DNA of 53,438 nucleotides from Candidatus Flemingiibacterium sp. (lineage in GTDB: Bacteria > Bacillota > Clostridia > Oscillospirales > CAG-272), in NCBI GenBank assembly GCA_045587285.1, contig JAZNBZ010000182.1, positions 1 through 53,438 of the forward strand, given 5' to 3'. Under the pieces are notes generated by a model. That model ran no database searches. It was not told where the DNA came from and was given only the letters and a program-made list of their open reading frames with translations. The translations under genes were made by a program, and so were the position numbers. Positions 1 through 53,438 of this stretch are shown here, piece by piece. How positions within the stretch are numbered: the first letter of the stretch is position 1; every line of letters starts with the position of its first letter.

Positions 1-915
1 GTGAACACCATTGTGCGCTTTCATACGCTCTGCAAGCCCGGTCGCGCTTCCGCAGAATTCATCTGCGCCGCTCTCTGTGAAGTAGCGGTCCACCTGTTCC
101 ACCGTAGGATCAAGGAGCTTCACCAGCGCAGGATTTTCATCACGCAGAAGCCATGTGCAGGTTTCCTCTGAAAACACCAGCGGAATTTCAATCGTCCGTA
201 TATCTCTGCCGGTGCAGAAAAGGGTTGCCGCATTTTCGGTGCGCTTGTCACGCTGTAATACAAACGAGCTGTCAGCCGCGCCTGAGATTCCGGTTGAACC
301 TGTGAGCATGTTCACCGGATCGCTTGCGCCCTCCTTGCGAAGATGATGTACAACCATTATTGCGATTCCGTGCTTCGTTGCAAGGGATTTCAGAATGCCC
401 ATATCCTTGTAATCCTTCGCGTAGAGATTTGTGTTGCCGATGTCCTCGCGGATCTTCTGAAAGGTATCAACGATCACCAGCTTCGTGTCCGGATTTGCTT
501 CCATGAATGTATCAATCTCATCACAGAACCCGTCTTCAAGCGGCTTGCACTCCACCGCGCATTTCAGAGAGGACGAGCCTTCGTCGGTGATGTCAAGCAG
601 TCGCCGCTGTAGGCGCTCGAAGCTGTCCTCCAGCGCGAGATACAAAACCGTGCCTTGACTTGTTTCATAATTCCATATCGGCTCACCGCGCGCAACTCGT
701 AGCCCGAACCAAAGCATCAGCCACGATTTGCCGATTTTAGACGCACCGCCTATGATGTGCAGCCCCTGCGGTATCAACTCTGACACAACGAACTGCGTGG
801 ACTGCACCGGCGTGCTCACAAGCGTTTCCGCATCCCGTGTATCAAGGCCTGCGAGCCCGAGGAACTCAAGCTGCTGCCGTCGTAATTCTTCATCGAAATT
901 AAATTCTCCGTTCAA
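1..915 (-). CDS. RepA/DnaB-like RecA-fold P-loop ATPase (AAA_25-like), 3' end runs off the window
   Basis: Absent from the ORF track because there is no stop inside the window. Minus-strand TTG at 915 sits 6 nt after GGAGG (926-922). The translation reads LNGEFNFDEELRRQQLEFLGLAGLDTRDAETLVSTPVQSTQFVVSELIPQGLHIIGGASKIGKSWLMLWFGLRVARGEPIWNYETSQGTVLYLALEDSFERLQRRL... It has a Walker A (GxxxxGKS) followed by an LALED strand. Confidence 0.7.
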   Translation of the reverse strand, partial: MNGEFNFDEELRRQQLEFLGLAGLDTRDAETLVSTPVQSTQFVVSELIPQGLHIIGGASKIGKSWLMLWFGLRVARGEPIWNYETSQGTVLYLALEDSFERLQRRLLDITDEGSSSLKCAVECKPLEDGFCDEIDTFMEANPDTKLVIVDTFQKIREDIGNTNLYAKDYKDMGILKSLATKHGIAIMVVHHLRKEGASDPVNMLTGSTGISGAADSSFVLQRDKRTENAATLFCTGRDIRTIEIPLVFSEETCTWLLRDENPALVKLLDPTVEQVDRYFTESGADEFCGSATGLAERMKAHNGVH

Positions 916-974
916 TATTTACCTCCGTATTTTTTACTCCGACCGTACTCTGCGCAGACCGCCGGAGCCTTGTT

Positions 975-1191
975 TTGTCGACAACAAAATTTTACCACAC
1001 ATCTTGACAAAACGCAATAGATAATGTATACTATCTCTACGGTTATCTATTTCGTTATCTAACCGACACAGATTTACAAAATATTCATATGTTTGATTTT
1101 GCCTGGTGTAGCAATGCTTTTTGATATGCTTAGACTCATTTATCTGCCGTTTTGAAAAGATTTTTTGATGAAAAATATTTTTTGTCGACAA
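975..1191. promoter_or_regulatory. Two copies of the perfect palindrome TTGTCGACAA (975-984, 1182-1191) bracketing the promoter of the DUF6076-like gene; putative operators
   Basis: Both copies share the identical 12-mer TTTGTCGACAAC. They lie in the divergent intergenic region between the ATPase and the 1263 gene. Confidence 0.4.
1004..1032 (+). promoter_or_regulatory. sigma-A type promoter TTGACA-17-TATACT
   Basis: -35 at 1004-1009 and -10 at 1027-1032 with a 17-nt spacer. It would give a ~225-nt leader before the ATG at 1263. Confidence 0.5.
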
Positions 1192-1262
1192 CGATATTGC
1201 TAAACAGAAATAAAAAAGTTTGTAAATTTTTCGACTATTTTTGCGTGAGGGAGTGATTTTTC

Positions 1263-2606
1263 ATGGCGAAGCTGCCGCCGAATCCGTTTAAGATTACCGC
1301 ATATTATTCGGGGAATACTTGTATCATAGATGCGAAGCACCGGTATCAAACCTGCGAGGTACTCTGCAAGCTGTTCGATTATCATCCCGATCATGATCTC
1401 GCACTTATGCGTGATGAGCTGAAATCCTTACTGCAGACTCTGCTGTTCAAATTTGATGTAAATTACAGCGCTTGGGAGAATTACGACAAGAACGTATACA
1501 GAGCGCAAAAGGTTCTGAACGACGTGAAGGAGCTTCTGTGCAAGCTTACGCTGTATCGGTATATAACGAATCCAGACACGTTTGATTACGAAGATTTGAT
1601 TCACTGCCTCAGTCTGCACTCGTCTATGTTTGATAAGCACTACGACGACCGAGCAACTCGTGCGGAGCAGGATGATGAGAAAGAAAAAATGCGCGAGCGT
1701 GGTGTACCCGAAGATACCATTAGAAAAATGTTTGATCCCCTCGAAGAGGATGAAGAGGATTACGAGGAAGGCTTTGAAGATCCCAATGAGCAGTACTCCT
1801 TTCATGAGGATGCAAGGTACAAGGAGCGTGACTACGGCTTCTACGACAGCCATGTACTCGAATCGGTTTTGACGTCAAAGGACGATATGCGCCATTTTCA
1901 GCCTTACTGGTACAACGACGATCAGGAGCTGGAGGATTATCTCGGTGCGGAGCTTCTCAACAATGATCTGCGTGCGCTGATTGAGCCGTACATCGATTTG
2001 CTCGACACGCTGACGCATTTGGCGGATACCTACGGGCGTTTTCTCGATGAATACGTTCACTCACGCGGCAAGTTCCTGACGGATGCAGAGATTGCAGAGG
2101 TTTACGAAAATTATGTGAAGGTGGAGGAAAGGCAGATCATCAAGCCCTCCGGCGTGATGTCGCTTGAATGTAAGCCGATCAAGCAAGGCAGCAAATCCGT
2201 GTGGTGCGATGTGTATACATTCAATAGCTTGTCAGCGTTCCTGTACTTCGATTTCTTCCGCGGACTGCGGAGCGGATTTATCCCCAAGCGGTGTGTACAT
2301 TGCGGCAAGTATTTTCTGCTGACTTCGGGGCGGTACTATGACTTCTGCGAGCGTGCAGTGAAGGGGACAAGCGGCAAGACCTGCCGCGATATTGGTGCGC
2401 ATAAGAAGTACGAGGAAAAGTGCAAAAGTGATCCTATATGGCTTGCCTACAATCGAGCGTATAAAAATCACTACGCGAGAGTTCTCAAAAAGAAAATGAC
2501 CAAGTCCGAATTTCGGACTTGGTCGGATTGGGCAAAGGTGTATAGAGATAAGGCGATAGCAGGGAAGGTAAGAATAGAGGAGTATGAGAAGCGGATTCGG
2601 GAGTGA
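1263..2606 (+). CDS. Hypothetical protein, DUF6076-like, acidic middle region and C-terminal Cys cluster (CVHCGKYF...YYDFCER...GKTCRDIG)
   Basis: 447-aa ORF with GGGAG 8 nt upstream of the ATG. The C-terminal zinc-ribbon-like motif and overall layout resemble DUF6076 proteins of clostridial mobile elements. The family call is from memory only. Confidence 0.65.
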   Translation: MAKLPPNPFKITAYYSGNTCIIDAKHRYQTCEVLCKLFDYHPDHDLALMRDELKSLLQTLLFKFDVNYSAWENYDKNVYRAQKVLNDVKELLCKLTLYRYITNPDTFDYEDLIHCLSLHSSMFDKHYDDRATRAEQDDEKEKMRERGVPEDTIRKMFDPLEEDEEDYEEGFEDPNEQYSFHEDARYKERDYGFYDSHVLESVLTSKDDMRHFQPYWYNDDQELEDYLGAELLNNDLRALIEPYIDLLDTLTHLADTYGRFLDEYVHSRGKFLTDAEIAEVYENYVKVEERQIIKPSGVMSLECKPIKQGSKSVWCDVYTFNSLSAFLYFDFFRGLRSGFIPKRCVHCGKYFLLTSGRYYDFCERAVKGTSGKTCRDIGAHKKYEEKCKSDPIWLAYNRAYKNHYARVLKKKMTKSEFRTWSDWAKVYRDKAIAGKVRIEEYEKRIRE

Positions 2607-2620
2607 GGTGAGGTCTGGTA

Positions 2621-2839
2621 ATGAGCAAAGAGATGATTTTTACTGTTTTTTGTTTGGAAAGCTATAAAAACCACAGAAAGTTGACTGGAAAACAGGTGGT
2701 GTCGCTTTTTGAACGGTATGGGGCGTTTGATTATATTCGCGAGTTCTATGAAGTTCTTCACACAACCGGTCATAATTACATCAACAATGACATTGATATT
2801 TATTTGAGTTCCAGAGGATATAGTGTTAATGTTGGATAA
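2621..2839 (+). CDS. DUF3791 domain protein
   Basis: 72 aa: MSKEMIFTVFCLESYKNHRKLTGKQVVSLFERYGAFDYIREFYEVLHTTGHNYINNDIDIYL. This matches the DUF3791 pattern I know. GAGGTGAGG RBS. No DUF3990 partner follows. Confidence 0.6.
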   Translation: MSKEMIFTVFCLESYKNHRKLTGKQVVSLFERYGAFDYIREFYEVLHTTGHNYINNDIDIYLSSRGYSVNVG

Positions 2840-2843
2840 GCGG

Positions 2844-2872
2844 TTGACAAAATTTGGTGAGCGATGTATAAT
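2844..2872 (+). promoter_or_regulatory. Consensus promoter TTGACA-17-TATAAT
   Basis: -35 at 2844-2849 and -10 at 2867-2872. Confidence 0.55.
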
Positions 2873-2878
2873 ATATTC

Positions 2879-2950
2879 AGTGATCGAGTTGCAGAAACCT
2901 GAGAGGCCTGTGACCGGGGGAGTTTCCTGCGGGAACTCCCTCACTTTTTA
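2879..2950 (+). ncRNA. Candidate ~70-nt small RNA (promoter to intrinsic terminator), convergent with the hipA-like gene
   Basis: Predicted TSS is ~2879. The terminator is GGGAGTT (2918-2924) / AACTCCC (2934-2940) with a 9-nt loop, then TCACTTTTT. No ORF with an RBS lies inside. Confidence 0.35.
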
Positions 2951-3025
2951 TGTGACGAAAACCAGCAGCTTACCATCAAGCAATATTAAATCGTTTTTAG
3001 CCATTTTACACCTCGATGCTAATAC

Positions 3026-4075
3026 TCATCTGCTCTCCAAAATTTCATTAAATCTTCCCATAACTAAATCAACAATGACTTGTGACTTAACTCTCATGTT
3101 TAGCCTTTCAATCACATCACGCACAATTGATTCGGTAAGCACAGGAATATATGCACGATAATTTGGATACTCGTCCATAAGCTCATTAAACAATGAGATC
3201 AACATATCCTTAGATCCTGGTTTTGATGGGTACCCACGCGAGATCAATGCCATGTTGTTATCATAGTTCGGAGCAAATCCAATTAACTCTCCCGTCTTGG
3301 TATTTCGCAAAAGTCCGAAGTTGTTTGTGTGCCTATCGGGATTGGCACAAATGGTATCCATAAAGATCATTCTGATATAATCGGGAATAGCATTTGGACA
3401 AATATTTTTGAGTTCATTGATAACGTCAAAATAATCTTCGTTATCCCCCATGAAAGTAGAGGCAGGTTCGAAATTGACCGTTGCGAAGTCAGTAAAATCA
3501 AGTGACTTAATATATCCATCTCCACGCTCATAAATAGCCATATTCATCCCAAGCGCTTTTCCAAGCTCATAAATGAAAAGTTCAGAAAACATTTCGTTAT
3601 GAGTGGCTTTTTTGTACATCCACCATTTTCCGTCGCGAAGCTTCCAGCACTTTTCAAAACTTCCCACATTGGTAAGTTCAGGGGTTTTTGAACGCTTGCT
3701 ATTGGCGGCACGGTTAAAACTGTCATAGTTTCCTTTTAAGGCAAGATTGGAAAAATAGTCATCGGAAAATTTGACATCATTGTAGGTAAGATTAGAACCG
3801 ATTTCACGAATCCAATAATTATCTGTTATCGTCGCTCCGTTCACGTGTATAACGGTAGATATATCATCCTTCTCGTTTAAGCGAAGAGCTTTCTTTAAAA
3901 GACGAGAGTTGGCGCGGTGACTGTCAATAGCACGAGTCTCGAGCCACATATTCGCATTCTGAATTTTGCGTAAATACAAGGGAAGCAAAGTTTCATTCAA
4001 GACAGTAAGCATATTATTCTTCCATACAGCTACAAGAGTATCTCCGCTTAATATTTCGTAATTTCTATTAGTCAT
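3026..4075 (-). CDS. Short HipA-like Ser/Thr kinase (putative type II toxin)
   Basis: 349 aa. Catalytic-loop motif ICANPDRHTNNFGLL (DxHxxN of HipA_C). Its ATG overlaps the stop of the upstream HTH gene by 8 nt (ATGACTAA). GGAGGGGGAG RBS. Confidence 0.7.
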   Translation of the reverse strand: MTNRNYEILSGDTLVAVWKNNMLTVLNETLLPLYLRKIQNANMWLETRAIDSHRANSRLLKKALRLNEKDDISTVIHVNGATITDNYWIREIGSNLTYNDVKFSDDYFSNLALKGNYDSFNRAANSKRSKTPELTNVGSFEKCWKLRDGKWWMYKKATHNEMFSELFIYELGKALGMNMAIYERGDGYIKSLDFTDFATVNFEPASTFMGDNEDYFDVINELKNICPNAIPDYIRMIFMDTICANPDRHTNNFGLLRNTKTGELIGFAPNYDNNMALISRGYPSKPGSKDMLISLFNELMDEYPNYRAYIPVLTESIVRDVIERLNMRVKSQVIVDLVMGRFNEILESR

Positions 4076-4301
4076 TAGACTCCCCCTCCTTCACATTATC
4101 TTCGGGAATAAACTCCATAATATCATCAAGCGTACAGTTAAGTGCCTTACATATCTTGCCCAGAACCTCAACCGTCACATTGTTTCCCGCGCTCATTTTG
4201 CTGATCGTAAAATTGCTTATGCCAGCAAGTTCTGCGAGATCTTTCTTTTTCATATCTCTGTCTATTAGTAATTTCCAAAGTTTCTTATAGCTTACCGCCA
4301 T
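4068..4301 (-). CDS. XRE-family HTH protein (HipB-like antitoxin/repressor)
   Basis: MAVSYKKLWKLLIDRDMKKKDLAELAGISNFTISKMSAGNNVTVEVLGKICKALNCTLDDIMEF. Start moved to the ATG at 4301 (GAGGTG RBS). The track ORF start at 4370 lies inside the promoter. Confidence 0.8.
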   Translation of the reverse strand: MAVSYKKLWKLLIDRDMKKKDLAELAGISNFTISKMSAGNNVTVEVLGKICKALNCTLDDIMEFIPEDNVKEGESND

Positions 4302-4338
4302 TTTGCACCTCACAGTAGTATTTACATTCTGTGCTTTT

Positions 4339-4370
4339 ATTATAGCATAATATTTTATTGTTGTCAACAA
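4339..4370 (-). promoter_or_regulatory. Consensus promoter TTGACA-17-TATAAT whose -35 is embedded in the 13-bp palindrome TTGTTGACAACAA
   Basis: -35 at 4367-4362, -10 at 4344-4339, palindrome at 4358-4370. The palindrome is related to the TTGTCGACAA sites at 975 and 1182. Confidence 0.55.
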
Positions 4371-4518
4371 ACTATTTTAGTGATTGCAAAGTTATTTTTG
4401 CGTTTGATAAAAAACGCTTCGCAAGTCATTTCGTGATTTCTTGCAGTGCAATAATATTGCAACTATATTATAACTTATCCTGCTTATCTTGTAAAAAATA
4501 CAAAAATGCCAAATGCAC

Positions 4519-4547
4519 TTGACAAATGGACCGTTCAGAGTTACAAT
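4519..4547 (+). promoter_or_regulatory. Promoter TTGACA-17-TACAAT
   Basis: -35 at 4519-4524 and -10 at 4542-4547. Confidence 0.55.
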
Positions 4548-4790
4548 AAAAGTACCGAAGCCCCCGATTTTGCCGATTGCATAGCAATTCAGTGCATAGT
4601 GCTGGTGCATAGTGGGTATGATTATGCACCAAATGTACATAGAAGGGGTAACACGAAAATCGCCAAAAAGGGCGTAAAAAGCGTAAATACGGCACGATAT
4701 TCCGAGATATGGCACGATAAAGCCTCAAAACCTTGGTGCATAGGCCCATTGGGGTGGTAGAGGCCGCAAGTTCAAGTCTTGTCACTCAGA

Positions 4791-4825
4791 CCAACAAAAG
4801 GAGATTCGTAAGAATCTCCTTTTTG
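4791..4825 (+). repeat. Direct repeat copy A (ACCAACAAAAGGAGATTCGTAAGAATCT...)
   Basis: About 85 percent identical over ~29 nt to 6042-6076. It covers the CCA tail and terminator of the candidate RNA. Confidence 0.6.
4796..4825 (+). terminator. Intrinsic terminator
   Basis: AAAAGGAGATTC / GTAA tetraloop / GAATCTCCTTTT followed by T. Confidence 0.7.
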
Positions 4826-4834
4826 CTTTGTCAA

Positions 4835-5570
4835 GACAACCACCAGCGGAGCTGGTGGCACTAAAAAGCTTTAGCTATGAGTAGAAAAAGAACCTCCTTT
4901 GATGTATAATAGATTTGGTCTGCCAACCAAACAAAAAAACATCAAAGGAGGATCAAGTCTTGAAGCTTGACATAGATAGTTTAGCACATACGCGATGGAA
5001 TTGCAAGTACCATATTGTATTTGCGCCAAAATACCGAAGACAAATAATATACGGGAAGATAAAAGCAGATATAGGTATTATGTTGCGAAAGCTCTGCGAA
5101 TACAAGGGAGTAGAAATACTTGAAGCAGAGGCATGTAAAGACCATATACATATGCTTGTATCGATACCGCCCAAGTATAGTGTATCTCAAATAATGGGAT
5201 ATCTCAAAGGAAAAAGCAGTTTGATGATATTCGAGAAATATGCAAATTTGAAATACAAATATGGAAATAGGCATTTTTGGTGCAGAGGATATTATGTAGA
5301 TACGGTTGGCCGAAATAAAAAGGCAATTGAGCAGTACATACGGAATCAACTGCAACAAGATTATGAGGATGATCAATTGAGTATAAAAGAGTTTGTTGAC
5401 CCGTTCACGGGTGAGCCAGTAAAAGGAGGCAAATAAGTAAAGCCCCTTTAGGGGCATGCCGGTGAAAGTCGTGCGGTTGGCAGACTTTTCGACGAGCCTT
5501 AAGGCTCAGCCTATGACATGCCCCAAGGGGGCTTATTCAAACCACCGGCACGGCCGGTGGTTATGATTAT
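4835..5570 (+). mobile_element. IS200-type element (IS200/IS605 family, tnpA only)
   Basis: Left-end hairpin CCACCAGC-GGA-GCTGGTGG (4840-4858). Related right-end hairpin AACCACCGGC-ACG-GCCGGTGGTT (5540-5562). A 13-bp stem CCTCCTTTGATGT (4893-4905) / ACATCAAAGGAGG (4939-4951) sequesters the RBS. Size is ~0.73 kb. Ends are approximate. Confidence 0.8.
4960..5436 (+). CDS. tnpA: IS200/IS605 family Y1 (HUH) transposase TnpA
   Basis: ...HTRWNCKYHIVFAPKYRRQIIYGKIK...DHIHMLVSIPPKYSVSQIMGYLKGKSS... shows the HUH motif and Y1 family signature. The probable start is the TTG at 4960, 8 nt after AAGGAGG. Confidence 0.85.
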   Translation: MKLDIDSLAHTRWNCKYHIVFAPKYRRQIIYGKIKADIGIMLRKLCEYKGVEILEAEACKDHIHMLVSIPPKYSVSQIMGYLKGKSSLMIFEKYANLKYKYGNRHFWCRGYYVDTVGRNKKAIEQYIRNQLQQDYEDDQLSIKEFVDPFTGEPVKGGK

Positions 5571-5617
5571 GTAGCGGGGGTTTTTGGGGGATGGCGATGG
5601 TTGCGGCGGCTCGAAAA

Positions 5618-5690
5618 TGGGCGATGTTTTGGGGAGCGAAAGTGGCTCGAAAATGGCTTTGACCACATGTTTGACCACTTTTGTGCAAAA
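5618..5690. repeat. Two pairs of short direct repeats: GGCTCGAAAATGG x2 and TTTGACCAC x2
   Basis: GGCTCGAAAATGG occurs twice about 35 nt apart. TTTGACCACATGTTTGACCAC lies directly downstream. No ORF. Confidence 0.4.
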
Positions 5691-5734
5691 AAGTCTATAT
5701 GCCTCCAGGCTTTTTGACGCTTTGCGATTTTTTT

Positions 5735-5847
5735 ATACAAAATGACGGCGGTTCCCTGCTTTGAGAACCGCCGTTTGCGAATATTCAGAGTTTTTTCTTT
5801 GTCTACTGTGGCGCAAATTTTGAGCTGGAGGCACTTTTTCTACACAA
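5735..5847 (-). ncRNA. Candidate ~110-nt minus-strand transcript
   Basis: Minus-strand promoter TTGACA-16-TATTAT (-35 at 5882-5877, -10 at 5860-5855). A 10-bp hairpin ACGGCGGTTC / GAACCGCCGT (5745-5774) is followed on the minus strand by CATTTTGT. The U-tract is weak. Confidence 0.2.
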
Positions 5848-5879
5848 CTGCCCTATAATAGCAAATTTTTAGATAATGT

Positions 5880-5932
5880 CAAGTTAACGAGGGGAAATTT
5901 GCTTGTTTTATATTTTTACCCTCGTTAACTTG
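5880..5932. repeat. Perfect 14-bp inverted repeat CAAGTTAACGAGGG-N25-CCCTCGTTAACTTG
   Basis: Arms at 5880-5893 and 5919-5932. No flanking U-tract on either strand. The left arm overlaps the -35 of the minus-strand promoter. Confidence 0.6.
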
Positions 5933-6041
5933 GAAATCCTCGCACATTATCGCCCCTAGCGGTCATCTTTGATTTTTCTATCTCTAAGCCAGCTCGTCGT
6001 AGGAACTGTATGTTTAAGTTATATCTGGTATGAACGCTTGA

Positions 6042-6076
6042 ACCAACAAAAATGGAATTCGTAAGAATCTTTTTTG
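6042..6076 (+). repeat. Direct repeat copy B (ACCAACAAAAATGGAATTCGTAAGAATCT...), degenerate
   Basis: Matches 4791-4825. The terminator stem is broken by substitutions. Confidence 0.6.
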
Positions 6077-6110
6077 GATTTATATAGTGAGACTTTTTGA
6101 GGAAATCAAC

Positions 6111-6138
6111 AAAAAATCAGGCAGGTAAATGCGCCTGG
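6111..6138 (-). terminator. Weak intrinsic terminator of the DUF3892 operon
   Basis: On the minus strand, CAGGC-N10-GCCTG is followed by ATTTTTT. Confidence 0.35.
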
Positions 6139-6163
6139 TATCCGCATCACTTGCATGGACGTG

Positions 6164-6406
6164 TTATTTGAATTTTATTTCGAGATCAACTTTACTTGTC
6201 GCCCCACACTTGGTACATCTTGCATTTCCCTTGGATAATATTTCGATTGTAGTTTTGCCGCATTTCTGGCAATTTCCATCTATTATATCGCCAACATGCG
6301 AATCGAGTACTTTATCGGGATTCTTTTTCAAATCCTTTTCCACGTCTTTTTGAATTTCTTTTAACAGTTTGTTTGCGTTAAACCCTTTGATTTTCACACT
6401 TGCCAT
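6164..6406 (-). CDS. Small zinc-ribbon protein (CxxC-x13-CxxC), unknown function
   Basis: MASVKIKGFNANKLLKEIQKDVEKDLKKNPDKVLDSHVGDIIDGNCQKCGKTTIEILSKGNARCTKCGATSKVDLEIKFK. The GGGAGG RBS lies inside the end of the upstream gene. Confidence 0.6.
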   Translation of the reverse strand: MASVKIKGFNANKLLKEIQKDVEKDLKKNPDKVLDSHVGDIIDGNCQKCGKTTIEILSKGNARCTKCGATSKVDLEIKFK

Positions 6407-6408
6407 AG

Positions 6409-6693
6409 TCAACCAACCTCCCTCGGAAGATCAAGAAGATTATCGTGAGTATAGTCGTTGGGAGACGAACGAACATACTTTTCCCCGTTTACGCTAACCG
6501 CATCAATTACATTCGGGTAAGGGAATCTATCCACCTTTATGCTTCCAGGATTTTCCTTAACATAATCGTGAATAACAGATTTTTTGTAGTAGCCAGGAGT
6601 TTCACATCCAGTTATATAAAGCTGGTCAATTTCAACCAGTTTATCGGAGTAATAACATCCAGGCTTCATTTTAATCTTGGTTACATGCATCAT
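6409..6693 (-). CDS. DUF3892-like protein
   Basis: The C-terminal ...NGEKYVRSSPNDYTHDNLLDLPRE matches the DUF3892 signature (xYxRTxPDxxxxDNLLxLP) as I recall it. The ATG at 6693 is 6 nt after GAGGTG. Confidence 0.55.
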   Translation of the reverse strand: MMHVTKIKMKPGCYYSDKLVEIDQLYITGCETPGYYKKSVIHDYVKENPGSIKVDRFPYPNVIDAVSVNGEKYVRSSPNDYTHDNLLDLPREVG

Positions 6694-6774
6694 TAAATGC
6701 ACCTCATTTCATAATATTTATTTGAAAACAGACACCAAGAAAAAATGAGCAACTTCACATCTTTTGAGATAAAG

Positions 6775-6807
6775 TACTTGACTTTTGGAATTCAAGTATG
6801 TTATAAT
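6775..6807 (+). promoter_or_regulatory. Extended -10 promoter TTGACT-18-(TGT)TATAAT overlapped by the inverted repeat TACTTGA-N10-TCAAGTA
   Basis: -35 at 6778-6783 and -10 at 6802-6807. Inverted-repeat arms at 6775-6781 and 6792-6798. Confidence 0.5.
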
Positions 6808-6813
6808 AGCCTT

Positions 6814-6907
6814 GTCTGTGGAAACATGGCTTGAGTAATCTCAACTTGATGCTATGTAGACATTCTTGCAGCGTGTTAGATACCAGCTAACACGCTGTTC
6901 CTTTTTG
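6814..6907 (+). ncRNA. Candidate ~90-nt cis-antisense RNA to the leader of the DUF3892 operon
   Basis: It starts downstream of the 6778 promoter. It ends at an 11-bp stem CAGCGTGTTAG (6869-6879) / CTAACACGCTG (6887-6897) followed by TTCCTTTTT. It is fully complementary to the minus-strand leader. Confidence 0.4.
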
Positions 6908-6961
6908 TCTGTAATCATCTGTAAATTAGCGAACCTCCAATATCGCATTCTTGATAATGAT

Positions 6962-6990
6962 ATTATAACACATTTTGCACATTTTGTCAA
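6962..6990 (-). promoter_or_regulatory. Consensus promoter TTGACA-17-TATAAT for the DUF3892/zinc-ribbon operon (~260-nt leader)
   Basis: -35 at 6990-6985 and -10 at 6967-6962. Confidence 0.5.
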
Positions 6991-7033
6991 TATATTTCCT
7001 GGAATATTATTCAAAAAATTGAATAATAATAAA

Positions 7034-7076
7034 ATTCAAGAAAATACTTGACATTTCTCGCAATATATGATATAAT
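7034..7076 (+). promoter_or_regulatory. Consensus promoter TTGACA-17-TATAAT with upstream AATTCAAG-AAAA-TACTTGAC motif pair
   Basis: -35 at 7048-7053 and -10 at 7071-7076. The same two 8-mers occur at the 6775-6798 promoter. Confidence 0.55.
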
Positions 7077-7103
7077 ATATTATCTTTTTAGGAGGTTTTT
7101 GTT

Positions 7104-8144
7104 ATGCCTAAAATCGTTGTTACAGAAAGATTGGCCGACACCCTAAAAATGTTACGTGCACAAAATGGCATCAAATCGAAGGATCTTGCAGAACATTTAG
7201 GTAAAACACCAGGGTATGTTTCAAAACTAGAAAAACAAGAAGTAAAGAATATCGAATTAGAAACCGTTGAATCTATCTTTTCTTTTATATTAGGAGCGGA
7301 CTATAAAAAAACCGAAATATGGGAACAAATTTATGCCTCACTTCAAATTAGATATTCAAAAGCAGAGATAGATGAAGAAATTTGGTTCGCTAACTTTGAC
7401 ACAGTCTATAGATATATTCCAATACCCGAAACTGTAATAGATTACTTTAATGACAAAATATTCTCCTTAAATATTACACGTGATTTCCTTTTGGAACGAA
7501 TGAACGCAAACGAGGCATTGTCTGATGAAGAAATCAATGATGAGAATATAAAACCTAATGTTTGGTATCCTGCGGCACCAGATGGAAAAGCATCAATTAA
7601 AATTTGCATCTCTGAAAATGTGTTGTCAAATATTTTGGATAAAAAAATGCGTTCTTCTCCGTACGTATTTGTCTTTTGCATACTCTACTACTTACTAAAG
7701 ATTGAAAAATATAGTGATGTCATAAAAATAGATGATTCTCAAATTCGACAACTAAATCAAGAAGCAAAGTCTATTTTAAATTCGCATAAATTTTATTCTA
7801 TAGCTGAGAGAGAAAATATCGTAAAGCAGGCTCAATCCCAAGAAGAGATACACAATTTACTTAGTTCTTTTGATAATGATAATGCAAAATTGATTGGTGA
7901 AATTCTTGATGAATTAAAATTTGCAAGTGATATTAATATCCAAATAACTAATGATAGGTTAACTGGATTTCTTAAAAACTTAAAAACAGATGCCTGGTTC
8001 ACTCTTAAACTTATAAGTTTGGAGTATCATGCGCTCGACTCTATAGACATATCACAGAGGAAAGAATTCTTAAAAGAAGTTGAAAAACTTATAAAAAAGT
8101 ATACCGATACACAAAAAAATCTTAAGAACACTGAAACGTATTAA
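7104..8144 (+). CDS. XRE-family HTH domain protein with ~270-aa unassigned C-terminal domain
   Basis: 346 aa. The N-terminus LRAQNGIKSKDLAEHLGKTPGYVSKLEKQEVKNIELETVESIF is a Cro/CI-type HTH. AGGAGG RBS. The coding sequence is very AT-rich. Confidence 0.75.
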   Translation: MPKIVVTERLADTLKMLRAQNGIKSKDLAEHLGKTPGYVSKLEKQEVKNIELETVESIFSFILGADYKKTEIWEQIYASLQIRYSKAEIDEEIWFANFDTVYRYIPIPETVIDYFNDKIFSLNITRDFLLERMNANEALSDEEINDENIKPNVWYPAAPDGKASIKICISENVLSNILDKKMRSSPYVFVFCILYYLLKIEKYSDVIKIDDSQIRQLNQEAKSILNSHKFYSIAERENIVKQAQSQEEIHNLLSSFDNDNAKLIGEILDELKFASDINIQITNDRLTGFLKNLKTDAWFTLKLISLEYHALDSIDISQRKEFLKEVEKLIKKYTDTQKNLKNTETY

Positions 8145-8158
8145 TTACCCGAAAAAGC

Positions 8159-8188
8159 GGCGAGATTTGTCTCGCCTCCCTTTTCTTT
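8159..8188 (+). terminator. Intrinsic terminator
   Basis: GGCGAGA-TTTG-TCTCGCC followed by TCCCTTTTCTTT. Confidence 0.6.
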
Positions 8189-8267
8189 GTATGGTACAAT
8201 ATAAGCGTAGCCCTATACCGTGTAAATTGGTATAGTCAGCTATGCTTATTTTTGTTATAATAAGGAA

Positions 8268-8470
8268 GTAACTGGCTGACGGTTCTTTGATGAACTACGC
8301 GTTCGTGCAGTAAACAGTCACCCACCTTCTTGTTATAGAGATTCGATTAAGCAGGTTGTTCCGTTTTTTGCTGGTTGGGGTACCCCAACCAGCAAAAAAT
8401 CGCGTCCGTGTCACGAGCCAAAGATGAGTCGTAATAAGCTTGGTGGAAACGTTACGAAAAAACACAAAGG
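8268..8470 (+). ncRNA. Candidate IS110 bridge (seek) RNA in the left end
   Basis: Extended -10 promoter TAGTCA-17-(TGT)TATAAT at 8233-8261. The structured region includes an 18-bp perfect hairpin. Position 5' of the recombinase matches the IS110-group layout. Confidence 0.4.
8364..8399. repeat. Perfect 36-nt palindrome T6-GCTGGTTGGGGTACCCCAACCAGC-A6
   Basis: Read directly from the sequence. T-run before and A-run after on both strands, so it is not an intrinsic terminator. Confidence 0.8.
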
Positions 8471-8482
8471 AAGGAGTTTTTT

Positions 8483-9679
8483 ATGATTAGTGTTGGAATC
8501 GATGTTTCAAAGGGAAAAAGCACCGTGTGCTTTTTCAAGCCGGGTGGTGAGGTATTGGTAACACCATTTGAGGTCGCTCACATAAAAGATGAATTGGGGC
8601 AGCTCGCCGACCGAATTAATTCTTATGAAGAGGAGGTGCGCGTGGTTCTTGAGAACACAGGTTATTACCATTGGCCTGTGGTGAAACTTCTTGTTGAACG
8701 TGGTGTTTTTGTTTCGGCAGTCAATCCTCTGAAAATGAAGAATTTCTGCTCCCAAAACATCAGAAAAGTAAAAAACGACCGCATAGATGCCATACATATC
8801 GCATCCTACGGTCTTACCTATTGGCACGAGCTCATTCCCATACAAAGCAGTGAGGATACCTATAGAGAATTGCTTCTGCTATCCAGACAATACCACAACG
8901 TAATAAATCTTCTGATCAAGGCAAAGCTCAATTTCGGAAATCTGCTCGATCAGGTCATGCCAGGTATTACTTCGGTCATCAGAGATGATCGAGGCTCTAA
9001 ATTAACAGAATTCGTAAAGAAGTATGTGCATTTTCAGCAGATAGACTCTATGGGTGAAGCCCGCTTCGTTCGGGATTTCTGCAAATGGTCACAAAAACAG
9101 GGATACCGTGTAGATCACGAACGTCAGGCGAAGAAGATCTTCTCCCTTGTTCAAAACGGCATCCCTGTCCTTCCTCACACACCAACCACAAAAATTGTTG
9201 TTTTGGAAGGTTTACGGAGAGTTAACGAGCTTGAAAACTCCCGTGACATTATTTTAGCACAAATGAACGAGCTTGGCAAGACCCTTCCTGAATATTCTTT
9301 AATTTCCGAGATGAAGTGTATAGGCGAAGGTTTAACACCGAGGATAATTGCGGAGATTGGTGATGTCAGAAGATTTCACAACAAGCACTCTCTTATTGCC
9401 TACGCCGGTATTGACGCACCGCCTTACCAATCCGGATCGTATAATGCTACGGAACGCCATATTACGAAACGCGGCAACAAATATCTGCGAAAGGTTATCT
9501 TTGAGGTTTGTTTGAGTTACATCCAGCACAAGCCTGAAGGCGATCCTGTATATGAGTTCATCGAGAAGAAGCGTTCTGAAGGTAAATGCGGAAAGGAATC
9601 CTTGGTCGCTGGTATTAACAAATTCCTTCGCATTTACTACGGCAAGGTTACCGAGCTTTACCGTGAATTAGAACTCTAA
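8483..9679 (+). CDS. IS110 family DEDD transposase/recombinase
   Basis: MISVGIDVSKGKS...VLENTGYYHWP...KNDRIDAIHIA (DEDD RuvC-like N-domain). C-terminal ...IAEIGDVRRFHNKHSLIAYAGIDAPPYQSGSY...KRGNKYLRK (Transposase_20). AAGGAGT RBS. Confidence 0.9.
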   Translation: MISVGIDVSKGKSTVCFFKPGGEVLVTPFEVAHIKDELGQLADRINSYEEEVRVVLENTGYYHWPVVKLLVERGVFVSAVNPLKMKNFCSQNIRKVKNDRIDAIHIASYGLTYWHELIPIQSSEDTYRELLLLSRQYHNVINLLIKAKLNFGNLLDQVMPGITSVIRDDRGSKLTEFVKKYVHFQQIDSMGEARFVRDFCKWSQKQGYRVDHERQAKKIFSLVQNGIPVLPHTPTTKIVVLEGLRRVNELENSRDIILAQMNELGKTLPEYSLISEMKCIGEGLTPRIIAEIGDVRRFHNKHSLIAYAGIDAPPYQSGSYNATERHITKRGNKYLRKVIFEVCLSYIQHKPEGDPVYEFIEKKRSEGKCGKESLVAGINKFLRIYYGKVTELYRELEL

Positions 9680-9702
9680 TTACATACAACCGAATACCTC
9701 TC

Positions 9703-9734
9703 GGGCGAAAAATTTCATACTTTTTCGCCCTTTT
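9703..9734 (+). terminator. Intrinsic terminator
   Basis: GGGCGAAAAA-N8-TTTTTCGCCC followed by TTTT. Confidence 0.6.
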
Positions 9735-9836
9735 GGTGCTGCTCATGTTAGCTCAAAAAATTCTCGATTATTTTTGAAAAACCTATTGACTTTTCTTAGC
9801 AGGTTTACTGCGGTGCAAATATTGGACGCCGATCTC

Positions 9837-9865
9837 TTGACTTTCCCCTTAAACTATGCTACAAT
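9837..9865 (+). promoter_or_regulatory. Promoter TTGACT-17-TACAAT
   Basis: -35 at 9837-9842 and -10 at 9860-9865. Confidence 0.5.
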
Positions 9866-9871
9866 AATATA

Positions 9872-9978
9872 AACGAAAACGTCACCGGAGGCAGAACGCC
9901 GTAGTGTTCAATTGCCGGATTAGGTGTCCGAGTGAGCTCGGGTTATTGTGTATGCAATAGCCGGAGCCTGATTTTTTT
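9872..9978 (+). promoter_or_regulatory. Structured ~120-nt leader with terminator/alternative hairpin (attenuator or riboswitch candidate) upstream of the GNAT gene
   Basis: Hairpin CCGAG-TGAG-CTCGG (9928-9941) competes with the longer helix GCTCGGG...CCGGAGC (9936-9967). That helix is followed by CTGATTTTTTT (T7 at 9972-9978). Confidence 0.35.
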
Positions 9979-9993
9979 GCTTTGGAGGTAATT

Positions 9994-10548
9994 ATGAAAA
10001 CCACAAAAGTAGCCCTTGTTCCGCTCACCGCAGACGACCGTGAGCAGTTCATCCTCGATAACCAATGGTCGTTCAAATACGGCGCAATGCAAGAGTTTGG
10101 CGAGCGCGACGATCACATCGACGGCGACGGCGAAATCATCTCCCGTAAGACGATTGAGCGCTGCATCGACGATCCGCAAAACGAAACCTATCGCATAGTC
10201 GTGGACAGCAGGAAGGTCGGCGGCGTGATTTTGAAAATTGACCGCGAGACTAACCACAATCATCTTGAGATACTCTTCACATCGCCCGAGGAGCACAGCA
10301 AAGGTATCGGCTACGGCGCGTGGCAGGCAGTGGAAGCGCTTCATCCCGAAACCGTAGTTTGGGAGACTTGCACACCGTATTTCGAGAAACGCAACATCCA
10401 TTTTTACGTCAACAAATGCGGCTTCAAGATCGATCAGTTCTGGTGCGAGTATTTCCAGCCGGACGTGCCGAAGATCGACGATGAAAAGCACGATCCCGAC
10501 GAAGGTCCGGATGAAATGTTCCGATTTGTGAAGGTGATGAAGCCGTAG
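9994..10548 (+). CDS. GNAT family N-acetyltransferase
   Basis: 185 aa with ...LEILFTSPEEHSKGIGYGAWQAVE...YVNKCGFK (acetyl-CoA binding-type motif). GGAGG 5 nt before the ATG at 9994. Confidence 0.75.
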   Translation: MKTTKVALVPLTADDREQFILDNQWSFKYGAMQEFGERDDHIDGDGEIISRKTIERCIDDPQNETYRIVVDSRKVGGVILKIDRETNHNHLEILFTSPEEHSKGIGYGAWQAVEALHPETVVWETCTPYFEKRNIHFYVNKCGFKIDQFWCEYFQPDVPKIDDEKHDPDEGPDEMFRFVKVMKP

Positions 10549-10594
10549 GCGTTTTCTTTGACCATGCGATGCAGATTTTCATCCGCGAAACCGC

Positions 10595-10623
10595 TTGACA
10601 ATCGCCGCAACAAGCGCTACAAT
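10595..10623 (+). promoter_or_regulatory. Consensus promoter TTGACA-17-TACAAT pointing antisense into the 3' end of the regulator gene
   Basis: -35 at 10595-10600 and -10 at 10618-10623. No plausible plus-strand ORF follows. Confidence 0.35.
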
Positions 10624-10636
10624 ACAAACGCCCTCA

Positions 10637-11755
10637 TTATCCCCCGCTGCTTTCGCGAACTACGAGATGAGAGCTGACCTTGTGCTTTGCGGGAATATGA
10701 TTTGGATTATTGACGTAATCCATCATAACCTCAAAAGCCGTCCTCGCAATGTCTGTGTAGAGGTACGCCATAGTCGTGAGCGTGGGGGATACGGAGCTGG
10801 TTATGGGCAAATCGTCAAAGCCCACTATCATAACGTCCTTTGGAACTATAAGCCTTTCGTGCTTTCCGAGGTTGTAATTCTTAATGCTTCGAAGTACCTC
10901 CGCCGCTAACATATCGTGGTGACAAAATACGCCTATCGGAAGCAGTTCTCTTTGTTTTTTTAGCCTGCGTATCAGAGCAGATACGAGCCGCTTGACGTTG
11001 TCAGCATCTATTTTTCCGCCCGTGTTTGAAACAACGCCGATGTGCTCGCTCGGAATACTCTTCCCTGCTTCTGTCAGCTGATGATAATATCCCTCGAAGC
11101 GCTGATCCTTGTCAACGCAGTCACTGAGCGCGAAATAGTAAAATGACCGACAGCCGCAGGACAGAAGGTGACCTGCAACCTGCTTGCCTGCACTCAAATT
11201 ATCTACCAAAACCGTATCGGCGTTCGGAAGATCAACGTCCTCGGCAAGCGTAACGATAGGTAACGGATACCTGGAAAAGTACGGCTGCTGATAAGACGAT
11301 AACGACGAACAGTTAAACACCCCACAGCATCCAAGCTCAAAAAACATATCCATTATATCCCGTTCACGCTCCCGTATCCCTCCGCCGTCAGAAACGATAA
11401 GCTGCATTTGATTTTCACAAGCAACGGCTTGCAGATTCTGCAAAACAGACGAAAAGAACGGATTGTTGATATTGTTTACGAGAACACCGAAGATGTTTTT
11501 CTGCCTTCGGTCGTAAAATTTTCGCATAGGCGCTCCGGCTTTACAAAATCCGCTGCATACGTAATATCCGCCTCCAAGCGCTCGAATAAATCCCTCGGCT
11601 TTAAGGCGCTCGTACACTCGCATAGCGTCCCTTGAAGAACACCGCCGTGCATTTGCAAACTCACGCGCTGTAATAAAACGCGAGCCGGAAATTCCGTATT
11701 TTCCATTTACGATATCCGCCTTTGCGCTTTGGAACAGTTCATCGGCACGGCTCAC
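10637..11755 (-). CDS. Transcriptional regulator, GntR-type wHTH fused to a LacI/PBP-type sugar-binding domain
   Basis: N-terminus ...FITAREFANARRCSSRDAMRVYERLKAEGFI (GntR-like). The remainder is periplasmic-binding-fold (IVGFDDLP...). Start reassigned to the GTG at 11755, 8 nt after AAGGAGG. Confidence 0.75.
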   Translation of the reverse strand: MSRADELFQSAKADIVNGKYGISGSRFITAREFANARRCSSRDAMRVYERLKAEGFIRALGGGYYVCSGFCKAGAPMRKFYDRRQKNIFGVLVNNINNPFFSSVLQNLQAVACENQMQLIVSDGGGIRERERDIMDMFFELGCCGVFNCSSLSSYQQPYFSRYPLPIVTLAEDVDLPNADTVLVDNLSAGKQVAGHLLSCGCRSFYYFALSDCVDKDQRFEGYYHQLTEAGKSIPSEHIGVVSNTGGKIDADNVKRLVSALIRRLKKQRELLPIGVFCHHDMLAAEVLRSIKNYNLGKHERLIVPKDVMIVGFDDLPITSSVSPTLTTMAYLYTDIARTAFEVMMDYVNNPNHIPAKHKVSSHLVVRESSGG

Positions 11756-11983
11756 AGAACGCACCTCCTTATGCAAAATCTCCGTACTGTCAGGATAGAA
11801 TCTTTTTCCTTGAGAACAGTATATCATATTTCTGTGAACTATTCAAGAGCTTTGGGTAACATCGCGGCGATGTTTCCTTTAAAAGTACCCAAAAGCATAC
11901 CGACGCCCTATACGCTGTGATATAATAAAATCGACGGTAATCTTCGTTAAACATTGATATATTACATACAGGTGCTATTTATT

Positions 11984-13117
11984 ATGAAAGCTATCGTAAA
12001 TGCAACTATCGTTATGCCCGATCACCTGATACCAAGCGGCACGGTCGTAATAAAGGGTGACAGGATCCTCGATTTCGGGCGAAAAATCAACGCTGACGGT
12101 ATGGAGGTTTTCGATGCCCAGGGTGCGTATCTCGGTCCCGGACTTATTGATATCCATACTCACTCCGACGGCGAGGTCTTCTTTTCGGATGATCCCGTAA
12201 AGGTCGCACGCACGCTTCTCTCTCACGGTGTTACGGATGTTTTACCGGCACTTTATTTCAGTGCCGACCGCGACGCCCTCATAAGCCAAGCAAGGACGAT
12301 ACGCTCGGCAACTCGCGAGGCTCCCAATATACTTGGACTGTATATGGAAGCGCCGTATATGAATCCTAAATTCGGATGCAACAGAGAAAACAACCCGTGG
12401 CGGCACCCGATAAGCAAGGAGGATTACGCTCCTCTTATTGAAGCCGTAAAGGGCTTCGCAAGGGTTTGGGTTGTCGCACCCGAGCGAGAGGGCATAAAGG
12501 ATTTTGTCAGCGATGTCAAAGCGGCTGATCCGAGCGCCGTATTCTCGGTAGGTCACAGCGAGGCTTCGCCCGAGATGATAGAGGCGCTTATGCCCTACGG
12601 CTTAAAGCTCGCCACGCACCACACAAACGCAACAGGAACATTACAGAAATACCCCGAATGCAGAGCCGCCTGTGTTGACGAAGCGGCGCTTTATAACGAC
12701 GGGATATACACCGAGCTTATCTGCGACAAGGTGGGTATCCACGTAGCTCCGTATATGCTTCGACTTATAAAGAAAATAAAGGGCGACGATCGTATCATAC
12801 TGATCTCCGACGCCTTCGTTGAACACGGGCCAAAGCCCTCAGACTACCTATACGCGGGCGCGGACGACATAAACTTTGACTTTTCGGGTGAAATAGCCGG
12901 CTCAAAAATGATACTCGACGGCGCCTGCCGCAATATGATGGTGCACACGGGTGCGTCAATATGTCAGGTGTTCAAATACGCATCCACCAACCCTGCAAAG
13001 CTGTTATCGCTCGCCGACAGAGGCTCGGTGGCTGTCGGAAACGTGGCAAATCTCATTCTGACCGACGCGGAATTCAACGTTAAACGCGTTATGCTGAACG
13101 GTCAGTTTACCAATTAA
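11984..13117 (+). CDS. NagA-like amidohydrolase (N-acetylglucosamine-6-phosphate deacetylase family)
   Basis: MKAIVNATIV...GPGLIDIHTHSDG (HxH metal motif). Length ~377 aa. The ATG at 11984 is preferred over the track start. Confidence 0.7.
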   Translation: MKAIVNATIVMPDHLIPSGTVVIKGDRILDFGRKINADGMEVFDAQGAYLGPGLIDIHTHSDGEVFFSDDPVKVARTLLSHGVTDVLPALYFSADRDALISQARTIRSATREAPNILGLYMEAPYMNPKFGCNRENNPWRHPISKEDYAPLIEAVKGFARVWVVAPEREGIKDFVSDVKAADPSAVFSVGHSEASPEMIEALMPYGLKLATHHTNATGTLQKYPECRAACVDEAALYNDGIYTELICDKVGIHVAPYMLRLIKKIKGDDRIILISDAFVEHGPKPSDYLYAGADDINFDFSGEIAGSKMILDGACRNMMVHTGASICQVFKYASTNPAKLLSLADRGSVAVGNVANLILTDAEFNVKRVMLNGQFTN

Positions 13118-13157
13118 ATCTGTAACAATTTATATTACATATTTCAAGGAGAAAGCT

Positions 13158-14132
13158 ATGAAAAACTTTATCACCGATCCCGCAACAGATTTTAATTTCG
13201 ATCCCCACGAATTCGTCCCCTTCAAGGACAAAAAGGTTTGCGAGTACGTTCGCAGCCTCAGCGGCAAGGAGCTCGAAAAGAGAGAGCCCTGGTGGCACCC
13301 GGAGTTTGAGGTCAAGGTTATGATGAACCCTCATCCCGTACTTATTTCCACCCTTTTCACCCGTCTCAAGGAGGCGTCCGAGCAGGGCAAGTCCTTCACG
13401 ATGATCCTCGGCAATCCCGAGCCCGATACGTACATTCCGCTCGCACAGCTCATCAACTACTTCAAGGTAGACTGCTCCAAGGTACACCTTGTAGCCGAGG
13501 ACGAGTGGGCAGACCAAGACGGAAATATCGCTCCCATTACATACAAGGCAGGCTTCGCTCACTCTATGATAAAATATCTCTGGGCACAGATAGACGAAAA
13601 GCTCCGTATGCCTATGGAGAACGTACACTACCCCACCAACGCAAACATCAAGGACTACAGTAAGATAATCGACGATATTACCGACGGCACCGGCGCTGAT
13701 ATCGCCTCCACCTCCCCCGGTTGGGCAGGTCATATGGCGTTCGTTGATCCTATTCCCGAGTTCATCGGCTCAGGTGATATCGAAGAATGGTTAAATCAGC
13801 CGGCACAGATAGTCAAGCTTCACCCGATGACCATTATGCAGAACTCGCTTAACGGTACCTTCGGTCAGTCCGGCGATATCGCAAACGTTCCTCCGTGTGC
13901 GGCTACCATCGGTCCGCTCGACGTTATGAGAGCCAAGGAGAGAATCGAAGTACACGCACTTGCTACCTGCGGCACCTTCTCCTCCTGGCAGAGAATGACG
14001 AGCCGTCTGTGTACGCACGGCCCGATCACCCCGTATCTCCCCAGCACTATGCTTCAGACCAAGAAAACGCAGGTCTACATTTCCGAAGAGCTTGCCGCTC
14101 CGTTTGAATGCTGGGAGAAGGTCGGCTATTAA
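13158..14132 (+). CDS. NagB/SugarP-isomerase-like protein (glucosamine-6-phosphate deaminase superfamily), unusually long
   Basis: 324 aa. Motif TSPGWAGHMAFVDP resembles the GxGxxGHxAFNEP motif of NagB. Confidence 0.6.
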   Translation: MKNFITDPATDFNFDPHEFVPFKDKKVCEYVRSLSGKELEKREPWWHPEFEVKVMMNPHPVLISTLFTRLKEASEQGKSFTMILGNPEPDTYIPLAQLINYFKVDCSKVHLVAEDEWADQDGNIAPITYKAGFAHSMIKYLWAQIDEKLRMPMENVHYPTNANIKDYSKIIDDITDGTGADIASTSPGWAGHMAFVDPIPEFIGSGDIEEWLNQPAQIVKLHPMTIMQNSLNGTFGQSGDIANVPPCAATIGPLDVMRAKERIEVHALATCGTFSSWQRMTSRLCTHGPITPYLPSTMLQTKKTQVYISEELAAPFECWEKVGY

Positions 14133-14288
14133 AATTACCGCGCCCTTTTACAGGTGTATTCGATTTTGCAAAAAGTCTGTCTGATTTTGCATTGAAAAAC
14201 AAATTTTAATCGTGTAAGATATACGTAGAGCGTCGCACGCTTTACGGCGCCAATACATTTTCGCTTTCAAAAGGAGGAGCCTTTAAAT

Positions 14289-15296
14289 ATGGAAATGAAG
14301 GTAGGAATTATAGGTCTCGTTATGGGTAAACGCCACATCGAGGGCCTCAAGGAAAGGAACGTTGAGATCGCTGCAATATGCGATATAAACGCCGAGCTGC
14401 TTGCAAATATCGGAGATGAATTCGACGTTCCCGAGGATCGCAGATACACCGATTGGAGGGAGCTGCTCAAGCTCGACGGTATGAACGCCGTCATTATCGT
14501 CACTCCCGACCAGACTCACAGAGAGATGTCCGAGGCGTTTCTTGCCGCAGGCAAGCACGTGCTTTGCGAAAAGCCCCTGGCACTCACGCGCGAGGATCTC
14601 TCCGCTATTATTAAAGCGGCAGAGGGCGCAAGCACGAAGTTTATGGTAGGTCAGGTGTGCCGATTCTGCCCCGCGTTTATGAAGGCAAAGGAGCTCGTTG
14701 ATAACGGTACTATCGGTGAGGTGTATTTCGTAGAATCCGAGTACGCTCACGACTATGCGAAGATACTTCACGCGTGGCGTGCTGATCCTCTTCGCCACGG
14801 AGTTGTCGGCGGCGGCTGTCACGCAGTTGACCTGCTTCGCTGGCTTGTAGGCGATCCCGAGGAGGTATTCGCTTACGGAAGCCACAAGCTTCTTCCGCAG
14901 GTTGCGTACGACGACGCCACCATATCCGTTCTGAAGTTCGGAAACGGCGTTATCGGCAAGGTATTCGTATCCACAGGCTGTAAGCGCCCGTACACTATGC
15001 GTACCCTCATCTACGGAACGAAGGGCACTATTATTTGTGATAACAAATCGCCCGCGCTCACGCTTTACACGCTCGGTCCGGACGGAATAGCGGTAAACCC
15101 CGAGCCCGAGATGATCCCCGTAGAGATCAAGGACCATAACGTAGGAAGCGAGTACGACGTATTTGCCGAGCACATTTTAAACGACACGCCGGTTGAAATG
15201 AGCGCTTACGAAGGCTCAAAGACTATCGCAACCTGCCTTGCTATCGTAGAATCCGCAAAAAGCGGCAAGCCCGTCGTTCCCGATTTCAGCTTCTGA
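14289..15296 (+). CDS. Gfo/Idh/MocA family NAD(P)-dependent oxidoreductase
   Basis: MKVGIIGLVMGKRH...VLCEKPLALT (EKP motif). Confidence 0.85.
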   Translation: MEMKVGIIGLVMGKRHIEGLKERNVEIAAICDINAELLANIGDEFDVPEDRRYTDWRELLKLDGMNAVIIVTPDQTHREMSEAFLAAGKHVLCEKPLALTREDLSAIIKAAEGASTKFMVGQVCRFCPAFMKAKELVDNGTIGEVYFVESEYAHDYAKILHAWRADPLRHGVVGGGCHAVDLLRWLVGDPEEVFAYGSHKLLPQVAYDDATISVLKFGNGVIGKVFVSTGCKRPYTMRTLIYGTKGTIICDNKSPALTLYTLGPDGIAVNPEPEMIPVEIKDHNVGSEYDVFAEHILNDTPVEMSAYEGSKTIATCLAIVESAKSGKPVVPDFSF

Positions 15297-15368
15297 AGTA
15301 CGAATACGGCAGTCAAAGGTCCACGCGAATTTTAAACGTCAGGCTGCATATTTTGTAGCCTAAATACG

Positions 15369-15415
15369 TTTCCCGCAATAGAAGGTCAAGTTCTCCGACC
15401 GACTATTGCGGGAAA
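15369..15415. terminator. Long hairpin (13-bp stem TTTCCCGCAATAG / CTATTGCGGGAAA)
   Basis: Lies downstream of the Gfo gene. The U-tract is weak, so function as a terminator is uncertain. Confidence 0.35.
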
Positions 15416-15417
15416 TA

Positions 15418-15563
15418 TATTGTGTCGCGACTGTTTTCCACGCCCGTGTGCGGCACTCCTGTCGGCGGTCCGCCTCGGGCTCGCTTGCGTATTTGTATAG
15501 ATACTCTGCATCATTCTCGTTCCACGCACGAAGAACGAGCCGCTCTGCTTCAAACGTAATTTT
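15418..15563 (-). pseudogene. N-terminal remnant of a RimJ/RimL-type GNAT acetyltransferase (no start codon, frameshift, truncated)
   Basis: The minus strand reads KITFEAERLVLRAWNENDAEYLYKYASEPE. After a 1-nt frame change it reads GGPPTGVPHTGVENSRDTI. This matches the common ...ERLxLRxWxxxDAExLYxYASDPEVGPxxGWPPH... N-terminus. The remnant ends in the hairpin. Confidence 0.45.
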
Positions 15564-15596
15564 AAGCCTGCGTTCCGCCGTGTATCACAGCCGACG

Positions 15597-16490
15597 TTAT
15601 ATATTTTTAAGATAAGACGTTGTTTCCTCTATTGAAGAAAGCTCCTCGTGCAGACATTCGAGGAACAGCCGCATCGAATCCGACATCGGACCCTGCCTTT
15701 TTAAATAGAACACGTACTGATCCGGCGGCGGATTATAGAGCGCGCTTATGATAACGTCTTTTCTGTGCAATCGGTGCGCGATCGTGCTTGGCATAAAACA
15801 CCAATACTCTCCGTTTATAAGGCTCTCCATAAGTCCCATACTGCCGACTAAAATATGCGGTCTTGATTCAAGTGGAACGGCGTTTATTCTCCAGTTATCG
15901 TAGTCCGGGAACCACGGTATCTGTATCTCGTTTTCAGGCAGCAGCGTCGTCATATCAACCACCGACGGCAAGCCGCTCTCACTTCCCGACACACACACCA
16001 TTTTCGTGCGGTATGCAGGTGAGGTTTCAAGCGTGTCCCCGTAAACGTCGGGGCTTATAAATGCAAGGTCTGCCGTGCCGTCCTCGACGCTTTTGTATCC
16101 ATCCTCTGAATGGCCGTTCAGCACGCTAAGCGACGAGCGATTCTCTTTTTCAAGATACGAGCGGATAACGTTCGGGAAAATATAGTTTGAAACGCTGCTT
16201 ACCGATACCACGCGAAGCGTATCCTGCTTCATTTGCTCGGGAATAGTTTGCGCCCTCATCCAAAGCTGTTGACTCTTTCTCGCTATCGGGATAAACGCCT
16301 TGCCCTCGTCGGTAAGCATTAAATAATGTCCGCCCTTTTTTCGGTGTATCAAAGAGTACCCGAGCTTTTCTTCAAGCGAGCGCAAGCGGTTACTGAGCGC
16401 AGGTTGGGATATGTACAGCTTCTCTGCCGCTAAAGATATGCTTTTACAGTTGACGATCATCAAAAACGCCATAATTTCTTCTTGATTCAT
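15597..16490 (-). CDS. LysR family transcriptional regulator
   Basis: N-terminus FLMIVNCKSISLAAEKLYISQPALSNRLRSLEEKLG is a LysR HTH. 297 aa. Confidence 0.9.
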   Translation of the reverse strand: MNQEEIMAFLMIVNCKSISLAAEKLYISQPALSNRLRSLEEKLGYSLIHRKKGGHYLMLTDEGKAFIPIARKSQQLWMRAQTIPEQMKQDTLRVVSVSSVSNYIFPNVIRSYLEKENRSSLSVLNGHSEDGYKSVEDGTADLAFISPDVYGDTLETSPAYRTKMVCVSGSESGLPSVVDMTTLLPENEIQIPWFPDYDNWRINAVPLESRPHILVGSMGLMESLINGEYWCFMPSTIAHRLHRKDVIISALYNPPPDQYVFYLKRQGPMSDSMRLFLECLHEELSSIEETTSYLKNI

Positions 16491-16543
16491 AACAGTCGCC
16501 CTTCTTATAAGGTTTTATTATAGGATACAGCAAAAATATGTAT

Positions 16544-16572
16544 TTTACAATAGCAAATTATTGCTGTATAAT
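16544..16572 (+). promoter_or_regulatory. Promoter TTTACA-17-TATAAT with overlapping GCAA-N4-TTGC dyad (possible LysR box)
   Basis: -35 at 16544-16549, -10 at 16567-16572, dyad at 16553-16564. Confidence 0.4.
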
Positions 16573-16684
16573 GAATTTAGGCCACAAGGTCTAAAAAATC
16601 CACCGTTAAGAAGGGAGAATGTTCTGCACCTCATCTTAAAAGAAAAGCATATAGGCTTTTGGGTGTCAGAACTCAAAGCAAAAA

Positions 16685-17749
16685 ATGAACAAACACGCTA
16701 TTACGTACCGCAATTTATCGCAGGAGGACCTTATAAAAAGCGGCGCTTTCAGCCTTCCTATGGCTATTGAGGCCCTAAAGCGCAGTCTTATTCAGTTCCG
16801 TGACGGCGATATTCTCTTCCCCGAAAAGATCGTTCAGGTTTTTAACGAGGAGACTAACGAGAGAATAAACTGCCTGCCCGCAACACTACTTCCCGAAAAG
16901 CTCTGCGGCGTTAAGTGGGTATCCGTATTTCCGCCGAACCCCGCACGCTTCGGCACGCAGAACCTTTCCGCTATCATCACCCTCTCGAGCATAGAAAACG
17001 GCTATCCCGTTTGCGTTATGGACGGCACCCTCTGCTCTAATATGCGAGTAGCCGCTGTGGGCGCACTTGCGGCTGACCTTCTCGCAAAGAAGAACGTAGA
17101 GAGCATCGGCTTTATCGGCGCAGGCGAGCAGGCGAAGATGCATCTTCTCGGTATGAAGTGCGTTCGCCCAAATCTCAAGATCTGCCGTGTTGCCGCTAAG
17201 ACCGCGGAGGATGAGAGAGTATTTGTAGAAAGCTTAAAGCCGCTTCTTCCCGATATGGAGTTCGTTGCTTGCAACACCGTACTCGAGGACGCTATCCGCG
17301 ACTCCGACGTCATCGTTACCGCGACGAGCGCACAGGCACCGCTCCTCAAGCCCGAATGGATCAAGAAGGGCGCGTTCTACAGCCACGTCGGCGGTTACGA
17401 GTGCGACTACCGCGTTATCACTATGGCAGACAAGCTCGTTTGCGACGACTGGAGCGTTGTAAAGCACAGACTTTCCACCATCACACGCGTATACAAGGAA
17501 GGTCTTATCACCGACGGCGATATCAGCGGAAATCTCGTTGAAATACTCGACGGCAGCCGTCCCGCACGCGAGAGCGACGATGAGTTTATCGTATTCTCTG
17601 CGGCAGGTCTTTCCTACGTTGATATAGCTATCGCTCACGATATGTTCCGTCGTGCAGAGGCAAAAAATGCCGGTAAGATGGTTCCGCTTCAGGAAAAAAT
17701 GATATTTGAGCACGAGTGCCTCGCAGATTACGTGGAAATATGCAAATAA
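16685..17749 (+). CDS. Ornithine cyclodeaminase/mu-crystallin family protein
   Basis: 354 aa with Rossmann motif IGFIGAGEQAKMHL and family-typical N-terminus. Confidence 0.75.
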   Translation: MNKHAITYRNLSQEDLIKSGAFSLPMAIEALKRSLIQFRDGDILFPEKIVQVFNEETNERINCLPATLLPEKLCGVKWVSVFPPNPARFGTQNLSAIITLSSIENGYPVCVMDGTLCSNMRVAAVGALAADLLAKKNVESIGFIGAGEQAKMHLLGMKCVRPNLKICRVAAKTAEDERVFVESLKPLLPDMEFVACNTVLEDAIRDSDVIVTATSAQAPLLKPEWIKKGAFYSHVGGYECDYRVITMADKLVCDDWSVVKHRLSTITRVYKEGLITDGDISGNLVEILDGSRPARESDDEFIVFSAAGLSYVDIAIAHDMFRRAEAKNAGKMVPLQEKMIFEHECLADYVEICK

Positions 17750-17780
17750 ACTATATTACCCAAAGGGAGTTGTTACGTAT

Positions 17781-18656
17781 ATGGATTTTCGTATTGCTAT
17801 GATTTTGCACAAGCCGTACGATGAAATGATCGCAGGCTTTTTGCCGAATTTGCTTAACTATTATAAGCATCCCGAGGAGTATACTCTCGAGCCGTTTAAG
17901 ATTTTCGGCAATCTCTACTACGTCGGCGACAGACAGGTGTGCTGTCATCTCATCGACACGGGTGACGGGCTTATACTTTTTGACAGCGGCTATGCGCACA
18001 CGGCGCACTTGTTGGTGCGTAGTATCCGAAAGCTCGGCTTTGATCCGGCGGATATTAAGATAATCATTCATTCGCACGAGCATTTTGACCATTTCGGTGC
18101 AAGTCAGCGTCTAAAAGAGCTTTACGGCTGTAAGGTCTATATGGGCAAGGCAGGTGTTGAACGCTTGAAGGCAAATCCCGAAGCGGCGCTTATGCATTTA
18201 AGCCCCGAGCCGTACGGTCCGATACCCGAAACGGACGTATCCATAGACGACGGGGATATTATAACGCTCGGCAACACGAGCATCCGCTGTGTGAATGCAC
18301 CCGGACACGCAGAGGGCGTTATGGCATTCTTCTTTGACGTAACCGAGGGAGCTGACACCAAGCGTGTCGGATATTGGGGCGGTGTCGGATTTTTAACGAT
18401 ACACAGAGCGCATCTGATAAAATACGGCTTGCCGCTCGATATGGCAAAGAAGCTCGGCGCGACGATACAAAGGCTTCGGGGCGAATACGCAGACGTCACC
18501 ATAGGCAATCACCCTGCAAACAACAAAACCGTTGAACGAGCGCTTTATATGCACGAAAACCCGTCCGAGAATCCCTTTCTCGACGCATCGGTATGGGAAG
18601 AACAGCTTGACATTATGCAGGTAAAGCTCGACGATTTCATAGCGAAGAATTATTAA
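17781..18656 (+). CDS. MBL-fold metallo-hydrolase
   Basis: HSHEHFDHFG (HxHxDH). Start at the ATG 17781 after AAGGGAG. Confidence 0.8.
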   Translation: MDFRIAMILHKPYDEMIAGFLPNLLNYYKHPEEYTLEPFKIFGNLYYVGDRQVCCHLIDTGDGLILFDSGYAHTAHLLVRSIRKLGFDPADIKIIIHSHEHFDHFGASQRLKELYGCKVYMGKAGVERLKANPEAALMHLSPEPYGPIPETDVSIDDGDIITLGNTSIRCVNAPGHAEGVMAFFFDVTEGADTKRVGYWGGVGFLTIHRAHLIKYGLPLDMAKKLGATIQRLRGEYADVTIGNHPANNKTVERALYMHENPSENPFLDASVWEEQLDIMQVKLDDFIAKNY

Positions 18657-18689
18657 ATATAAAAGGACGAGATATTCTCGTCCTTTTTC

Positions 18690-19274
18690 TTATTCTATAT
18701 TTTCCACAGCCGCCGAAAGTGCCTTGACTATAGCATCAAGCTCCATTGACGGCTCCTTTTTTTGCTCGGTACAGTACGGTATGTGTATAAATCCCACTCG
18801 CGTTTGGGTGCCATTATATCTCGCCAAAAGCGTATAGAGCACGTCGTTACAGACGTACGCACCGGCAGTGTACGACACCTTAGAGGGCACTCCTGCGGCG
18901 GTTATAGCGTCCGCCATCTTACGCACGGGCAGAGTCGAAAAGTAGGCTGTATCACCACCCACAACTATCGGCTCGTCATTCGGCTGATTTCCGCTGTTAT
19001 CGGGAATAGAAGCGTGACGAAGATTTATTCCCACAAGCTCGGGCGTTACGGCGTTTCTGCCGCCCGCCTGACCGATGCAAAGAATAACGTCGGGGCATAT
19101 TTCCTCCGCAGACTTTATCACAAGGTCCGCCGCCTCGCCAAACACCACCGGTATGCGGCGCTTCGTTAATTCATATCCGTTTATCACCGCGGGCAAGCGG
19201 GCTACCGCCTCCCAGGACGGGTTTATCGCCTCGCCGCCGAACGGCTCAAATCCCGTTATCAAAAGTTTCTTCAT
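18690..19274 (-). CDS. pcp: Pyroglutamyl-peptidase I
   Basis: MKKLLITGFEPFGGEAINPSWEAV...LCIGQAGGR...FIHIPY is the canonical Pcp signature. Confidence 0.9.
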   Translation of the reverse strand: MKKLLITGFEPFGGEAINPSWEAVARLPAVINGYELTKRRIPVVFGEAADLVIKSAEEICPDVILCIGQAGGRNAVTPELVGINLRHASIPDNSGNQPNDEPIVVGGDTAYFSTLPVRKMADAITAAGVPSKVSYTAGAYVCNDVLYTLLARYNGTQTRVGFIHIPYCTEQKKEPSMELDAIVKALSAAVENIE

Positions 19275-19302
19275 AAGCTCCTCTTTCGGTCAATATTCAG
19301 GC

Positions 19303-19632
19303 TTAAAATATTCCCTTGTTATATTTCTTCATCGCCCCAAATGCTATTATAATACCTACAGCCAATCCGATACCCATTATAACAATACCGACAAATGTAA
19401 GCGCGGTAATATCCGTGAGTATCGCCACAGCGGTGAGCACAGCGTTCACTATAAGCGAAACGCCTATGATGATCGTGCCAAGCCCGACCGCTTTGCCAAA
19501 CGGCAGTCTGTCCTCCTCGCTTACACGCTCTCTGTGATAGGAATGAAGCGAGTTAATATTTCCCTTTCGGTTGGAAATTCCAAGGACAATGCAAACAACA
19601 CCAACAATTGCAGTAACGATAGGTCCTATCAT
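19303..19632 (-). CDS. Small multi-pass membrane protein (DUF3784-like)
   Basis: 109 aa with three hydrophobic segments and the loop NSLHSYHRERVSEEDRLPFGK. Confidence 0.55.
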   Translation of the reverse strand: MIGPIVTAIVGVVCIVLGISNRKGNINSLHSYHRERVSEEDRLPFGKAVGLGTIIIGVSLIVNAVLTAVAILTDITALTFVGIVIMGIGLAVGIIIAFGAMKKYNKGIF

Positions 19633-19758
19633 AACATCTCTCCTTTTTCCACGGCTGTGATTTAATTATACCACAGTTTTTTCAAAATGACAACACCCAA
19701 GCATAATGACGCATTAAATTGCATAAACTGTTTTACAAAATCTTTTGCAGGTGAATTT

Positions 19759-20283
19759 ATGAATAAATCTATCAACCCCTCCCAATTGCTCGGCTTTGCG
19801 GTAACGTCGCTCGTTGGTACGATACTCCATTTTTTGTACGATTGGCTCGGCGGTGCTTTATGGATAGCGCCGTTTTCGGGGGTGAACGAATCGACGTGGG
19901 AGCATATGAAGCTCCTCTTTTGGCCGATGCTTTTGTATGCGCTCGCGCAAAGCTTCTTCTTTCGAGAGAGGAAGGATTTTTGGTGCGTTAAGCTTAAGGG
20001 AACGCTTCTCGGACTTGTGCTTATCCCCGTGATATTCTACACCTACAACGGCGTTATCGGAAAGTCGCCCGATTGGATCAACATCGCCATTTTCTTTATT
20101 TCGGCGGCGGTAGCGTACATCTACGAAACACGGCAGTTTAACTCGGAAAAGCCCTGCCGCATACCGTCAAAATTTGCGCTCGGCGCACTCGTCCTTATTG
20201 CCGCTTTGTTCGCGCTATTTACCTTTGTGACACCCGAAATCGGCATCTTCCGCGATCCGCTCACGGGTACCTACGGAATATAA
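19759..20283 (+). CDS. Membrane protein (DUF6512-like)
   Basis: ...GTILHFLYDWLGG...SGVNESTWEHMKLLFWPMLL... ATG at 19759 after AGGTG. Confidence 0.55.
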   Translation: MNKSINPSQLLGFAVTSLVGTILHFLYDWLGGALWIAPFSGVNESTWEHMKLLFWPMLLYALAQSFFFRERKDFWCVKLKGTLLGLVLIPVIFYTYNGVIGKSPDWINIAIFFISAAVAYIYETRQFNSEKPCRIPSKFALGALVLIAALFALFTFVTPEIGIFRDPLTGTYGI

Positions 20284-20316
20284 AAGGTGCTGACCGAAAC
20301 GGTCAGCACTTCTCTT

Positions 20317-21339
20317 TTAATCAACGTCCTCAAGCTCGTGACGGATGTCATCGATCGGATAAGCGTTGCTCCACGCAGCCTTACCGTTCTTGTCAAACAC
20401 GGTGAATCGTATGTACTTCATCAGCGGATGAAGCTTGAACGATGCGCCGTCAAGAGCCTCGTCGCCCTTTGCGTGTACGCCGCCGTTGAAGGTCGTGCCC
20501 GTGTTGAGGAATATCGACTGCGCGTTCTCACAAGTGATGTGTGCGTATCCGTCCTCGTACCAAACGTCGTTTATAACCGCACCGCTTGACGAATAAAAAT
20601 CTCCGCGCTTGAGTGCATCTATAACCGTTGTATACTCAAGCTTGTCCGCTTTTACCATAACAAATCCGCCGAATCTGTCCTCTTCCACATGGTTATCGTC
20701 GGTAGCTACGCAGTAAATAAGATTACCCGACTTGCAAATATCGTCGTACACCTGCGGAGCATATCCGCGGTTACCGAAATACTCGGAGCCGTAATTGAGT
20801 ATCTCCATTGCGTGCATACCCTTATACTTGGTATATACAGTATAGTTCTCCTGCGAATATCCCGGGTGATTGTAGAACACGAAGAAGCCCGCCTCGCGCG
20901 CTCTCGTCATCATATCGCTGATGCATTCGGGGCTGTAGTAACGCTCGTACGGCTCCTCGTTCTCATCGCGCATAGCCTTATCGAAATACGCGTGGCTTCT
21001 CGTATACGCCACGTACTTTTCCTGATACATAATAAGCTTGGCATCGGGTGGGGGCGCGATCATATTGAACTCGCCTGATGAGCGCGAGCCTCTCGGTGCC
21101 TGATACGGCTGCATGGAGATATTGTATTCAACTCCGTTGAGCACGAGAAAATCCGGCTCCGAAAGGTGCGTGTTATCTATCATTATGTTGTGGTCGGTAA
21201 AAGCGAGAACAGAATAACCCTCCGCCTTATACGCCTCCTTTACGTCCTCGGGCGTAAAAACACCGTCGGAAACACACGTATGGCAGTGGAGGTTGGCTTT
21301 ATAGAAGGTACCCTTTTGAGGAAGAAAATGCTTTTTCAT
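20317..21339 (-). CDS. PHP-domain metal-dependent phosphoesterase, paralogue 2
   Basis: MKKHFLPQKGTFYKANLHCHTCVSDG...AFTDHN (PHP motifs). Start at the ATG 21339, 8 nt after AAGGAG. Confidence 0.8.
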   Translation of the reverse strand: MKKHFLPQKGTFYKANLHCHTCVSDGVFTPEDVKEAYKAEGYSVLAFTDHNIMIDNTHLSEPDFLVLNGVEYNISMQPYQAPRGSRSSGEFNMIAPPPDAKLIMYQEKYVAYTRSHAYFDKAMRDENEEPYERYYSPECISDMMTRAREAGFFVFYNHPGYSQENYTVYTKYKGMHAMEILNYGSEYFGNRGYAPQVYDDICKSGNLIYCVATDDNHVEEDRFGGFVMVKADKLEYTTVIDALKRGDFYSSSGAVINDVWYEDGYAHITCENAQSIFLNTGTTFNGGVHAKGDEALDGASFKLHPLMKYIRFTVFDKNGKAAWSNAYPIDDIRHELEDVD

Positions 21340-21344
21340 AGTCA

Positions 21345-22358
21345 TTACTCCTTTATCTCATCGAGGAACTCTTTTATCGGATAAGCGTTGCTCCATGCGT
21401 AATTGCCGTTCTTGTCCACAACAGTAAAGCGAACGTACTTCATCAGCGGATGAAGCTTAAACGACGCCTCGGCAAGCGCCTCACCGCCCTTTGCGTGTGC
21501 GTGACCGCCGAAGGTCGTGCCTGTATTAATATAAATAGAGCGTGCATTCTCGCAGGTAATGTGCACGTGTCCGTCCTCGTACCACATATCGTTGATAACC
21601 GCGCCGCTTGACGAATAGAAGTTACCTGCCTTGAGCGCGTCAACAACGGTCGTATACTCAAGCTTGTCAGCCTTAACCATTACGTATCCGCCGTACGCAC
21701 CGACCTCGGAATGAGCGTCGTCGGTTGCGACGCAGTAGATGACGTTACCCGTCTTGCAAATGTCGTCGTAAACGCCGGGAGCATAGCCGAGGTTGCCGAA
21801 ATATTCTCCGCCGTAGTTTAGTATCTCCATTGCGTGCATACTCTTGTATTTGCTGTAAACGAGATAATTCTCCTGCGATCCGAGCGGATGGTTGTAGGAT
21901 ACGAAATAGCCAGCCTCGCGGGCAATTCGCATCATTTCGTTAGCGCATTCGGGGCTGTAATAGCGCTCGAACGGCTCCTCATTTTCGTCCTTCATAACAC
22001 GCGCCATATAATCGGGCGTGGTATACTTTGCATACTTTTCCTGGAAGCAAACGAGCTTTGTGTCGGGAGTCGGCGCGATGAAGTTAAACTCTGCAGAGCA
22101 CCTCGAGCCGCGCGGTGCCTGATACGGCTGCATATTGATGTTATATTCAACACCGTTAAGTACAACGAAATCGTCCTCAATAAGGTGCGAGTTGTCAATC
22201 ATTACGTTATGGTCGGTAATTGCGAGAATAGAATATCCGCGGTCCTTATAATGCTGTTTTGTTACCTCGGCTGTGTACGCTCCGTCGGAGGCTTTTGTGT
22301 GACAATGGAGATTTGCCTTATAGAATGTTCCCGTTTCGGGGAGAAAATGCTTTTTCAT
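21345..22358 (-). CDS. PHP-domain metal-dependent phosphoesterase, paralogue 1
   Basis: MKKHFLPETGTFYKANLHCHTKASDG...AITDHN. Collinear and highly similar to the downstream copy. Confidence 0.8.
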   Translation of the reverse strand: MKKHFLPETGTFYKANLHCHTKASDGAYTAEVTKQHYKDRGYSILAITDHNVMIDNSHLIEDDFVVLNGVEYNINMQPYQAPRGSRCSAEFNFIAPTPDTKLVCFQEKYAKYTTPDYMARVMKDENEEPFERYYSPECANEMMRIAREAGYFVSYNHPLGSQENYLVYSKYKSMHAMEILNYGGEYFGNLGYAPGVYDDICKTGNVIYCVATDDAHSEVGAYGGYVMVKADKLEYTTVVDALKAGNFYSSSGAVINDMWYEDGHVHITCENARSIYINTGTTFGGHAHAKGGEALAEASFKLHPLMKYVRFTVVDKNGNYAWSNAYPIKEFLDEIKE

Positions 22359-22489
22359 CTTGCCGCTCCTTTAAGTAAAAATCTTGCAACTGTTTTGCAT
22401 TTACTCGACACAGCCATTATAGCAATATTTCCACCCTTTGTCAACCGCAAAGCTGATGTTTTTTGTATTTATATCTGATTTTTTAAAAT

Positions 22490-23236
22490 TTACACCAAAT
22501 TTTTCAAATTCTCTCCAAGCCTTACTAAAATTTTCTTTTCAAGTCGGGAAATATACGATTGTGAAATGCCCATCATATCCGCGACCTGCTTTTGCGTAAG
22601 CTCCTGTGTACCGCCAAGCCCATAGCGCAAAGTTATTATCACCCTTTCGCGCTCGTCAAGCTGTGCGAGTGCATCGCGAATGCTTTTTTTCTCCTCTATC
22701 TCCTCAAGTCCGCGAGAAATCTCGTCCCCGTCACTACCAAGCACGTCGGAGAGTAACAGCTCGTTACCGTCCCAATCCACGCTCAGCGGCTCGTCGAAGG
22801 ACACATCGTGCCGTCCGGCACACTTGCGTATATACATCAGTATTTCATTCTCGATACAGCGTGACGCATAGGTTGCAAGCTTGATATTCTTGTCCGCCCT
22901 GAATGTGTTTACCGCCTTTATAAGACCTATCGTACCAATGGATATCAGGTCCTCAAGGCCCGCACCCGTATTCTCGAATTTCTTGGCAATGTAGACCACA
23001 AGCCGCAGATTGTGCTCGATAAGCCTGCGTCTCGCCATAGCGCACACGTTTGCATCGCTTGAATCAAGCTCGTCTACAGACGCGCTCTCCTCGTCAGACG
23101 TAAGCGGCGGCGGCAAGGTATCCGCTCCGTTTATGTAATATACACCGTTTCTGTTTTTCGTGTCCCTACGCATTGCAGACAGAACCCGTCTCAGGTATGC
23201 TGTCATATCATCAAATATTCCAAATACGTTCATCAA
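22490..23236 (-). CDS. sigE: Sporulation sigma factor SigE (pro-sigma-E)
   Basis: Pro-sequence and region 2: ...[20 protein letters not shown]...[40 protein letters not shown]...[20 protein letters not shown]. Confidence 0.9.
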
Positions 23237-23245
23237 AATCGCCTC

Positions 23246-24118
23246 TCATACGTTTAATAATGTATGCCCTATAATAGCGTCACAGCCTCCGTAATCATCG
23301 CTACCGGTGTCAAGCGCTACCACGGCATCTATTTGTCTTCCTTCTACGCAGATATATTCAGGCGTAAAGCACAGCATCATTCCGCTTCCCGTCACCGTTT
23401 TCATCGTCACAAGCCGCACACCGAGACCTTGCAGGCTCAATATACCGTACGGCTCGTATGCTGCCGATATCAGCCTTTGCGGCAGACGTCCCTCCATACG
23501 CTTTGCCGACAAAACCACCACCGGTTTTCCCGAAAACGGCTCAAGCAAAAGGTTTCCGCTGTCGCATAACGCCTCAAAGCAGGCCGTACTGCCGAGAACG
23601 CCGAGCGTCATTCCGACAGTTTTACGGCTTAAATAACGCTCGCGTAATTTTCCGTACAGAATACTCACCGCTCCGGCGACAGCCGCGGAAATAACAAACA
23701 CGACTGTAGATGCCGTATCGCCGCTCGCGCCCTGTAAAAGCTCGCTGCCAACCGCCGCTCCGACGGTTGAATACAAAGCCGTCATAATACCGCCAAGCCC
23801 CACGTTCACCGCAAGGAACGTGACCGTCGGCATAATTCGCGGCGAGCGCTCACCCGTGGCAACGGCACTTATCACCGCAGCGCATATAAGGTGAGCAACA
23901 AGCATTATTATCTGTCCGAATATATTAGCGCTGTGTAATTCAAGCAGCGCCGAAAAAAGCGCCCACAGTGCGCCGATACCTGCCGCGAGCGTCATTCTCA
24001 CGGGACGGATAATGCCCCTTATCAGCTTTACCGTTATGTAGAGCGAAAGAAAATCCATCGAAAAGTTGACGAAAAGCAGCGTGTCGGCGTAAATTACTCT
24101 CGTTACCATCACCTCCAA
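23246..24118 (-). CDS. spoIIGA: Sigma-E processing peptidase SpoIIGA
   Basis: Polytopic N-terminus (IYADTLLFVNFSMDFLSLY) and the C-terminal aspartic protease motif ALCDSGNLLLEP. Lies directly upstream of sigE. The exact start (TTG 24118, GTG 24112 or ATG 24109) is uncertain. Confidence 0.85.
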   Translation of the reverse strand: MEVMVTRVIYADTLLFVNFSMDFLSLYITVKLIRGIIRPVRMTLAAGIGALWALFSALLELHSANIFGQIIMLVAHLICAAVISAVATGERSPRIMPTVTFLAVNVGLGGIMTALYSTVGAAVGSELLQGASGDTASTVVFVISAAVAGAVSILYGKLRERYLSRKTVGMTLGVLGSTACFEALCDSGNLLLEPFSGKPVVVLSAKRMEGRLPQRLISAAYEPYGILSLQGLGVRLVTMKTVTGSGMMLCFTPEYICVEGRQIDAVVALDTGSDDYGGCDAIIGHTLLNV

Positions 24119-24133
24119 AGCGGACCTGCCTTA

Positions 24134-24167
24134 ATTATACACCCGTATCCTTGCAAACTTTGTCGCA
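24134..24167 (-). promoter_or_regulatory. Possible spoIIG-type promoter: TATAAT with a distant TTGCGA and a Spo0A-box-like TGTCGCA
   Basis: -10 at 24139-24134. TTGCGA lies ~23 nt upstream. The plus-strand TGTCGCA at 24161-24167 matches the 0A box TGTCGAA at 6 of 7 positions. Confidence 0.3.
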
Positions 24168-24277
24168 AAAAAGCCTCGTAAAAAGAAAATTTTTCCTTGA
24201 CGCGTAATGAATACGCATAAGGCGTTTTGGACAAAATTATAGCGTACCTAATACAGCTACACGAAAGGAACGTATTT

Positions 24278-24502
24278 ATGTTAGACAAAATCGCGCTTAT
24301 TTTAGCAATTATCGGCGGCCTTAACTGGGGCAGCATCGGCATCTTCAAATTCGACCTTGTGGCGTGGATATGCGGCGGTCAGGGCTCGCTTTTCGCACGC
24401 ATCATCTACACGGTAGTAGGACTTGCGGCGATATGGTGCATCTCTCTGTTATTCAGAGAAACCGACGCGGCGGTTGAAAACGACGTTTCGATGAGAAGAT
24501 AA
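24278..24502 (+). CDS. DUF378 membrane protein
   Basis: MLDKIALILAIIGGLNWGSIGIFKFDLVAW... is the typical DUF378 motif. Confidence 0.75.
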   Translation: MLDKIALILAIIGGLNWGSIGIFKFDLVAWICGGQGSLFARIIYTVVGLAAIWCISLLFRETDAAVENDVSMRR

Positions 24503-24548
24503 AAAAAGAGTGCAGGTTATTCCCTGCACTCTTCTTACATAACCTCTA

Positions 24549-25427
24549 TTATACGCAAAGCACGTCGCGGCACAATGCGCCGAGAGAGTCAATATCTCCA
24601 AGCAATTCGTATATTCTCTCAAGGTTGTCGGGATCATACTCGACCTCCTTTGAGTAGTCCTTCGCCGTTTCTTTAAGCTCACCGCCCATCGCCGCTATCA
24701 TAACGAGCGATGCCGCCGTAAATTTTATAGAGAGCTCCTCGCCGAGCAAAAGGTAGTAGCGGTAAACAAAATATGCCGCAAGCCTTGTAAAGCGATTGTC
24801 GCACGCAATCGGCATATCCGTCGAGAAGCTTTCGCTAAAGCGCTCGTCAAGCGCTTCGAGCGAAGCGTACAGCGCACGCAGACGCTCATAGGTATCGCAG
24901 TATTCATCTGTGCCGCCGAGCAATGTATAGAAGCGCCCACCGAGAGTGCCGTCGCCGTATGCTAAAAATTCTATCAGCTCAAGCTGACGCGCGAGCGATT
25001 GCTTTTCATCATCGGTTAGAGCGTACCCGTCCTCCTCACATACAAATTCGGACGGCGACTCAAGCCATAGGCGTGCCGCTTCGGGGCAACACAGTCCAAT
25101 ACCAACCTCACATATATTATCGCTTTCAGAATAAAACCGCGGGTGCTCCCTGCAAATATCGCATAGGCTATCCTGTCCAAGCCGTATTATAAGCTCGCAA
25201 AGATTATCCTCGCGAAGAAATCTGCACCGCTGTCCTTCAAGGCAGAGCTTCACGCCGTCTTCGCGTATCAGGCGCTCGCGCACGAAAGCTCCAACGTCGC
25301 CCTCAAGAGAATTGTAAAGCTTGAGCGTATCCTCGTCAACGTCGATCTCCCAGCCTTTGCAGCAGGTGTCCGTACAATCGGCGGCGACACATTTAAAGCT
25401 ATCGAAAAACACAGGCTTAACTATCAC
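24549..25427 (-). CDS. FliB-like Cys-rich protein (flagellin lysine-N-methylase family / CxxCxxCC)
   Basis: IVKPVFFDSFKCVAADCTDTCCKGWEIDVDEDT...CRFLREDNLCEL...CREHPRF. The GTG at 25427, 7 nt after GGGAGG, is preferred as start. Confidence 0.6.
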   Translation of the reverse strand: MIVKPVFFDSFKCVAADCTDTCCKGWEIDVDEDTLKLYNSLEGDVGAFVRERLIREDGVKLCLEGQRCRFLREDNLCELIIRLGQDSLCDICREHPRFYSESDNICEVGIGLCCPEAARLWLESPSEFVCEEDGYALTDDEKQSLARQLELIEFLAYGDGTLGGRFYTLLGGTDEYCDTYERLRALYASLEALDERFSESFSTDMPIACDNRFTRLAAYFVYRYYLLLGEELSIKFTAASLVMIAAMGGELKETAKDYSKEVEYDPDNLERIYELLGDIDSLGALCRDVLCV

Positions 25428-25555
25428 GGATAAACCTCCCATAATAAGTATGCCTTTATTATACCACCGACGAAGCAAAAAATCAACCGTTCCGCGCATA
25501 CGTTTATCTACAATAAAACGCCAAAACGGCTTACCCTAGGGTAAGCCGTTTCTTT

Positions 25556-26824
25556 TTATTTACCTTCGTAAAACTTTCTTCTGTAGGATTTTTTAACGTA
25601 GCCCGTCAGAGCCCACACGATAAGCACCGCAAGAATAAACGAACAAATAACGTATATTGCCGTGCTCACGGTAACGTCAGACTTGAGCTCCTCCCAAAGC
25701 TTATTTATGAGTATAAGCTTTTCGCCTGAAAGGTTCTTGTACGTTGACGTTTTTACGCTGTCGGTTGCGTACATTTTTTCATAGGCGTCCTCTTTTATTT
25801 CCGCCATATATTCGATGTACTCCTCGTTCTCTACAACCACGCGGTTGGGGGACGCGTAGTAAGTATACTCCGCGTTTGCAACGGCGGGCTCCTCAGTGAG
25901 CATAAAGTCGATATAGCGCTCTGCGATCTCCTTATTCTTCGCAGTTTTAGGAATACACATAGCGTCTACGTAAAGATTCGTGCCCTCCTCGGGATAGAAG
26001 AACTCGAGCTCGTCGTTGTTCTCGTACATAGCGAGATAGTCGCCTGCGTAGTACGCCGCGATAGCCGCCGAGCCGTTTTCCATTTTGTTATAGATCTCGT
26101 CCATAACGTAGCCCTGAAGTATCGGCTTTTGCTCACGGAGCTTGTCGAGCGCAAGCCGCCAATCAGCCTCGCTGTCGGAGTTTACGTCCAGACCGAGGAA
26201 ATACTGTGCCGTACCGAATGCGTCGCGGGAATTGTTGAACTGAAGGATATTGCCCTCGTACTTTTCATCCCACATAAGCTGCCAGCTACCGATATTCGGC
26301 TCGTCCTCGGGTACTATCGACGTGTTGTAGATAATACCTATCATACCGTACATATACGGAACGGAGTAAACGTTGCCGGGATCGTGGTCGGAATGCTCCG
26401 AGCCTTCACCGAAAAATTCGGGGAGCAGATTCTCTGCCGCGTGAGGAATATTCTCGTAGTTAAGCGGGGCTAAAAGGTCCTCTGCTATAAGTCGCTCGAT
26501 CATATAGTCCGAGGGAACGATAACGTCGTAGTTTACCGAGCCCGAGCTGAGCTTCGCGTAGAGCGACTCGTTACTTGAGAAGGTGGAATAGTTGACTTTT
26601 ACCTTAACGCCGTAGGTGTCGTAATACCACTCCTCAAAGAGCTTGTTTGAGTCAAGACAGCCCTCCGAGCCGTCGGAGATGTACTCGCCCCAATTATAAA
26701 CGTAGAGCGTTACCGTGTCGCCGCCGATGGTTGAAGTCTCGCAGGAGCAGAGCGTACCCATCAAAATAGCGAGCGCAAAAACGAGAAATAGACAAACACG
26801 CTTTGAAATATTACTTTTCTTCAT
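25556..26824 (-). CDS. potD: Spermidine/putrescine ABC transporter substrate-binding protein with extra C-terminal TM helix
   Basis: PotD-like body. N-terminal signal with LCSC lipobox-like motif. C-terminal TAIYVICSFILAVLIVWALTGYV followed by KKSYRRK. Confidence 0.8.
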   Translation of the reverse strand: MKKSNISKRVCLFLVFALAILMGTLCSCETSTIGGDTVTLYVYNWGEYISDGSEGCLDSNKLFEEWYYDTYGVKVKVNYSTFSSNESLYAKLSSGSVNYDVIVPSDYMIERLIAEDLLAPLNYENIPHAAENLLPEFFGEGSEHSDHDPGNVYSVPYMYGMIGIIYNTSIVPEDEPNIGSWQLMWDEKYEGNILQFNNSRDAFGTAQYFLGLDVNSDSEADWRLALDKLREQKPILQGYVMDEIYNKMENGSAAIAAYYAGDYLAMYENNDELEFFYPEEGTNLYVDAMCIPKTAKNKEIAERYIDFMLTEEPAVANAEYTYYASPNRVVVENEEYIEYMAEIKEDAYEKMYATDSVKTSTYKNLSGEKLILINKLWEELKSDVTVSTAIYVICSFILAVLIVWALTGYVKKSYRRKFYEGK

Positions 26825-26828
26825 AGCG

Positions 26829-27638
26829 TTACCCCCTTTTCGCGCCGCTCTTGCGGTGACCGACGGAGCCTGCGAAGTTCACAACCAAAAGAATTATCAA
26901 AATAACCACAACGATAAGCGAGGACAGCGCGTACATACTGAACTTCACGTTGTGAGCGGTCTGGTTGTATACGTAAAGCGGAAGCGTCTGGAAGTCGGGC
27001 GAGCTTACGAAATGGCTTATCACGAAGTCGTCAAGCGACATCGTAAAGCCGAGCATAAGTCCCGAAACTATGCCGGGAACTATCTCGGGAAGCTCAACCT
27101 TGAAAAACGCGCGCGCAGGCGTACAGCCAAGGTCCTGTGCCGCCTCGGAGAGGGATTTATCAAGTCCTCTGAAGCGCGGCATTACCGACAAAAGCACGTA
27201 CGGCAGGTTGAACGTAACGTGCGCTATAAGCATCGTGCCGAAGCCAAAAAACGACTGCGATTTGAGTATCGCCGCTACCGCAACGAATAAAAGCATCATC
27301 GAAACGCCCGTTACGATATCGGGGTTCATCATAGGGATGTTTGTAACGGTATTTACCGCGCCCTTTACGTACTTGTTCTTCATACGGTAAAGTCCGAGCG
27401 CGCCGAACGTGCCGATGATAGTGGCAATAACGGACGAGGACACCGCGAGCACGAGTGAGTTTACGAGCGAGGAAAGCGCTTCCTCGTCGTTAAAGAGCTC
27501 TGCGTACCAAGTGAGGGAAAATCCCGAATATTCAGCAAGGCTTCCCGATTCGTTGAAGGAGAAGGCTATCATAACGATAAGCGGAATATAGAGAAGGAAG
27601 AAGATCAGGCCGACGTAGAATTTTGAGAAAAATTTCAC
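26829..27638 (-). CDS. potC: Spermidine/putrescine ABC transporter permease
   Basis: 269 aa, six TM segments, EAA-like loop LSEAAQDLGCTPARAFFKV. Confidence 0.85.
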   Translation of the reverse strand: MKFFSKFYVGLIFFLLYIPLIVMIAFSFNESGSLAEYSGFSLTWYAELFNDEEALSSLVNSLVLAVSSSVIATIIGTFGALGLYRMKNKYVKGAVNTVTNIPMMNPDIVTGVSMMLLFVAVAAILKSQSFFGFGTMLIAHVTFNLPYVLLSVMPRFRGLDKSLSEAAQDLGCTPARAFFKVELPEIVPGIVSGLMLGFTMSLDDFVISHFVSSPDFQTLPLYVYNQTAHNVKFSMYALSSLIVVVILIILLVVNFAGSVGHRKSGAKRG

Positions 27639-28489
27639 GGCATAATACCTCCCCTCTTTTGCTCTTTACCGGTTTCGCTCTCGCCGTCGTCCTCGGTAAA
27701 GCGGTTCATAATGCGAACGGAGATTATGATAAGCATCATCATCACGAGCGAGATCGCCGCACCCACGTTATACGTGCTGGGATTCTGGAAAAGACGCTCG
27801 ATGGTATCGCCGACGAGGTCTATCTTGCCCGCACCGAGCTTCTGCGAGATGTAGAAGGTGCTTATCGAGGGAACGAAAACCATAGTTATGCCCGAGATAA
27901 CGCCGGACACAGTAAGCGGCATAATAACGCGCGTCATCGTCTGAAGACCGCTACAGCCAAGGTCCTGCGACGCTTCGATATAACGCTTGTCGAGCTTGGT
28001 CATAGCCGTAAATATCGGAAGGACCATATACGGCAGAAAGTCGTAGATCATACCGAGTATTACGCCGAAGTTGGTTCCGACGATGTGAAGGCGGCCGAGT
28101 CCGAGACTTTCGAGAAGTGAATTGATGAGACCGCCGTTGTCAAGAAGCGCCATAAGCGCATACGTACGGATAAGCAGGTTGCACCACATCGGGAGCATTA
28201 CGAGCACCATAAGTATCTTCTGTGCGCGCTCGGACTGCCTTGACATAAAGTACGCCAAGGGATAGCCGATAATAAGGCAGACTACCGTTGCGATAAGCGC
28301 GAACGCTATCGAGAGGATGAATACGTTTCCATACTGCGAAAGAGTCGAGATATTGGAAAACGAGAAATTACCCTCGGCATCGGTAAATGCAAAATAGAGC
28401 ACGAAGATCATAGGCGCAACGATGAACATTATCGCCCACAGAATATGAGGTGCCGCCGCTATTCTTTGAAACAGGGAGGACTTTCTCAT
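27635..28489 (-). CDS. potB: Spermidine/putrescine ABC transporter permease
   Basis: 284 aa with [21 protein letters not shown]. Overlaps its neighbours by 4 nt. Confidence 0.85.
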
Positions 28490-29613
28490 TCTTCATCCTC
28501 CTCGGTATCGGGGTTGCCGAGATTATCAAGCTCGTCGCTGAACGAGGAATAGTCGCCAAACATACCGGAGTATTCGGACTTTTTCATAACGTGGATAGCC
28601 TCGGGCTCGATGTCAAGACCGATAGTAGCGTCGGGTGCAACGTAGTCGGAGGTCTCAAGCATCCACTTAAAGCCCTGCACGTCAACGATGATCTCGTAAT
28701 AGTCGCCCTTGAAGGTGACCGAGGAAACGGTACCGCGAAGCATACCCGCCTCAGCCGCCACGACGTCAACGTCCTCGGGACGCACGACAACGTCAACCGC
28801 CTCGCCCTTTTCAAATCCCGCGTCGAGGCACTTAAACTGTGCGCCCGAGAATTTAACCTTGTAATCCTCAAGCATAACGCCGTCAACGATATTCGACTCG
28901 CCGATAAAGTCTGCAACGAACGCGTTTACAGGCTCGTTGTAAATATCGGTGGGAGTACCGATCTGCTGTATCTCACCGTTTGCCATAACGACGACGGTAT
29001 CGGACATAGAGAGAGCCTCCTCCTGATCGTGCGTTACGTATATAAAGGTGATACCCGTTTTCTTCTGTATATTTTTAAGCTCGCTTTGCATATCCTTGCG
29101 GAGCTTTAAATCAAGCGCACCGAGAGGCTCGTCGAGAAGCAGCACCTTAGGCGAGTTGACGAGCGCGCGTGCGATAGCGACACGCTGCTGCTGACCGCCG
29201 GAGAGCAGATTTACGTTTCTCGTTTCAAAGCCCTTCATGTTGACCATAGTCAGCATTTCTTCGACCTTGTCGTGTATTTCAGCCTCGGAAAACTTTTTAA
29301 GACGCAGACCGAAGGCTATATTCTCATAAACGTTCAAATGCGGAAAGAGCGCGTATTTCTGGAAAACGGTATTGACGGGACGCTTATAGGGCGGCACGTC
29401 GTTTATGCGCTTTCCCTCAAAGAATACGTCGCCCGAGTCGGGGGTAACAAAGCCTCCGACTATACGAAGCGTGGTCGTTTTACCGCAGCCCGAGGGACCG
29501 AGCAGAGTTACGAACTCTTTATCGTGAATATCGAGGTTGATGCCGCGAAGCACCTTTTCACCGTCGAATTCCATTGTGATGTTTTTAAGCTCAATAATTT
29601 TGTTTTTGTTCAT
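28486..29613 (-). CDS. potA: Spermidine/putrescine ABC transporter ATPase
   Basis: GPSGCGKTT (Walker A), [22 protein letters not shown], and a C-terminal TOBE-like domain. Confidence 0.9.
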
Positions 29614-29828
29614 CTTTTGCCTGATAGCTCCTTCTTATTGTAATGTAGTAAATTAGAAAAGCCGCCTGACGAAAAAAAACACCCCGAACCAATGCTCCGA
29701 CAAAAGCGGCGTCGGATGACCGGAAAGAGATGGTAAAACAAATCGCAGGCACACGCTAAAAAAGCGCGCATTTCACCCCACGATAAAGGTGATAAAATTA
29801 TTGTAGCAGAGATAACATAAAAAGTCAA
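29614..29828 (-). promoter_or_regulatory. potA promoter (TTGACT-17-TACAAT) and ~180-nt leader containing a hairpin and a U8 tract
   Basis: -35 at 29828-29823 and -10 at 29805-29800. The leader contains TCCGAC-N9-GTCGGA and GGGGTGTTTTTTTT. Confidence 0.4.
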
Positions 29829-29985
29829 TAGTTTTTGCAAAATTCCTCGAAATCCGTGATTTTTTTACGTTTATTCAGAGTTTGACGGAGTTTTCCCGAG
29901 CAAAAGTTTAAAATGCTCCCGAAATCTCCGTTATCCTCGTTTTTCGAGCGTTTTCGTCGTTTTTCTTCAGTTTGCTCGTTTATAC

Positions 29986-30010
29986 AAAAAAGGGGACGCC
30001 GCGTGTCCCC
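29986..30010 (-). terminator. Intrinsic terminator after the FAD-protein gene
   Basis: On the minus strand, GGGGAC-N7-GTCCCC is followed by TTTTTT. Confidence 0.65.
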
Positions 30011-30016
30011 TTTAAG

Positions 30017-31696
30017 TTATTTCCCGGGCGCATATACGCGCATCAGCGCGCACGCCGCCGATATACCGTCTATCGCCGCGCTCGTGATGCCGCCTGCATA
30101 GCCCGCGCCCTCTCCGCACGGATAGAGATTTAATGCCGCAGATGCGGTCAAATTATCGCCTCGCACGATGCGTACGGGCGAGGACGTACGCGTTTCAACG
30201 CCCGTCAGAACCGTATCGCGCGCATCGAAGCCGCGTATCTTTTTACCGAATTTGTCAAAGCCTTTTTTAAGCATATCTGAAACGAAGTCCGGGAGTATCG
30301 CCGACATATCGCACGGCGTATAAACGCCGTTTCTGTACGTTGGCAAAACTCGCGTCGGCTCGGTAAAATGCAAGGTCTTTCCGTCGAGAAAATCGCCGAG
30401 CGTTTCCACAGGAGCGCGGAAGTCGTGCTCACCCGTATCTGCCGCCTTGTACGCCGCGCGCTCAAGCTGACGCTGGAATTTTACGCCGTCCTGCCACGTA
30501 CCGCCAATATCCTCGGGGAACACCGACACGACTATCGCCGCGTTGGCGTTTTTGCCGTCGCGCGCGTATCGGCTCATACCGTTGGTAACGACGCCGCCCT
30601 CCTCGCTCGCCGACGCCATAACCTCGCCGCCGGGGCACATACAAAAGCTGTATACGCCGCGCGCGCTGTCGGATACGAGTCCGCTCTGCGCCTCGCGGTA
30701 GGACAGCGAATATTCGCCTGCCGGAAGCACGCGTCTGCCGCTTTTATCACATACGTTCACCGCGTCTCCGTACAACGCCGCGTCGATATCTTCTTGAAGA
30801 TGCTCCGCGCGCACGCCTACTGAAAACGGCTTAGGTGCGAGTAAAAATCCGCGCGATGCGAGCATATCGTACGTGTCGCGTGCGCTGTGACCGACGGCAA
30901 GTATTACCGCACCGCATTCGATAGTGCTTCGAGCCCCGTGAGAGGTTACGCTCACGGACGCCACTCGTCCGTTCGTAATATTAACGTCGTCAAGACGCGT
31001 GTCGAAAAGTATCTCTCCGCCAAGCGCTTCGATACGCTTTGCGATGCCGTCAACCACGCCGAGCAGTCTGTCCGTTCCGACGTGCGGCTTGGCAAGATAC
31101 AGTATCTCCTCGGGCGCACCGAACTCCACGAATCGCTCAAGCACGTACGAACAGCGCGAATCGTTTATACGCGTAACGAGCTTGCCGTCGGAAAACGTAC
31201 CCGCACCGCCCGCGCCGAACTGTATATTGGTTTCGACGTTGAGCTTACCCGACCTGATAAACTCGTCAACCTCGCGAGTGCGCGTGGCAACGTCAGCGCC
31301 GCGCTCGATAACGAGCGGCTCGTAGCCGTTCTCGGCAAGCAAAAGCGCCGCGAACATTCCGGCAGGTCCAAATCCCACGATAAGCGGCCGCGAGGCAAGT
31401 GCTTCGTGTCCGTATTCGATTTCAATAGGCACGCGCTCGACTATCTCGGCATCCGAGCCAAGACGTGCTATACGCGAAAGCTTTTTTTCATTTATATCGC
31501 ATTCGACTGCAACTGACGTAACGAAGGTCGGCGCATCACCGCCTCTGCGGCGCGCGTCGATAGAGCGCTTGTGAAGCGCCGCGCCGATATATTCCCCGTC
31601 AGTCAGCGACAGCCGCCGCCGCGCCATCGTGAAGGCATCTTCAATCGGCGCGGTCAGCGGCAGTCTTATATTTTTAACTATTATCTGCTTTTTCAT
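30017..31696 (-). CDS. FAD-dependent protein (COG2509-type NAD(FAD)-utilising dehydrogenase)
   Basis: 559 aa with the dinucleotide-binding motif IVGFGPAGMFAALLLAENG and the N-terminal MKKQIIVKNIRLPL typical of this family. Confidence 0.75.
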   Translation of the reverse strand: MKKQIIVKNIRLPLTAPIEDAFTMARRRLSLTDGEYIGAALHKRSIDARRRGGDAPTFVTSVAVECDINEKKLSRIARLGSDAEIVERVPIEIEYGHEALASRPLIVGFGPAGMFAALLLAENGYEPLVIERGADVATRTREVDEFIRSGKLNVETNIQFGAGGAGTFSDGKLVTRINDSRCSYVLERFVEFGAPEEILYLAKPHVGTDRLLGVVDGIAKRIEALGGEILFDTRLDDVNITNGRVASVSVTSHGARSTIECGAVILAVGHSARDTYDMLASRGFLLAPKPFSVGVRAEHLQEDIDAALYGDAVNVCDKSGRRVLPAGEYSLSYREAQSGLVSDSARGVYSFCMCPGGEVMASASEEGGVVTNGMSRYARDGKNANAAIVVSVFPEDIGGTWQDGVKFQRQLERAAYKAADTGEHDFRAPVETLGDFLDGKTLHFTEPTRVLPTYRNGVYTPCDMSAILPDFVSDMLKKGFDKFGKKIRGFDARDTVLTGVETRTSSPVRIVRGDNLTASAALNLYPCGEGAGYAGGITSAAIDGISAACALMRVYAPGK

Positions 31697-31697
31697 A

Positions 31698-32987
31698 TCA
31701 GTGTATCGTCACGTCGATCTCGTATTCGCCGATCTCGTATACGCTTCCGGCAAGCGTGCTTGACACGGTTACCGTCACCGGAACCGAAACCGTTCCCGAC
31801 GAATTATTGAGATATCCGAGATCTATCGTCGCGGTGATATTGTTCTGATTAAGCAGCGACAGAAGCGTTTTTGTTCCGCGGAATTTTACGACTATACTCG
31901 GAGAGTCGATCGAATACTTAAGACTTCCGGTGTTTACAACGGACAGATTGGAAACCACCACGTCGCGCGTTGCCGTTCCCTTGTGTGTGATCGAAATATC
32001 CGCAGTTCTGATGCCGCTCACGTTTTCTATGTTGTCGGGAAGCATTATAGTCGCCGTCTTTGAGCCGTCATCGACTATCTTCTTCTCGTCGAGCTGGAGC
32101 ACCACGATGCTGTCAAGATTATCAAGCGCATTGGGCTCGCCCTTCACGCGAATGGACGCAGGGCTTATCTTGACGTCAACGTTGGTATCGTTGTAATAGC
32201 CGTATTTGTACGTTACCGCAAGCGGAACGTCCTTATAGGTGTAAACGGGGATCTTCACCGAAACCTCGGTGGTCTGAAGCTTGATATACGGATTGCTTAT
32301 CGGCACGCCGTTCGCGTCAACGAGCACCAGCTTACCGGTAGCCGTCAGCGTTTTGTCTATACGTCCGAGGTCGAGGGTTACCTTAGCCTCCTTTATCTTC
32401 TCAAGCTCTACCGCAGGTCCGGACACGTTCACCATCGTGAAGCTCGGCTCAGGCTCTCCAAGCTCGTAGGTGGACTCGATCGAGTACATCGGCTCAACGA
32501 CCACGGGCACGGATATCGACGTGCGCTTGTCAACGTAGACCTGAATATAATTCGAGGACTGTGCGCTGACCGTAATACCGTTAGGAAGCGAGGTCTTTAC
32601 CTCAAGCGTATATTCTCCTGCCGACTCAACGTGAGAAACGTCAACGAAAACGCTCACGTCATCAAGCGACAGTCGGCTTATCTCGGAGTTTGCACCGCTA
32701 ACCGTAATATCAACGGTATAGTCATAGCCGCTTATGACCGAAAGACCGAAATTCTCCTCAAGTGCCGCAACGTTCTTTATATCTATCGGAACGTCGGTGA
32801 GCTTTTTCTCCTCTATTGCAGTATCTGTGCCGACGACGTAAAACCAAAGCACTACCGCCGCAAGCACGCAAAGTACCTTTGCTACAACGTTCTGAAAACT
32901 GCTGGTTTTGACCTTATAGTCTCCGCCGGACTCTACAGTGTTCTGCTCATATTCGTTTTTAACGGGAGTATTGTTATTGTTTTCCAT
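31698..32987 (-). CDS. cdaR: YbbR-domain protein CdaR (diadenylate cyclase regulator)
   Basis: N-terminal TM helix followed by repeated YbbR-like beta-rich modules. Lies immediately downstream of cdaA. Confidence 0.75.
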   Translation of the reverse strand: MENNNNTPVKNEYEQNTVESGGDYKVKTSSFQNVVAKVLCVLAAVVLWFYVVGTDTAIEEKKLTDVPIDIKNVAALEENFGLSVISGYDYTVDITVSGANSEISRLSLDDVSVFVDVSHVESAGEYTLEVKTSLPNGITVSAQSSNYIQVYVDKRTSISVPVVVEPMYSIESTYELGEPEPSFTMVNVSGPAVELEKIKEAKVTLDLGRIDKTLTATGKLVLVDANGVPISNPYIKLQTTEVSVKIPVYTYKDVPLAVTYKYGYYNDTNVDVKISPASIRVKGEPNALDNLDSIVVLQLDEKKIVDDGSKTATIMLPDNIENVSGIRTADISITHKGTATRDVVVSNLSVVNTGSLKYSIDSPSIVVKFRGTKTLLSLLNQNNITATIDLGYLNNSSGTVSVPVTVTVSSTLAGSVYEIGEYEIDVTIH

Positions 32988-33006
32988 CTATTTATCCCTC
33001 TGAAAA

Positions 33007-33894
33007 TTATTTGTCCGACTTATCGCTCTTTTCTTCCTTTTTAGCGAAGCGTCCAAATCCGACCTTGACCTTCGTGTTTGTCGCGTCCTCGCTTATAAGG
33101 AGCTTTCGCAGCTCACGCTTTAAGGTATTGTAGCTGTAATTTCTCCTTAACTGTCCCTCAAGCGCAATTGATATGGTTCCCGTTTCCTCGGACACGACGA
33201 TGATGACGGCGTCGCTGTTTTCACTCATACCGATAGCCGCGCGGTGACGCGTACCGAGGTCCTTGATTATATCGTCGTTTGTGGACAGCGGCAAGAAGCA
33301 GCCTGCCGACCAGATGCGCCCGTCGCGGATTATCATCGCACCATCGTGAAGCGGCGCCTTGTTGTAAAATATATTTCTTATCAAAAAGGAGTTTGTATTG
33401 GCGTTTATGACAGTACCGCTCGTGATAATGTCACCAAGCTTTGTGGAGCGCTCAATAACGATAAGCGCGCCCGTTTTGTCAAGCGACATATCGCAAACGG
33501 CTTGCGTGACTTCTTTTATCATCGTTTCTATCTGTGCAGAGCTTGAGGATTTTCCCTCGCCAATGTTGCGCAGTCCGCGAAGCGGCTCCGCGCCCACCTT
33601 TTCAAGTGCCGAGCGAAGCTCCGGCTGAAAAACGATTATAAGTGCGATTATACCGACCTGGAACACGTTTGAGAGCATAAATCCAAGCGTGTGCATCTCG
33701 AGTATCTGCGATAAGAGCAGTACGAGTATAAGTATAAGTATGCCTGCCGCGAGCTTGCCCGCACGGCGCTCGCGTATGAACTTATAGACATAGTAAAAAA
33801 CAAACGCCACTATGGCTATATCGATAATATCAATGAATGAGGCTGTGGAAACGATGCTCCACAGATACGAAAACGCAGATCTTAAATATTCCAT
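33007..33894 (-). CDS. cdaA: Diadenylate cyclase CdaA
   Basis: Three N-terminal TM helices. DAC domain TGALIVIER...APLHDGAMII...LGTRHRAAIGMSENSDAVIIVVSEETGTISIA. Start taken at the ATG 33894 (MEYLRS...). Confidence 0.9.
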   Translation of the reverse strand: MEYLRSAFSYLWSIVSTASFIDIIDIAIVAFVFYYVYKFIRERRAGKLAAGILILILVLLLSQILEMHTLGFMLSNVFQVGIIALIIVFQPELRSALEKVGAEPLRGLRNIGEGKSSSSAQIETMIKEVTQAVCDMSLDKTGALIVIERSTKLGDIITSGTVINANTNSFLIRNIFYNKAPLHDGAMIIRDGRIWSAGCFLPLSTNDDIIKDLGTRHRAAIGMSENSDAVIIVVSEETGTISIALEGQLRRNYSYNTLKRELRKLLISEDATNTKVKVGFGRFAKKEEKSDKSDK

Positions 33895-34175
33895 AATGCA
33901 AAAACGATCCTTTTCGCCGTATTTTAATGCGCTCGAGAACGCATATAATTTCCTAATATATATTGTATCATAAAACATACTGAATTTCAAACTATTCATA
34001 AAAATTTAACTTATTAGTTAGAAAAAGCGTCTCACTGTCACTTTTGCACAATCAAAAGGCAAAAATTGTCGAATAAATTTTCAAAAATGTTCTTTAATTT
34101 TAGTTGATTATATGGTATAATTTAATGTATGATTTCATATAGCACGATATTTTATTTGACATACGGTACACGGTA

Positions 34176-34859
34176 ATGATAGAACCACTTAAAAACCTGA
34201 AAAATCTCATAGTCGTTTGCGGCCATTTCGGCGCAGGCAAGACCAATTTCGCGGTCAACCTTGCAAAGGCAAAAGCAGCAGAGGGCAAAAAGACTACCCT
34301 CATCGACCTTGACATAGTAAACCCGTACTTCCGCGCGGCTGATAATACGGCAGAGCTTACGGCGCTCGGCATAAACTGCGTGAATCCCGATTTCGCCAAC
34401 ACCAACGTAGATGTTCCCTCCCTTCCGCCGTCTGTAATGGGGGCGATAGAGGCGCAGGTACGCGAACCGGAGCGAGTTACGATACTCGACGTCGGCGGCG
34501 ACAACGGAGCAGTCGCGCTCGGTATGTATAACCGCTTTTTTAAGGAGGGCGAATATGACCTTCTTTACGTTGTAAGCAAATACCGCCCGCTTACCGAGGA
34601 CCTGCCCGATGCGCAGTTCATACTGCGTGAGATCGAGTGGTCCGGGCGACTACGCGCGACGGGAATCGTCAACAACTCAAACATCGGCGTGGAAACCACC
34701 GCCGAGGATATTCTCGAAACAGACGCGTGGTGCCGCTCTCTTGCAGACAAATGCGGACTGCCGCTCGTTTGCACCTGTGCGCTCTCCTCGCTTGAGGGTA
34801 CGCTTGACACGCTTGACAACGTTTTCTACATCGAAAACGCCACGAAGCAAATGTTTTAA
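34176..34859 (+). CDS. MinD/ParA/CobQ-type P-loop ATPase of unknown role
   Basis: VVCGHFGAGKTNFAVNLA (deviant Walker A). 227 aa. Confidence 0.65.
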   Translation: MIEPLKNLKNLIVVCGHFGAGKTNFAVNLAKAKAAEGKKTTLIDLDIVNPYFRAADNTAELTALGINCVNPDFANTNVDVPSLPPSVMGAIEAQVREPERVTILDVGGDNGAVALGMYNRFFKEGEYDLLYVVSKYRPLTEDLPDAQFILREIEWSGRLRATGIVNNSNIGVETTAEDILETDAWCRSLADKCGLPLVCTCALSSLEGTLDTLDNVFYIENATKQMF

Positions 34860-34887
34860 TTTGTAAACTAAAAACGGAGGAAATACA

Positions 34888-35100
34888 ATGAACAGAGTTA
34901 CATTCAACGAAGACCTTTGCAAGGGCTGCGGACTTTGCGTTTTAGCTTGCCCGAAGAAGATCATTGCGCTTGACTTGGACAAGCTCAACAAAAAGGGCTA
35001 CCATCCGGCAGGCGTGACCGACATCGAAAAGTGCATCGCGTGCGCTATGTGCGCCACTATGTGCCCCGACGTCGTTATTAAAGTCGAAAAAGACATATAA
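34888..35100 (+). CDS. 2-oxoacid:ferredoxin oxidoreductase delta subunit (2x[4Fe-4S] ferredoxin)
   Basis: CKGCGLCVLACP and CIACAMCATMCP motifs. Confidence 0.85.
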   Translation: MNRVTFNEDLCKGCGLCVLACPKKIIALDLDKLNKKGYHPAGVTDIEKCIACAMCATMCPDVVIKVEKDI

Positions 35101-35115
35101 GCAAGGAGAAAACAA

Positions 35116-36177
35116 ATGGCTAAGAAAGTACTTATGAAGGGTAACGAGGCTATCGCAGAGGCGGCTATCAAGTCCGGCTGTCTGCACTTTTTCGGCTACC
35201 CGATAACTCCCCAAACGGAAATTTCCGAATATATGGCAAAGCGTATGCCCAAGGTCGGCGGTCTTTGTCTTCAGGCTGAATCCGAGGTCTCGGCTATCAA
35301 TATGATTATGGGCGCGGCTGCTGCAGGCACTCGCTGCCTCACCTCGTCGAGCTCCCCCGGAATCTCATTAAAGAGCGAGGGCATTTCCTATCTCGTAGGA
35401 TGCGACCTTCCCTGCGTTATCGTAAACGTACAGCGCGGCGGCCCCGGTCTTGGAGGTATTCAGCCCTCTCAGCAGGACTACTATCAGGCAACCAAGGCTA
35501 ACGGTCACGGCGACGAGCACGTTTTAGTACTCGCTCCCTCGTCCGTTCAGGAAATGGCACAGCTTACGAGCGAGGCGTTCGACCTTGCCGACATTTACCG
35601 TATGCCCGCGATGATTTTAGCAGACGGCGCACTCGGTCAGATGATGGAGCCCGTTGACTTTGACGTTATGTCGAAGCGTGAGGTTCCCGAAAAGACCTGG
35701 GCGTGCAACGGTACCGAGGGCAAGAGAAAGAAGAATATCGTAAACTCGCTCCTTATCGATCCCGTTGAGCTTGAGAACTCCGTTATCGCACGCTTCAAGC
35801 GCTACGACGAGATCGCAGAGAAGGAAGTTAAGTATGAAGAATACAAGTGCGACGACGCGGATATCGTTATCGTTGCATACGGTATCACCGCGCGTATCTG
35901 CAAGACCGCTATCGCGGCGGCTCGCGCAAAGGGTATCAAGGTTGGTCTTTTCCGTCCCATCACCCTTTGGCCGTACCCGAAGAAGCAGCTTCGTGCACTC
36001 GCTGACAGTGCAAAGCACTTCCTCGTTTGCGAGCTCAATATGGGCCAGATGGTTGACGACGTTAAGGTTGCGACCGAGTGCAAGAAGCCCGTTTCCTTCT
36101 TTGGACGCACGGGCGGTATGATCCCCTCTCCCGACGAGGTTCTCGCAGAGATCGAGAAGCTCGCCGCAACGCTGTAA
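35116..36177 (+). CDS. 2-oxoacid:ferredoxin oxidoreductase alpha subunit
   Basis: MKGNEAIAEAAIKSGCLHFFGYPITPQTEI... is the typical KorA/VorB N-terminus. Confidence 0.85.
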   Translation: MAKKVLMKGNEAIAEAAIKSGCLHFFGYPITPQTEISEYMAKRMPKVGGLCLQAESEVSAINMIMGAAAAGTRCLTSSSSPGISLKSEGISYLVGCDLPCVIVNVQRGGPGLGGIQPSQQDYYQATKANGHGDEHVLVLAPSSVQEMAQLTSEAFDLADIYRMPAMILADGALGQMMEPVDFDVMSKREVPEKTWACNGTEGKRKKNIVNSLLIDPVELENSVIARFKRYDEIAEKEVKYEEYKCDDADIVIVAYGITARICKTAIAAARAKGIKVGLFRPITLWPYPKKQLRALADSAKHFLVCELNMGQMVDDVKVATECKKPVSFFGRTGGMIPSPDEVLAEIEKLAATL

Positions 36178-36195
36178 TTTTGGAGGTAAACCGAA

Positions 36196-36972
36196 ATGGT
36201 AGTATTTGATAAACCGAAATCCCTCTCCCCCGTGCCGTTCCACTACTGCCCGGGCTGTACACACGGCATCGTTCACAGACTCGTTGCCGAGGTGCTTGAC
36301 GAGCTTGAGCTTTGCGACAAGACCGTCGGCATCGCTCCCGTAGGCTGCTCCGTATTCGCATACAACTACTTCGAGTGCGATATGATCGAGGCTGCACACG
36401 GCCGTGCTCCCGCCGTTGCAACCGGCGTCAAGCGTACTCACCCCGACAATATCGTATTTACATATCAGGGTGACGGCGACCTCGCGGCAATCGGTACGGC
36501 AGAAACCGTACACGTTGGTGCGCGCGGCGAGAATATCACGATAATCTTCATCAACAACTGTATCTACGGTATGACCGGCGGTCAGATGGCACCTACCACT
36601 ATGCCCGGTCAGGTTACCACCACCTCTCCCTACGGACGCGACCGCAGAATTCAGGGCTCGCCTATCAGAGTATGCGAGATGATGTCCACCCTCGACGGCG
36701 TTGCATACGCAGAGCGCGTTGCGGTAAACACCGTTCCCAACATTAAGAAGGCAAAGGCGGCTATCAAGAAGGCGTTCCAAAATCAGATCGACAAGAAGGG
36801 ACTTTCCATCGTCGAGGTCCTCTCCACCTGCCCGACCAACTGGGGTATGACTCCCGAGCAGGCACTCGAATGGGTAAAGACCGATATGATTCCCTTCTAT
36901 CCGCTCGGCGTTTACAAGGACGCCGACGTTAAGGCGCTTAATCCCACTTCCACCAAGGAGGTAACAGAATAA
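36196..36972 (+). CDS. 2-oxoacid:ferredoxin oxidoreductase beta subunit (TPP-binding)
   Basis: YCPGCTHG...GDGDLAAIG...FINNCIYGMTGGQ. Confidence 0.85.
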   Translation: MVVFDKPKSLSPVPFHYCPGCTHGIVHRLVAEVLDELELCDKTVGIAPVGCSVFAYNYFECDMIEAAHGRAPAVATGVKRTHPDNIVFTYQGDGDLAAIGTAETVHVGARGENITIIFINNCIYGMTGGQMAPTTMPGQVTTTSPYGRDRRIQGSPIRVCEMMSTLDGVAYAERVAVNTVPNIKKAKAAIKKAFQNQIDKKGLSIVEVLSTCPTNWGMTPEQALEWVKTDMIPFYPLGVYKDADVKALNPTSTKEVTE

Positions 36973-37508
36973 TGACTACCAACATTCTTCTCGCAGGCTT
37001 TGGCGGACAGGGTATCCTTTTCGCAGGTAAGGCTATCGCAAAGATGGCTATGGACTCCGAGCTTCAGGTTTCCTGGCTCCCCTCCTACGGTCCCGAAATG
37101 CGCGGCGGTGCGGCTAACTGCTCCGTTATCGTTTCCGATGAGGAGATCGGCTCTCCCGTCGTCGTAACTCCCGATATTCTTATCGCATTGAATCTCCCCT
37201 CCTTCGACAAGTTCGAGCCGAAGGTAGTTGCAGGCGGTAAGCTTATTTACGACTCCTCGCTTATCGACAAGACCACCGCTCGCACGGACATCAACGCATA
37301 CGGAATCCCCGCAACCGCGATGGCGTCCGACGCAGGTCTTACAGGTATGGCGAACGTGATCGTTTTGGGTTATCTCTTGAAGCTCACCGGTCTTTTCGAA
37401 TACGACGCATTCCTTGAGCATATGCTCGCAGGTATTCCCGCATCGAAGGCGGCTCTTATCGAAAAGAATAAGAAGGCTCTCGAAATGGGCTATAAATACG
37501 AAGGCTAA
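36972..37508 (+). CDS. 2-oxoacid:ferredoxin oxidoreductase gamma subunit
   Basis: [16 protein letters not shown]...YGPEMRGG. Confidence 0.85.
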
Positions 37509-37547
37509 ACGACAAATCCCACTCACGATCGTGAGTGGGATTCTTTT

Positions 37548-38348
37548 TTACTCCGACGGCGATGCGCCGAACATTTTCTTGTATGCCTTGTAGAATGACG
37601 AGTAATCGCCGTAGCCGCATATCGCGTAGATCTTGGACGGGTTTTCGCCTTCGGCGATCAAGCGCTTTGCGTAGATAAGCCGCTTTTCGATAATGTAGCG
37701 ATGAAGCGATATCCCAAGCTCGCGCTTGAAGCAATGCGTCAGCGTGGACTCGGACGTATTAACCGCCGCGGCTATTGCCCTTATACTGATATCGCCGTCC
37801 AGATTTTCGTTTATATACTCAAGTATCCTCGTCGCCAAATGTGCGCTCTCGCGGTATCTGACTTCGCTTTTTTTCTCGTTTTGAACGTTGATCTGCGCCA
37901 TAAGCATCAAAAACGCCGTGTATGTCAAAAACGCAGAATGTTCTCCCTCTCTGCCGTTGCCAAGCTCCGTACACATCTGATTTAACGTGTAAACCAGCGT
38001 GGCATCAACGTTTTCGATAACGCGAATTTCACCCGTTACGGCGGAGGCAGGCGCAAGCACGTCAAGCCCGTCGGGGAAGCTTATTTTAAGTCTTGCAAAT
38101 CTCTCGGGCGCCTTTAATCTGAAGAAGTGATAGCTTTCCTTCGGGATCACTATGAGAGTTCCGCTTTTTAACTTTTTTTGAAAGCTTTCCGACAGAAACG
38201 TCGCATCTCCGTCTATGTAGTAGAGTATTTCGTGATATGGGTGGATTTCACGCTCGCGTATCTCGGGCCCCCTTGAGTAGCAAAACGATATTTGATTGTA
38301 GTTGAGTGTTTTTTCAAAAATACTGTTCATAGCTTTATGATAGCACAT
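37548..38348 (-). CDS. AraC family transcriptional regulator (cupin + HTH)
   Basis: C-terminus ...IAAAVNTSESTLTHCFKRELGISLHRYIIEKRLIYAKRLI...GYGDYSSFYKAYKKMFG. The start may instead be the ATG at 38330. Confidence 0.85.
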   Translation of the reverse strand: MCYHKAMNSIFEKTLNYNQISFCYSRGPEIREREIHPYHEILYYIDGDATFLSESFQKKLKSGTLIVIPKESYHFFRLKAPERFARLKISFPDGLDVLAPASAVTGEIRVIENVDATLVYTLNQMCTELGNGREGEHSAFLTYTAFLMLMAQINVQNEKKSEVRYRESAHLATRILEYINENLDGDISIRAIAAAVNTSESTLTHCFKRELGISLHRYIIEKRLIYAKRLIAEGENPSKIYAICGYGDYSSFYKAYKKMFGASPSE

Positions 38349-38451
38349 ATTTGCTTGTTTTGCAATACTTTTAGCCGTTTTTTCCGTTTACATTTCAAAA
38401 AATATGTGTTATCCTTAATATAAGCAGATTTTCAAGCTTGTGGAGGCAATT

Positions 38452-39744
38452 ATGTTAAACGAAGAAAAAGGCATACTTTTTGAGGACGATTTTCAAAAAT
38501 CGCTCAAGGAAAAATTCTTTTACCCCGACGCTGATCCCGAGCACGGCGAGCGGCTGTTTTTTGACAACTCGGGCGGCTCGCTTCGCCTGAAGGCGTGCGT
38601 TGAGGCAAAGTGCGCACACGAGATGTTCCCCGACTGTCCCGAGAGAATACACGCAAGAAGCGTGCACTTAAAGGGACTCGTTGAAGAGGGCACGAAGCAG
38701 ATACTTGAGATTATGTTCGGTGCAAAGAGCGGTGCGCTCATCACCGAGCTTACCGCATCGCAGACGATGTTCCACCTCGTCGGACTTATTATGGAAAATA
38801 TCCCCGGCACGAACGCCGTCGTATCGAGCCTTGAGCACCCGTCCGCATTCGACGCTATCGAGTATTACTGCAAGAAAACGGGCAAGGAGATGCGCGTCGT
38901 TCCCGCAAATCAGGTAACGGGCGGTATTGATCCCGACGAGGTCGTAAAGTACGTTGACAAGGACACCTGCGTGCTCAGCATTATGTCCGCATCCAACATC
39001 TCGGGCAATATTATGGACATCGAGTCTATCGTCAAGAAGGCACGCGCTATAAAGCCCGACCTTTACATAGTAACCGACGCGGTACAGCACGCGCCTCACT
39101 TTATTATGGAGGCAGAGCGCCTCAAGGTTGACGGTATGAACTTCGCGCCGTACAAGTTCTTCGGCGTACGCGGCTGCGGCTTTGCGTACGTTTCAGACAG
39201 AGTTGCCGCGCTTCCGCACCACAAGCTTATCGCGAAGCCTCAGGAGGTATTCGAGCTTGGCACGAGCGCGCCCGGCAACTTCGCGGCGGCTATGGAGATC
39301 ATCAAATACGTATGCGAGATAGGCAAGCACTTCATCGGCGACGCCGACACAAAAACGCTCTACAACGAGGGGATGCACCGCATACACCTTCAGGAGCGCG
39401 CGCTTCTTCACAGAATGCTCGAGGGCACCGACGAGGTCCCCGGACTTCGCCACATTCCCGGCGTAAAGGTGTACGTTGATACCGAGGATATCACAAAACG
39501 CGACCTCATCGCGGCTATCGGTATCGAGGGCTTTGACTTCACCGAATGCGTTGCGGAGTATCAGCGCCGCGGCGTTACCGTTTACGAGCGCGTGAACACG
39601 AGCATATACTCGAAGCGTATCGTTGAAGCACTCGGCATTACGGGTGCTATCCGCGTTTCACCTATGCACTGCCACGGCAGAGAGGATATTGACAAGTTCC
39701 TTAGCATCACCGCCGATATGGCAAAAGAGTTCGCAAAAATATAA
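38452..39744 (+). CDS. Class V aminotransferase-fold PLP enzyme (cysteine desulfurase-like)
   Basis: ~430 aa with fold-type I features (...SIMSASNISGN..., ...APYKFFG...). GGAGG 5 nt before the ATG at 38452. Confidence 0.65.
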   Translation: MLNEEKGILFEDDFQKSLKEKFFYPDADPEHGERLFFDNSGGSLRLKACVEAKCAHEMFPDCPERIHARSVHLKGLVEEGTKQILEIMFGAKSGALITELTASQTMFHLVGLIMENIPGTNAVVSSLEHPSAFDAIEYYCKKTGKEMRVVPANQVTGGIDPDEVVKYVDKDTCVLSIMSASNISGNIMDIESIVKKARAIKPDLYIVTDAVQHAPHFIMEAERLKVDGMNFAPYKFFGVRGCGFAYVSDRVAALPHHKLIAKPQEVFELGTSAPGNFAAAMEIIKYVCEIGKHFIGDADTKTLYNEGMHRIHLQERALLHRMLEGTDEVPGLRHIPGVKVYVDTEDITKRDLIAAIGIEGFDFTECVAEYQRRGVTVYERVNTSIYSKRIVEALGITGAIRVSPMHCHGREDIDKFLSITADMAKEFAKI

Positions 39745-39792
39745 AAAGCAATATTTTTTGGACGTCCTCGACGCCCCGTTATAATATTACGC

Positions 39793-39826
39793 AAAAAGCC
39801 TGCCGCTAACGCGACAGGCTTTCTTG
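39793..39826. terminator. Bidirectional intrinsic terminator
   Basis: AAAA-AGCCTGCCGC-TAAC-GCGACAGGCT-TTCTT between convergent genes. Confidence 0.6.
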
Positions 39827-39827
39827 T

Positions 39828-40022
39828 TTAGTGGCAGTTGCCGCCCTCGCAGCCGTTCTTCTTAACGAACGACTCGCAGTCAACGCACTGGCACACGGTG
39901 GGGTTTGCTTCGTGAGTTGCGATCTTAACTCTGTTAAGGGTGCAGAAGTTCTCACTACCGCAATGGTATTCGCACTGCTTTACGGAGCATTCGATAGAGG
40001 GATTGGGAGACTTGTTATCCAT
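39828..40022 (-). CDS. DUF1540 domain protein
   Basis: IECSVKQCEYHCGSENFCTLNRVKI...CQCVDCESF shows the duplicated Cys-rich DUF1540 pattern. Confidence 0.7.
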   Translation of the reverse strand: MDNKSPNPSIECSVKQCEYHCGSENFCTLNRVKIATHEANPTVCQCVDCESFVKKNGCEGGNCH

Positions 40023-40102
40023 TTTCTAAACCTCTTTATATAATATTTTGAGCCGCACTCGTCGGCTGCGATATTATTCTGCCCTATTGTAAAGCTATCT
40101 AA

Positions 40103-40993
40103 TCAGGTATTATTTGGAATTTTTGAAAGCACGTATTTTTCGCGCAGCATAAGCGCCGCGCCCTCGATCGCACCGCGGCAGGCGTTGACAGGCTCGATAA
40201 TGACCTCTGCACGTGCACTGTCTGTAAAGCCGCGCTCTTTAAGCGCCGCAAGCAGCGCCTCTGCAAGCGGCTCGGCGACCGACTGATTTTCACAGGCTAT
40301 ATGTATAAGCGCGGGATCGAACACGAGACACATATCGGCAAGCTTGTCCGCGAATGCACCGACTGTAAGCCCAAGCTTATCAAATTCGCCCGCGCGTCCG
40401 TGTGCGCCGCTATACGGCTGCTTTGCAAGCATAATCGCGCCGTCGATCTGCGCGCCGCGGTCAACGCGCATAAAAAACGCCACGCCCTCGCACTCGAAGC
40501 GCTTCGAATTTGCATACGCCGCCGCACGGTTTGCTTCAATCGTAAGCTCGGGCGCGACGCCGAGCATATTCTCGAGCTCGTCTGCCGCTCTTTTATTTTC
40601 CCGCGAGGTGACGACAGCCGTTCCCATTATATCCGCACACCCTGCCTCAAAAAGCGTATTCATTGCCCAGAGCATCAGCTCGCCGACGTCCTCGCCCTCA
40701 CGCTCTCCGATAGTATTATTCGCTATATCGCACACGCGCACGCGCGGAGTATCGGTTAAATCAAAGAGTATCATTCCGCGCGATTTTTCGAGCGCACATA
40801 TGCCCGACTTGCGCCCGACACCGCCTCCCGTCAGCTTTTTCTCGGTGACGATGCCGCAACCGATAAGCTTATCGACTGCCTTGCCGACGGTCATAAGACT
40901 GAATCCCGTCATTTCGGAAAGCGTCGCGCGGCTTGCCTCGCCCGATACGGCGATAGCCTCAAAAACCGCTATTAAACTACTATTTTGTTGCAT
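40103..40993 (-). CDS. ROK-like transcriptional regulator (wHTH + degenerate sugar-kinase fold)
   Basis: N-terminus ATLSEMTGFSLMTVGKAVDKLIGCGIV. The middle region has GAHGRAGEF but lacks the ROK Cys/His zinc motif. Confidence 0.55.
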   Translation of the reverse strand: MQQNSSLIAVFEAIAVSGEASRATLSEMTGFSLMTVGKAVDKLIGCGIVTEKKLTGGGVGRKSGICALEKSRGMILFDLTDTPRVRVCDIANNTIGEREGEDVGELMLWAMNTLFEAGCADIMGTAVVTSRENKRAADELENMLGVAPELTIEANRAAAYANSKRFECEGVAFFMRVDRGAQIDGAIMLAKQPYSGAHGRAGEFDKLGLTVGAFADKLADMCLVFDPALIHIACENQSVAEPLAEALLAALKERGFTDSARAEVIIEPVNACRGAIEGAALMLREKYVLSKIPNNT

Positions 40994-41165
40994 AGCCGCA
41001 CCTCCGCAAAATTCGTTTAAGTAAATTATACATTAAATCGCGCCGTTTGTCAATAAGCGCGCATCAAAGCCGTGCCTTACAAAAAATTCGGCGAAACCAC
41101 TTGAAAAAGCGCGAAAAATGCTGTATAATGTAAATGTACCATCAAAGCCTCGGAGGATATAACAT

Positions 41166-41387
41166 ATGCTCGAAAAAATCACCGCTATTATCGCAAGCCG
41201 TCTTGACTGTGCCGCAGATACGGTCAGCGCGGATACCCGAATTGAAGAGCTTGGAGCGGACTCGCTGGATCTTGTGGAAATAATTATGGCGGTCGAGGAA
41301 GCGTTTTCCATATCCGTCCCCGACGAGGATATGCCAAACTTCAAAACCGCAGGCGACATTCTCGCCTACGTTGAAGCGAATTCGTAA
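41166..41387 (+). CDS. Acyl carrier protein (stand-alone)
   Basis: 73 aa with LGADSLDLVEIIMAVEEAF (DSL phosphopantetheine attachment site). Confidence 0.85.
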   Translation: MLEKITAIIASRLDCAADTVSADTRIEELGADSLDLVEIIMAVEEAFSISVPDEDMPNFKTAGDILAYVEANS

Positions 41388-41396
41388 CAAAATATT

Positions 41397-41423
41397 GCCC
41401 GTGCCAGGTGGCACGGGCTTTTT
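41397..41423 (+). terminator. Intrinsic terminator
   Basis: GCCCGTGCC-AGGT-GGCACGGGC followed by TTTTT. Confidence 0.7.
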
Positions 41424-41425
41424 AT

Positions 41426-42556
41426 TCAAAATTCGGGAACGGTAACCGCTTCGCCGTTTCTCATCGCAGATTCGTGCGCGCAGATACCCGCCGCCGTAAT
41501 ATTGCCGCCCATCACCTCGTCTATGTATGGCTTTCTGCTTTCAAGGATGCTCATCACAAACTCGTGTACAAGATGCGGATGCGAGCCGTGATGTCCGCCG
41601 CCCTTGCCGATTTCAATATTTTCGATAACATCATCCGGACCGTAATCATCGCCAACAGTAAAGCGTTGTATCTCCTTGGGCAAATTACGGTGGAAATTCG
41701 GCAGCGCAACTACATTTGCCCATGCCGTTTCACCGCCCTTTGGCGTACTCGGATCTGCAAGCGTTGTAACAATCGGATCGTCGTCCTCGCCAAATCCCCA
41801 CTCAAAGGATTTTTTGCTTCCGTATACGTTTAGCCCCTCTTGGTAAACTCTCGCCGTTTCAAAAAGCGATCGTATCGCTTCGCCCTTGAGCCCATTCTCA
41901 AACTCAAACAGGGCGCATTCTATGGGGAACGGGTTGCCGTACTTCTTCGTACGCCATTCTTCCATCGTACCGGCACCGAAACAGTTAACTCTGCATATGC
42001 GCGAGCCTGAAAGTGCGACCATCGGACCTATCGCGTGTGAGCCGTAGTGCATAGGCGGAAGCCCCATCCAATATTCGCCCCAACGCGACATATCCTGAAA
42101 ATGTGTGCCGCGCATAAACTGTATGCGCCCGAGCTCACCGCTCTCGATCATATGCCTTACGTAGAACATATGATAAGTATAAAGCGACGTTTCCATTAAC
42201 ATATAATTCTTGCCCGATTTTTTCACCGCATCGCAAATACGCTTTATCTCATCAAGCGTCGTCGCCATAGGCACGGTACACGCGCAGTGTTTACCCGCCT
42301 CGAGCACCTTAACCGTCTGCTCGGCGTGTATCGGTATCGGCGTCATAAGATGCACCGCGTCTATACTCTCATCCGCAAGCATCTGTTCAAAAGACAGGTA
42401 TGTTTTCAGCCCCGGATGCTTTTGTACGCACGCCCCAAGCGCAGTTTCATCGACATCACAAAGCGTCACTTCTCCAACGTTCGGATGGCTCTTGTATATA
42501 TTAAGAAAAACCTCTCCGAAGCCGGCACCGACTATTGCAACATTTATCTTTTTCAT
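41426..42556 (-). CDS. Gfo/Idh/MocA family oxidoreductase
   Basis: MKKINVAIVGAGFGEVF... Start at the ATG 42556 after GGAGGTGG. Confidence 0.85.
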   Translation of the reverse strand: MKKINVAIVGAGFGEVFLNIYKSHPNVGEVTLCDVDETALGACVQKHPGLKTYLSFEQMLADESIDAVHLMTPIPIHAEQTVKVLEAGKHCACTVPMATTLDEIKRICDAVKKSGKNYMLMETSLYTYHMFYVRHMIESGELGRIQFMRGTHFQDMSRWGEYWMGLPPMHYGSHAIGPMVALSGSRICRVNCFGAGTMEEWRTKKYGNPFPIECALFEFENGLKGEAIRSLFETARVYQEGLNVYGSKKSFEWGFGEDDDPIVTTLADPSTPKGGETAWANVVALPNFHRNLPKEIQRFTVGDDYGPDDVIENIEIGKGGGHHGSHPHLVHEFVMSILESRKPYIDEVMGGNITAAGICAHESAMRNGEAVTVPEF

Positions 42557-42668
42557 AACCCACCTCCAAAATTTATACAACAATTATACCTTTAAAAGCA
42601 AAAAATGTACATTGACAAAACGGATTTTTATATGTATAATTAAGAAAAACGTAGCGGAGGTCAAAAGC

Positions 42669-43457
42669 GTGGACAACTACTTTAATATCTCATCGCGGCA
42701 CGAAATAAGAGCCGCAAATCACAATAATTTCGCAACTCCCACGCCGCATCCCGACAGAAATATGAATCAGCACGATTTCATCTATATGCTTGACGGCGAA
42801 TGGATAATCGGGCAGGAAGGCGAAGAATTTCACATAAAATCAGGCGACGTTCTCATCCTCGCAGCAAATCATTCGCACTACGGTATCAAGAACTGTACTG
42901 CGGGCACCAAAACGATGTATATCCACGCTATGTTTGACGGCGGTGACACGTGCGATAATCCCGAAAGTGACACTGTAATTCTCGACAGTCTTATAAAAGT
43001 CGGCGGCAATACCGCAGTCAAAAACATCTTCGAAAAGATCATTTACGCAAAATCCTCAAAAAACGAGCTTTTAGCCTCGGTTTATTTCGATACCCTACTC
43101 TGCGAGCTTCGCGCGTGTATGAAGAGAAGCAGCAGTAATCTCGCCGAGGATATACGCCAGCTTATAGTTTCATCGGAAAAGATACCTACAAACACAGAAA
43201 TCGCAAAAGCTTTAAGTGTGAGTGTAAAAACGGCGGAAAATACGTTCAAGGCGGCATACGGCACGACACTTCACAAATACGCTATCGAAGCGAAAATCGA
43301 AGAAGCGAAATTTTATCTTTCAAACTTTCCAAATATGAAGCTTTACGAAATTGCGCAAAACCTCGGTTTCTGCGACGAATTTCATTTAAGCCGCCATTTT
43401 AAAAATGCAGTTGGGTTAGCACCCGGGGAATACAGAAAAACAAAAGCAGGCTCGTAA
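42669..43457 (+). CDS. AraC family transcriptional regulator (cupin + HTH)
   Basis: The GTG at 42669 is 8 nt after GGAGG. C-terminus ...EIAKALSVSVKTAENTFKAAYGTTLHKYAIEAKIEEAKFYL...GFCDEFHLSRHFKNAVGLAPGEY. The longer track ORF (42210) is an antisense overlap artefact. Confidence 0.8.
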   Translation: MDNYFNISSRHEIRAANHNNFATPTPHPDRNMNQHDFIYMLDGEWIIGQEGEEFHIKSGDVLILAANHSHYGIKNCTAGTKTMYIHAMFDGGDTCDNPESDTVILDSLIKVGGNTAVKNIFEKIIYAKSSKNELLASVYFDTLLCELRACMKRSSSNLAEDIRQLIVSSEKIPTNTEIAKALSVSVKTAENTFKAAYGTTLHKYAIEAKIEEAKFYLSNFPNMKLYEIAQNLGFCDEFHLSRHFKNAVGLAPGEYRKTKAGS

Positions 43458-43468
43458 GCCTGCTTTTA
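43442..43468. terminator. Bidirectional terminator overlapping the AraC stop codon
   Basis: AAA-AGCAGGC-TCGTAA-GCCTGCT-TTTATT. Confidence 0.6.
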
Positions 43469-43479
43469 TTCTTTTAAGA

Positions 43480-45039
43480 TCATTTGTCCTCGTTGTCGCT
43501 TATTGCGATCTTTTTTTGTACTGTAACTTCTTTTTCGTAACAGGAGAAGATTGCCTCAACGTCAACCTTCTTCGGGCGCGGTGTAATAAGCGATACTATC
43601 GGAACCGCGATAAGACCGGCTACCATCGCGATAGCACCTGCGTTAATGGGAGATGCGATAAACGGCTTGGAGATAAATCCCATAAGCATATTCGAAACGG
43701 TAAGTCCAACGCCGATAACAAAGCTCGTCCACACGGACGCCGTGCTTATACGCTTCGAGTACAGACCGTACATAAACGGTGCAAGGAATGCACCTGCAAG
43801 CGCGCCCCACGAAATACCCATAAGCTGTGCGATAAACGTGCTCGACGACTTATACTGGAATATCGCAATAATCGCAGAGATGACGATAAATATCGCAATG
43901 AATATACGAATGGAAAGAAGCTGCTTCTTTTCGGTCATATTCTTTGAGATATTGCCCTTGATAAGGTCGAGCGTGATAGTCGAGCTTGAGGTAAGAACGA
44001 GGCTCGAAAGAGTGGACATCGACGCAGACAGCACGAGCACGATAACTATACCGATAAGAACGTCAGAAAGCGTTGACAGCATATTCGGAATTACGGAATC
44101 GTATATCAGTGCGCCACTCGCAGTTTTTTCAATGTCAAAGAGTCTGCCAAATCCGCCGAGGAAGTAGCAGCCGCCCGATACGACGACGGCAAATGCCGTG
44201 GAGATTATCGTGCCCTTGCTTATCGCCTTTTCGGACTTTATCGCGTAGAACTTCTGCACCATCTGCGGAAGTCCCCACGTGCCGAGAGAGGTAAGCACAA
44301 CGACACCGAGAAGTCCGAGCATATCGGGGCCGAACATCGACGTGAACGCGCCCTGCATACCCTCGGGAACGGAAGCGTCGGTGACGCCCGAGAGCTTGAT
44401 AACAGCCTCGGTAAAGCCGCCCTGTCCTGCGAGAACGGAGGCAATAACGGCGATGATTCCGACTATCATTATAATGCCCTGAATAAAGTCGTTAAGTGCC
44501 GTCGCCATATAACCGCCGATTATAACGTACACGCCCGTAAGCACCGCCATTACGATAACGCACACGTCGTAGTCGATGAACGGGAACGCCATACTGAAAA
44601 GTCTGGAAAGGCCGTTGTAGACCGACGCGGTGTAAGGAATTAAGAATATGAACGTAATAAGCGCGGCTGCTATCTTGAGCCCTTTTGAGCCAAAGCGCTT
44701 TTCAAAGAACTCGGGCATCGTCTTTGCACCGAGATGATGCGTCATAACGCGCGTGCGTCTGCCGAGCACCACCCAAGCAAGAAGGCTTCCGATAATGGCG
44801 TTGCCGAGTCCTATCCACGTCGCCGCCATACCGTACTTATATCCGAACTGTCCTGCATAGCCTACGAACACGACCGCCGAGAAGTAGGACGTGCCGTACG
44901 CAAACGCGGTAAGCCACGGGCCGACTGAGCGTCCGCCGAGCACGAAGCCGTTGACGTCGGTCGCCTTCTTGCGGCAATACACGCCGATAGCCACGGTAGT
45001 GGCGAAAAAGATAACGATCATCAGGATTTTTGCTAACAT
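43480..45039 (-). CDS. Sodium:solute symporter (SSS) family transporter
   Basis: 519 aa, ~13 TM segments, PutP/PanF-like sequence character. Confidence 0.8.
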   Translation of the reverse strand: MLAKILMIVIFFATTVAIGVYCRKKATDVNGFVLGGRSVGPWLTAFAYGTSYFSAVVFVGYAGQFGYKYGMAATWIGLGNAIIGSLLAWVVLGRRTRVMTHHLGAKTMPEFFEKRFGSKGLKIAAALITFIFLIPYTASVYNGLSRLFSMAFPFIDYDVCVIVMAVLTGVYVIIGGYMATALNDFIQGIIMIVGIIAVIASVLAGQGGFTEAVIKLSGVTDASVPEGMQGAFTSMFGPDMLGLLGVVVLTSLGTWGLPQMVQKFYAIKSEKAISKGTIISTAFAVVVSGGCYFLGGFGRLFDIEKTASGALIYDSVIPNMLSTLSDVLIGIVIVLVLSASMSTLSSLVLTSSSTITLDLIKGNISKNMTEKKQLLSIRIFIAIFIVISAIIAIFQYKSSSTFIAQLMGISWGALAGAFLAPFMYGLYSKRISTASVWTSFVIGVGLTVSNMLMGFISKPFIASPINAGAIAMVAGLIAVPIVSLITPRPKKVDVEAIFSCYEKEVTVQKKIAISDNEDK

Positions 45040-45044
45040 AAAAA

Positions 45045-45374
45045 TTTCCCCTTTCTTTGTCTCGGAAGGAAAATAAAAATCGCCCTTCCGCAGTTATTAC
45101 TGCAGAGGACGAGAATTCCCGTGTTACCACCTCTGTTCGCCTATGCCTCACGGCACAGACCTTACCAAGTACGGGCACAAGGCCGATACTCTTTGCCCGT
45201 AACGGGGGCCGCCGTCGACGCCTACTATACTGTTCGGGCCGCTGCTCTCGGGAAGTAATTCCGGTATCCTTAAAGACCGCGCCTCTCACCTGCCGGCAGC
45301 TCTCTGTGGTCCTGTAACACCGTCACGGCACACGCCGTTTCCCGGTCATCGCATTTGCGCGAATTTTATCGCGT
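45045..45374 (-). promoter_or_regulatory. T-box riboswitch leader
   Basis: The minus strand has the 5' GCGATGA K-turn motif and AGAGAG / GGTGAGAG elements. The T-box sequence is AACAGAGGTGGTAACACGGG (plus coordinates 45118-45139). A terminator hairpin CCTCTGCAG-TAATAA-CTGCGGAAGG with a U-rich tail follows. Confidence 0.75.
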
Positions 45375-45380
45375 TAATTC

Positions 45381-45409
45381 ATTTTAACACGCTTTTTGCA
45401 GTTTGTCAA
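45381..45409 (-). promoter_or_regulatory. Promoter TTGACA-17-TAAAAT for the T-box leader
   Basis: -35 at 45409-45404 and -10 at 45386-45381. Confidence 0.5.
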
Positions 45410-45517
45410 TACCTTTTTTTAAAATATTCCACGCAAAGCGAGGCTCTAATGTCCGAAATTTGAACACGAATGTCCCAAAACGCCCACGGTATATACGCCA
45501 AACAGCGGCATATCCTA

Positions 45518-45546
45518 TTGACATTTTTGTGCGATTTTGCTATAAT
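45518..45546 (+). promoter_or_regulatory. Consensus promoter TTGACA-17-TATAAT
   Basis: -35 at 45518-45523 and -10 at 45541-45546. Confidence 0.55.
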
Positions 45547-45585
45547 TATTTTGTAACGTAATGATATTATGGAGGGCGAAAACCA

Positions 45586-47628
45586 ATGAAAAAATTCAAA
45601 CGTACGGTATCTCTGTTGCTCTGTGCCATGATGATGCTGACGATGATCAACGTAATGGGAACAGTTGCATCGGGTGCCGAAACGTCGGCTGTAGTATGTA
45701 TTCTCACAAGCTATACGAAGGCAACTGAAAATCTCAGCATCTATGCCACTGACGACGTACCCGAGGGTACAACTCACAACTATGGCGCAGCTATAGGTAC
45801 ATATGCATTTGACGCGGTTGCAGGTGCACTCAGTTTAAAGAAGGGACCCGCAAGCTATAACGGCGGCTATTATCTCTTCCACGTAAAGCCCAAGGCAGGC
45901 GTGGTCGGCGACCGTCCGTGGATCGTAATAAGCTACAAGACCAACGCTGCCACATCTGCGGCTATGAAAATATCCAACAGCGCGACCGGCAGCACGGTAA
46001 CTCTTGCAAGCGACGTTTCCACATCTAACGGCGAGTACGTTTACTCTACTCCTATGAGCCTTGAGGCAAGCGGTATCCTTGAGAGATTCAACGCCGGCGC
46101 ACACTGTCCTCTTTTCGTCACCCTCCCCGCCGACACGTCCGATGACGTCTATTTCTATATCAACGAAATATCCTTCTTCCTTTCCGAGGAGGATGCTAAC
46201 AGCTATATCTCCACCGGCGTTCTTCCGACTTATCCCGAGGAGGAGCCGGAGCTTCCCGAGGTTCCCGATACCATGATATTCGGTCAGTTTAACGGCGGCA
46301 CCCATACTTACAACGATTTCACTATCGGCGCAAGCCTTTATCTGCCCAAGAATTATTCTCCTGAAAAGGAATACGGTCTTCTCGTTTATTTCCATAACGC
46401 AGGCGGTAGAGGAGCCGGTCCCTATTTCTCCTCCGGCACCGGTAACGTGCTGACCAAGGCAATAATCAATAAATCCGGCGACGAATTTATCGTATTCGCT
46501 CCCAGATGCCCCAAGGAGCCGCAGCAGTGGGCAAGCCCCAGCTGGGTTCCCGGTGTTTATAACTATGAAAGCACCAACATTTCCCCCGCCATGGATGCAG
46601 TTGTAAACTATATCTATGAAGAAATTATCGCTAAGTACAACGTTGATATGTCCCGCATCCTCGTCGGCGGCGACTCGATGGGCGGCGGCGGAACCTGGGA
46701 TATAATCCTTCGTGAGCCCGACCTCTTCGCAGCCGCACTTCCCGTTGCAGGCTACTGTGATCCGCTTCAGGCGGCGAATATCCGCGAGGACCTCGCTATC
46801 TGGGCAGTACACACTATGCAGGACAAGACCGTTAAGGTTATCGGCGACCGCGCTATGACCGCAGCGCTTAAGAACCTTGGCAGAACCAACGTAAGATACA
46901 CCGAATACGACAGCTCCGATCCCGTTACCAAGGCAAAGTTCCAGAACAGCTGGGACAGCAGTACTAACTGGGAGCACTGGGCTTGGGTGCCTGCATACGC
47001 TGACGCGGAAATCGTAGATTGGCTGCTTGCACAGAGGAAATCCGAAGCTCTCGCTCCACAGATAACCACGAGCTTTACCGACGTTGCTGACACCGCAGTC
47101 TATTATAAAGCTATCAATTACGTCACCGAAGAAGGGCTCTTCTACGGTACGTCCGAAACCGAGTTTGCTCCGAGCGACTCAATGACTCGCGAGCAGTTCG
47201 TAACCGTGCTCGGCAGATACGCGGGCGTTGACACGGCCGAATACACGGGCGTTTCCTTCGCTGACGTTGATGCAGGCGCGTACTATGCGCCTTACGTTGA
47301 ATGGGCGACCGAGAACGGTATAATCAAGGGCGTCGGCGCCGGCAGCTTCGGCGTTGGCAGTGCTATCACCGTTGAGCAGGCTTGCACGATAATCGCACGC
47401 TTCCTTGATTACAAGGCAGCTCCGTACGACACGCAGCTTACGCTCAGCAATTACAGCGACGGCGCGAATATCCACGACTGGGCAGCCGACGCTATGCAGT
47501 GGGCGCTTTCGAGCTCCGTTTATATGGGCACGCTCGAAAAGACCTCCGTCCTTGACGCTCAGGGCTCTGCGGCGCGTTCGCTCATCGCAACCATTTTCTA
47601 CAACGTAACGATGATCTACGGAAGATAA
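45586..47628 (+). CDS. Secreted alpha/beta-hydrolase (esterase) with extra N-terminal domain and three C-terminal SLH repeats
   Basis: Signal peptide. LVYFHNAGGRG and GDSMGGGGTWD (GxSxG). SLH repeats FTDVADTAVYYKAINYV..., FADVDAGAYYAPYVEWA..., YSDGANIHDWAADAMQWA... Confidence 0.8.
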   Translation: MKKFKRTVSLLLCAMMMLTMINVMGTVASGAETSAVVCILTSYTKATENLSIYATDDVPEGTTHNYGAAIGTYAFDAVAGALSLKKGPASYNGGYYLFHVKPKAGVVGDRPWIVISYKTNAATSAAMKISNSATGSTVTLASDVSTSNGEYVYSTPMSLEASGILERFNAGAHCPLFVTLPADTSDDVYFYINEISFFLSEEDANSYISTGVLPTYPEEEPELPEVPDTMIFGQFNGGTHTYNDFTIGASLYLPKNYSPEKEYGLLVYFHNAGGRGAGPYFSSGTGNVLTKAIINKSGDEFIVFAPRCPKEPQQWASPSWVPGVYNYESTNISPAMDAVVNYIYEEIIAKYNVDMSRILVGGDSMGGGGTWDIILREPDLFAAALPVAGYCDPLQAANIREDLAIWAVHTMQDKTVKVIGDRAMTAALKNLGRTNVRYTEYDSSDPVTKAKFQNSWDSSTNWEHWAWVPAYADAEIVDWLLAQRKSEALAPQITTSFTDVADTAVYYKAINYVTEEGLFYGTSETEFAPSDSMTREQFVTVLGRYAGVDTAEYTGVSFADVDAGAYYAPYVEWATENGIIKGVGAGSFGVGSAITVEQACTIIARFLDYKAAPYDTQLTLSNYSDGANIHDWAADAMQWALSSSVYMGTLEKTSVLDAQGSAARSLIATIFYNVTMIYGR

Positions 47629-47655
47629 TCAATATTTTTACGGAGGTAAAGATCA

Positions 47656-49152
47656 ATGAAAAACTTCAAACGCATACTGTCTCTTTCTATCTGCTGCGTA
47701 ATGATAGCTTCTTTGTTTGCCGTACTCCCCGTGAGAACGGCGGCGGCAGATGAAGAACTCGTAACCGGTCAGTTCGTAGCCGGCACGTACAGCTACGGAG
47801 AATCGTGGAGTATAGCAGAAGGTGCATACGTTCCATTCACCATCGGTACGAGCTTATACCTTCCCAAGGATTACTCCCCCGAAAAGGAATACGGTCTGCT
47901 CGTCTACTTCCACAACGCAGGCGGCAGAGGCGAGGGCGCTTCCTATTCCAGCGGCAAGGGCAACACTCTTACCACCAACGTTATAAACAAATCCGGCGAC
48001 GAGTATATCATCTTCGCGCCAAGATGCCCTAAGGAGCCCGAGCAGTGGGTATCGTCCACCTGGGTGCCCGGCGTTTACAACTACGACAGCACTAAGGTTT
48101 CCCCCGCAATGGACGCGGTTATTAACTACATTTACGAGGAAATTCTCGCAAAGTATAGCGTTGATACGTCCAGAATCGTCGTTGCCGGCGACTCTATGGG
48201 CGGCGGCGGAACGTGGGATATAATCCTTCGTGAGCCCGACCTCTTCGCGGCGGCACTTCCCGTTGCAGGCTATCCCGATCCCCTTCAGGCGGCGAATATC
48301 CGCGAGGACCTCGCAATTTGGGCCGTACACACTATGCAGGATAAAACCGTAAACGTCAGAGGCGACCGCGCTATGACCGCAACGCTCAAGAATCTCGGCA
48401 GAACCAATATAAAATACACCGAATACGACACCTCCGATGCGGCTACCAAGGCAAAATTCAACGGAAGCTGGAACAGCAGCACGAACTGGGAGCATTGGGC
48501 TTGGGTGCCTGCATACGCTGACGCGGATATGGTAAATTGGCTGATCTCGCAGAGAAAGGCTGAGGGTACTACCGCAAAGGTCGAGTCCAAGTTTGAGGAC
48601 ATCGAGGACAGCGCAACCTATTGCAAGGCTGTAAACTACGTTACCGAGGCAGGTCTTTTCTACGGTATGTCCGAAACTGAATTTGCGCCCACGAAGTCTA
48701 TGACTCGCGCGCAGTTCGTTACCGTGCTCGGCAGATACGCAGGCGTTGACGTCACTGAATATACCGACGTGACCTTCACCGACGTTGATCCCGTTTACGG
48801 CTCGTGGTATGCGCCCTACGTTGATTGGGCGACCAAGAACGGCATCATTCAGGGTATGGGCGACGGCACCTTCGGCGTAAACAAAAACATTACCATCGAG
48901 CAGGCTTGCGCCATACTTGCAAGATTCCTTGAATACAAGGAGGCTCCGAACAACACCCAGCTCACTCTCGATGCATACAGCGACGTAACGGTCATAAGCG
49001 ACTGGGCAACCGAATCCCTTGAATGGGCTATAGAAAACTCGGTTTATATGGGAACTCTCGGCTCTACGAGAATGCTCCGCTCCAGAAATCCTGCCGCGCG
49101 CTCGCTTATCGCAACTATGTTCTATAACGTAACCACGATCTACGGCAAATAA
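47656..49152 (+). CDS. Secreted alpha/beta-hydrolase (esterase) with three SLH repeats, paralogue of the upstream gene
   Basis: Same catalytic and SLH modules. Lacks the ~200-aa N-terminal domain. Confidence 0.8.
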   Translation: MKNFKRILSLSICCVMIASLFAVLPVRTAAADEELVTGQFVAGTYSYGESWSIAEGAYVPFTIGTSLYLPKDYSPEKEYGLLVYFHNAGGRGEGASYSSGKGNTLTTNVINKSGDEYIIFAPRCPKEPEQWVSSTWVPGVYNYDSTKVSPAMDAVINYIYEEILAKYSVDTSRIVVAGDSMGGGGTWDIILREPDLFAAALPVAGYPDPLQAANIREDLAIWAVHTMQDKTVNVRGDRAMTATLKNLGRTNIKYTEYDTSDAATKAKFNGSWNSSTNWEHWAWVPAYADADMVNWLISQRKAEGTTAKVESKFEDIEDSATYCKAVNYVTEAGLFYGMSETEFAPTKSMTRAQFVTVLGRYAGVDVTEYTDVTFTDVDPVYGSWYAPYVDWATKNGIIQGMGDGTFGVNKNITIEQACAILARFLEYKEAPNNTQLTLDAYSDVTVISDWATESLEWAIENSVYMGTLGSTRMLRSRNPAARSLIATMFYNVTTIYGK

Positions 49153-49161
49153 TGAATATCG

Positions 49162-49192
49162 GCTCGCCGCGTTTGACGCGGCGAGCTTTTTT
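49162..49192 (+). terminator. Intrinsic terminator
   Basis: GCTCGCCGCG-TTTGA-CGCGGCGAGC followed by TTTTTT. Confidence 0.75.
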
Positions 49193-49194
49193 CA

Positions 49195-49223
49195 TTGACA
49201 AACGCGAGACGATGTGTTATACT
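49195..49223 (+). promoter_or_regulatory. Promoter TTGACA-17-TATACT
   Basis: -35 at 49195-49200 and -10 at 49218-49223. Confidence 0.5.
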
Positions 49224-49256
49224 TACGTTATACGTTACACCAAAGGAGGCAGAAGC

Positions 49257-50060
49257 TTGACGGATTTGGAAACCGCATTCCCCGAAAAAGCACCATCTAA
49301 AGGAAGCCTTGTAGATAACATTCTTCGCATCGCGCTTGACATCGGCGAGGGACTTCTCACCAACGGCGCCGACGTGCACCGCGTCGAGATCGCGATTGAA
49401 AAAATAAGCCGCGCGTACGGAGCAAGACACGTTGACGTGTTTAGTATACACTCGCTAATCCTCGTGGCACTTTATATGCCCGACGGCACGCACTCCACGC
49501 AGTCAAGGCGAATAATCGACACCAGCAACAACATAACGAAGCTTGAGATGTATAACGCCCTCTCTCGCGAGATATGTGAAACCACGCCCTCAATAGACGT
49601 TGTTGACAAAAAAATCCGCGAGATAAAGAAGGAGCGTATCTACCCCTTCTATCTCACGGTAATTGCATATTTTCTCGCCGCGGGAAGCTTTGCGATATTC
49701 TTCGGCGGATCGCTTTTTGACGGTTTAGCATCAGGCTGTATCGGCATAGTTATGGCACTCGTTGAGAAAATAAGGATCGAGCAGGTGAACAAGATGGTTA
49801 AGATCTCGCTCGTGTCCTTTTTCGCAGGTATTTTGTCCTGCCTTTGCGTGCGCATAGGCTTCGGCGATAATCTTGATATGATAATCATTGGCACGATAAT
49901 GCTGCTCATTCCCGGAGTATCGTTTGGAAACTCTATGCGCGACCTGCTCAGCGGCGACACGCTTACGGGAACTATCAAGGTGGTTCAAGCGATAATAACC
50001 GCTGTTATGATGGCGCTTGGCTACGCGCTCTCACTTTTGCTTGTGGGAGGTGGTCTGTAA
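49257..50060 (+). CDS. Threonine/serine exporter family protein (ThrE, DUF1212 part)
   Basis: The TTG at 49257 is 7 nt after AAGGAGG. ...LDIGEGLLTNGADVHRVEIAIEKISRAYG... is family-typical. Confidence 0.7.
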   Translation: MTDLETAFPEKAPSKGSLVDNILRIALDIGEGLLTNGADVHRVEIAIEKISRAYGARHVDVFSIHSLILVALYMPDGTHSTQSRRIIDTSNNITKLEMYNALSREICETTPSIDVVDKKIREIKKERIYPFYLTVIAYFLAAGSFAIFFGGSLFDGLASGCIGIVMALVEKIRIEQVNKMVKISLVSFFAGILSCLCVRIGFGDNLDMIIIGTIMLLIPGVSFGNSMRDLLSGDTLTGTIKVVQAIITAVMMALGYALSLLLVGGGL

Positions 50061-50530
50061 TGTCAGAGCCTGTTGCAATTGCAGTACGCCTTATTATGGC
50101 GGTGCTCGGCACTGTAGGCTTCGCTATGATATACCGCGTCAGCAAAAAGAGAATGCCCTTCGCCGCGCTCGGCGGACTTCTCACGTATGCCGTCTACGAG
50201 CTCGTTACACAGCTCGGCGGAGCGGCGTTTATCGCCGCACTTTTGTCCGCGATGTTTATGACGCTTTACTCCGAGTCGCTCGCGCGTATTATTCACGCGC
50301 CCGCGGTAACGTTCCTATTTCCGTGCTGTATCCCGATAGTCCCCGGCGGCGCGCTTTACAGAACGGTCTATAACCTGCTTTTCTACAACGAGGAAAAGCT
50401 GTTCTATTACGGTAAGACCGCTCTTGGAGTAGCCCTCGGTATGGCAGTCGGAATGGGTGCCGCGTCCATAATCGTGAGCATTGTATATAACCCTAAAAGA
50501 GCAAAAAATAACAGTAGGAGCCACCCGTAA
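50060..50530 (+). CDS. Threonine/serine exporter family protein (ThrE_2, DUF3815 part)
   Basis: 156 aa, 4-5 TM segments, ATGT overlap with the upstream gene. Confidence 0.7.
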   Translation: MSEPVAIAVRLIMAVLGTVGFAMIYRVSKKRMPFAALGGLLTYAVYELVTQLGGAAFIAALLSAMFMTLYSESLARIIHAPAVTFLFPCCIPIVPGGALYRTVYNLLFYNEEKLFYYGKTALGVALGMAVGMGAASIIVSIVYNPKRAKNNSRSHP

Positions 50531-50547
50531 ACGGGCGGCTCTTTTGT

Positions 50548-51180
50548 TTACAGTCGTATAAAATTCGTTCTCGCCTTAGGCTCGCGTTCGGGAACGGTAA
50601 CCCCCGCCGCCTTGCCTGCCTCGATAGATTTTAGCATCCACGCCATATTGTCGGCAAGCGTACGCATCGTCTGCATACCCTCAAGGTCTGCCTTTACCTC
50701 CTCGGGCGTGTTGCCGTGCACCTGATTCCAATACTGCGAGGTAACGAGCGGCATATTGCATATCTGGAAGAACTTATTGAGCGATTCAAACGCCGCCGAA
50801 GCGCCGCCGCGTCTGCAGGATACTATCGCCGCGCCGGGCTTGTTTTGCATCTTCGATGAATAGCTGTAGAAAAATCTGCCCATAAAGCTCGTTATCTGTC
50901 CCGATGCGCCTGCGTAATGTACGGGAGAGCCGACGATAATTCCGTCGCATTCGTCCATAACGTTCTGCGCCTTCTCAACGACGTCGCCCGTGTAGACGCA
51001 GTGCGTTTTGCCGGCTCTGTAGCAGCCTCCGCAGCCCATACAGCTTTTTATAGGCTCCGTGCCGAGCCAAAGAAGCTCTGACTCAATTCCGTTTTTTGAA
51101 AGCTGGGATGCAATCTCGGAAAGCGCGGTATAGGTACACCCGTGCTCGTGCGGACTTCCGTTTATAAGTAATACCTTCAT
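50548..51180 (-). CDS. Flavodoxin-fold NAD(P)H-dependent FMN reductase / iron-sulfur flavoprotein-like
   Basis: MKVLLINGSPHEHGCTYTAL plus the Cys cluster CMGCGGCYRAGKTHC. Confidence 0.75.
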   Translation of the reverse strand: MKVLLINGSPHEHGCTYTALSEIASQLSKNGIESELLWLGTEPIKSCMGCGGCYRAGKTHCVYTGDVVEKAQNVMDECDGIIVGSPVHYAGASGQITSFMGRFFYSYSSKMQNKPGAAIVSCRRGGASAAFESLNKFFQICNMPLVTSQYWNQVHGNTPEEVKADLEGMQTMRTLADNMAWMLKSIEAGKAAGVTVPEREPKARTNFIRL

Positions 51181-51341
51181 AAATATCCTCCTTAAAGGTG
51201 TATTATAAATATATTTTACTCCCCTATTCTTTTTTTGTCAAGACCTTGACATCGACGGGCGAATATATTATAATATAATTGTATTATTATGTATATTCAA
51301 TAACCCCGAAAGGAATGCTCCAAGGAGCACAGGTAAACGTT

Positions 51342-52304
51342 ATGTATTATATAGGCATCGACCTTGGCGGCACGAATATTGCCGTTGGTATAGTTGACTC
51401 TGACTACAAGATGGTCATAAAGGGCAGCGTGCCCACGAGGGCACAGCGCGCCCCCGAGCTTATCATCAAGGATATGGCAAACCTCTGCGCGAAGCTCGTT
51501 GCTGACGCAGGGCTCACCTTTGACGACATCGCATACGCAGGTATCGCCGCTCCCGGCTCCGTTGACCCCGAAAACGGCACGGTTGTTTATGCAAACAACC
51601 TTCCCTTCGCCAACTTTGAGATCGCCGCTATCCTGAAAAGCTACATCCCTCTCAAAGCAGTATATCTCGAAAACGACGCTAACGCGGCGGCGCTCGGCGA
51701 GGCTGTCGCAGGTGCGGCACGCGGCGTGAAGCACGCTATTATGATAACCCTCGGCACGGGTGTCGGCGGCGGTATCGTAATTGGCGGCAAGCTTTACTCC
51801 GGCTTTAACTATGCAGGCGCAGAGCTCGGTCACACCGTTATCGAAAAGGACGGCAGGCCTTGTACCTGCGGACGCAAGGGCTGCTTTGAGGCGTATAGCT
51901 CCGCTACCGCGCTTATCACTATGACTAAGGAAAAGCTTGACGAGTGTGCAAAGAGCGGACGCGAAACGCTTATGAGCGCTATGGTTGCCGCAGACGGCAA
52001 GGTAAGCGGTAAGACCGCCTTCTCCGCTATGAAGAAAGGCGACGCGGCGGCGAAAGAGGTCGTTGACACGTACATAAGCTACCTCGGCTGCGGTCTTGTA
52101 AATATGGCTAACATATTCCAGCCCGAGGTTCTCGTAATCGGCGGCGGTATCTGCAACGAGAAGGAATATCTTACGAATCCGCTCAATGAAATTCTGAAGA
52201 AGGAGATCTACGGCGGCGAGTATCTTAAAAAGGCACCCAAGCTTAAAATTGCCGAGCTTGGCAACGATGCCGGTATCATCGGCGCGGCTGTACTCGGTCT
52301 GTAA
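51342..52304 (+). CDS. ROK family glucokinase
   Basis: MYYIGIDLGGTNIAVG...GAELGHTVIEKDGRPCTCGRKGCFEAY (ROK zinc motif). Confidence 0.85.
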   Translation: MYYIGIDLGGTNIAVGIVDSDYKMVIKGSVPTRAQRAPELIIKDMANLCAKLVADAGLTFDDIAYAGIAAPGSVDPENGTVVYANNLPFANFEIAAILKSYIPLKAVYLENDANAAALGEAVAGAARGVKHAIMITLGTGVGGGIVIGGKLYSGFNYAGAELGHTVIEKDGRPCTCGRKGCFEAYSSATALITMTKEKLDECAKSGRETLMSAMVAADGKVSGKTAFSAMKKGDAAAKEVVDTYISYLGCGLVNMANIFQPEVLVIGGGICNEKEYLTNPLNEILKKEIYGGEYLKKAPKLKIAELGNDAGIIGAAVLGL

Positions 52305-52363
52305 TTAAAACCCGTCGGACGAGAGGACACGGATGCGCGTTCCCCTCGTCCGCCTATTATGTG

Positions 52364-53206
52364 ATGAAGATAACTAAAACACACGTTTGCGCCTCCGTTG
52401 GCGCGCTTATATGGCTTGCGACAGTCGTGCTTGCAAGCGTATACGACCTTGATATATCTTTGAAAATTGCCGACGAAGCCTCGCTTTTCGGACGTGCTCT
52501 TGAGGTCGCGGGCGAGCCGCCTGCCATACTGTTTACCTCGTTTAATCTCGCGCTTATGGCGGCTTATTTCGGAAAATGCTCGCACCTTCGCGGTAGAATA
52601 GCTTTAGCCGCACTCACCGTTATCGGCTGTGTGGGCACGTCCGTGTTCACAACGGTAAAGATAGTAAAATACCTCGCAGAGTACAGCGGCACCGAGCCGA
52701 GTGCGCTTGCAACGCTTTACGCCGTATGCGCCGCGCTTATTATCGCGTTCGTTTTCATAATGCTCGCGCTTTTTATGAAAGAGGATACGCTAAAAAAGTA
52801 TTTCCGCGTTGCATACGGATGCGTGCTTGCGGCAATTCTGACATTTGCTATAATTTGGGCGCTCAAGCTCGTTTGGGGACGCGTGCGTCCGCGCCAGCTC
52901 GAGCTTGGCGGCGGCTATTTCGCGTACACGCCGTGGTATCTGCCGCAGGGGTTTACGGGATACTTCTCCTTTCCTTCGGGACACACGGCAAACGCGACCG
53001 TCATTCTCTCCTCTCTCTACTATCTGCGATTTTTACCGCATAGATTCAAATGGCTGAAGCCGATATGTATCGCGCTTTTAGCCGTATGGATAGTGCTCGT
53101 GGCACTCTCGCGAGTGGTCGTCGGGGCGCATTTTCTCTCCGACGTGCTGTTCGGCGCGGCGATAACGCTTGGTATAGTTTATTTCAGCAAACCAAAGGAA
53201 AAATAA
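52364..53206 (+). CDS. PAP2 family phosphatase (membrane)
   Basis: KLVWGRVRPR ... PSGHT ... SRVVVGAHFLSDV are the three PAP2 motifs. Confidence 0.85.
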   Translation: MKITKTHVCASVGALIWLATVVLASVYDLDISLKIADEASLFGRALEVAGEPPAILFTSFNLALMAAYFGKCSHLRGRIALAALTVIGCVGTSVFTTVKIVKYLAEYSGTEPSALATLYAVCAALIIAFVFIMLALFMKEDTLKKYFRVAYGCVLAAILTFAIIWALKLVWGRVRPRQLELGGGYFAYTPWYLPQGFTGYFSFPSGHTANATVILSSLYYLRFLPHRFKWLKPICIALLAVWIVLVALSRVVVGAHFLSDVLFGAAITLGIVYFSKPKEK

Positions 53207-53208
53207 TT

Positions 53209-53438
53209 ATGTATATTGATCCCACGCTTTACACCACCCGTCCGACCGACGAGCGGCTCCCAAAGGAAATGCGCTCGTACGACTTACTTGAGCGTATCGG
53301 CGTCGAATACGTACGTATCGACCACGAAGCGGCGGACACAATGGAGCAGTGCGCCGAGGCTAAGGCAATTCTCGGCGTTAAGATATGCAAAAACCTGCTT
53401 CTGTGCAATCAGCAAAAAACGAAATTCTATATGCTTTT
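53209..53438 (+). CDS. YbaK/ProX-type aminoacyl-tRNA deacylase domain protein, 3' end off the window
   Basis: MYIDPTLYTTRPTDERLPKEMRSYDLLERIGVEYVRIDHEAADTMEQCAEAKAILGVKICKNLLLCNQQKTKFYML resembles prolyl-tRNA-synthetase-associated domain proteins. Confidence 0.6.
   Translation, partial: MYIDPTLYTTRPTDERLPKEMRSYDLLERIGVEYVRIDHEAADTMEQCAEAKAILGVKICKNLLLCNQQKTKFYML

Follow-up and report, generated by a model that had tools for sequence, protein, structure and literature searches.

An RNA-gene-like interval of a Candidatus Flemingiibacterium contig is very probably the right attachment junction of an integrative element in tRNA-Pro(GGG)

Does the interval at positions 4519-4825 of a 53,438-nucleotide contig from Candidatus Flemingiibacterium sp. 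(the whole stretch being referred to here as the window) encode a new kind of RNA that ends like a tRNA, or has another process brought its parts together? The interval runs from a sigma-70-type promoter to an intrinsic terminator, and an earlier note read it as an unclassified RNA gene whose tRNA-like 3′ end could act as an integrase attachment site, as a substrate of RNase P or the CCA-adding enzyme, or as a primer for reverse transcription. The analysis reported here retains the first of these three roles. The region is very probably an attR: an integrative element, either conjugative or mobilisable, would have entered a tRNA-Pro(GGG) gene through a tyrosine integrase that recombines within the anticodon loop, and the interval would be the junction on its right. 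Three parts make up this junction, namely the conserved arm of the element, which presumably binds integrase, the 3′ half displaced from the host tRNA-Pro gene, and the terminator native to that gene (Table 1). An integration scar of this sort is ordinary and well understood, and a new RNA class is not indicated.

Table 1. Features of the junction and of the adjoining parts of the window.
Feature	Coordinates	Strand	Basis or remark
Backbone gene, AAA_25 (RepA-like) ATPase, cut by the window edge	1-915	-	Frame open
Backbone gene, DUF6076	1263-2606	+	Pfam PF19553, E = 1e-35
Cargo insertion in a hot spot just upstream of the right-end block	2952-4510	-	Pfam, relatives
HipA_C-like kinase (cargo)	3026-4075	-	Pfam
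Cro/C1 HTH protein (cargo)	4068-4301	-	Pfam; the cargo insertion also holds the promoter region of both genes
Conserved right-end block of the element, putative P arm	4511-4748	+	Homologous blocks elsewhere
Outward sigma-70-type promoter, TTGACA-17-TACAAT	4519-4547	+	Predicted start near 4554
Three direct (G)TGCATAG boxes, putative arm-type integrase sites	4578-4584, 4592-4599, 4605-4612	+	
Inverted box TATGCAC, 3′ arm of the hairpin described earlier	4623-4629	-	
Near-invariant stretch AAAAAGCGTAAATACGGCACGATATTCCGAGATA	4677-4712	.	88% conserved across homologues
Fourth GTGCATAG copy, next to the core	4736-4743	+	Restricted to the window and L030
3′ half of host tRNA-Pro(GGG), displaced	4749-4794	+	100% identity to intact ARAGORN-called genes
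TTGGGGT, tRNA-Pro(GGG) anticodon loop; putative crossover (overlap) region	4749-4755	+	Left limit of identity
Native intrinsic terminator of the tRNA-Pro gene	4796-4829	+	Identical sequence after the intact tRNA in L015 and L016
IS200-family insertion right after the terminator, not part of the junction	4830-5566	+	
Host flank (B′ side), ordinarily next to the tRNA-Pro terminator	5567-5732	+	Resumes behind the IS200 insertion
Second, degenerate copy of the tRNA 3′ end and terminator	6024-6075	+	Direct repeat D3, 81%

The 3′ portion of the interval belongs to the host. The tRNA half matches the last 46 nt of tRNA-Pro(GGG) from Oscillospiraceae and Ca. Flemingiibacterium genomes at 46 of 46 positions, the intact ARAGORN-called genes with this full identity being those of loci L007, L009 to L012, L015, L016 and L018. 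In L015 and L016 the half and the terminator together (4749-4829) are 100% identical to their counterpart, and eight further intact tRNA-Pro(GGG) genes match positions 4749-4800. The fragment comprises the anticodon loop, the 3′ strand of the anticodon stem, the variable loop, the T arm, the 3′ acceptor strand, A73 and CCA, that is, tRNA positions 32-76, the first 31 nt having been replaced by element sequence; the tRNA model of Rfam accordingly gives a 5′-truncated match (model positions 31-71, 16.2 bits). The terminator described earlier exists as it was drawn, with a 12-pair stem, a GTAA loop and a T-run at 4796-4823, and belongs to the tRNA-Pro gene, those of L019 and L020 being near-identical to it. 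The T arm GCAAG-TTCAAGT-CTTGT followed by CACTCAG-A-CCA is likewise present. What is not supported is the idea that these parts form a separate tRNA-like minihelix: they are the genuine 3′ half of tRNA-Pro(GGG), and the drawing of a minihelix depends on a chance resemblance between the anticodon loop and stem (UUGGGGUGG) and the 5′ acceptor strand (CUGGGUG). The earlier note was right in setting aside a canonical tRNA and a tmRNA, since ARAGORN calls neither across the window, the complete cloverleaf is missing and Rfam yields no tmRNA match even at E ≤ 10.

The break point is exact. In the window and in the junctions of L013, L014 and L020, which have unrelated upstream DNA, identity to the intact tRNA starts precisely at TTGGGGT, and a break base common to the window and three other genomes fits a tyrosine-integrase crossover in the anticodon loop. 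A window that holds neither an intact tRNA nor an integrase gene could also suggest a tRNA pseudogene in decay, left by a deletion or rearrangement with no link to site-specific integration, but this origin is extremely improbable: four independent junction types are broken at one and the same base, where the anticodon loop starts; the 46 nt of the tRNA half are 100% intact; mobile-element genes lie immediately upstream; and 11 other loci likewise have the conserved element end directly against the fragment. A displaced 3′ tDNA fragment reportedly marks the attR of an island, ICE or prophage integrated in a tRNA gene (Reiter 1989; Williams 2002). The Islander survey describes islands that regenerate their target tDNA and leave a displaced fragment, with a 3′ fragment in 3760 of 3919 islands, an anticodon-centred site in 2083 and tandem arrays among the entries (PMC4383910). 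The fragment in the window resembles them as a 3′ tRNA part that keeps the orientation of the gene, starts at the anticodon loop (the ‘A’ sublocation of Islander) and lies between mobile-element genes (5′) and host flank (3′), in an apparent tandem array of remnants; it departs from the typical case in that the partner intact tRNA and the integrase lie beyond the window.

Downstream of the junction, the order of the host DNA can be followed across a later arrival. The IS200-family insertion was recognized by an STnc490 match (IS200 5′UTR; 4838-4948, 50.9 bits, Rfam) and by a Y1_Tnp open reading frame (ORF) at 4960-5436 (Pfam). The flank that resumes behind it is 93% identical to L015 1943-2108 and 89% identical to L019, and in both of these loci the same flank directly follows the intact tRNA and its terminator. 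Judging from its sequence, the degenerate copy of the tRNA end further downstream is a putative remnant of an older integration in a tandem array; L036 holds a similar short junction, TATGAACACTCCGACCA. The search for repeats in the window returned this degenerate copy of the tRNA end and terminator only, at 6049-6075, and a search for a second att site with a 28-mer, three mismatches being allowed, matched nothing in the window other than the query itself.

The other end of the element lies elsewhere. The 3′ half would have been displaced when the element's own copy rebuilt the tRNA at the far (left) junction, outside the window; the intact tRNA-Pro and the left junction of this element are beyond window position 1. 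The expected attL arrangement, in which tRNA-Pro is followed by the terminator, the boxes and an integrase, is seen in L038-L040, and in L009 a distance of 3.7 kb separates an intact tRNA from a fragment. Among the loci fetched, none carries both ends of a block-bearing element. Recovery of the left end was attempted through further DUF6076 and integrase homologues; of the loci obtained, L036-L040 stop short of their right ends. Scans of viral contigs with the tRNA/terminator junction, the hairpin and a conserved 18-mer were all empty, and protein scans of the same kind of contigs with DUF6076 and the integrase returned distant, irrelevant loci only.

The DNA on the left of the break point is equally characteristic. 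The right-end block has seven further distinct sequences in 11 loci (L013, L023, L025/L045, L027, L028, L030/L031, L032-L035), which are 69-87% identical over the block itself; beyond it, identity on both flanks drops to 31-35%. Every copy directly abuts a tRNA-Pro 3′ half at the end of an element. The question put in the earlier note, whether homologues are always located at island borders, is answered in the affirmative, and their constant position there argues for an attachment arm over a free-standing gene. The block-bearing elements carry genes for a relaxase, NikA, AAA_25 and DUF6076, and some loci also TraG/VirD4 or TraX. In the window, positions 4-2607 are 89% identical to L030 8741-11345, where the gene cut by the window edge is called with PF13481 (AAA_25). 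DUF6076 in relatives is always accompanied by AAA_25, NikA-like and relaxase genes (neighbourhoods L030-L035 and L045-L050). The block is missing in L041-L044 and L049-L050, and L041 uses a serine recombinase. A full-text literature search for DUF6076 returned no paper, and the element family (relaxase, NikA, AAA_25, DUF6076 and cargo, in Oscillospiraceae) appears not to have been described so far.

Between backbone and block lies DNA that relatives exchange. In L023 and L025, window positions 2865-2951 are joined almost directly to window position 4511, and other relatives have PIN with an antitoxin, or AAA-ATPase_like/PDDEXK_9, at this site. Exact look-ups of the XRE and HipA-like proteins gave no match, and the HipA-like relatives that viral contigs carry (L003-L006) have no DNA in common with the block, which indicates that the toxin module is movable cargo and not the block's partner.

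Within the block, conservation is concentrated in short words. The earlier count of four GCATAG words is accurate, TGCATAG occurring at 4578, 4593, 4606 and 4737. The first three belong to the direct boxes, which are 98-100% conserved, whereas the 5-nt spacers between them are conserved at 52-70%; their offsets from the core (about -170, -155 and -142) are fixed in every homologue. Across the 53-kb window, GTGCATAG was observed five times against 1.1 expected, and three of the five copies lie within 152 nt here. At the position of the fourth copy, homologues other than L030 read GTGCAAAA. Boxes of the attR kind also stand beside an integrase at tRNA-Pro attL junctions: in L030 and L036-L040, boxes at 11-bp spacing lie between tRNA-Pro (with its terminator) and the gene for a 427-aa tyrosine integrase, in a stretch that reads GGTGCATAGTTAGTGCATAGCAAGTGCAAG or a close variant, and the motif is otherwise rare in these 17-21 kb loci. 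Because they are invariant among variable spacers and recur beside an integrase at the opposite junction, the GTGCATAG boxes are probably arm-type integrase sites. The near-invariant stretch AAAAAGCGTAAATACGGCACGATATTCCGAGATA is a possible accessory-protein site.

In lambda-type attP, a heterobivalent tyrosine integrase uses its N-terminal domain to bind arm-type sites (P1, P2 and P′1-P′3) in the arms. The present arrangement is similar in having short direct repeats about 10-15 bp apart, arms of about 140-170 bp either side of the core, and repeats that are common to both arms and invariant while the spacers drift; it differs in that the GTGCATAG motif is unrelated in sequence and the candidate integrase has no detectable known arm-binding domain. 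Heterobivalent binding of arm-type and core-type sites is an established mechanism for such integrases (PMC2951348). By this scheme, the N-terminal part of the integrase would bind the three GTGCATAG boxes here and the matching boxes in the other arm, its catalytic part would bind the core around TTGGGGT, and strands would be exchanged inside this 7-bp loop sequence.

Candidates for the cognate enzyme come from relatives; no tyrosine integrase gene is present in the window. Tyrosine integrases of relatives are either internal, next to the relaxase (L032, L045), or beside matching boxes at tRNA-Pro (L030, L036-L040). In the box-adjacent candidate, about 108 residues, enough to accommodate an arm-binding domain, precede the SAM-like core-binding domain; Pfam recognized no arm-binding domain in it. 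The block-bearing elements of L032 and L045 carry an internal tyrosine integrase that differs from the box-adjacent one, and the latter may belong to a neighbouring element of a tandem array.

The same block was also considered as the body of a genuine, element-encoded non-coding RNA gene, with the tRNA half as its 3′ end and, for instance, a role as recombination regulator, recombination cofactor or tRNA-half decoy. The promoter hexamers are kept in 9 of 9 sequences while the spacer varies, and the terminator follows the tRNA half in every context, including the element-borne copies (L030, L036-L040), so that a unit of about 275-290 nt would be made both in the integrated and in the excised state. 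Moreover, base pairing is possible between a 5′ CCCCGA and the TTGGGG of the core, and the substitutions in this segment are mostly C to U, so that G-U pairs are retained. The fold tests point the other way. Compensatory changes in the proposed helices were found in the tRNA T stem only (8 sequences, giving low power), where they stem from a host tRNA variant, and the covariation term of RNAalifold is positive (+1.28 with six sequences; +0.88 with the eight sequences 69-87% identical to the window, at low power). The element-derived 195 nt have an ordinary fold (z = -0.95 against shuffles), and the z-score of -3.1 for the full 272 nt is due to the terminator and the T arm.

The individual structures fare no better. 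The hairpin GGTGCATA-N11-TATGCACC is indeed present at 4604-4630; across eight sequences, six of its pairs never vary and two are broken in three of the eight, and its 3′ arm mutates without compensation (A to C in L028/L032, also altered in L030), whereas the box sequence is invariant. Since the boxes recur in the other arm, outside the transcription unit, their role is expected at the level of DNA. The helix drawn between TTGGGGTG and CACTCAGA shows no covariation, has one position that never pairs, and is lost in L013, where the tRNA half has decayed. The reiterated words GCGTAAA and GGCACGATA do occur twice each, but their second copies are not conserved in homologues. Rfam gives no match to the region at its gathering score in a search of the whole window; at E ≤ 10 over 4300-4950 it finds only the IS200 5′UTR (STnc490) downstream and nothing relevant in 4519-4825. 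In common with tmRNA, viral tRNA-like structures and the tRNA-like domains of bacterial Y-RNAs, the interval is a longer transcript-like unit whose 3′ end carries a T arm, a 3′ acceptor strand and CCA. It differs from them in lacking a 5′ acceptor strand and a tag ORF; neither Rfam nor ARAGORN gives a match, and its tRNA-like part is half of a host tRNA gene, a host and not an element sequence, which is not kept as a helix in the older L013 copy. An RNA gene of this description is very unlikely, and the claim of an unclassified RNA with a tRNA-like end is not supported, its 3′ half and terminator being those of tRNA-Pro(GGG).

A coding function has next to no probability. ORFs of 84 aa (4506-4760, plus strand) and 105 aa (4468-4785, minus strand) do exist, and the latter, with its start at MTRLELAASTTP, is open over 66-122 codons in L013, L027 and L028. 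Both, however, lack a ribosome-binding site, in agreement with their earlier dismissal as junk. The plus-strand ORF starts upstream of the promoter and has no Pfam match, halfway through the block homologues differ by one-base indels that shift the frame, and the minus-strand ORF begins within the antisense of the tRNA T arm and stays open because that strand is pyrimidine-rich.

The outward promoter deserves separate consideration. It is present where the earlier note placed it, with a match at 11 of 12 positions. One such match is weak evidence by itself, since this AT-rich spacer abounds in promoter-like sites (11 observed, 5.2 expected), but all homologues retain this one. None of the 9 sequences departs from the -35 hexamer, and in the -10 hexamer TAnnAT is kept and only positions 3-4 vary, whereas the spacer between the hexamers shows 70% conservation. 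The conserved stretch starts no more than about 10-15 nt upstream of the -35 hexamer. The promoter is thus more strictly conserved than a passive arm would need, which speaks against the region being an attR and nothing more. The promoter-to-terminator unit is found in every homologue, and an RNA gene would look alike.

One role for such a promoter is known from ICEclc, in which an outward promoter (Pcirc) is fused upstream of intB13 once the element is circular (PMC5812530). The promoter described here could likewise be effectively silent when integrated and, after circularisation, read across attP into the left-end genes (integrase), thereby boosting re-integration. The resemblance to ICEclc is that a conserved sigma-70-type promoter lies at the extreme end of the element and points across the attachment site (PMC5812530), and in L030 and L036-L040 the integrase is downstream of the tRNA half in the same orientation. 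Unlike in ICEclc, the tRNA half and a strong terminator stand between the promoter and any left-end gene, which makes a read-through role doubtful: all P′ arms seen have a strong intrinsic terminator between the tRNA half and the integrase (e.g., AATCGAGCC...GGCTCGATTTTTTG), and the integrase in these arms has its own promoter-like site. The left end of this particular element is outside the recovered DNA. On this evidence, a Pcirc-type function is rather unlikely.

Another precedent is KplE1, in which the promoter of intS overlaps the att arm and is autoregulated by Int and the RDF (PMC2951348). Here too, a promoter lies within a recombination arm beside putative arm-type sites, and bound recombination proteins could therefore control it; in KplE1, however, the promoter is at attL and drives the integrase gene, whereas the one in the window is at attR and drives no gene. 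Given its conservation, the outward promoter probably fires, in which case a run-off transcript of about 275 nt would be expected to stop at the tRNA terminator. This putative transcript is rated as a by-product or regulatory feature of the att arm, for example through occlusion of the promoter by integrase bound at +24 to +58, and not as a structured RNA gene. That an RNA of about 275 nt (arm, core and tRNA half) is dedicated to the control of recombination is a long shot; such an RNA might label the attachment site, block access to it or become loaded on the integrase complex, and it would, if real, be a tyrosine-integrase counterpart of the RNA-assisted site choice of IS110 elements.

Recognition of the region as a probable attR removes a false candidate for a new RNA class and illustrates how a displaced tRNA half that retains its own terminator can, behind a chance or real promoter, mimic an RNA gene with a tRNA-like end. 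The conserved outward promoter is left as a small puzzle in the regulation of att arms. For the apparently undescribed family of integrative elements from gut Oscillospiraceae, the right boundary is placed at base 4748/4749, the toxin or defence cargo is exchangeable, the target is identified as the anticodon loop of tRNA-Pro(GGG), and GTGCATAG is proposed as the arm-type recognition word; together, this target and word would help to map such islands in metagenomes.

The region is the attR junction of an element integrated in tRNA-Pro(GGG), in which a conserved P arm, bearing probable arm-type sites, is joined to the displaced 3′ half of the tRNA gene and its native terminator. An earlier note had proposed here an unclassified RNA gene of about 270 nt with a tRNA-like 3′ end, and the features that it listed were recovered, i.e., the promoter, the terminator, the interior hairpin GGTGCATA-N11-TATGCACC, four copies of the word GCATAG and a T-arm-like end reading GCAAG-TTCAAGT-CTTGT-CACTCAG-A-CCA. 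It was also right that this is neither a canonical tRNA nor a tmRNA, as ARAGORN found none in the 53-kb window. Rfam gave no match at gathering score, and a permissive scan of 4300–4950 matched nothing but STnc490 (50.9 bits, 4838–4948), the 5′UTR of the IS200 element immediately downstream.

What had been taken for the minihelix of a new RNA is half of a real tRNA-Pro(GGG) gene. BLAST of 4380–4830 against phage and plasmid records returned matches confined to the last ~50 nt, both falling on tRNA-Pro genes called by ARAGORN. A scan for the T-arm-to-terminator junction in one genome per species yielded 14 loci, all from Oscillospiraceae, Ca. Flemingiibacterium or Eubacteriales MAGs, 11 of which hold an intact tRNA-Pro(GGG) reading CTGGGTGTGGCGCAGTTGGTAGCGCGCTACC-TTGGGGT-GGTAGAGGCCGCAAGTTCAAGTCTTGTCACTCAGACCA. 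The last 46 nt of the intact gene are identical to the window's half from the first base of the anticodon loop. In two loci fetched from other genomes (L015 and L016; all L handles denote such loci or contigs), identity is 100% over window 4749–4829, including the terminator, which there lies 3′ of the intact gene; post-terminator DNA of L015 and L019 recurs at window 5567–5732 (93 and 89% identity, respectively). For the half alone, the Rfam tRNA model reports a 5′-truncated tRNA (model positions 31–71, 16.2 bits). Only the resemblance of UUGGGGUGG, from the anticodon loop and stem, to CUGGGUG, the true 5′ strand of the acceptor, allowed the helix TTGGGGTG/CACTCAGA of the earlier note to be drawn.

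The 3′ half also occurs without its 5′ half in three other genomes (L013, L014, L020), broken at exactly the window's base and with different DNA upstream in each. From its sequence, this shared break point bears the known signature of tRNA-gene integration and would be the integrase crossover site; Islander counts the anticodon loop as one canonical sublocation for crossover, and records tandem arrays as well (PMC4383910). The incoming element would supply a copy of the tRNA 3′ part, rebuilding the gene at one junction, and the original 3′ part would be displaced to the other. Additional partial tRNA copies in L007, L009 and L014, together with a degenerate copy in the window, indicate that the tRNA-Pro locus is an integration hot spot.

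Upstream of the tRNA half lie 240 nt that form the conserved end of an integrative element (the block). Homologues of 4511–4794 were sought by three routes and comprise L013 (72.5% identity), four loci from metagenomes scanned for a pair of neighbouring GTGCATAG boxes (L023, L025, L027, L028; 82–87%) and, among contigs encoding DUF6076 relatives, L030/L031 (90%), L032–L035 (87%) and L045/L048 (81%). In each of the eight distinct sequences, the tRNA-Pro half directly adjoins the block, and identity to the window rises from 31% upstream of the block to 70–100% within it and drops to 35% past ACCA. The gene order upstream is relaxase, NikA-like, AAA_25, DUF6076 and then a variable cargo slot, with TraG/VirD4 or TraX additionally present in some loci. 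Since window 2865–2951 is joined almost directly to 4511 in L023 and L025, the intervening 2952–4510 is inserted cargo. DUF6076 and the right-end block flank a hot spot for cargo.

Within the block, the −35 hexamer is without variation in all nine sequences and the −10 hexamer keeps the pattern T-A-n-n-A-T (TACAAT, TAAGAT, TAACAT, TAATAT, TATAAT), the spacer being 70% conserved. Three direct (G)TGCATAG boxes are 98–100% conserved vs. 52–70% for the intervening 5-nt spacers, at fixed offsets from the core of about −170, −155 and −142, and a 36-nt stretch is near-invariant. The interior hairpin exists only because an inverted box copy follows the third box, and this inverted arm carries uncompensated mutations in L028/L032 and L030.

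On the opposite (P′) arm, L030 reads tRNA half, terminator, GGTGCATtcttGGTtCATAGttGGTGCATAG and a truncated tyrosine integrase. Three loci (L038–L040) are classical attL junctions that encode full-length relatives of this integrase (427 aa, about 70% identity); each runs from host genes and a host promoter through an intact tRNA-Pro(GGG), a terminator and GGTGCATAGTTAGTGCATAGCAAGTGCAAG (11-bp spacing) to the integrase. The box motif is otherwise nearly missing from these loci (17–21 kb each). The repeats common to both arms, ~140–170 bp from the core, resemble arm-type sites and are probably bound by an integrase, by analogy with the heterobivalent mechanism summarised in PMC2951348. An attP-like sequence order can also be produced by a tandem array. 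A different, internal integrase adjoins the relaxase in L032 and L045, is a further candidate for the cognate enzyme, and is related to the minus-strand integrase of a tail-to-tail pair beside tRNA-Pro in L036–L040.

The promoter of the block looks real and faces outward, with the boxes (+24 to +58), core, tRNA half and terminator following in that order, so that a run-off RNA of ~275 nt is likely. It could possibly act like Pcirc of ICEclc (PMC5812530); however, a strong terminator separates the tRNA half from the integrase in every P′ arm examined, and the integrase has a promoter-like site of its own. Control by arm-bound proteins, as at KplE1 attL (PMC2951348), is plausible. That the att arm encodes a functional RNA is very improbable. 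The RNAalifold covariation term was positive, i.e., unfavourable (+1.28 with six sequences, +0.88 with eight), and compensatory pairs are confined to the tRNA T stem, originating in the host tRNA variant of L025. There (~590–640, reverse strand) and in L045, the T stem carries a compensatory double change, with GCTGG...CCAGT in place of GCAAG...CTTGT; it reflects variation in the host tRNA, and no other true covariation occurs in the alignment. The helices proposed earlier fared poorly: six pairs of the interior hairpin are invariant and two are broken in three of eight sequences, and the minihelix shows zero double changes and one position that never pairs. For the 195 nt from predicted start to tRNA half, folding gave z = −0.95, equalled by 31 of 200 shuffles, and therefore the z of −3.1 for the complete 272-nt unit is owed to the terminator and T arm; the antisense strand gave z = 0.02. 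The older copy in L013 retains an intact promoter and boxes next to a decayed T arm and acceptor strand, hence the tRNA-like end is not what is preserved.

Protein-coding readings were ruled out by frame-shifting indels, and have no ribosome-binding site. An antisense ORF starting MTRLELAASTTP (reverse complement of the T arm) is open for 66–122 codons in several homologues, in shifting frames; the pyrimidine richness of that strand keeps it open.

Directly 3′ of the tRNA-Pro terminator, an IS200-family insertion intervenes before the host flank, whose sequence continues from 5567. Beyond this flank, a low-GC stretch contains DUF3892, a 346-aa HTH protein and an IS110 element, probably remnants of older islands at tRNA-Pro. 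The non-coding stretch upstream of the IS110 transposase could contain a bridge-RNA-type element; Rfam at gathering score gave no match to it (8150–9679 region).

Coordinates of features in the window and in compared loci
Locus	Feature	Position	Details
Window	Cargo	2952–4510	HipA_C-like kinase and Cro/C1 HTH protein
L028, L032	Cargo	414–1093 (L028)	PIN and antitoxin
L023, L027, L030, L045	Cargo	757–2628 (L023)	AAA-ATPase_like/PDDEXK_9 protein
L013	ORF, probably chimeric or decayed	2594–3460	tyrosine-integrase catalytic domain fused to apparent N-terminal part of another integrase; back-to-back with block copy
Window	Block (inferred P arm)	4511–4748
Window	Promoter TTGACA-17-TACAAT	4519–4547	11/12 positions matching
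Window	Boxes	4578–4584, 4592–4599, 4605–4612
Window	Near-invariant stretch	4677–4712
Window	tRNA-Pro(GGG) 3′ half	4749–4794	core TTGGGGT, 4749–4755
Window	Terminator	4796–4823	12-pair hairpin, GTAA loop, T-run
Window	Antisense ORF	4468–4785	minus strand
L028	Antisense ORF	101–379
L013	Antisense ORF	2041–2409
Window	IS200-family element	4830–5566	STnc490-like 5′UTR; Y1 transposase ORF 4960–5436
Window	Low-GC stretch	5733–9900	30–43% vs. about 50% in remaining window; before LacI-type regulator (10637–11827)
Window	Degenerate second tRNA 3′ end and terminator	6024–6075	TATGAACGCTTGAACCAACAAAAATGGAATTCGTAAGAATCTTTTTT
L036	Short junction resembling this degenerate copy	~9690–9720	TATGAACACTCCGACCA
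L036–L040	Two different tyrosine integrase genes, tail-to-tail	10001–12990	427 aa, plus strand; then 163-aa ORF and 395–414-aa integrase, minus strand
Window	Perfect 18+18-nt palindrome	8364–8399	upstream of IS110-family transposase
Window	IS110-family transposase	8483–9679	DEDD_Tnp_IS110 and Transposase_20

For annotation, gene callers may mis-annotate the antisense ORF. As a kind of feature the junction is fully known; the element family and its recognition word are apparently undescribed.

Follow-up and report, generated by a model that had tools for sequence, protein, structure and literature searches.

The locus described here raises the question of what is controlled by a large XRE-type regulator whose gene faces a divergent operon of two small proteins, one of them a DUF3892 protein, and why the long leader of that operon should be opposed by an antisense RNA. 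It lies in the first sixth of the window, by which is meant the whole 53,438-nucleotide stretch analyzed (Candidatus Flemingiibacterium sp., assembly GCA_045587285.1, contig JAZNBZ010000182.1). A preliminary description of the window had likened the locus, placed on a mobile island, to toxin-antitoxin, abortive-infection or superinfection-immunity switches. How bacteria control the transcription of their anti-phage systems is known for only a few families of regulators, mainly BrxR/CapW and CapH/CapP. The current analysis indicates that the region is probably a regulatory cassette that is complete in itself, moves horizontally and is of the phage-defence-island kind, its function being read from association.

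Results and discussion

A single unit in unrelated surroundings

The unit, about 2.1 kb long, comprises the regulator gene, the antisense small RNA and the two small-protein genes. The block 6114-8190 was retained at 67-78% DNA identity in at least nine other contigs, with unrelated flanks, so that it recurs as a single unit amid unrelated genomic contexts. Its conservation between unrelated flanks argues that the arrangement is more than chance. The architecture originally claimed, a divergent regulator opposite a two-gene operon with a long leader and a cis-antisense small RNA, was upheld, and the three near-consensus promoters, the intrinsic terminator and the three genes were all located where they had first been placed:

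6118-6137, minus strand: intrinsic terminator that ends the DUF3892/zinc-ribbon operon; left edge of the cassette (homology to loci L001/L002 starts at 6114)
6164-6406, minus strand: 80-aa zinc-ribbon protein, C46-x2-C49-x14-C64-x2-C67
6409-6693, minus strand: 94-aa DUF3892 protein, first gene of the operon (Pfam PF13031, E 3.7e-8)
6694-6955, minus strand: leader (~260 nt) of the P1 transcript, start inferred; holds the complement of the small RNA
6775-6798, no strand: palindrome TACTTGA-N10-TCAAGTA over the -35 box and spacer of P2, with a half-site ATTCAA at 6790-6795; possible secondary operator
6778-6807, plus strand: P2, small-RNA promoter, TTGACT-18-TATAAT (11/12) with TG
6814-6905, plus strand: predicted small RNA of ~90 nt, antisense to ~+50 to +141 of the leader
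6962-6990, minus strand: P1, cargo operon promoter, TTGACA-17-TATAAT (12/12) with extended TGT
7005-7028, no strand: O1, perfect palindrome with 10-bp arms and the core ATTCAA-N4-TTGAAT; candidate operator of the regulator
7033-7040, no strand: third half-site (AATTCAAG), located 7 nt ahead of the -35 box of P3
7048-7076, plus strand: P3, regulator promoter, TTGACA-17-TATAAT (12/12) with TG; conserved across the family
7104-8144, plus strand: 346-aa regulator, XRE HTH (residues ~1-68) followed by a 270-aa C-terminal domain
8159-8176, no strand: bidirectional terminator; right edge of the cassette (homology to L001/L002 stops at 8189-8190)

A lack of co-occurrence of the three genes had been named at the outset as grounds for abandoning the proposal; they were found together in many genomes (L001-3, L028-33 and L036-37, where L denotes a locus of the comparison). 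The GC content of 0.30-0.36 was the lowest in the window, in agreement with the claim that the cassette is its most AT-rich part, and the insertion sequences said to bracket it, IS200 (Y1_Tnp) and IS110, were both identified by domain matches. The terminator scan gave 8 terminator-like sites in 2.8 kb versus 1.6 expected. A HipA-like/XRE pair adjoins the cassette, and the neighbours of the family loci include Kiwa, restriction-modification genes and a WYL regulator.

A putative regulator of a previously undescribed type

The 346-aa protein is a putative DNA-binding regulator of a previously undescribed type. Its sole Pfam match was an N-terminal HTH_3 (residues 14-58), and the HTH was likewise the sole part matched in the PDB sequence profile search, NCBIfam, PHROGs and PADLOC. 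The C-terminal domain, which ends in an invariant E-T-Y, had no match in PDB, BFVD or Pfam. The AF2 model (pLDDT 86.5 for the full length, 87.3 for the C-terminal domain) showed this domain to be largely helical; when the full model was compared with PDB and BFVD by Foldseek only the HTH was matched, and the best E-value for the C-terminal domain alone against PDB was 1.5. The ~270 residues after the HTH, which could not be assigned from the sequence at first reading, thus resisted the structural check as well. The HTH region matched HipB, among others, in the PDB sequence profile search and HigA, among others, by Foldseek.

The family is uniform in length (~340-355 aa), with 107 close homologues and 584 representative clusters. 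The 346-aa protein shares no homology outside the HTH with a 173-aa XRE regulator that precedes DUF3892 in other loci (XRE173-type loci). Among 2.9 million viral contigs, 4 held a full-length homologue, while GenBank phages and PLSDB plasmids held none. Together with the flanks, which differ from locus to locus and are mostly non-phage, these counts led us to reject both a prophage CI repressor beside early phage genes and a prophage CI/Cro immunity region.

Promoters and candidate operator

In 83 non-redundant loci the regulator gene was divergent from a variable operon, and the order promoter, palindrome, promoter was conserved whatever the cargo. A minus-strand promoter equivalent to P1 occupied the same position in nearly all family loci, regardless of the cargo, and a palindrome lay ~90-110 nt upstream of the regulator start codon. 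In the cassette this palindrome is O1, TATTATTCAA-AAAA-TTGAATAATA, which lies halfway from the -35 box of P1 to that of P3. The operator sequence tracked the protein clade: ATTCAA/TTGAAT was found with the recognition helix KTPGY, and AGTAAA/TTTACT with KSPAY/F. The half-site close to P3 also had an equivalent in the other clade, an AGTAAA half-site 3-5 nt upstream of its -35 box.

The preliminary description had missed this palindrome and had suggested instead that a pair of 8-mers, TACTTGAC and AATTCAAG, over the -35 boxes of both plus-strand promoters was the shared operator. The pair is indeed present, but it consists mostly of -35 context plus one half-site, and the strongest candidate for the operator is the palindrome at 7005-7028. 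TACTTGAC occurs twice in the window, at the -35 boxes of P2 and P3, and AATTCAAG three times, two of them in the cassette; taken singly, neither count was above shuffles (33/100 and 43/100), and P2 and P3 carry the two words in opposite order. The palindrome at 6775-6798 was conserved in L001/L002 and degenerate in L003, L028 and L030. The center of O1 lies at about -62 to -65 from each inferred start and overlaps neither -35 box, a position that would also suit an activator.

The leader and its antisense RNA

The leader measured 253-285 nt in 10 loci. The preliminary description had predicted a ~90-nt RNA perfectly complementary to it, and the promoter and terminator, both conserved, and the compensatory pairs all spoke in its favor. 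P2 was conserved in 10 DUF3892 loci and in XRE173-type loci. The predicted RNA comprises two hairpins, one at its 5' end (6814-6858) and that of the terminator (6868-6898), which has 12 pairs and is followed on the plus strand by TCCTTTTTGT, the U-tract of the transcript. RNAalifold gave 24 pairs, 7 of them with compensatory changes, a result reached by 0 of 500 shuffles, and the ratio of G-U to A-C pair cells was 16:1 on the plus strand. The covariance model scored 113.6 bits at 6808-6916, found no further copy in the window and recognised the independent loci L040-43 (E 1e-10); there was no match to Rfam 15 within 6700-7000 at E up to 1. Conserved signals, covariation, strand asymmetry and model matches in independent loci thus all support the ~90-nt RNA. 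Since it is also present where DUF3892 follows the unrelated 173-aa XRE protein, the small RNA belongs with the DUF3892 leader, not with the regulator.

RNAduplex gave no conserved site of pairing between the small RNA and the ribosome-binding region of DUF3892 (z -2.4 to +1.1, mostly ~0). Within the leader, RNAalifold predicted a long-range helix between ACAGAC (complement of 6907-6912) and GUCUGU (complement of 6728-6733), which is weakly supported, with a few compensatory changes, and is located ~35 nt from the Shine-Dalgarno sequence. The terminator scan found no attenuator terminator in the leader, and no upstream open reading frame was conserved in the aligned intergenic regions: the minus-strand frame MITDKK... 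was rejected on the grounds of a 1-nt indel in L028 and a missing ATG in L030, as were intergenic frames of 57 and 61 aa, which had indels and were not conserved. A second RNA class has the loop CCAACCG, a word that recurs immediately ahead of the Shine-Dalgarno sequence; since ~10% of shuffles yielded a common word of 7 nt, only the C/T covariation in L015 and L022 is suggestive here.

The DUF3892 and zinc-ribbon genes

The DUF3892 assignment (34.2 bits against a cut-off of 22.3) covered residues 6-90 and profile positions 4-71 of 71. There were 275 homologues of 91-94 aa, and their alignment backed the ATG start at 6693. The zinc-ribbon gene starts 2 nt past the DUF3892 stop, with its ribosome-binding site within the last DUF3892 codons; the central spacing of its cysteines is x14, not x13 as first given. 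Pfam returned weak zinc-ribbon matches for the 80-aa protein, and PADLOC, NCBIfam and PDB none. Homologues with 74-76% identity follow DUF3892 in L001-3, L028, L030 and L036, and a homologue is also present in the XRE173-type loci L044-47. Neither protein matched any family in PADLOC 2.0 or had a sequence relative in the PDB. The statement that no named defence family is represented therefore holds only for curated sets such as PADLOC, but DUF3892 operons had already been predicted to be defence-linked, as had those of DUF2188, both of them lying divergently behind CapH/CapP-like regulators (Lau et al. 2022, bioRxiv, 10.1101/2022.04.27.489752).

Cargo behind relatives of the regulator

The neighbourhoods of the relatives, which the preliminary description had proposed to inspect, contained many cargoes homologous to PADLOC defence families (43 of the 83 non-redundant loci); in about half of the family loci the cargo was of unknown function. 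The regulator family is general, its cargo being interchangeable and not specific to DUF3892, and it was paired with at least 15 unrelated cargo types. Among them were CBASS (cyclase, E2 and effectors), Pycsar, Hachiman, a ThsB-like TIR and bSEFIR, as well as the candidate families PDC-M48, PDC-S45, PDC-S34 and DUF2188 (PDC-S16) and a DpdF-like protein. Since relatives precede many different anti-phage systems, the regulator probably switches on defence-type cargo. The idea of a controlled defence switch on a mobile island was thereby strengthened, but the regulator it invoked is not bound to DUF3892.

The small genes that come first behind these regulators, DUF2188 among them, could, however, be regulatory accessories. 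On this reading, DUF3892 and the zinc ribbon might counteract the repressor, adapt a signal or co-regulate by binding RNA, and the effector of the cassette would be missing or lost. Small genes do come first ahead of diverse effectors: a 57-aa basic protein in 20 loci, where CBASS, PDC-M36A-like or DUF6119 cargo follows, and a 47-aa zinc ribbon in 9. DUF3892 itself stands in such a position in L036 (DUF3892, zinc ribbon, CD-NTase, Cap15-like 2TM effector), in L034 (ahead of PDC-S34) and in L040 (ahead of DUF2188 and a 475-aa protein), and IS200 is located ~700 nt downstream of the operon in the window. Nevertheless, 11 of the 13 loci in which DUF3892 comes first end at a terminator after the zinc ribbon, with no recognised effector and in unrelated contexts, an argument that the two genes by themselves have a function on which selection can act. 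Moreover, no effector remnants were found between IS200 and the operon or elsewhere in the window, and many family loci had no small first gene at all. We therefore regard the accessory role as unlikely.

It is similarly improbable that the locus is an addiction module, in which DUF3892, the zinc ribbon or both would be the toxin, the RNA a type I-like and the XRE protein a type II-like antitoxin, and selfish persistence on mobile DNA the outcome, with no dedicated anti-phage role. A compact, mobile, AT-rich unit between IS elements in which an XRE protein and a cis-antisense RNA both exert negative control would fit such a module, as would the adjoining HipA-like/XRE pair and the HipB and HigA matches of the HTH. 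However, the 94-aa DUF3892 protein is soluble, unlike the short hydrophobic type I toxins, pairing of the RNA with the ribosome-binding region was no better than chance, and a 346-aa regulator that accompanies so many unrelated cargo types, some of them multi-gene systems (CBASS, Pycsar, Hachiman), is unlike a cognate antitoxin.

A cell-density switch resembling prgX/prgQ with Anti-Q, governed by an RRNPP-type peptide-sensing quorum regulator, is very improbable: although PrgX, Rgg and ComR are alike in size and domain order, the C-terminal domain is largely helical and an antisense RNA would target the operon leader, as it does in pCF10, Foldseek gave no TPR or RRNPP match (for the full model, ComR probability 0.23, TM 0.17), the C-terminal domain by itself matched nothing in PDB, and no small peptide frame was conserved in the aligned intergenic regions.

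A model for the cassette

The region is most likely a repressor-controlled, antisense-guarded cassette of the defence type, the functional part of this assignment being drawn entirely from association. The 346-aa protein would be a dimeric XRE-type regulator that binds the 7005-7028 palindrome and the flanking half-sites between the divergent promoters, most probably repressing both P1 and its own promoter, P3, until a signal sensed by the C-terminal domain relieves the repression. P1 would then direct the synthesis of the 260-nt leader, DUF3892 and the translationally coupled zinc-ribbon protein. A second layer may be provided by the small RNA, made constitutively from the convergent promoter P2 and fully complementary to the leader, which would be expected to damp leaky cargo expression by transcriptional interference, duplex-dependent cleavage or disruption of the leader helix. 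DUF3892 and the zinc ribbon fill the slot that is taken, behind other members of the regulator family, by CBASS, Pycsar, Hachiman, TIR and further defence operons, and from this we infer that the two form a minimal effector/sensor pair, anti-phage or stress-related, that is probably costly. Several observations were counted against this proposal, 1) the large majority of DUF3892-first loci without a recognised effector, so that the pair could be a regulatory accessory or unrelated to phage, 2) the missing PADLOC matches of both proteins, 3) the functionally unassigned half of the family cargo, 4) the position of O1, which an activator could use as well, and 5) the failure of the small RNA to pair above chance level with the ribosome-binding region of DUF3892.

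If this is a third regulator family, unrelated to the two that are understood, it would point to another way of timing costly immunity, would make it simple to mark out, in the genomes of gut and rumen Clostridia, defence cargo that is still uncharacterised, and would give DUF3892, DUF2188 and the small zinc ribbons, long suspected to be defence-linked, a defined regulatory slot. The family could thus help to find new defence genes. A further step, which we consider possible but rather doubtful, is that the 270-aa domain is a new infection- or stress-sensing module that licenses any defence operon behind it, making the family a new "bait". Were this so, DUF3892 with the zinc ribbon, the 57-aa basic protein, the 47-aa zinc ribbon, DUF6119 and an unmatched family of 280-310 aa would represent anti-phage systems not yet described, or adaptors of universal use. 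For DUF3892 a fold of the dsRNA-binding or hibernation-factor type has been proposed in the literature, and the protein might read out the ~90-bp duplex of leader and antisense RNA, so that the trigger would be an RNA. We found no previous account of an antisense RNA that is conserved and backed by covariation in the leaders of such operons; it would add an RNA layer to the regulation of defence.

Comparison with known systems

BrxR/CapW is also one regulator family that serves many defence systems from a shared divergent promoter region and senses a ligand or signal through its C-terminal part (PMC9122601). However, those proteins combine a winged HTH with WYL and WCX domains, while the present regulator is of the XRE type and is not homologous to them; membership was rejected because Pfam found XRE-type HTH families only. 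The C proteins of restriction-modification operons, C.BclI and C.Esp1396I, were among the best structure and sequence matches of the HTH and have palindromic operators at a defence operon, like the one proposed here, but they are ~80 aa long and have no sensor domain.

PrgX/prgQ/Anti-Q of the Enterococcus plasmid pCF10 combines an XRE regulator having a large C-terminal domain with convergent promoters and an antisense RNA against the operon leader, as does the cassette. Here, in contrast, the RNA has a promoter of its own, apart from the regulator gene, and transcription of the regulator is divergent; Foldseek showed no peptide-binding fold, and the leader has no attenuator terminator. The small RNA itself resembles RNAI of IncB and IncI-alpha, which controls plasmid rep genes by way of a leader pseudoknot, and the RNAs of type I toxin-antitoxin systems in being short, stable, two-hairpinned, intrinsically terminated and fully complementary to a 5' leader. 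A further likeness is the long-range contact near the ribosome-binding region that is predicted for the leader. That helix is weakly supported here and ~35 nt from the Shine-Dalgarno sequence, and the protein regulated does not initiate replication, nor is it a hydrophobic toxin.

CapH/CapP shares with the cassette an XRE HTH regulator placed divergently upstream of a variable defence operon and an overlapping cargo of CBASS, DUF3892 and DUF2188 (10.1101/2022.04.27.489752); the common position is a matter of the mode of working, not of homology. Membership in CapH was rejected, the PADLOC capH match being weak (E 0.054) and confined to the HTH region. CapH is a protein of ~100 aa, whereas the present regulator is a single 346-aa chain with an unmatched C-terminal domain. 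It has no HExxH motif, and an ImmA/IrrE-type metallopeptidase (CapP) is absent from the cassette and the related loci. Furthermore, the cassette has an extra layer in its antisense RNA.

Organization of the cassette

The cassette (window 6114-8190), in which the gene of a 346-residue XRE regulator diverges from an operon encoding a DUF3892 protein and a zinc ribbon protein, had the anatomy drawn in the preliminary description, as confirmed by sequence reading and consensus scans.

Promoters and terminators of the cassette (consensus and terminator scans)
7048-7076, plus strand: P3, regulator promoter, TTGACA-17-TATAAT, 12/12 match to consensus, TG upstream
6990-6962, minus strand: P1, promoter of the DUF3892 operon, TTGACA-17-TATAAT, 12/12 match, TG upstream
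6778-6807, plus strand: P2, antisense small RNA promoter, 11/12 match, TG also present
6868-6898, plus strand only: 12-pair hairpin followed by TCCTTTTTGT
6137-6118, minus strand: operon terminator
8159-8176, both strands: operon terminator

The sole Pfam match in the 346-residue protein was an N-terminal HTH_3 domain (residues 14-58), the 94-residue protein was a DUF3892 protein (34.2 bits, cut-off 22.3), and the 80-residue protein gave weak zinc ribbon matches with the motif CxxC-x14-CxxC, the spacing being x14 and not x13 as first reported. The cassette was, as also first reported, the most AT-rich part of the window (GC 0.30-0.36), with IS200 and IS110 transposases (Pfam) on either side. 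The paired 8-mers proposed as a shared operator of P2 and P3 were correctly located, but their counts alone were not significant and their order was inverted between the two promoters. The best operator candidate was a feature that had been overlooked, a perfect palindrome, TATTATTCAA-AAAA-TTGAATAATA, at 7005-7028, halfway from the P1 -35 box to that of P3.

Several other features were observed near the cassette. A HipA-like kinase (349 residues, HipA_C) that overlaps a 100-residue XRE protein (3026-4370, minus strand) matched the PADLOC candidate PDC-M03A (E 1.3e-12). Together the two make up a second pair of toxin-antitoxin or defence type within the low-GC island that also holds the cassette. 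The left edge of this island carries a 447-residue protein with a C-terminal DUF6076 domain (1263-2606, plus strand). A match to Rfam STnc490 (4838-4948, plus strand; 50.9 bits, slightly under the gathering score of 56) overlaps the start of the IS200 transposase and probably reflects a structured IS200 5' leader. The gap between IS200 and the cassette contained a minus-strand promoter with an 11/12 match (5882-5855) and, at 5774-5745, a strong terminator, which together could give a minus-strand RNA of about 100 nt, as well as a 14-bp inverted repeat, CAAGTTAACGAGGG...CCCTCGTTAACTTG (5879-5935); the interval 5745-5935 had no Rfam match and no similarity to the related loci. About 80 nt ahead of the IS110 transposase, a near-perfect palindrome, TTTTTTGCTGGTTGGGGTACCCCAACCAGCAAAAAA (8360-8403), gave spurious microRNA matches in Rfam on both strands; it probably marks an IS end or acts as a terminator.

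Conservation of the unit

A word-indexed search returned 107 homologues of the 346-residue protein, nearly all 345-348 residues long, and an exhaustive profile search extended the family to 584 representative clusters, of which 207 fell below 1e-30; nearly all had 335-355 residues. The 27 genome loci retrieved belong to Oscillospiraceae, Acutalibacteraceae and other Clostridia, with one Butyrivibrio and one Desulfosporosinus, the cultured carriers Butyrivibrio sp. INlla16 (L014) and Desulfosporosinus paludis SB140 (L024); additional contigs were retrieved one by one. DUF3892 and the 80-residue zinc ribbon were present wherever the regulator shared about 65% or more identity with that of the window (loci L001-3, L028-33 and L036-37), the zinc ribbon gene being truncated to 40 residues in L032 and L033, and DUF3892 alone was kept down to 61% regulator identity (L034, L038). 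DNA similarity to the DUF3892-carrying relatives spanned 6114 to 8190, bounded exactly by both outer terminators, and the flanks were unrelated between all of the loci compared.

Flanks of the cassette
Window: IS elements
L028: TnpV and a CoiA-UvrD helicase
L030: phage-like and Mor genes
L032: MspI restriction-modification system and Kiwa
L036, L038: metabolic genes

The regulator, DUF3892 and the zinc ribbon are thus shared across unrelated surroundings, and their co-occurrence favours the three-gene cassette as originally proposed.

The 346-residue regulator

AlphaFold2, with an alignment of 39 sequences, gave a confident model of the full-length regulator (pLDDT 86.5, pTM 0.73) and of residues 81-346 alone (pLDDT 87.3). 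When the full model was compared with the PDB and BFVD by Foldseek, only HTH proteins were found, including ClgR, restriction-modification C proteins and HigA, while the C-terminal domain alone had no match in the PDB (best E-value 1.5, probability 0.04). Nothing beyond the HTH was matched in a PDB sequence profile search, NCBIfam, PHROGs or PADLOC, so that the approximately 270 residues that had resisted assignment have no counterpart in these searches. An RRNPP assignment was rejected, the representative ComR scoring a probability of 0.23 and a TM of 0.17. The C-terminal tripeptide E-T-Y (window 8133-8141), with E and Y invariant and T the consensus among 39 aligned family members reaching down to about 39% identity, could be a docking or degradation signal.

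The preliminary description had allowed that the protein might be an ordinary prophage CI-type repressor. No homologues were found in PLSDB plasmids or GenBank phages, and only four full-length homologues among 2.9 million viral contigs; it is therefore not such a repressor.

Operator and sign of regulation

In almost all family loci, the region upstream of the regulator gene shared one layout of four elements.

Layout upstream of the regulator gene in almost all loci
P3-like promoter
16-24-bp palindrome, about 90-110 nt ahead of the regulator start codon
Extra half-site, immediately ahead of the P3 -35
Minus-strand P1-like promoter, its -10 extended (TGTGTTATAAT)

The palindrome sequence tracked the regulator clade rather than the cargo, that is, the operon divergent from the regulator. 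ATTCAA-N4-TTGAAT was paired with the recognition helix K-T-P-G-Y in all copies at least 59% identical to that of the window, a group that includes the CBASS locus L004, and AGTAAA-N4-TTTACT with K-S-P-A-Y/F in the remaining copies. This joint change of palindrome and recognition helix, independent of cargo, is the best evidence that the 346-residue protein binds the palindrome and would control both P1 and P3. Repression is favoured, since both promoters are of near-perfect consensus and should therefore be strong unaided. Activation is also possible, because the palindrome overlaps neither -35; in the window it is clear of both, with its center about -62 to -65 from the predicted starts, and in L003 and the AGTAAA clade its distance to the P1 -35 is about 6-8 nt.

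The antisense small RNA

The cis-antisense RNA proposed from the sequence proved to have a promoter and terminator that are both present and conserved. When ten DUF3892 loci whose regulators share 61-100% identity with that of the window were aligned, conservation was higher in P2, in the 5' hairpin, in the terminator hairpin, whose loop AUACCAG is conserved, and in the U-tract than in the neighbouring spacer. RNAalifold predicted 24 pairs, 7 with compensatory changes, compared with 1.6 ± 1.1 in shuffled alignments (0 of 500 reached 7) and with 3 or fewer in slid registers. The paired columns contained 16 G-U cells and 1 A-C cell, so the structure is selected on the plus-strand RNA and not on the leader. 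The RNA had no Rfam match. A covariance model built from nine sequences identified a single copy in the window (6808-6916, 113.6 bits) and also matched loci on which it had not been trained, L040-43 (E 1e-10) and L044-47 (E 0.003-0.01).

In L040-47 (regions L040:3130-4000 and L044:3131-4000), DUF3892 (91-92 residues) lies downstream of a 173-residue XRE protein on the same strand, for which no relatedness to the 346-residue regulator was found beyond the HTH. The intervening 350-bp gap has its own operator palindrome, P1-like promoter and antisense RNA; the palindrome has 14-bp arms, TATATATTGTGCTT...AAGCACAATATATA in L040. Downstream are an 81-residue zinc ribbon and/or DUF2188, with a 475-residue protein in L040-43. 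Nearby lie type I restriction-modification genes or a WYL regulator. Because the small RNA occurs beside this unrelated XRE protein, its distribution indicates that it travels with the DUF3892 leader rather than with the 346-residue regulator. Given its direction in these loci, it cannot serve the regulator gene as an attenuating leader.

Different promoter-plus-terminator units occupied this place in other leaders under the control of the family. Such a unit, of one of several sequence classes, was present in 17 of 28 loci, a count that includes two spotted by eye (L003, by alignment, and L010); loci opening directly with Pycsar, Hachiman, TIR or a 57-residue gene had short leaders and no such RNA. 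A second class of antisense small RNA, about 75 nt long, was observed in the leader of a 47-residue zinc ribbon gene (L019:5755-5860, with counterparts in L008, L015, L016, L020-22 and L026). The loop of its first hairpin, CCAACCG, is also the sequence just upstream of the cargo Shine-Dalgarno, and L015 and L022 have CCAACTG in both places. A leader loop contested by the small RNA and the ribosome-binding region is suggested, but the case is statistically weak, as a shared 7-mer appears in about 10% of shuffles. In L004, the stretch separating the antisense RNA unit from the CBASS cyclase holds a 20-codon ORF, MQCIVLHFACCMKRKCVYSF (4786-4850, minus strand), that has a strong AAGGAGG ribosome-binding site; it may encode a leader peptide or have arisen by chance.

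Possible action of the small RNA

The RNA is complementary to approximately +50 to +141 of the 260-nt leader, and P1 and P2 are convergent, 141 bp apart, so that transcriptional interference between the facing promoters and duplex-dependent processing are both plausible. Repression of the cargo would be the more likely direction of effect. Pairing of the RNA with the translation-initiation region was no better than that of shuffled RNAs, and no attenuator terminator (terminator scan) or conserved upstream ORF (alignments) was found in the leader. RNAalifold of the minus-strand leaders predicted a long-range helix between ACAGAC, immediately 5' of the stretch complementary to the U-tract, and GUYUGU, about 35 nt upstream of the Shine-Dalgarno; it is backed by a few compensatory changes, a modest level of support, and leaves the ribosome-binding site uncovered. 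This helix would account for the conserved blocks GTCTGTAATCAT and TTTGAAAACA(A/G)AC.

Cargo of the regulator family

Among the more distant relatives, the divergent operon differed from locus to locus.

Divergent cargo in more distant loci (PADLOC and Pfam)
L004, L011, L017: CBASS, with cyclase, E2, and NUDIX-2TM, 4TM or HNH-SAVED effector
L124, L134: CBASS cyclases
L006: Pycsar (PycC and PycTM)
L012: Hachiman (HamA and HamB)
L014: three ThsB-like TIR proteins
L019, L026: zinc ribbon, DUF2188 and bSEFIR
L018: PDC-M36A-like
L073, L088, L112: PDC-M48A/B, PDC-S45, DpdF-like
L024: MBL (LmuA/RTasMBL-like)
L007: DUF6119

For a tally, 80 further metagenome loci were added, and their divergent ORFs were chained and labelled by BLAST to the proteins already annotated. 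Cargo homologous to PADLOC families was found in 43 of 83 non-redundant loci, a raw count rather than an enrichment, and an approximate one since deduplication was imperfect. With the same approximation, the 43 comprised CBASS (14), PDC-M36A-like (10), PDC-M48 (6), DUF2188/PDC-S16 (5), bSEFIR (2), PDC-S45 (2) and one each of Pycsar, Hachiman, TIR, DpdF-like, MBL and PDC-S34. The first gene was DUF3892 in about 13 of the 83 loci and a 57-residue basic protein in about 20; a 47-residue zinc ribbon was present in about 9 and an unannotated 280-310-residue protein in about 10.

The 57-residue protein, MATNPPKGDGHRNGAVR... (L007:2364-2534, minus strand; L011, L013, L062-66, L071, L079, L092 and others), precedes CBASS, PDC-M36A-like or DUF6119 genes and had no Pfam, NCBIfam or PADLOC match. 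Neither Pfam nor PADLOC matched the 280-310-residue family, which is the only divergent cargo of the regulator clade at about 30% identity (L025:254-1117, L118, L121, L122, L125-128, L130 and L132) and is a candidate new defence gene.

Role of DUF3892 and the zinc ribbon

Neither protein matched an entry in PADLOC, NCBIfam or the PDB. CapH/CapP-like regulators sit divergently upstream of DUF3892 and DUF2188 operons (Lau et al., 10.1101/2022.04.27.489752), and a defence role was predicted by Burroughs and Aravind (2020), as cited by Lau et al.; in a later paper, the Aravind group proposed that DUF3892 adopts a dsRNA-binding or hibernation-factor-like fold. In L036, a CD-NTase and a Cap15-like 2TM effector come after DUF3892 and the zinc ribbon, and DUF3892 lies alone ahead of PDC-S34 in L034 and ahead of DUF2188 (PADLOC PDC-S16) in L040. 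In 11 of the 13 DUF3892-first loci no recognised effector came next, and no effector remnant was found in the window. The favoured interpretation is that DUF3892 and the zinc ribbon would themselves be a minimal effector or sensor, given that across many contexts they persist together as a unit bounded by terminators. Less favoured is an accessory role in the regulatory module, comparable to that of the other small first genes.

Comparison with known systems

The regulator family and an antisense RNA in a DUF3892 leader were not described in the literature full text searched, which is no proof that they have never been described. As judged by comparative genomics, the cassette resembles CapH/CapP and BrxR/CapW in having a single regulator family, a divergent promoter region and swappable defence cargo. 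However, its regulator lacks both a protease partner and a WYL domain and is homologous to these proteins only in a generic HTH, and it is not a member of either group. The antisense arrangement resembles PrgX/Anti-Q and the antisense control of plasmid rep leaders. The anatomy first described was confirmed; its interpretation is partly supported, in a sharpened form, with function read throughout from comparative genomics.
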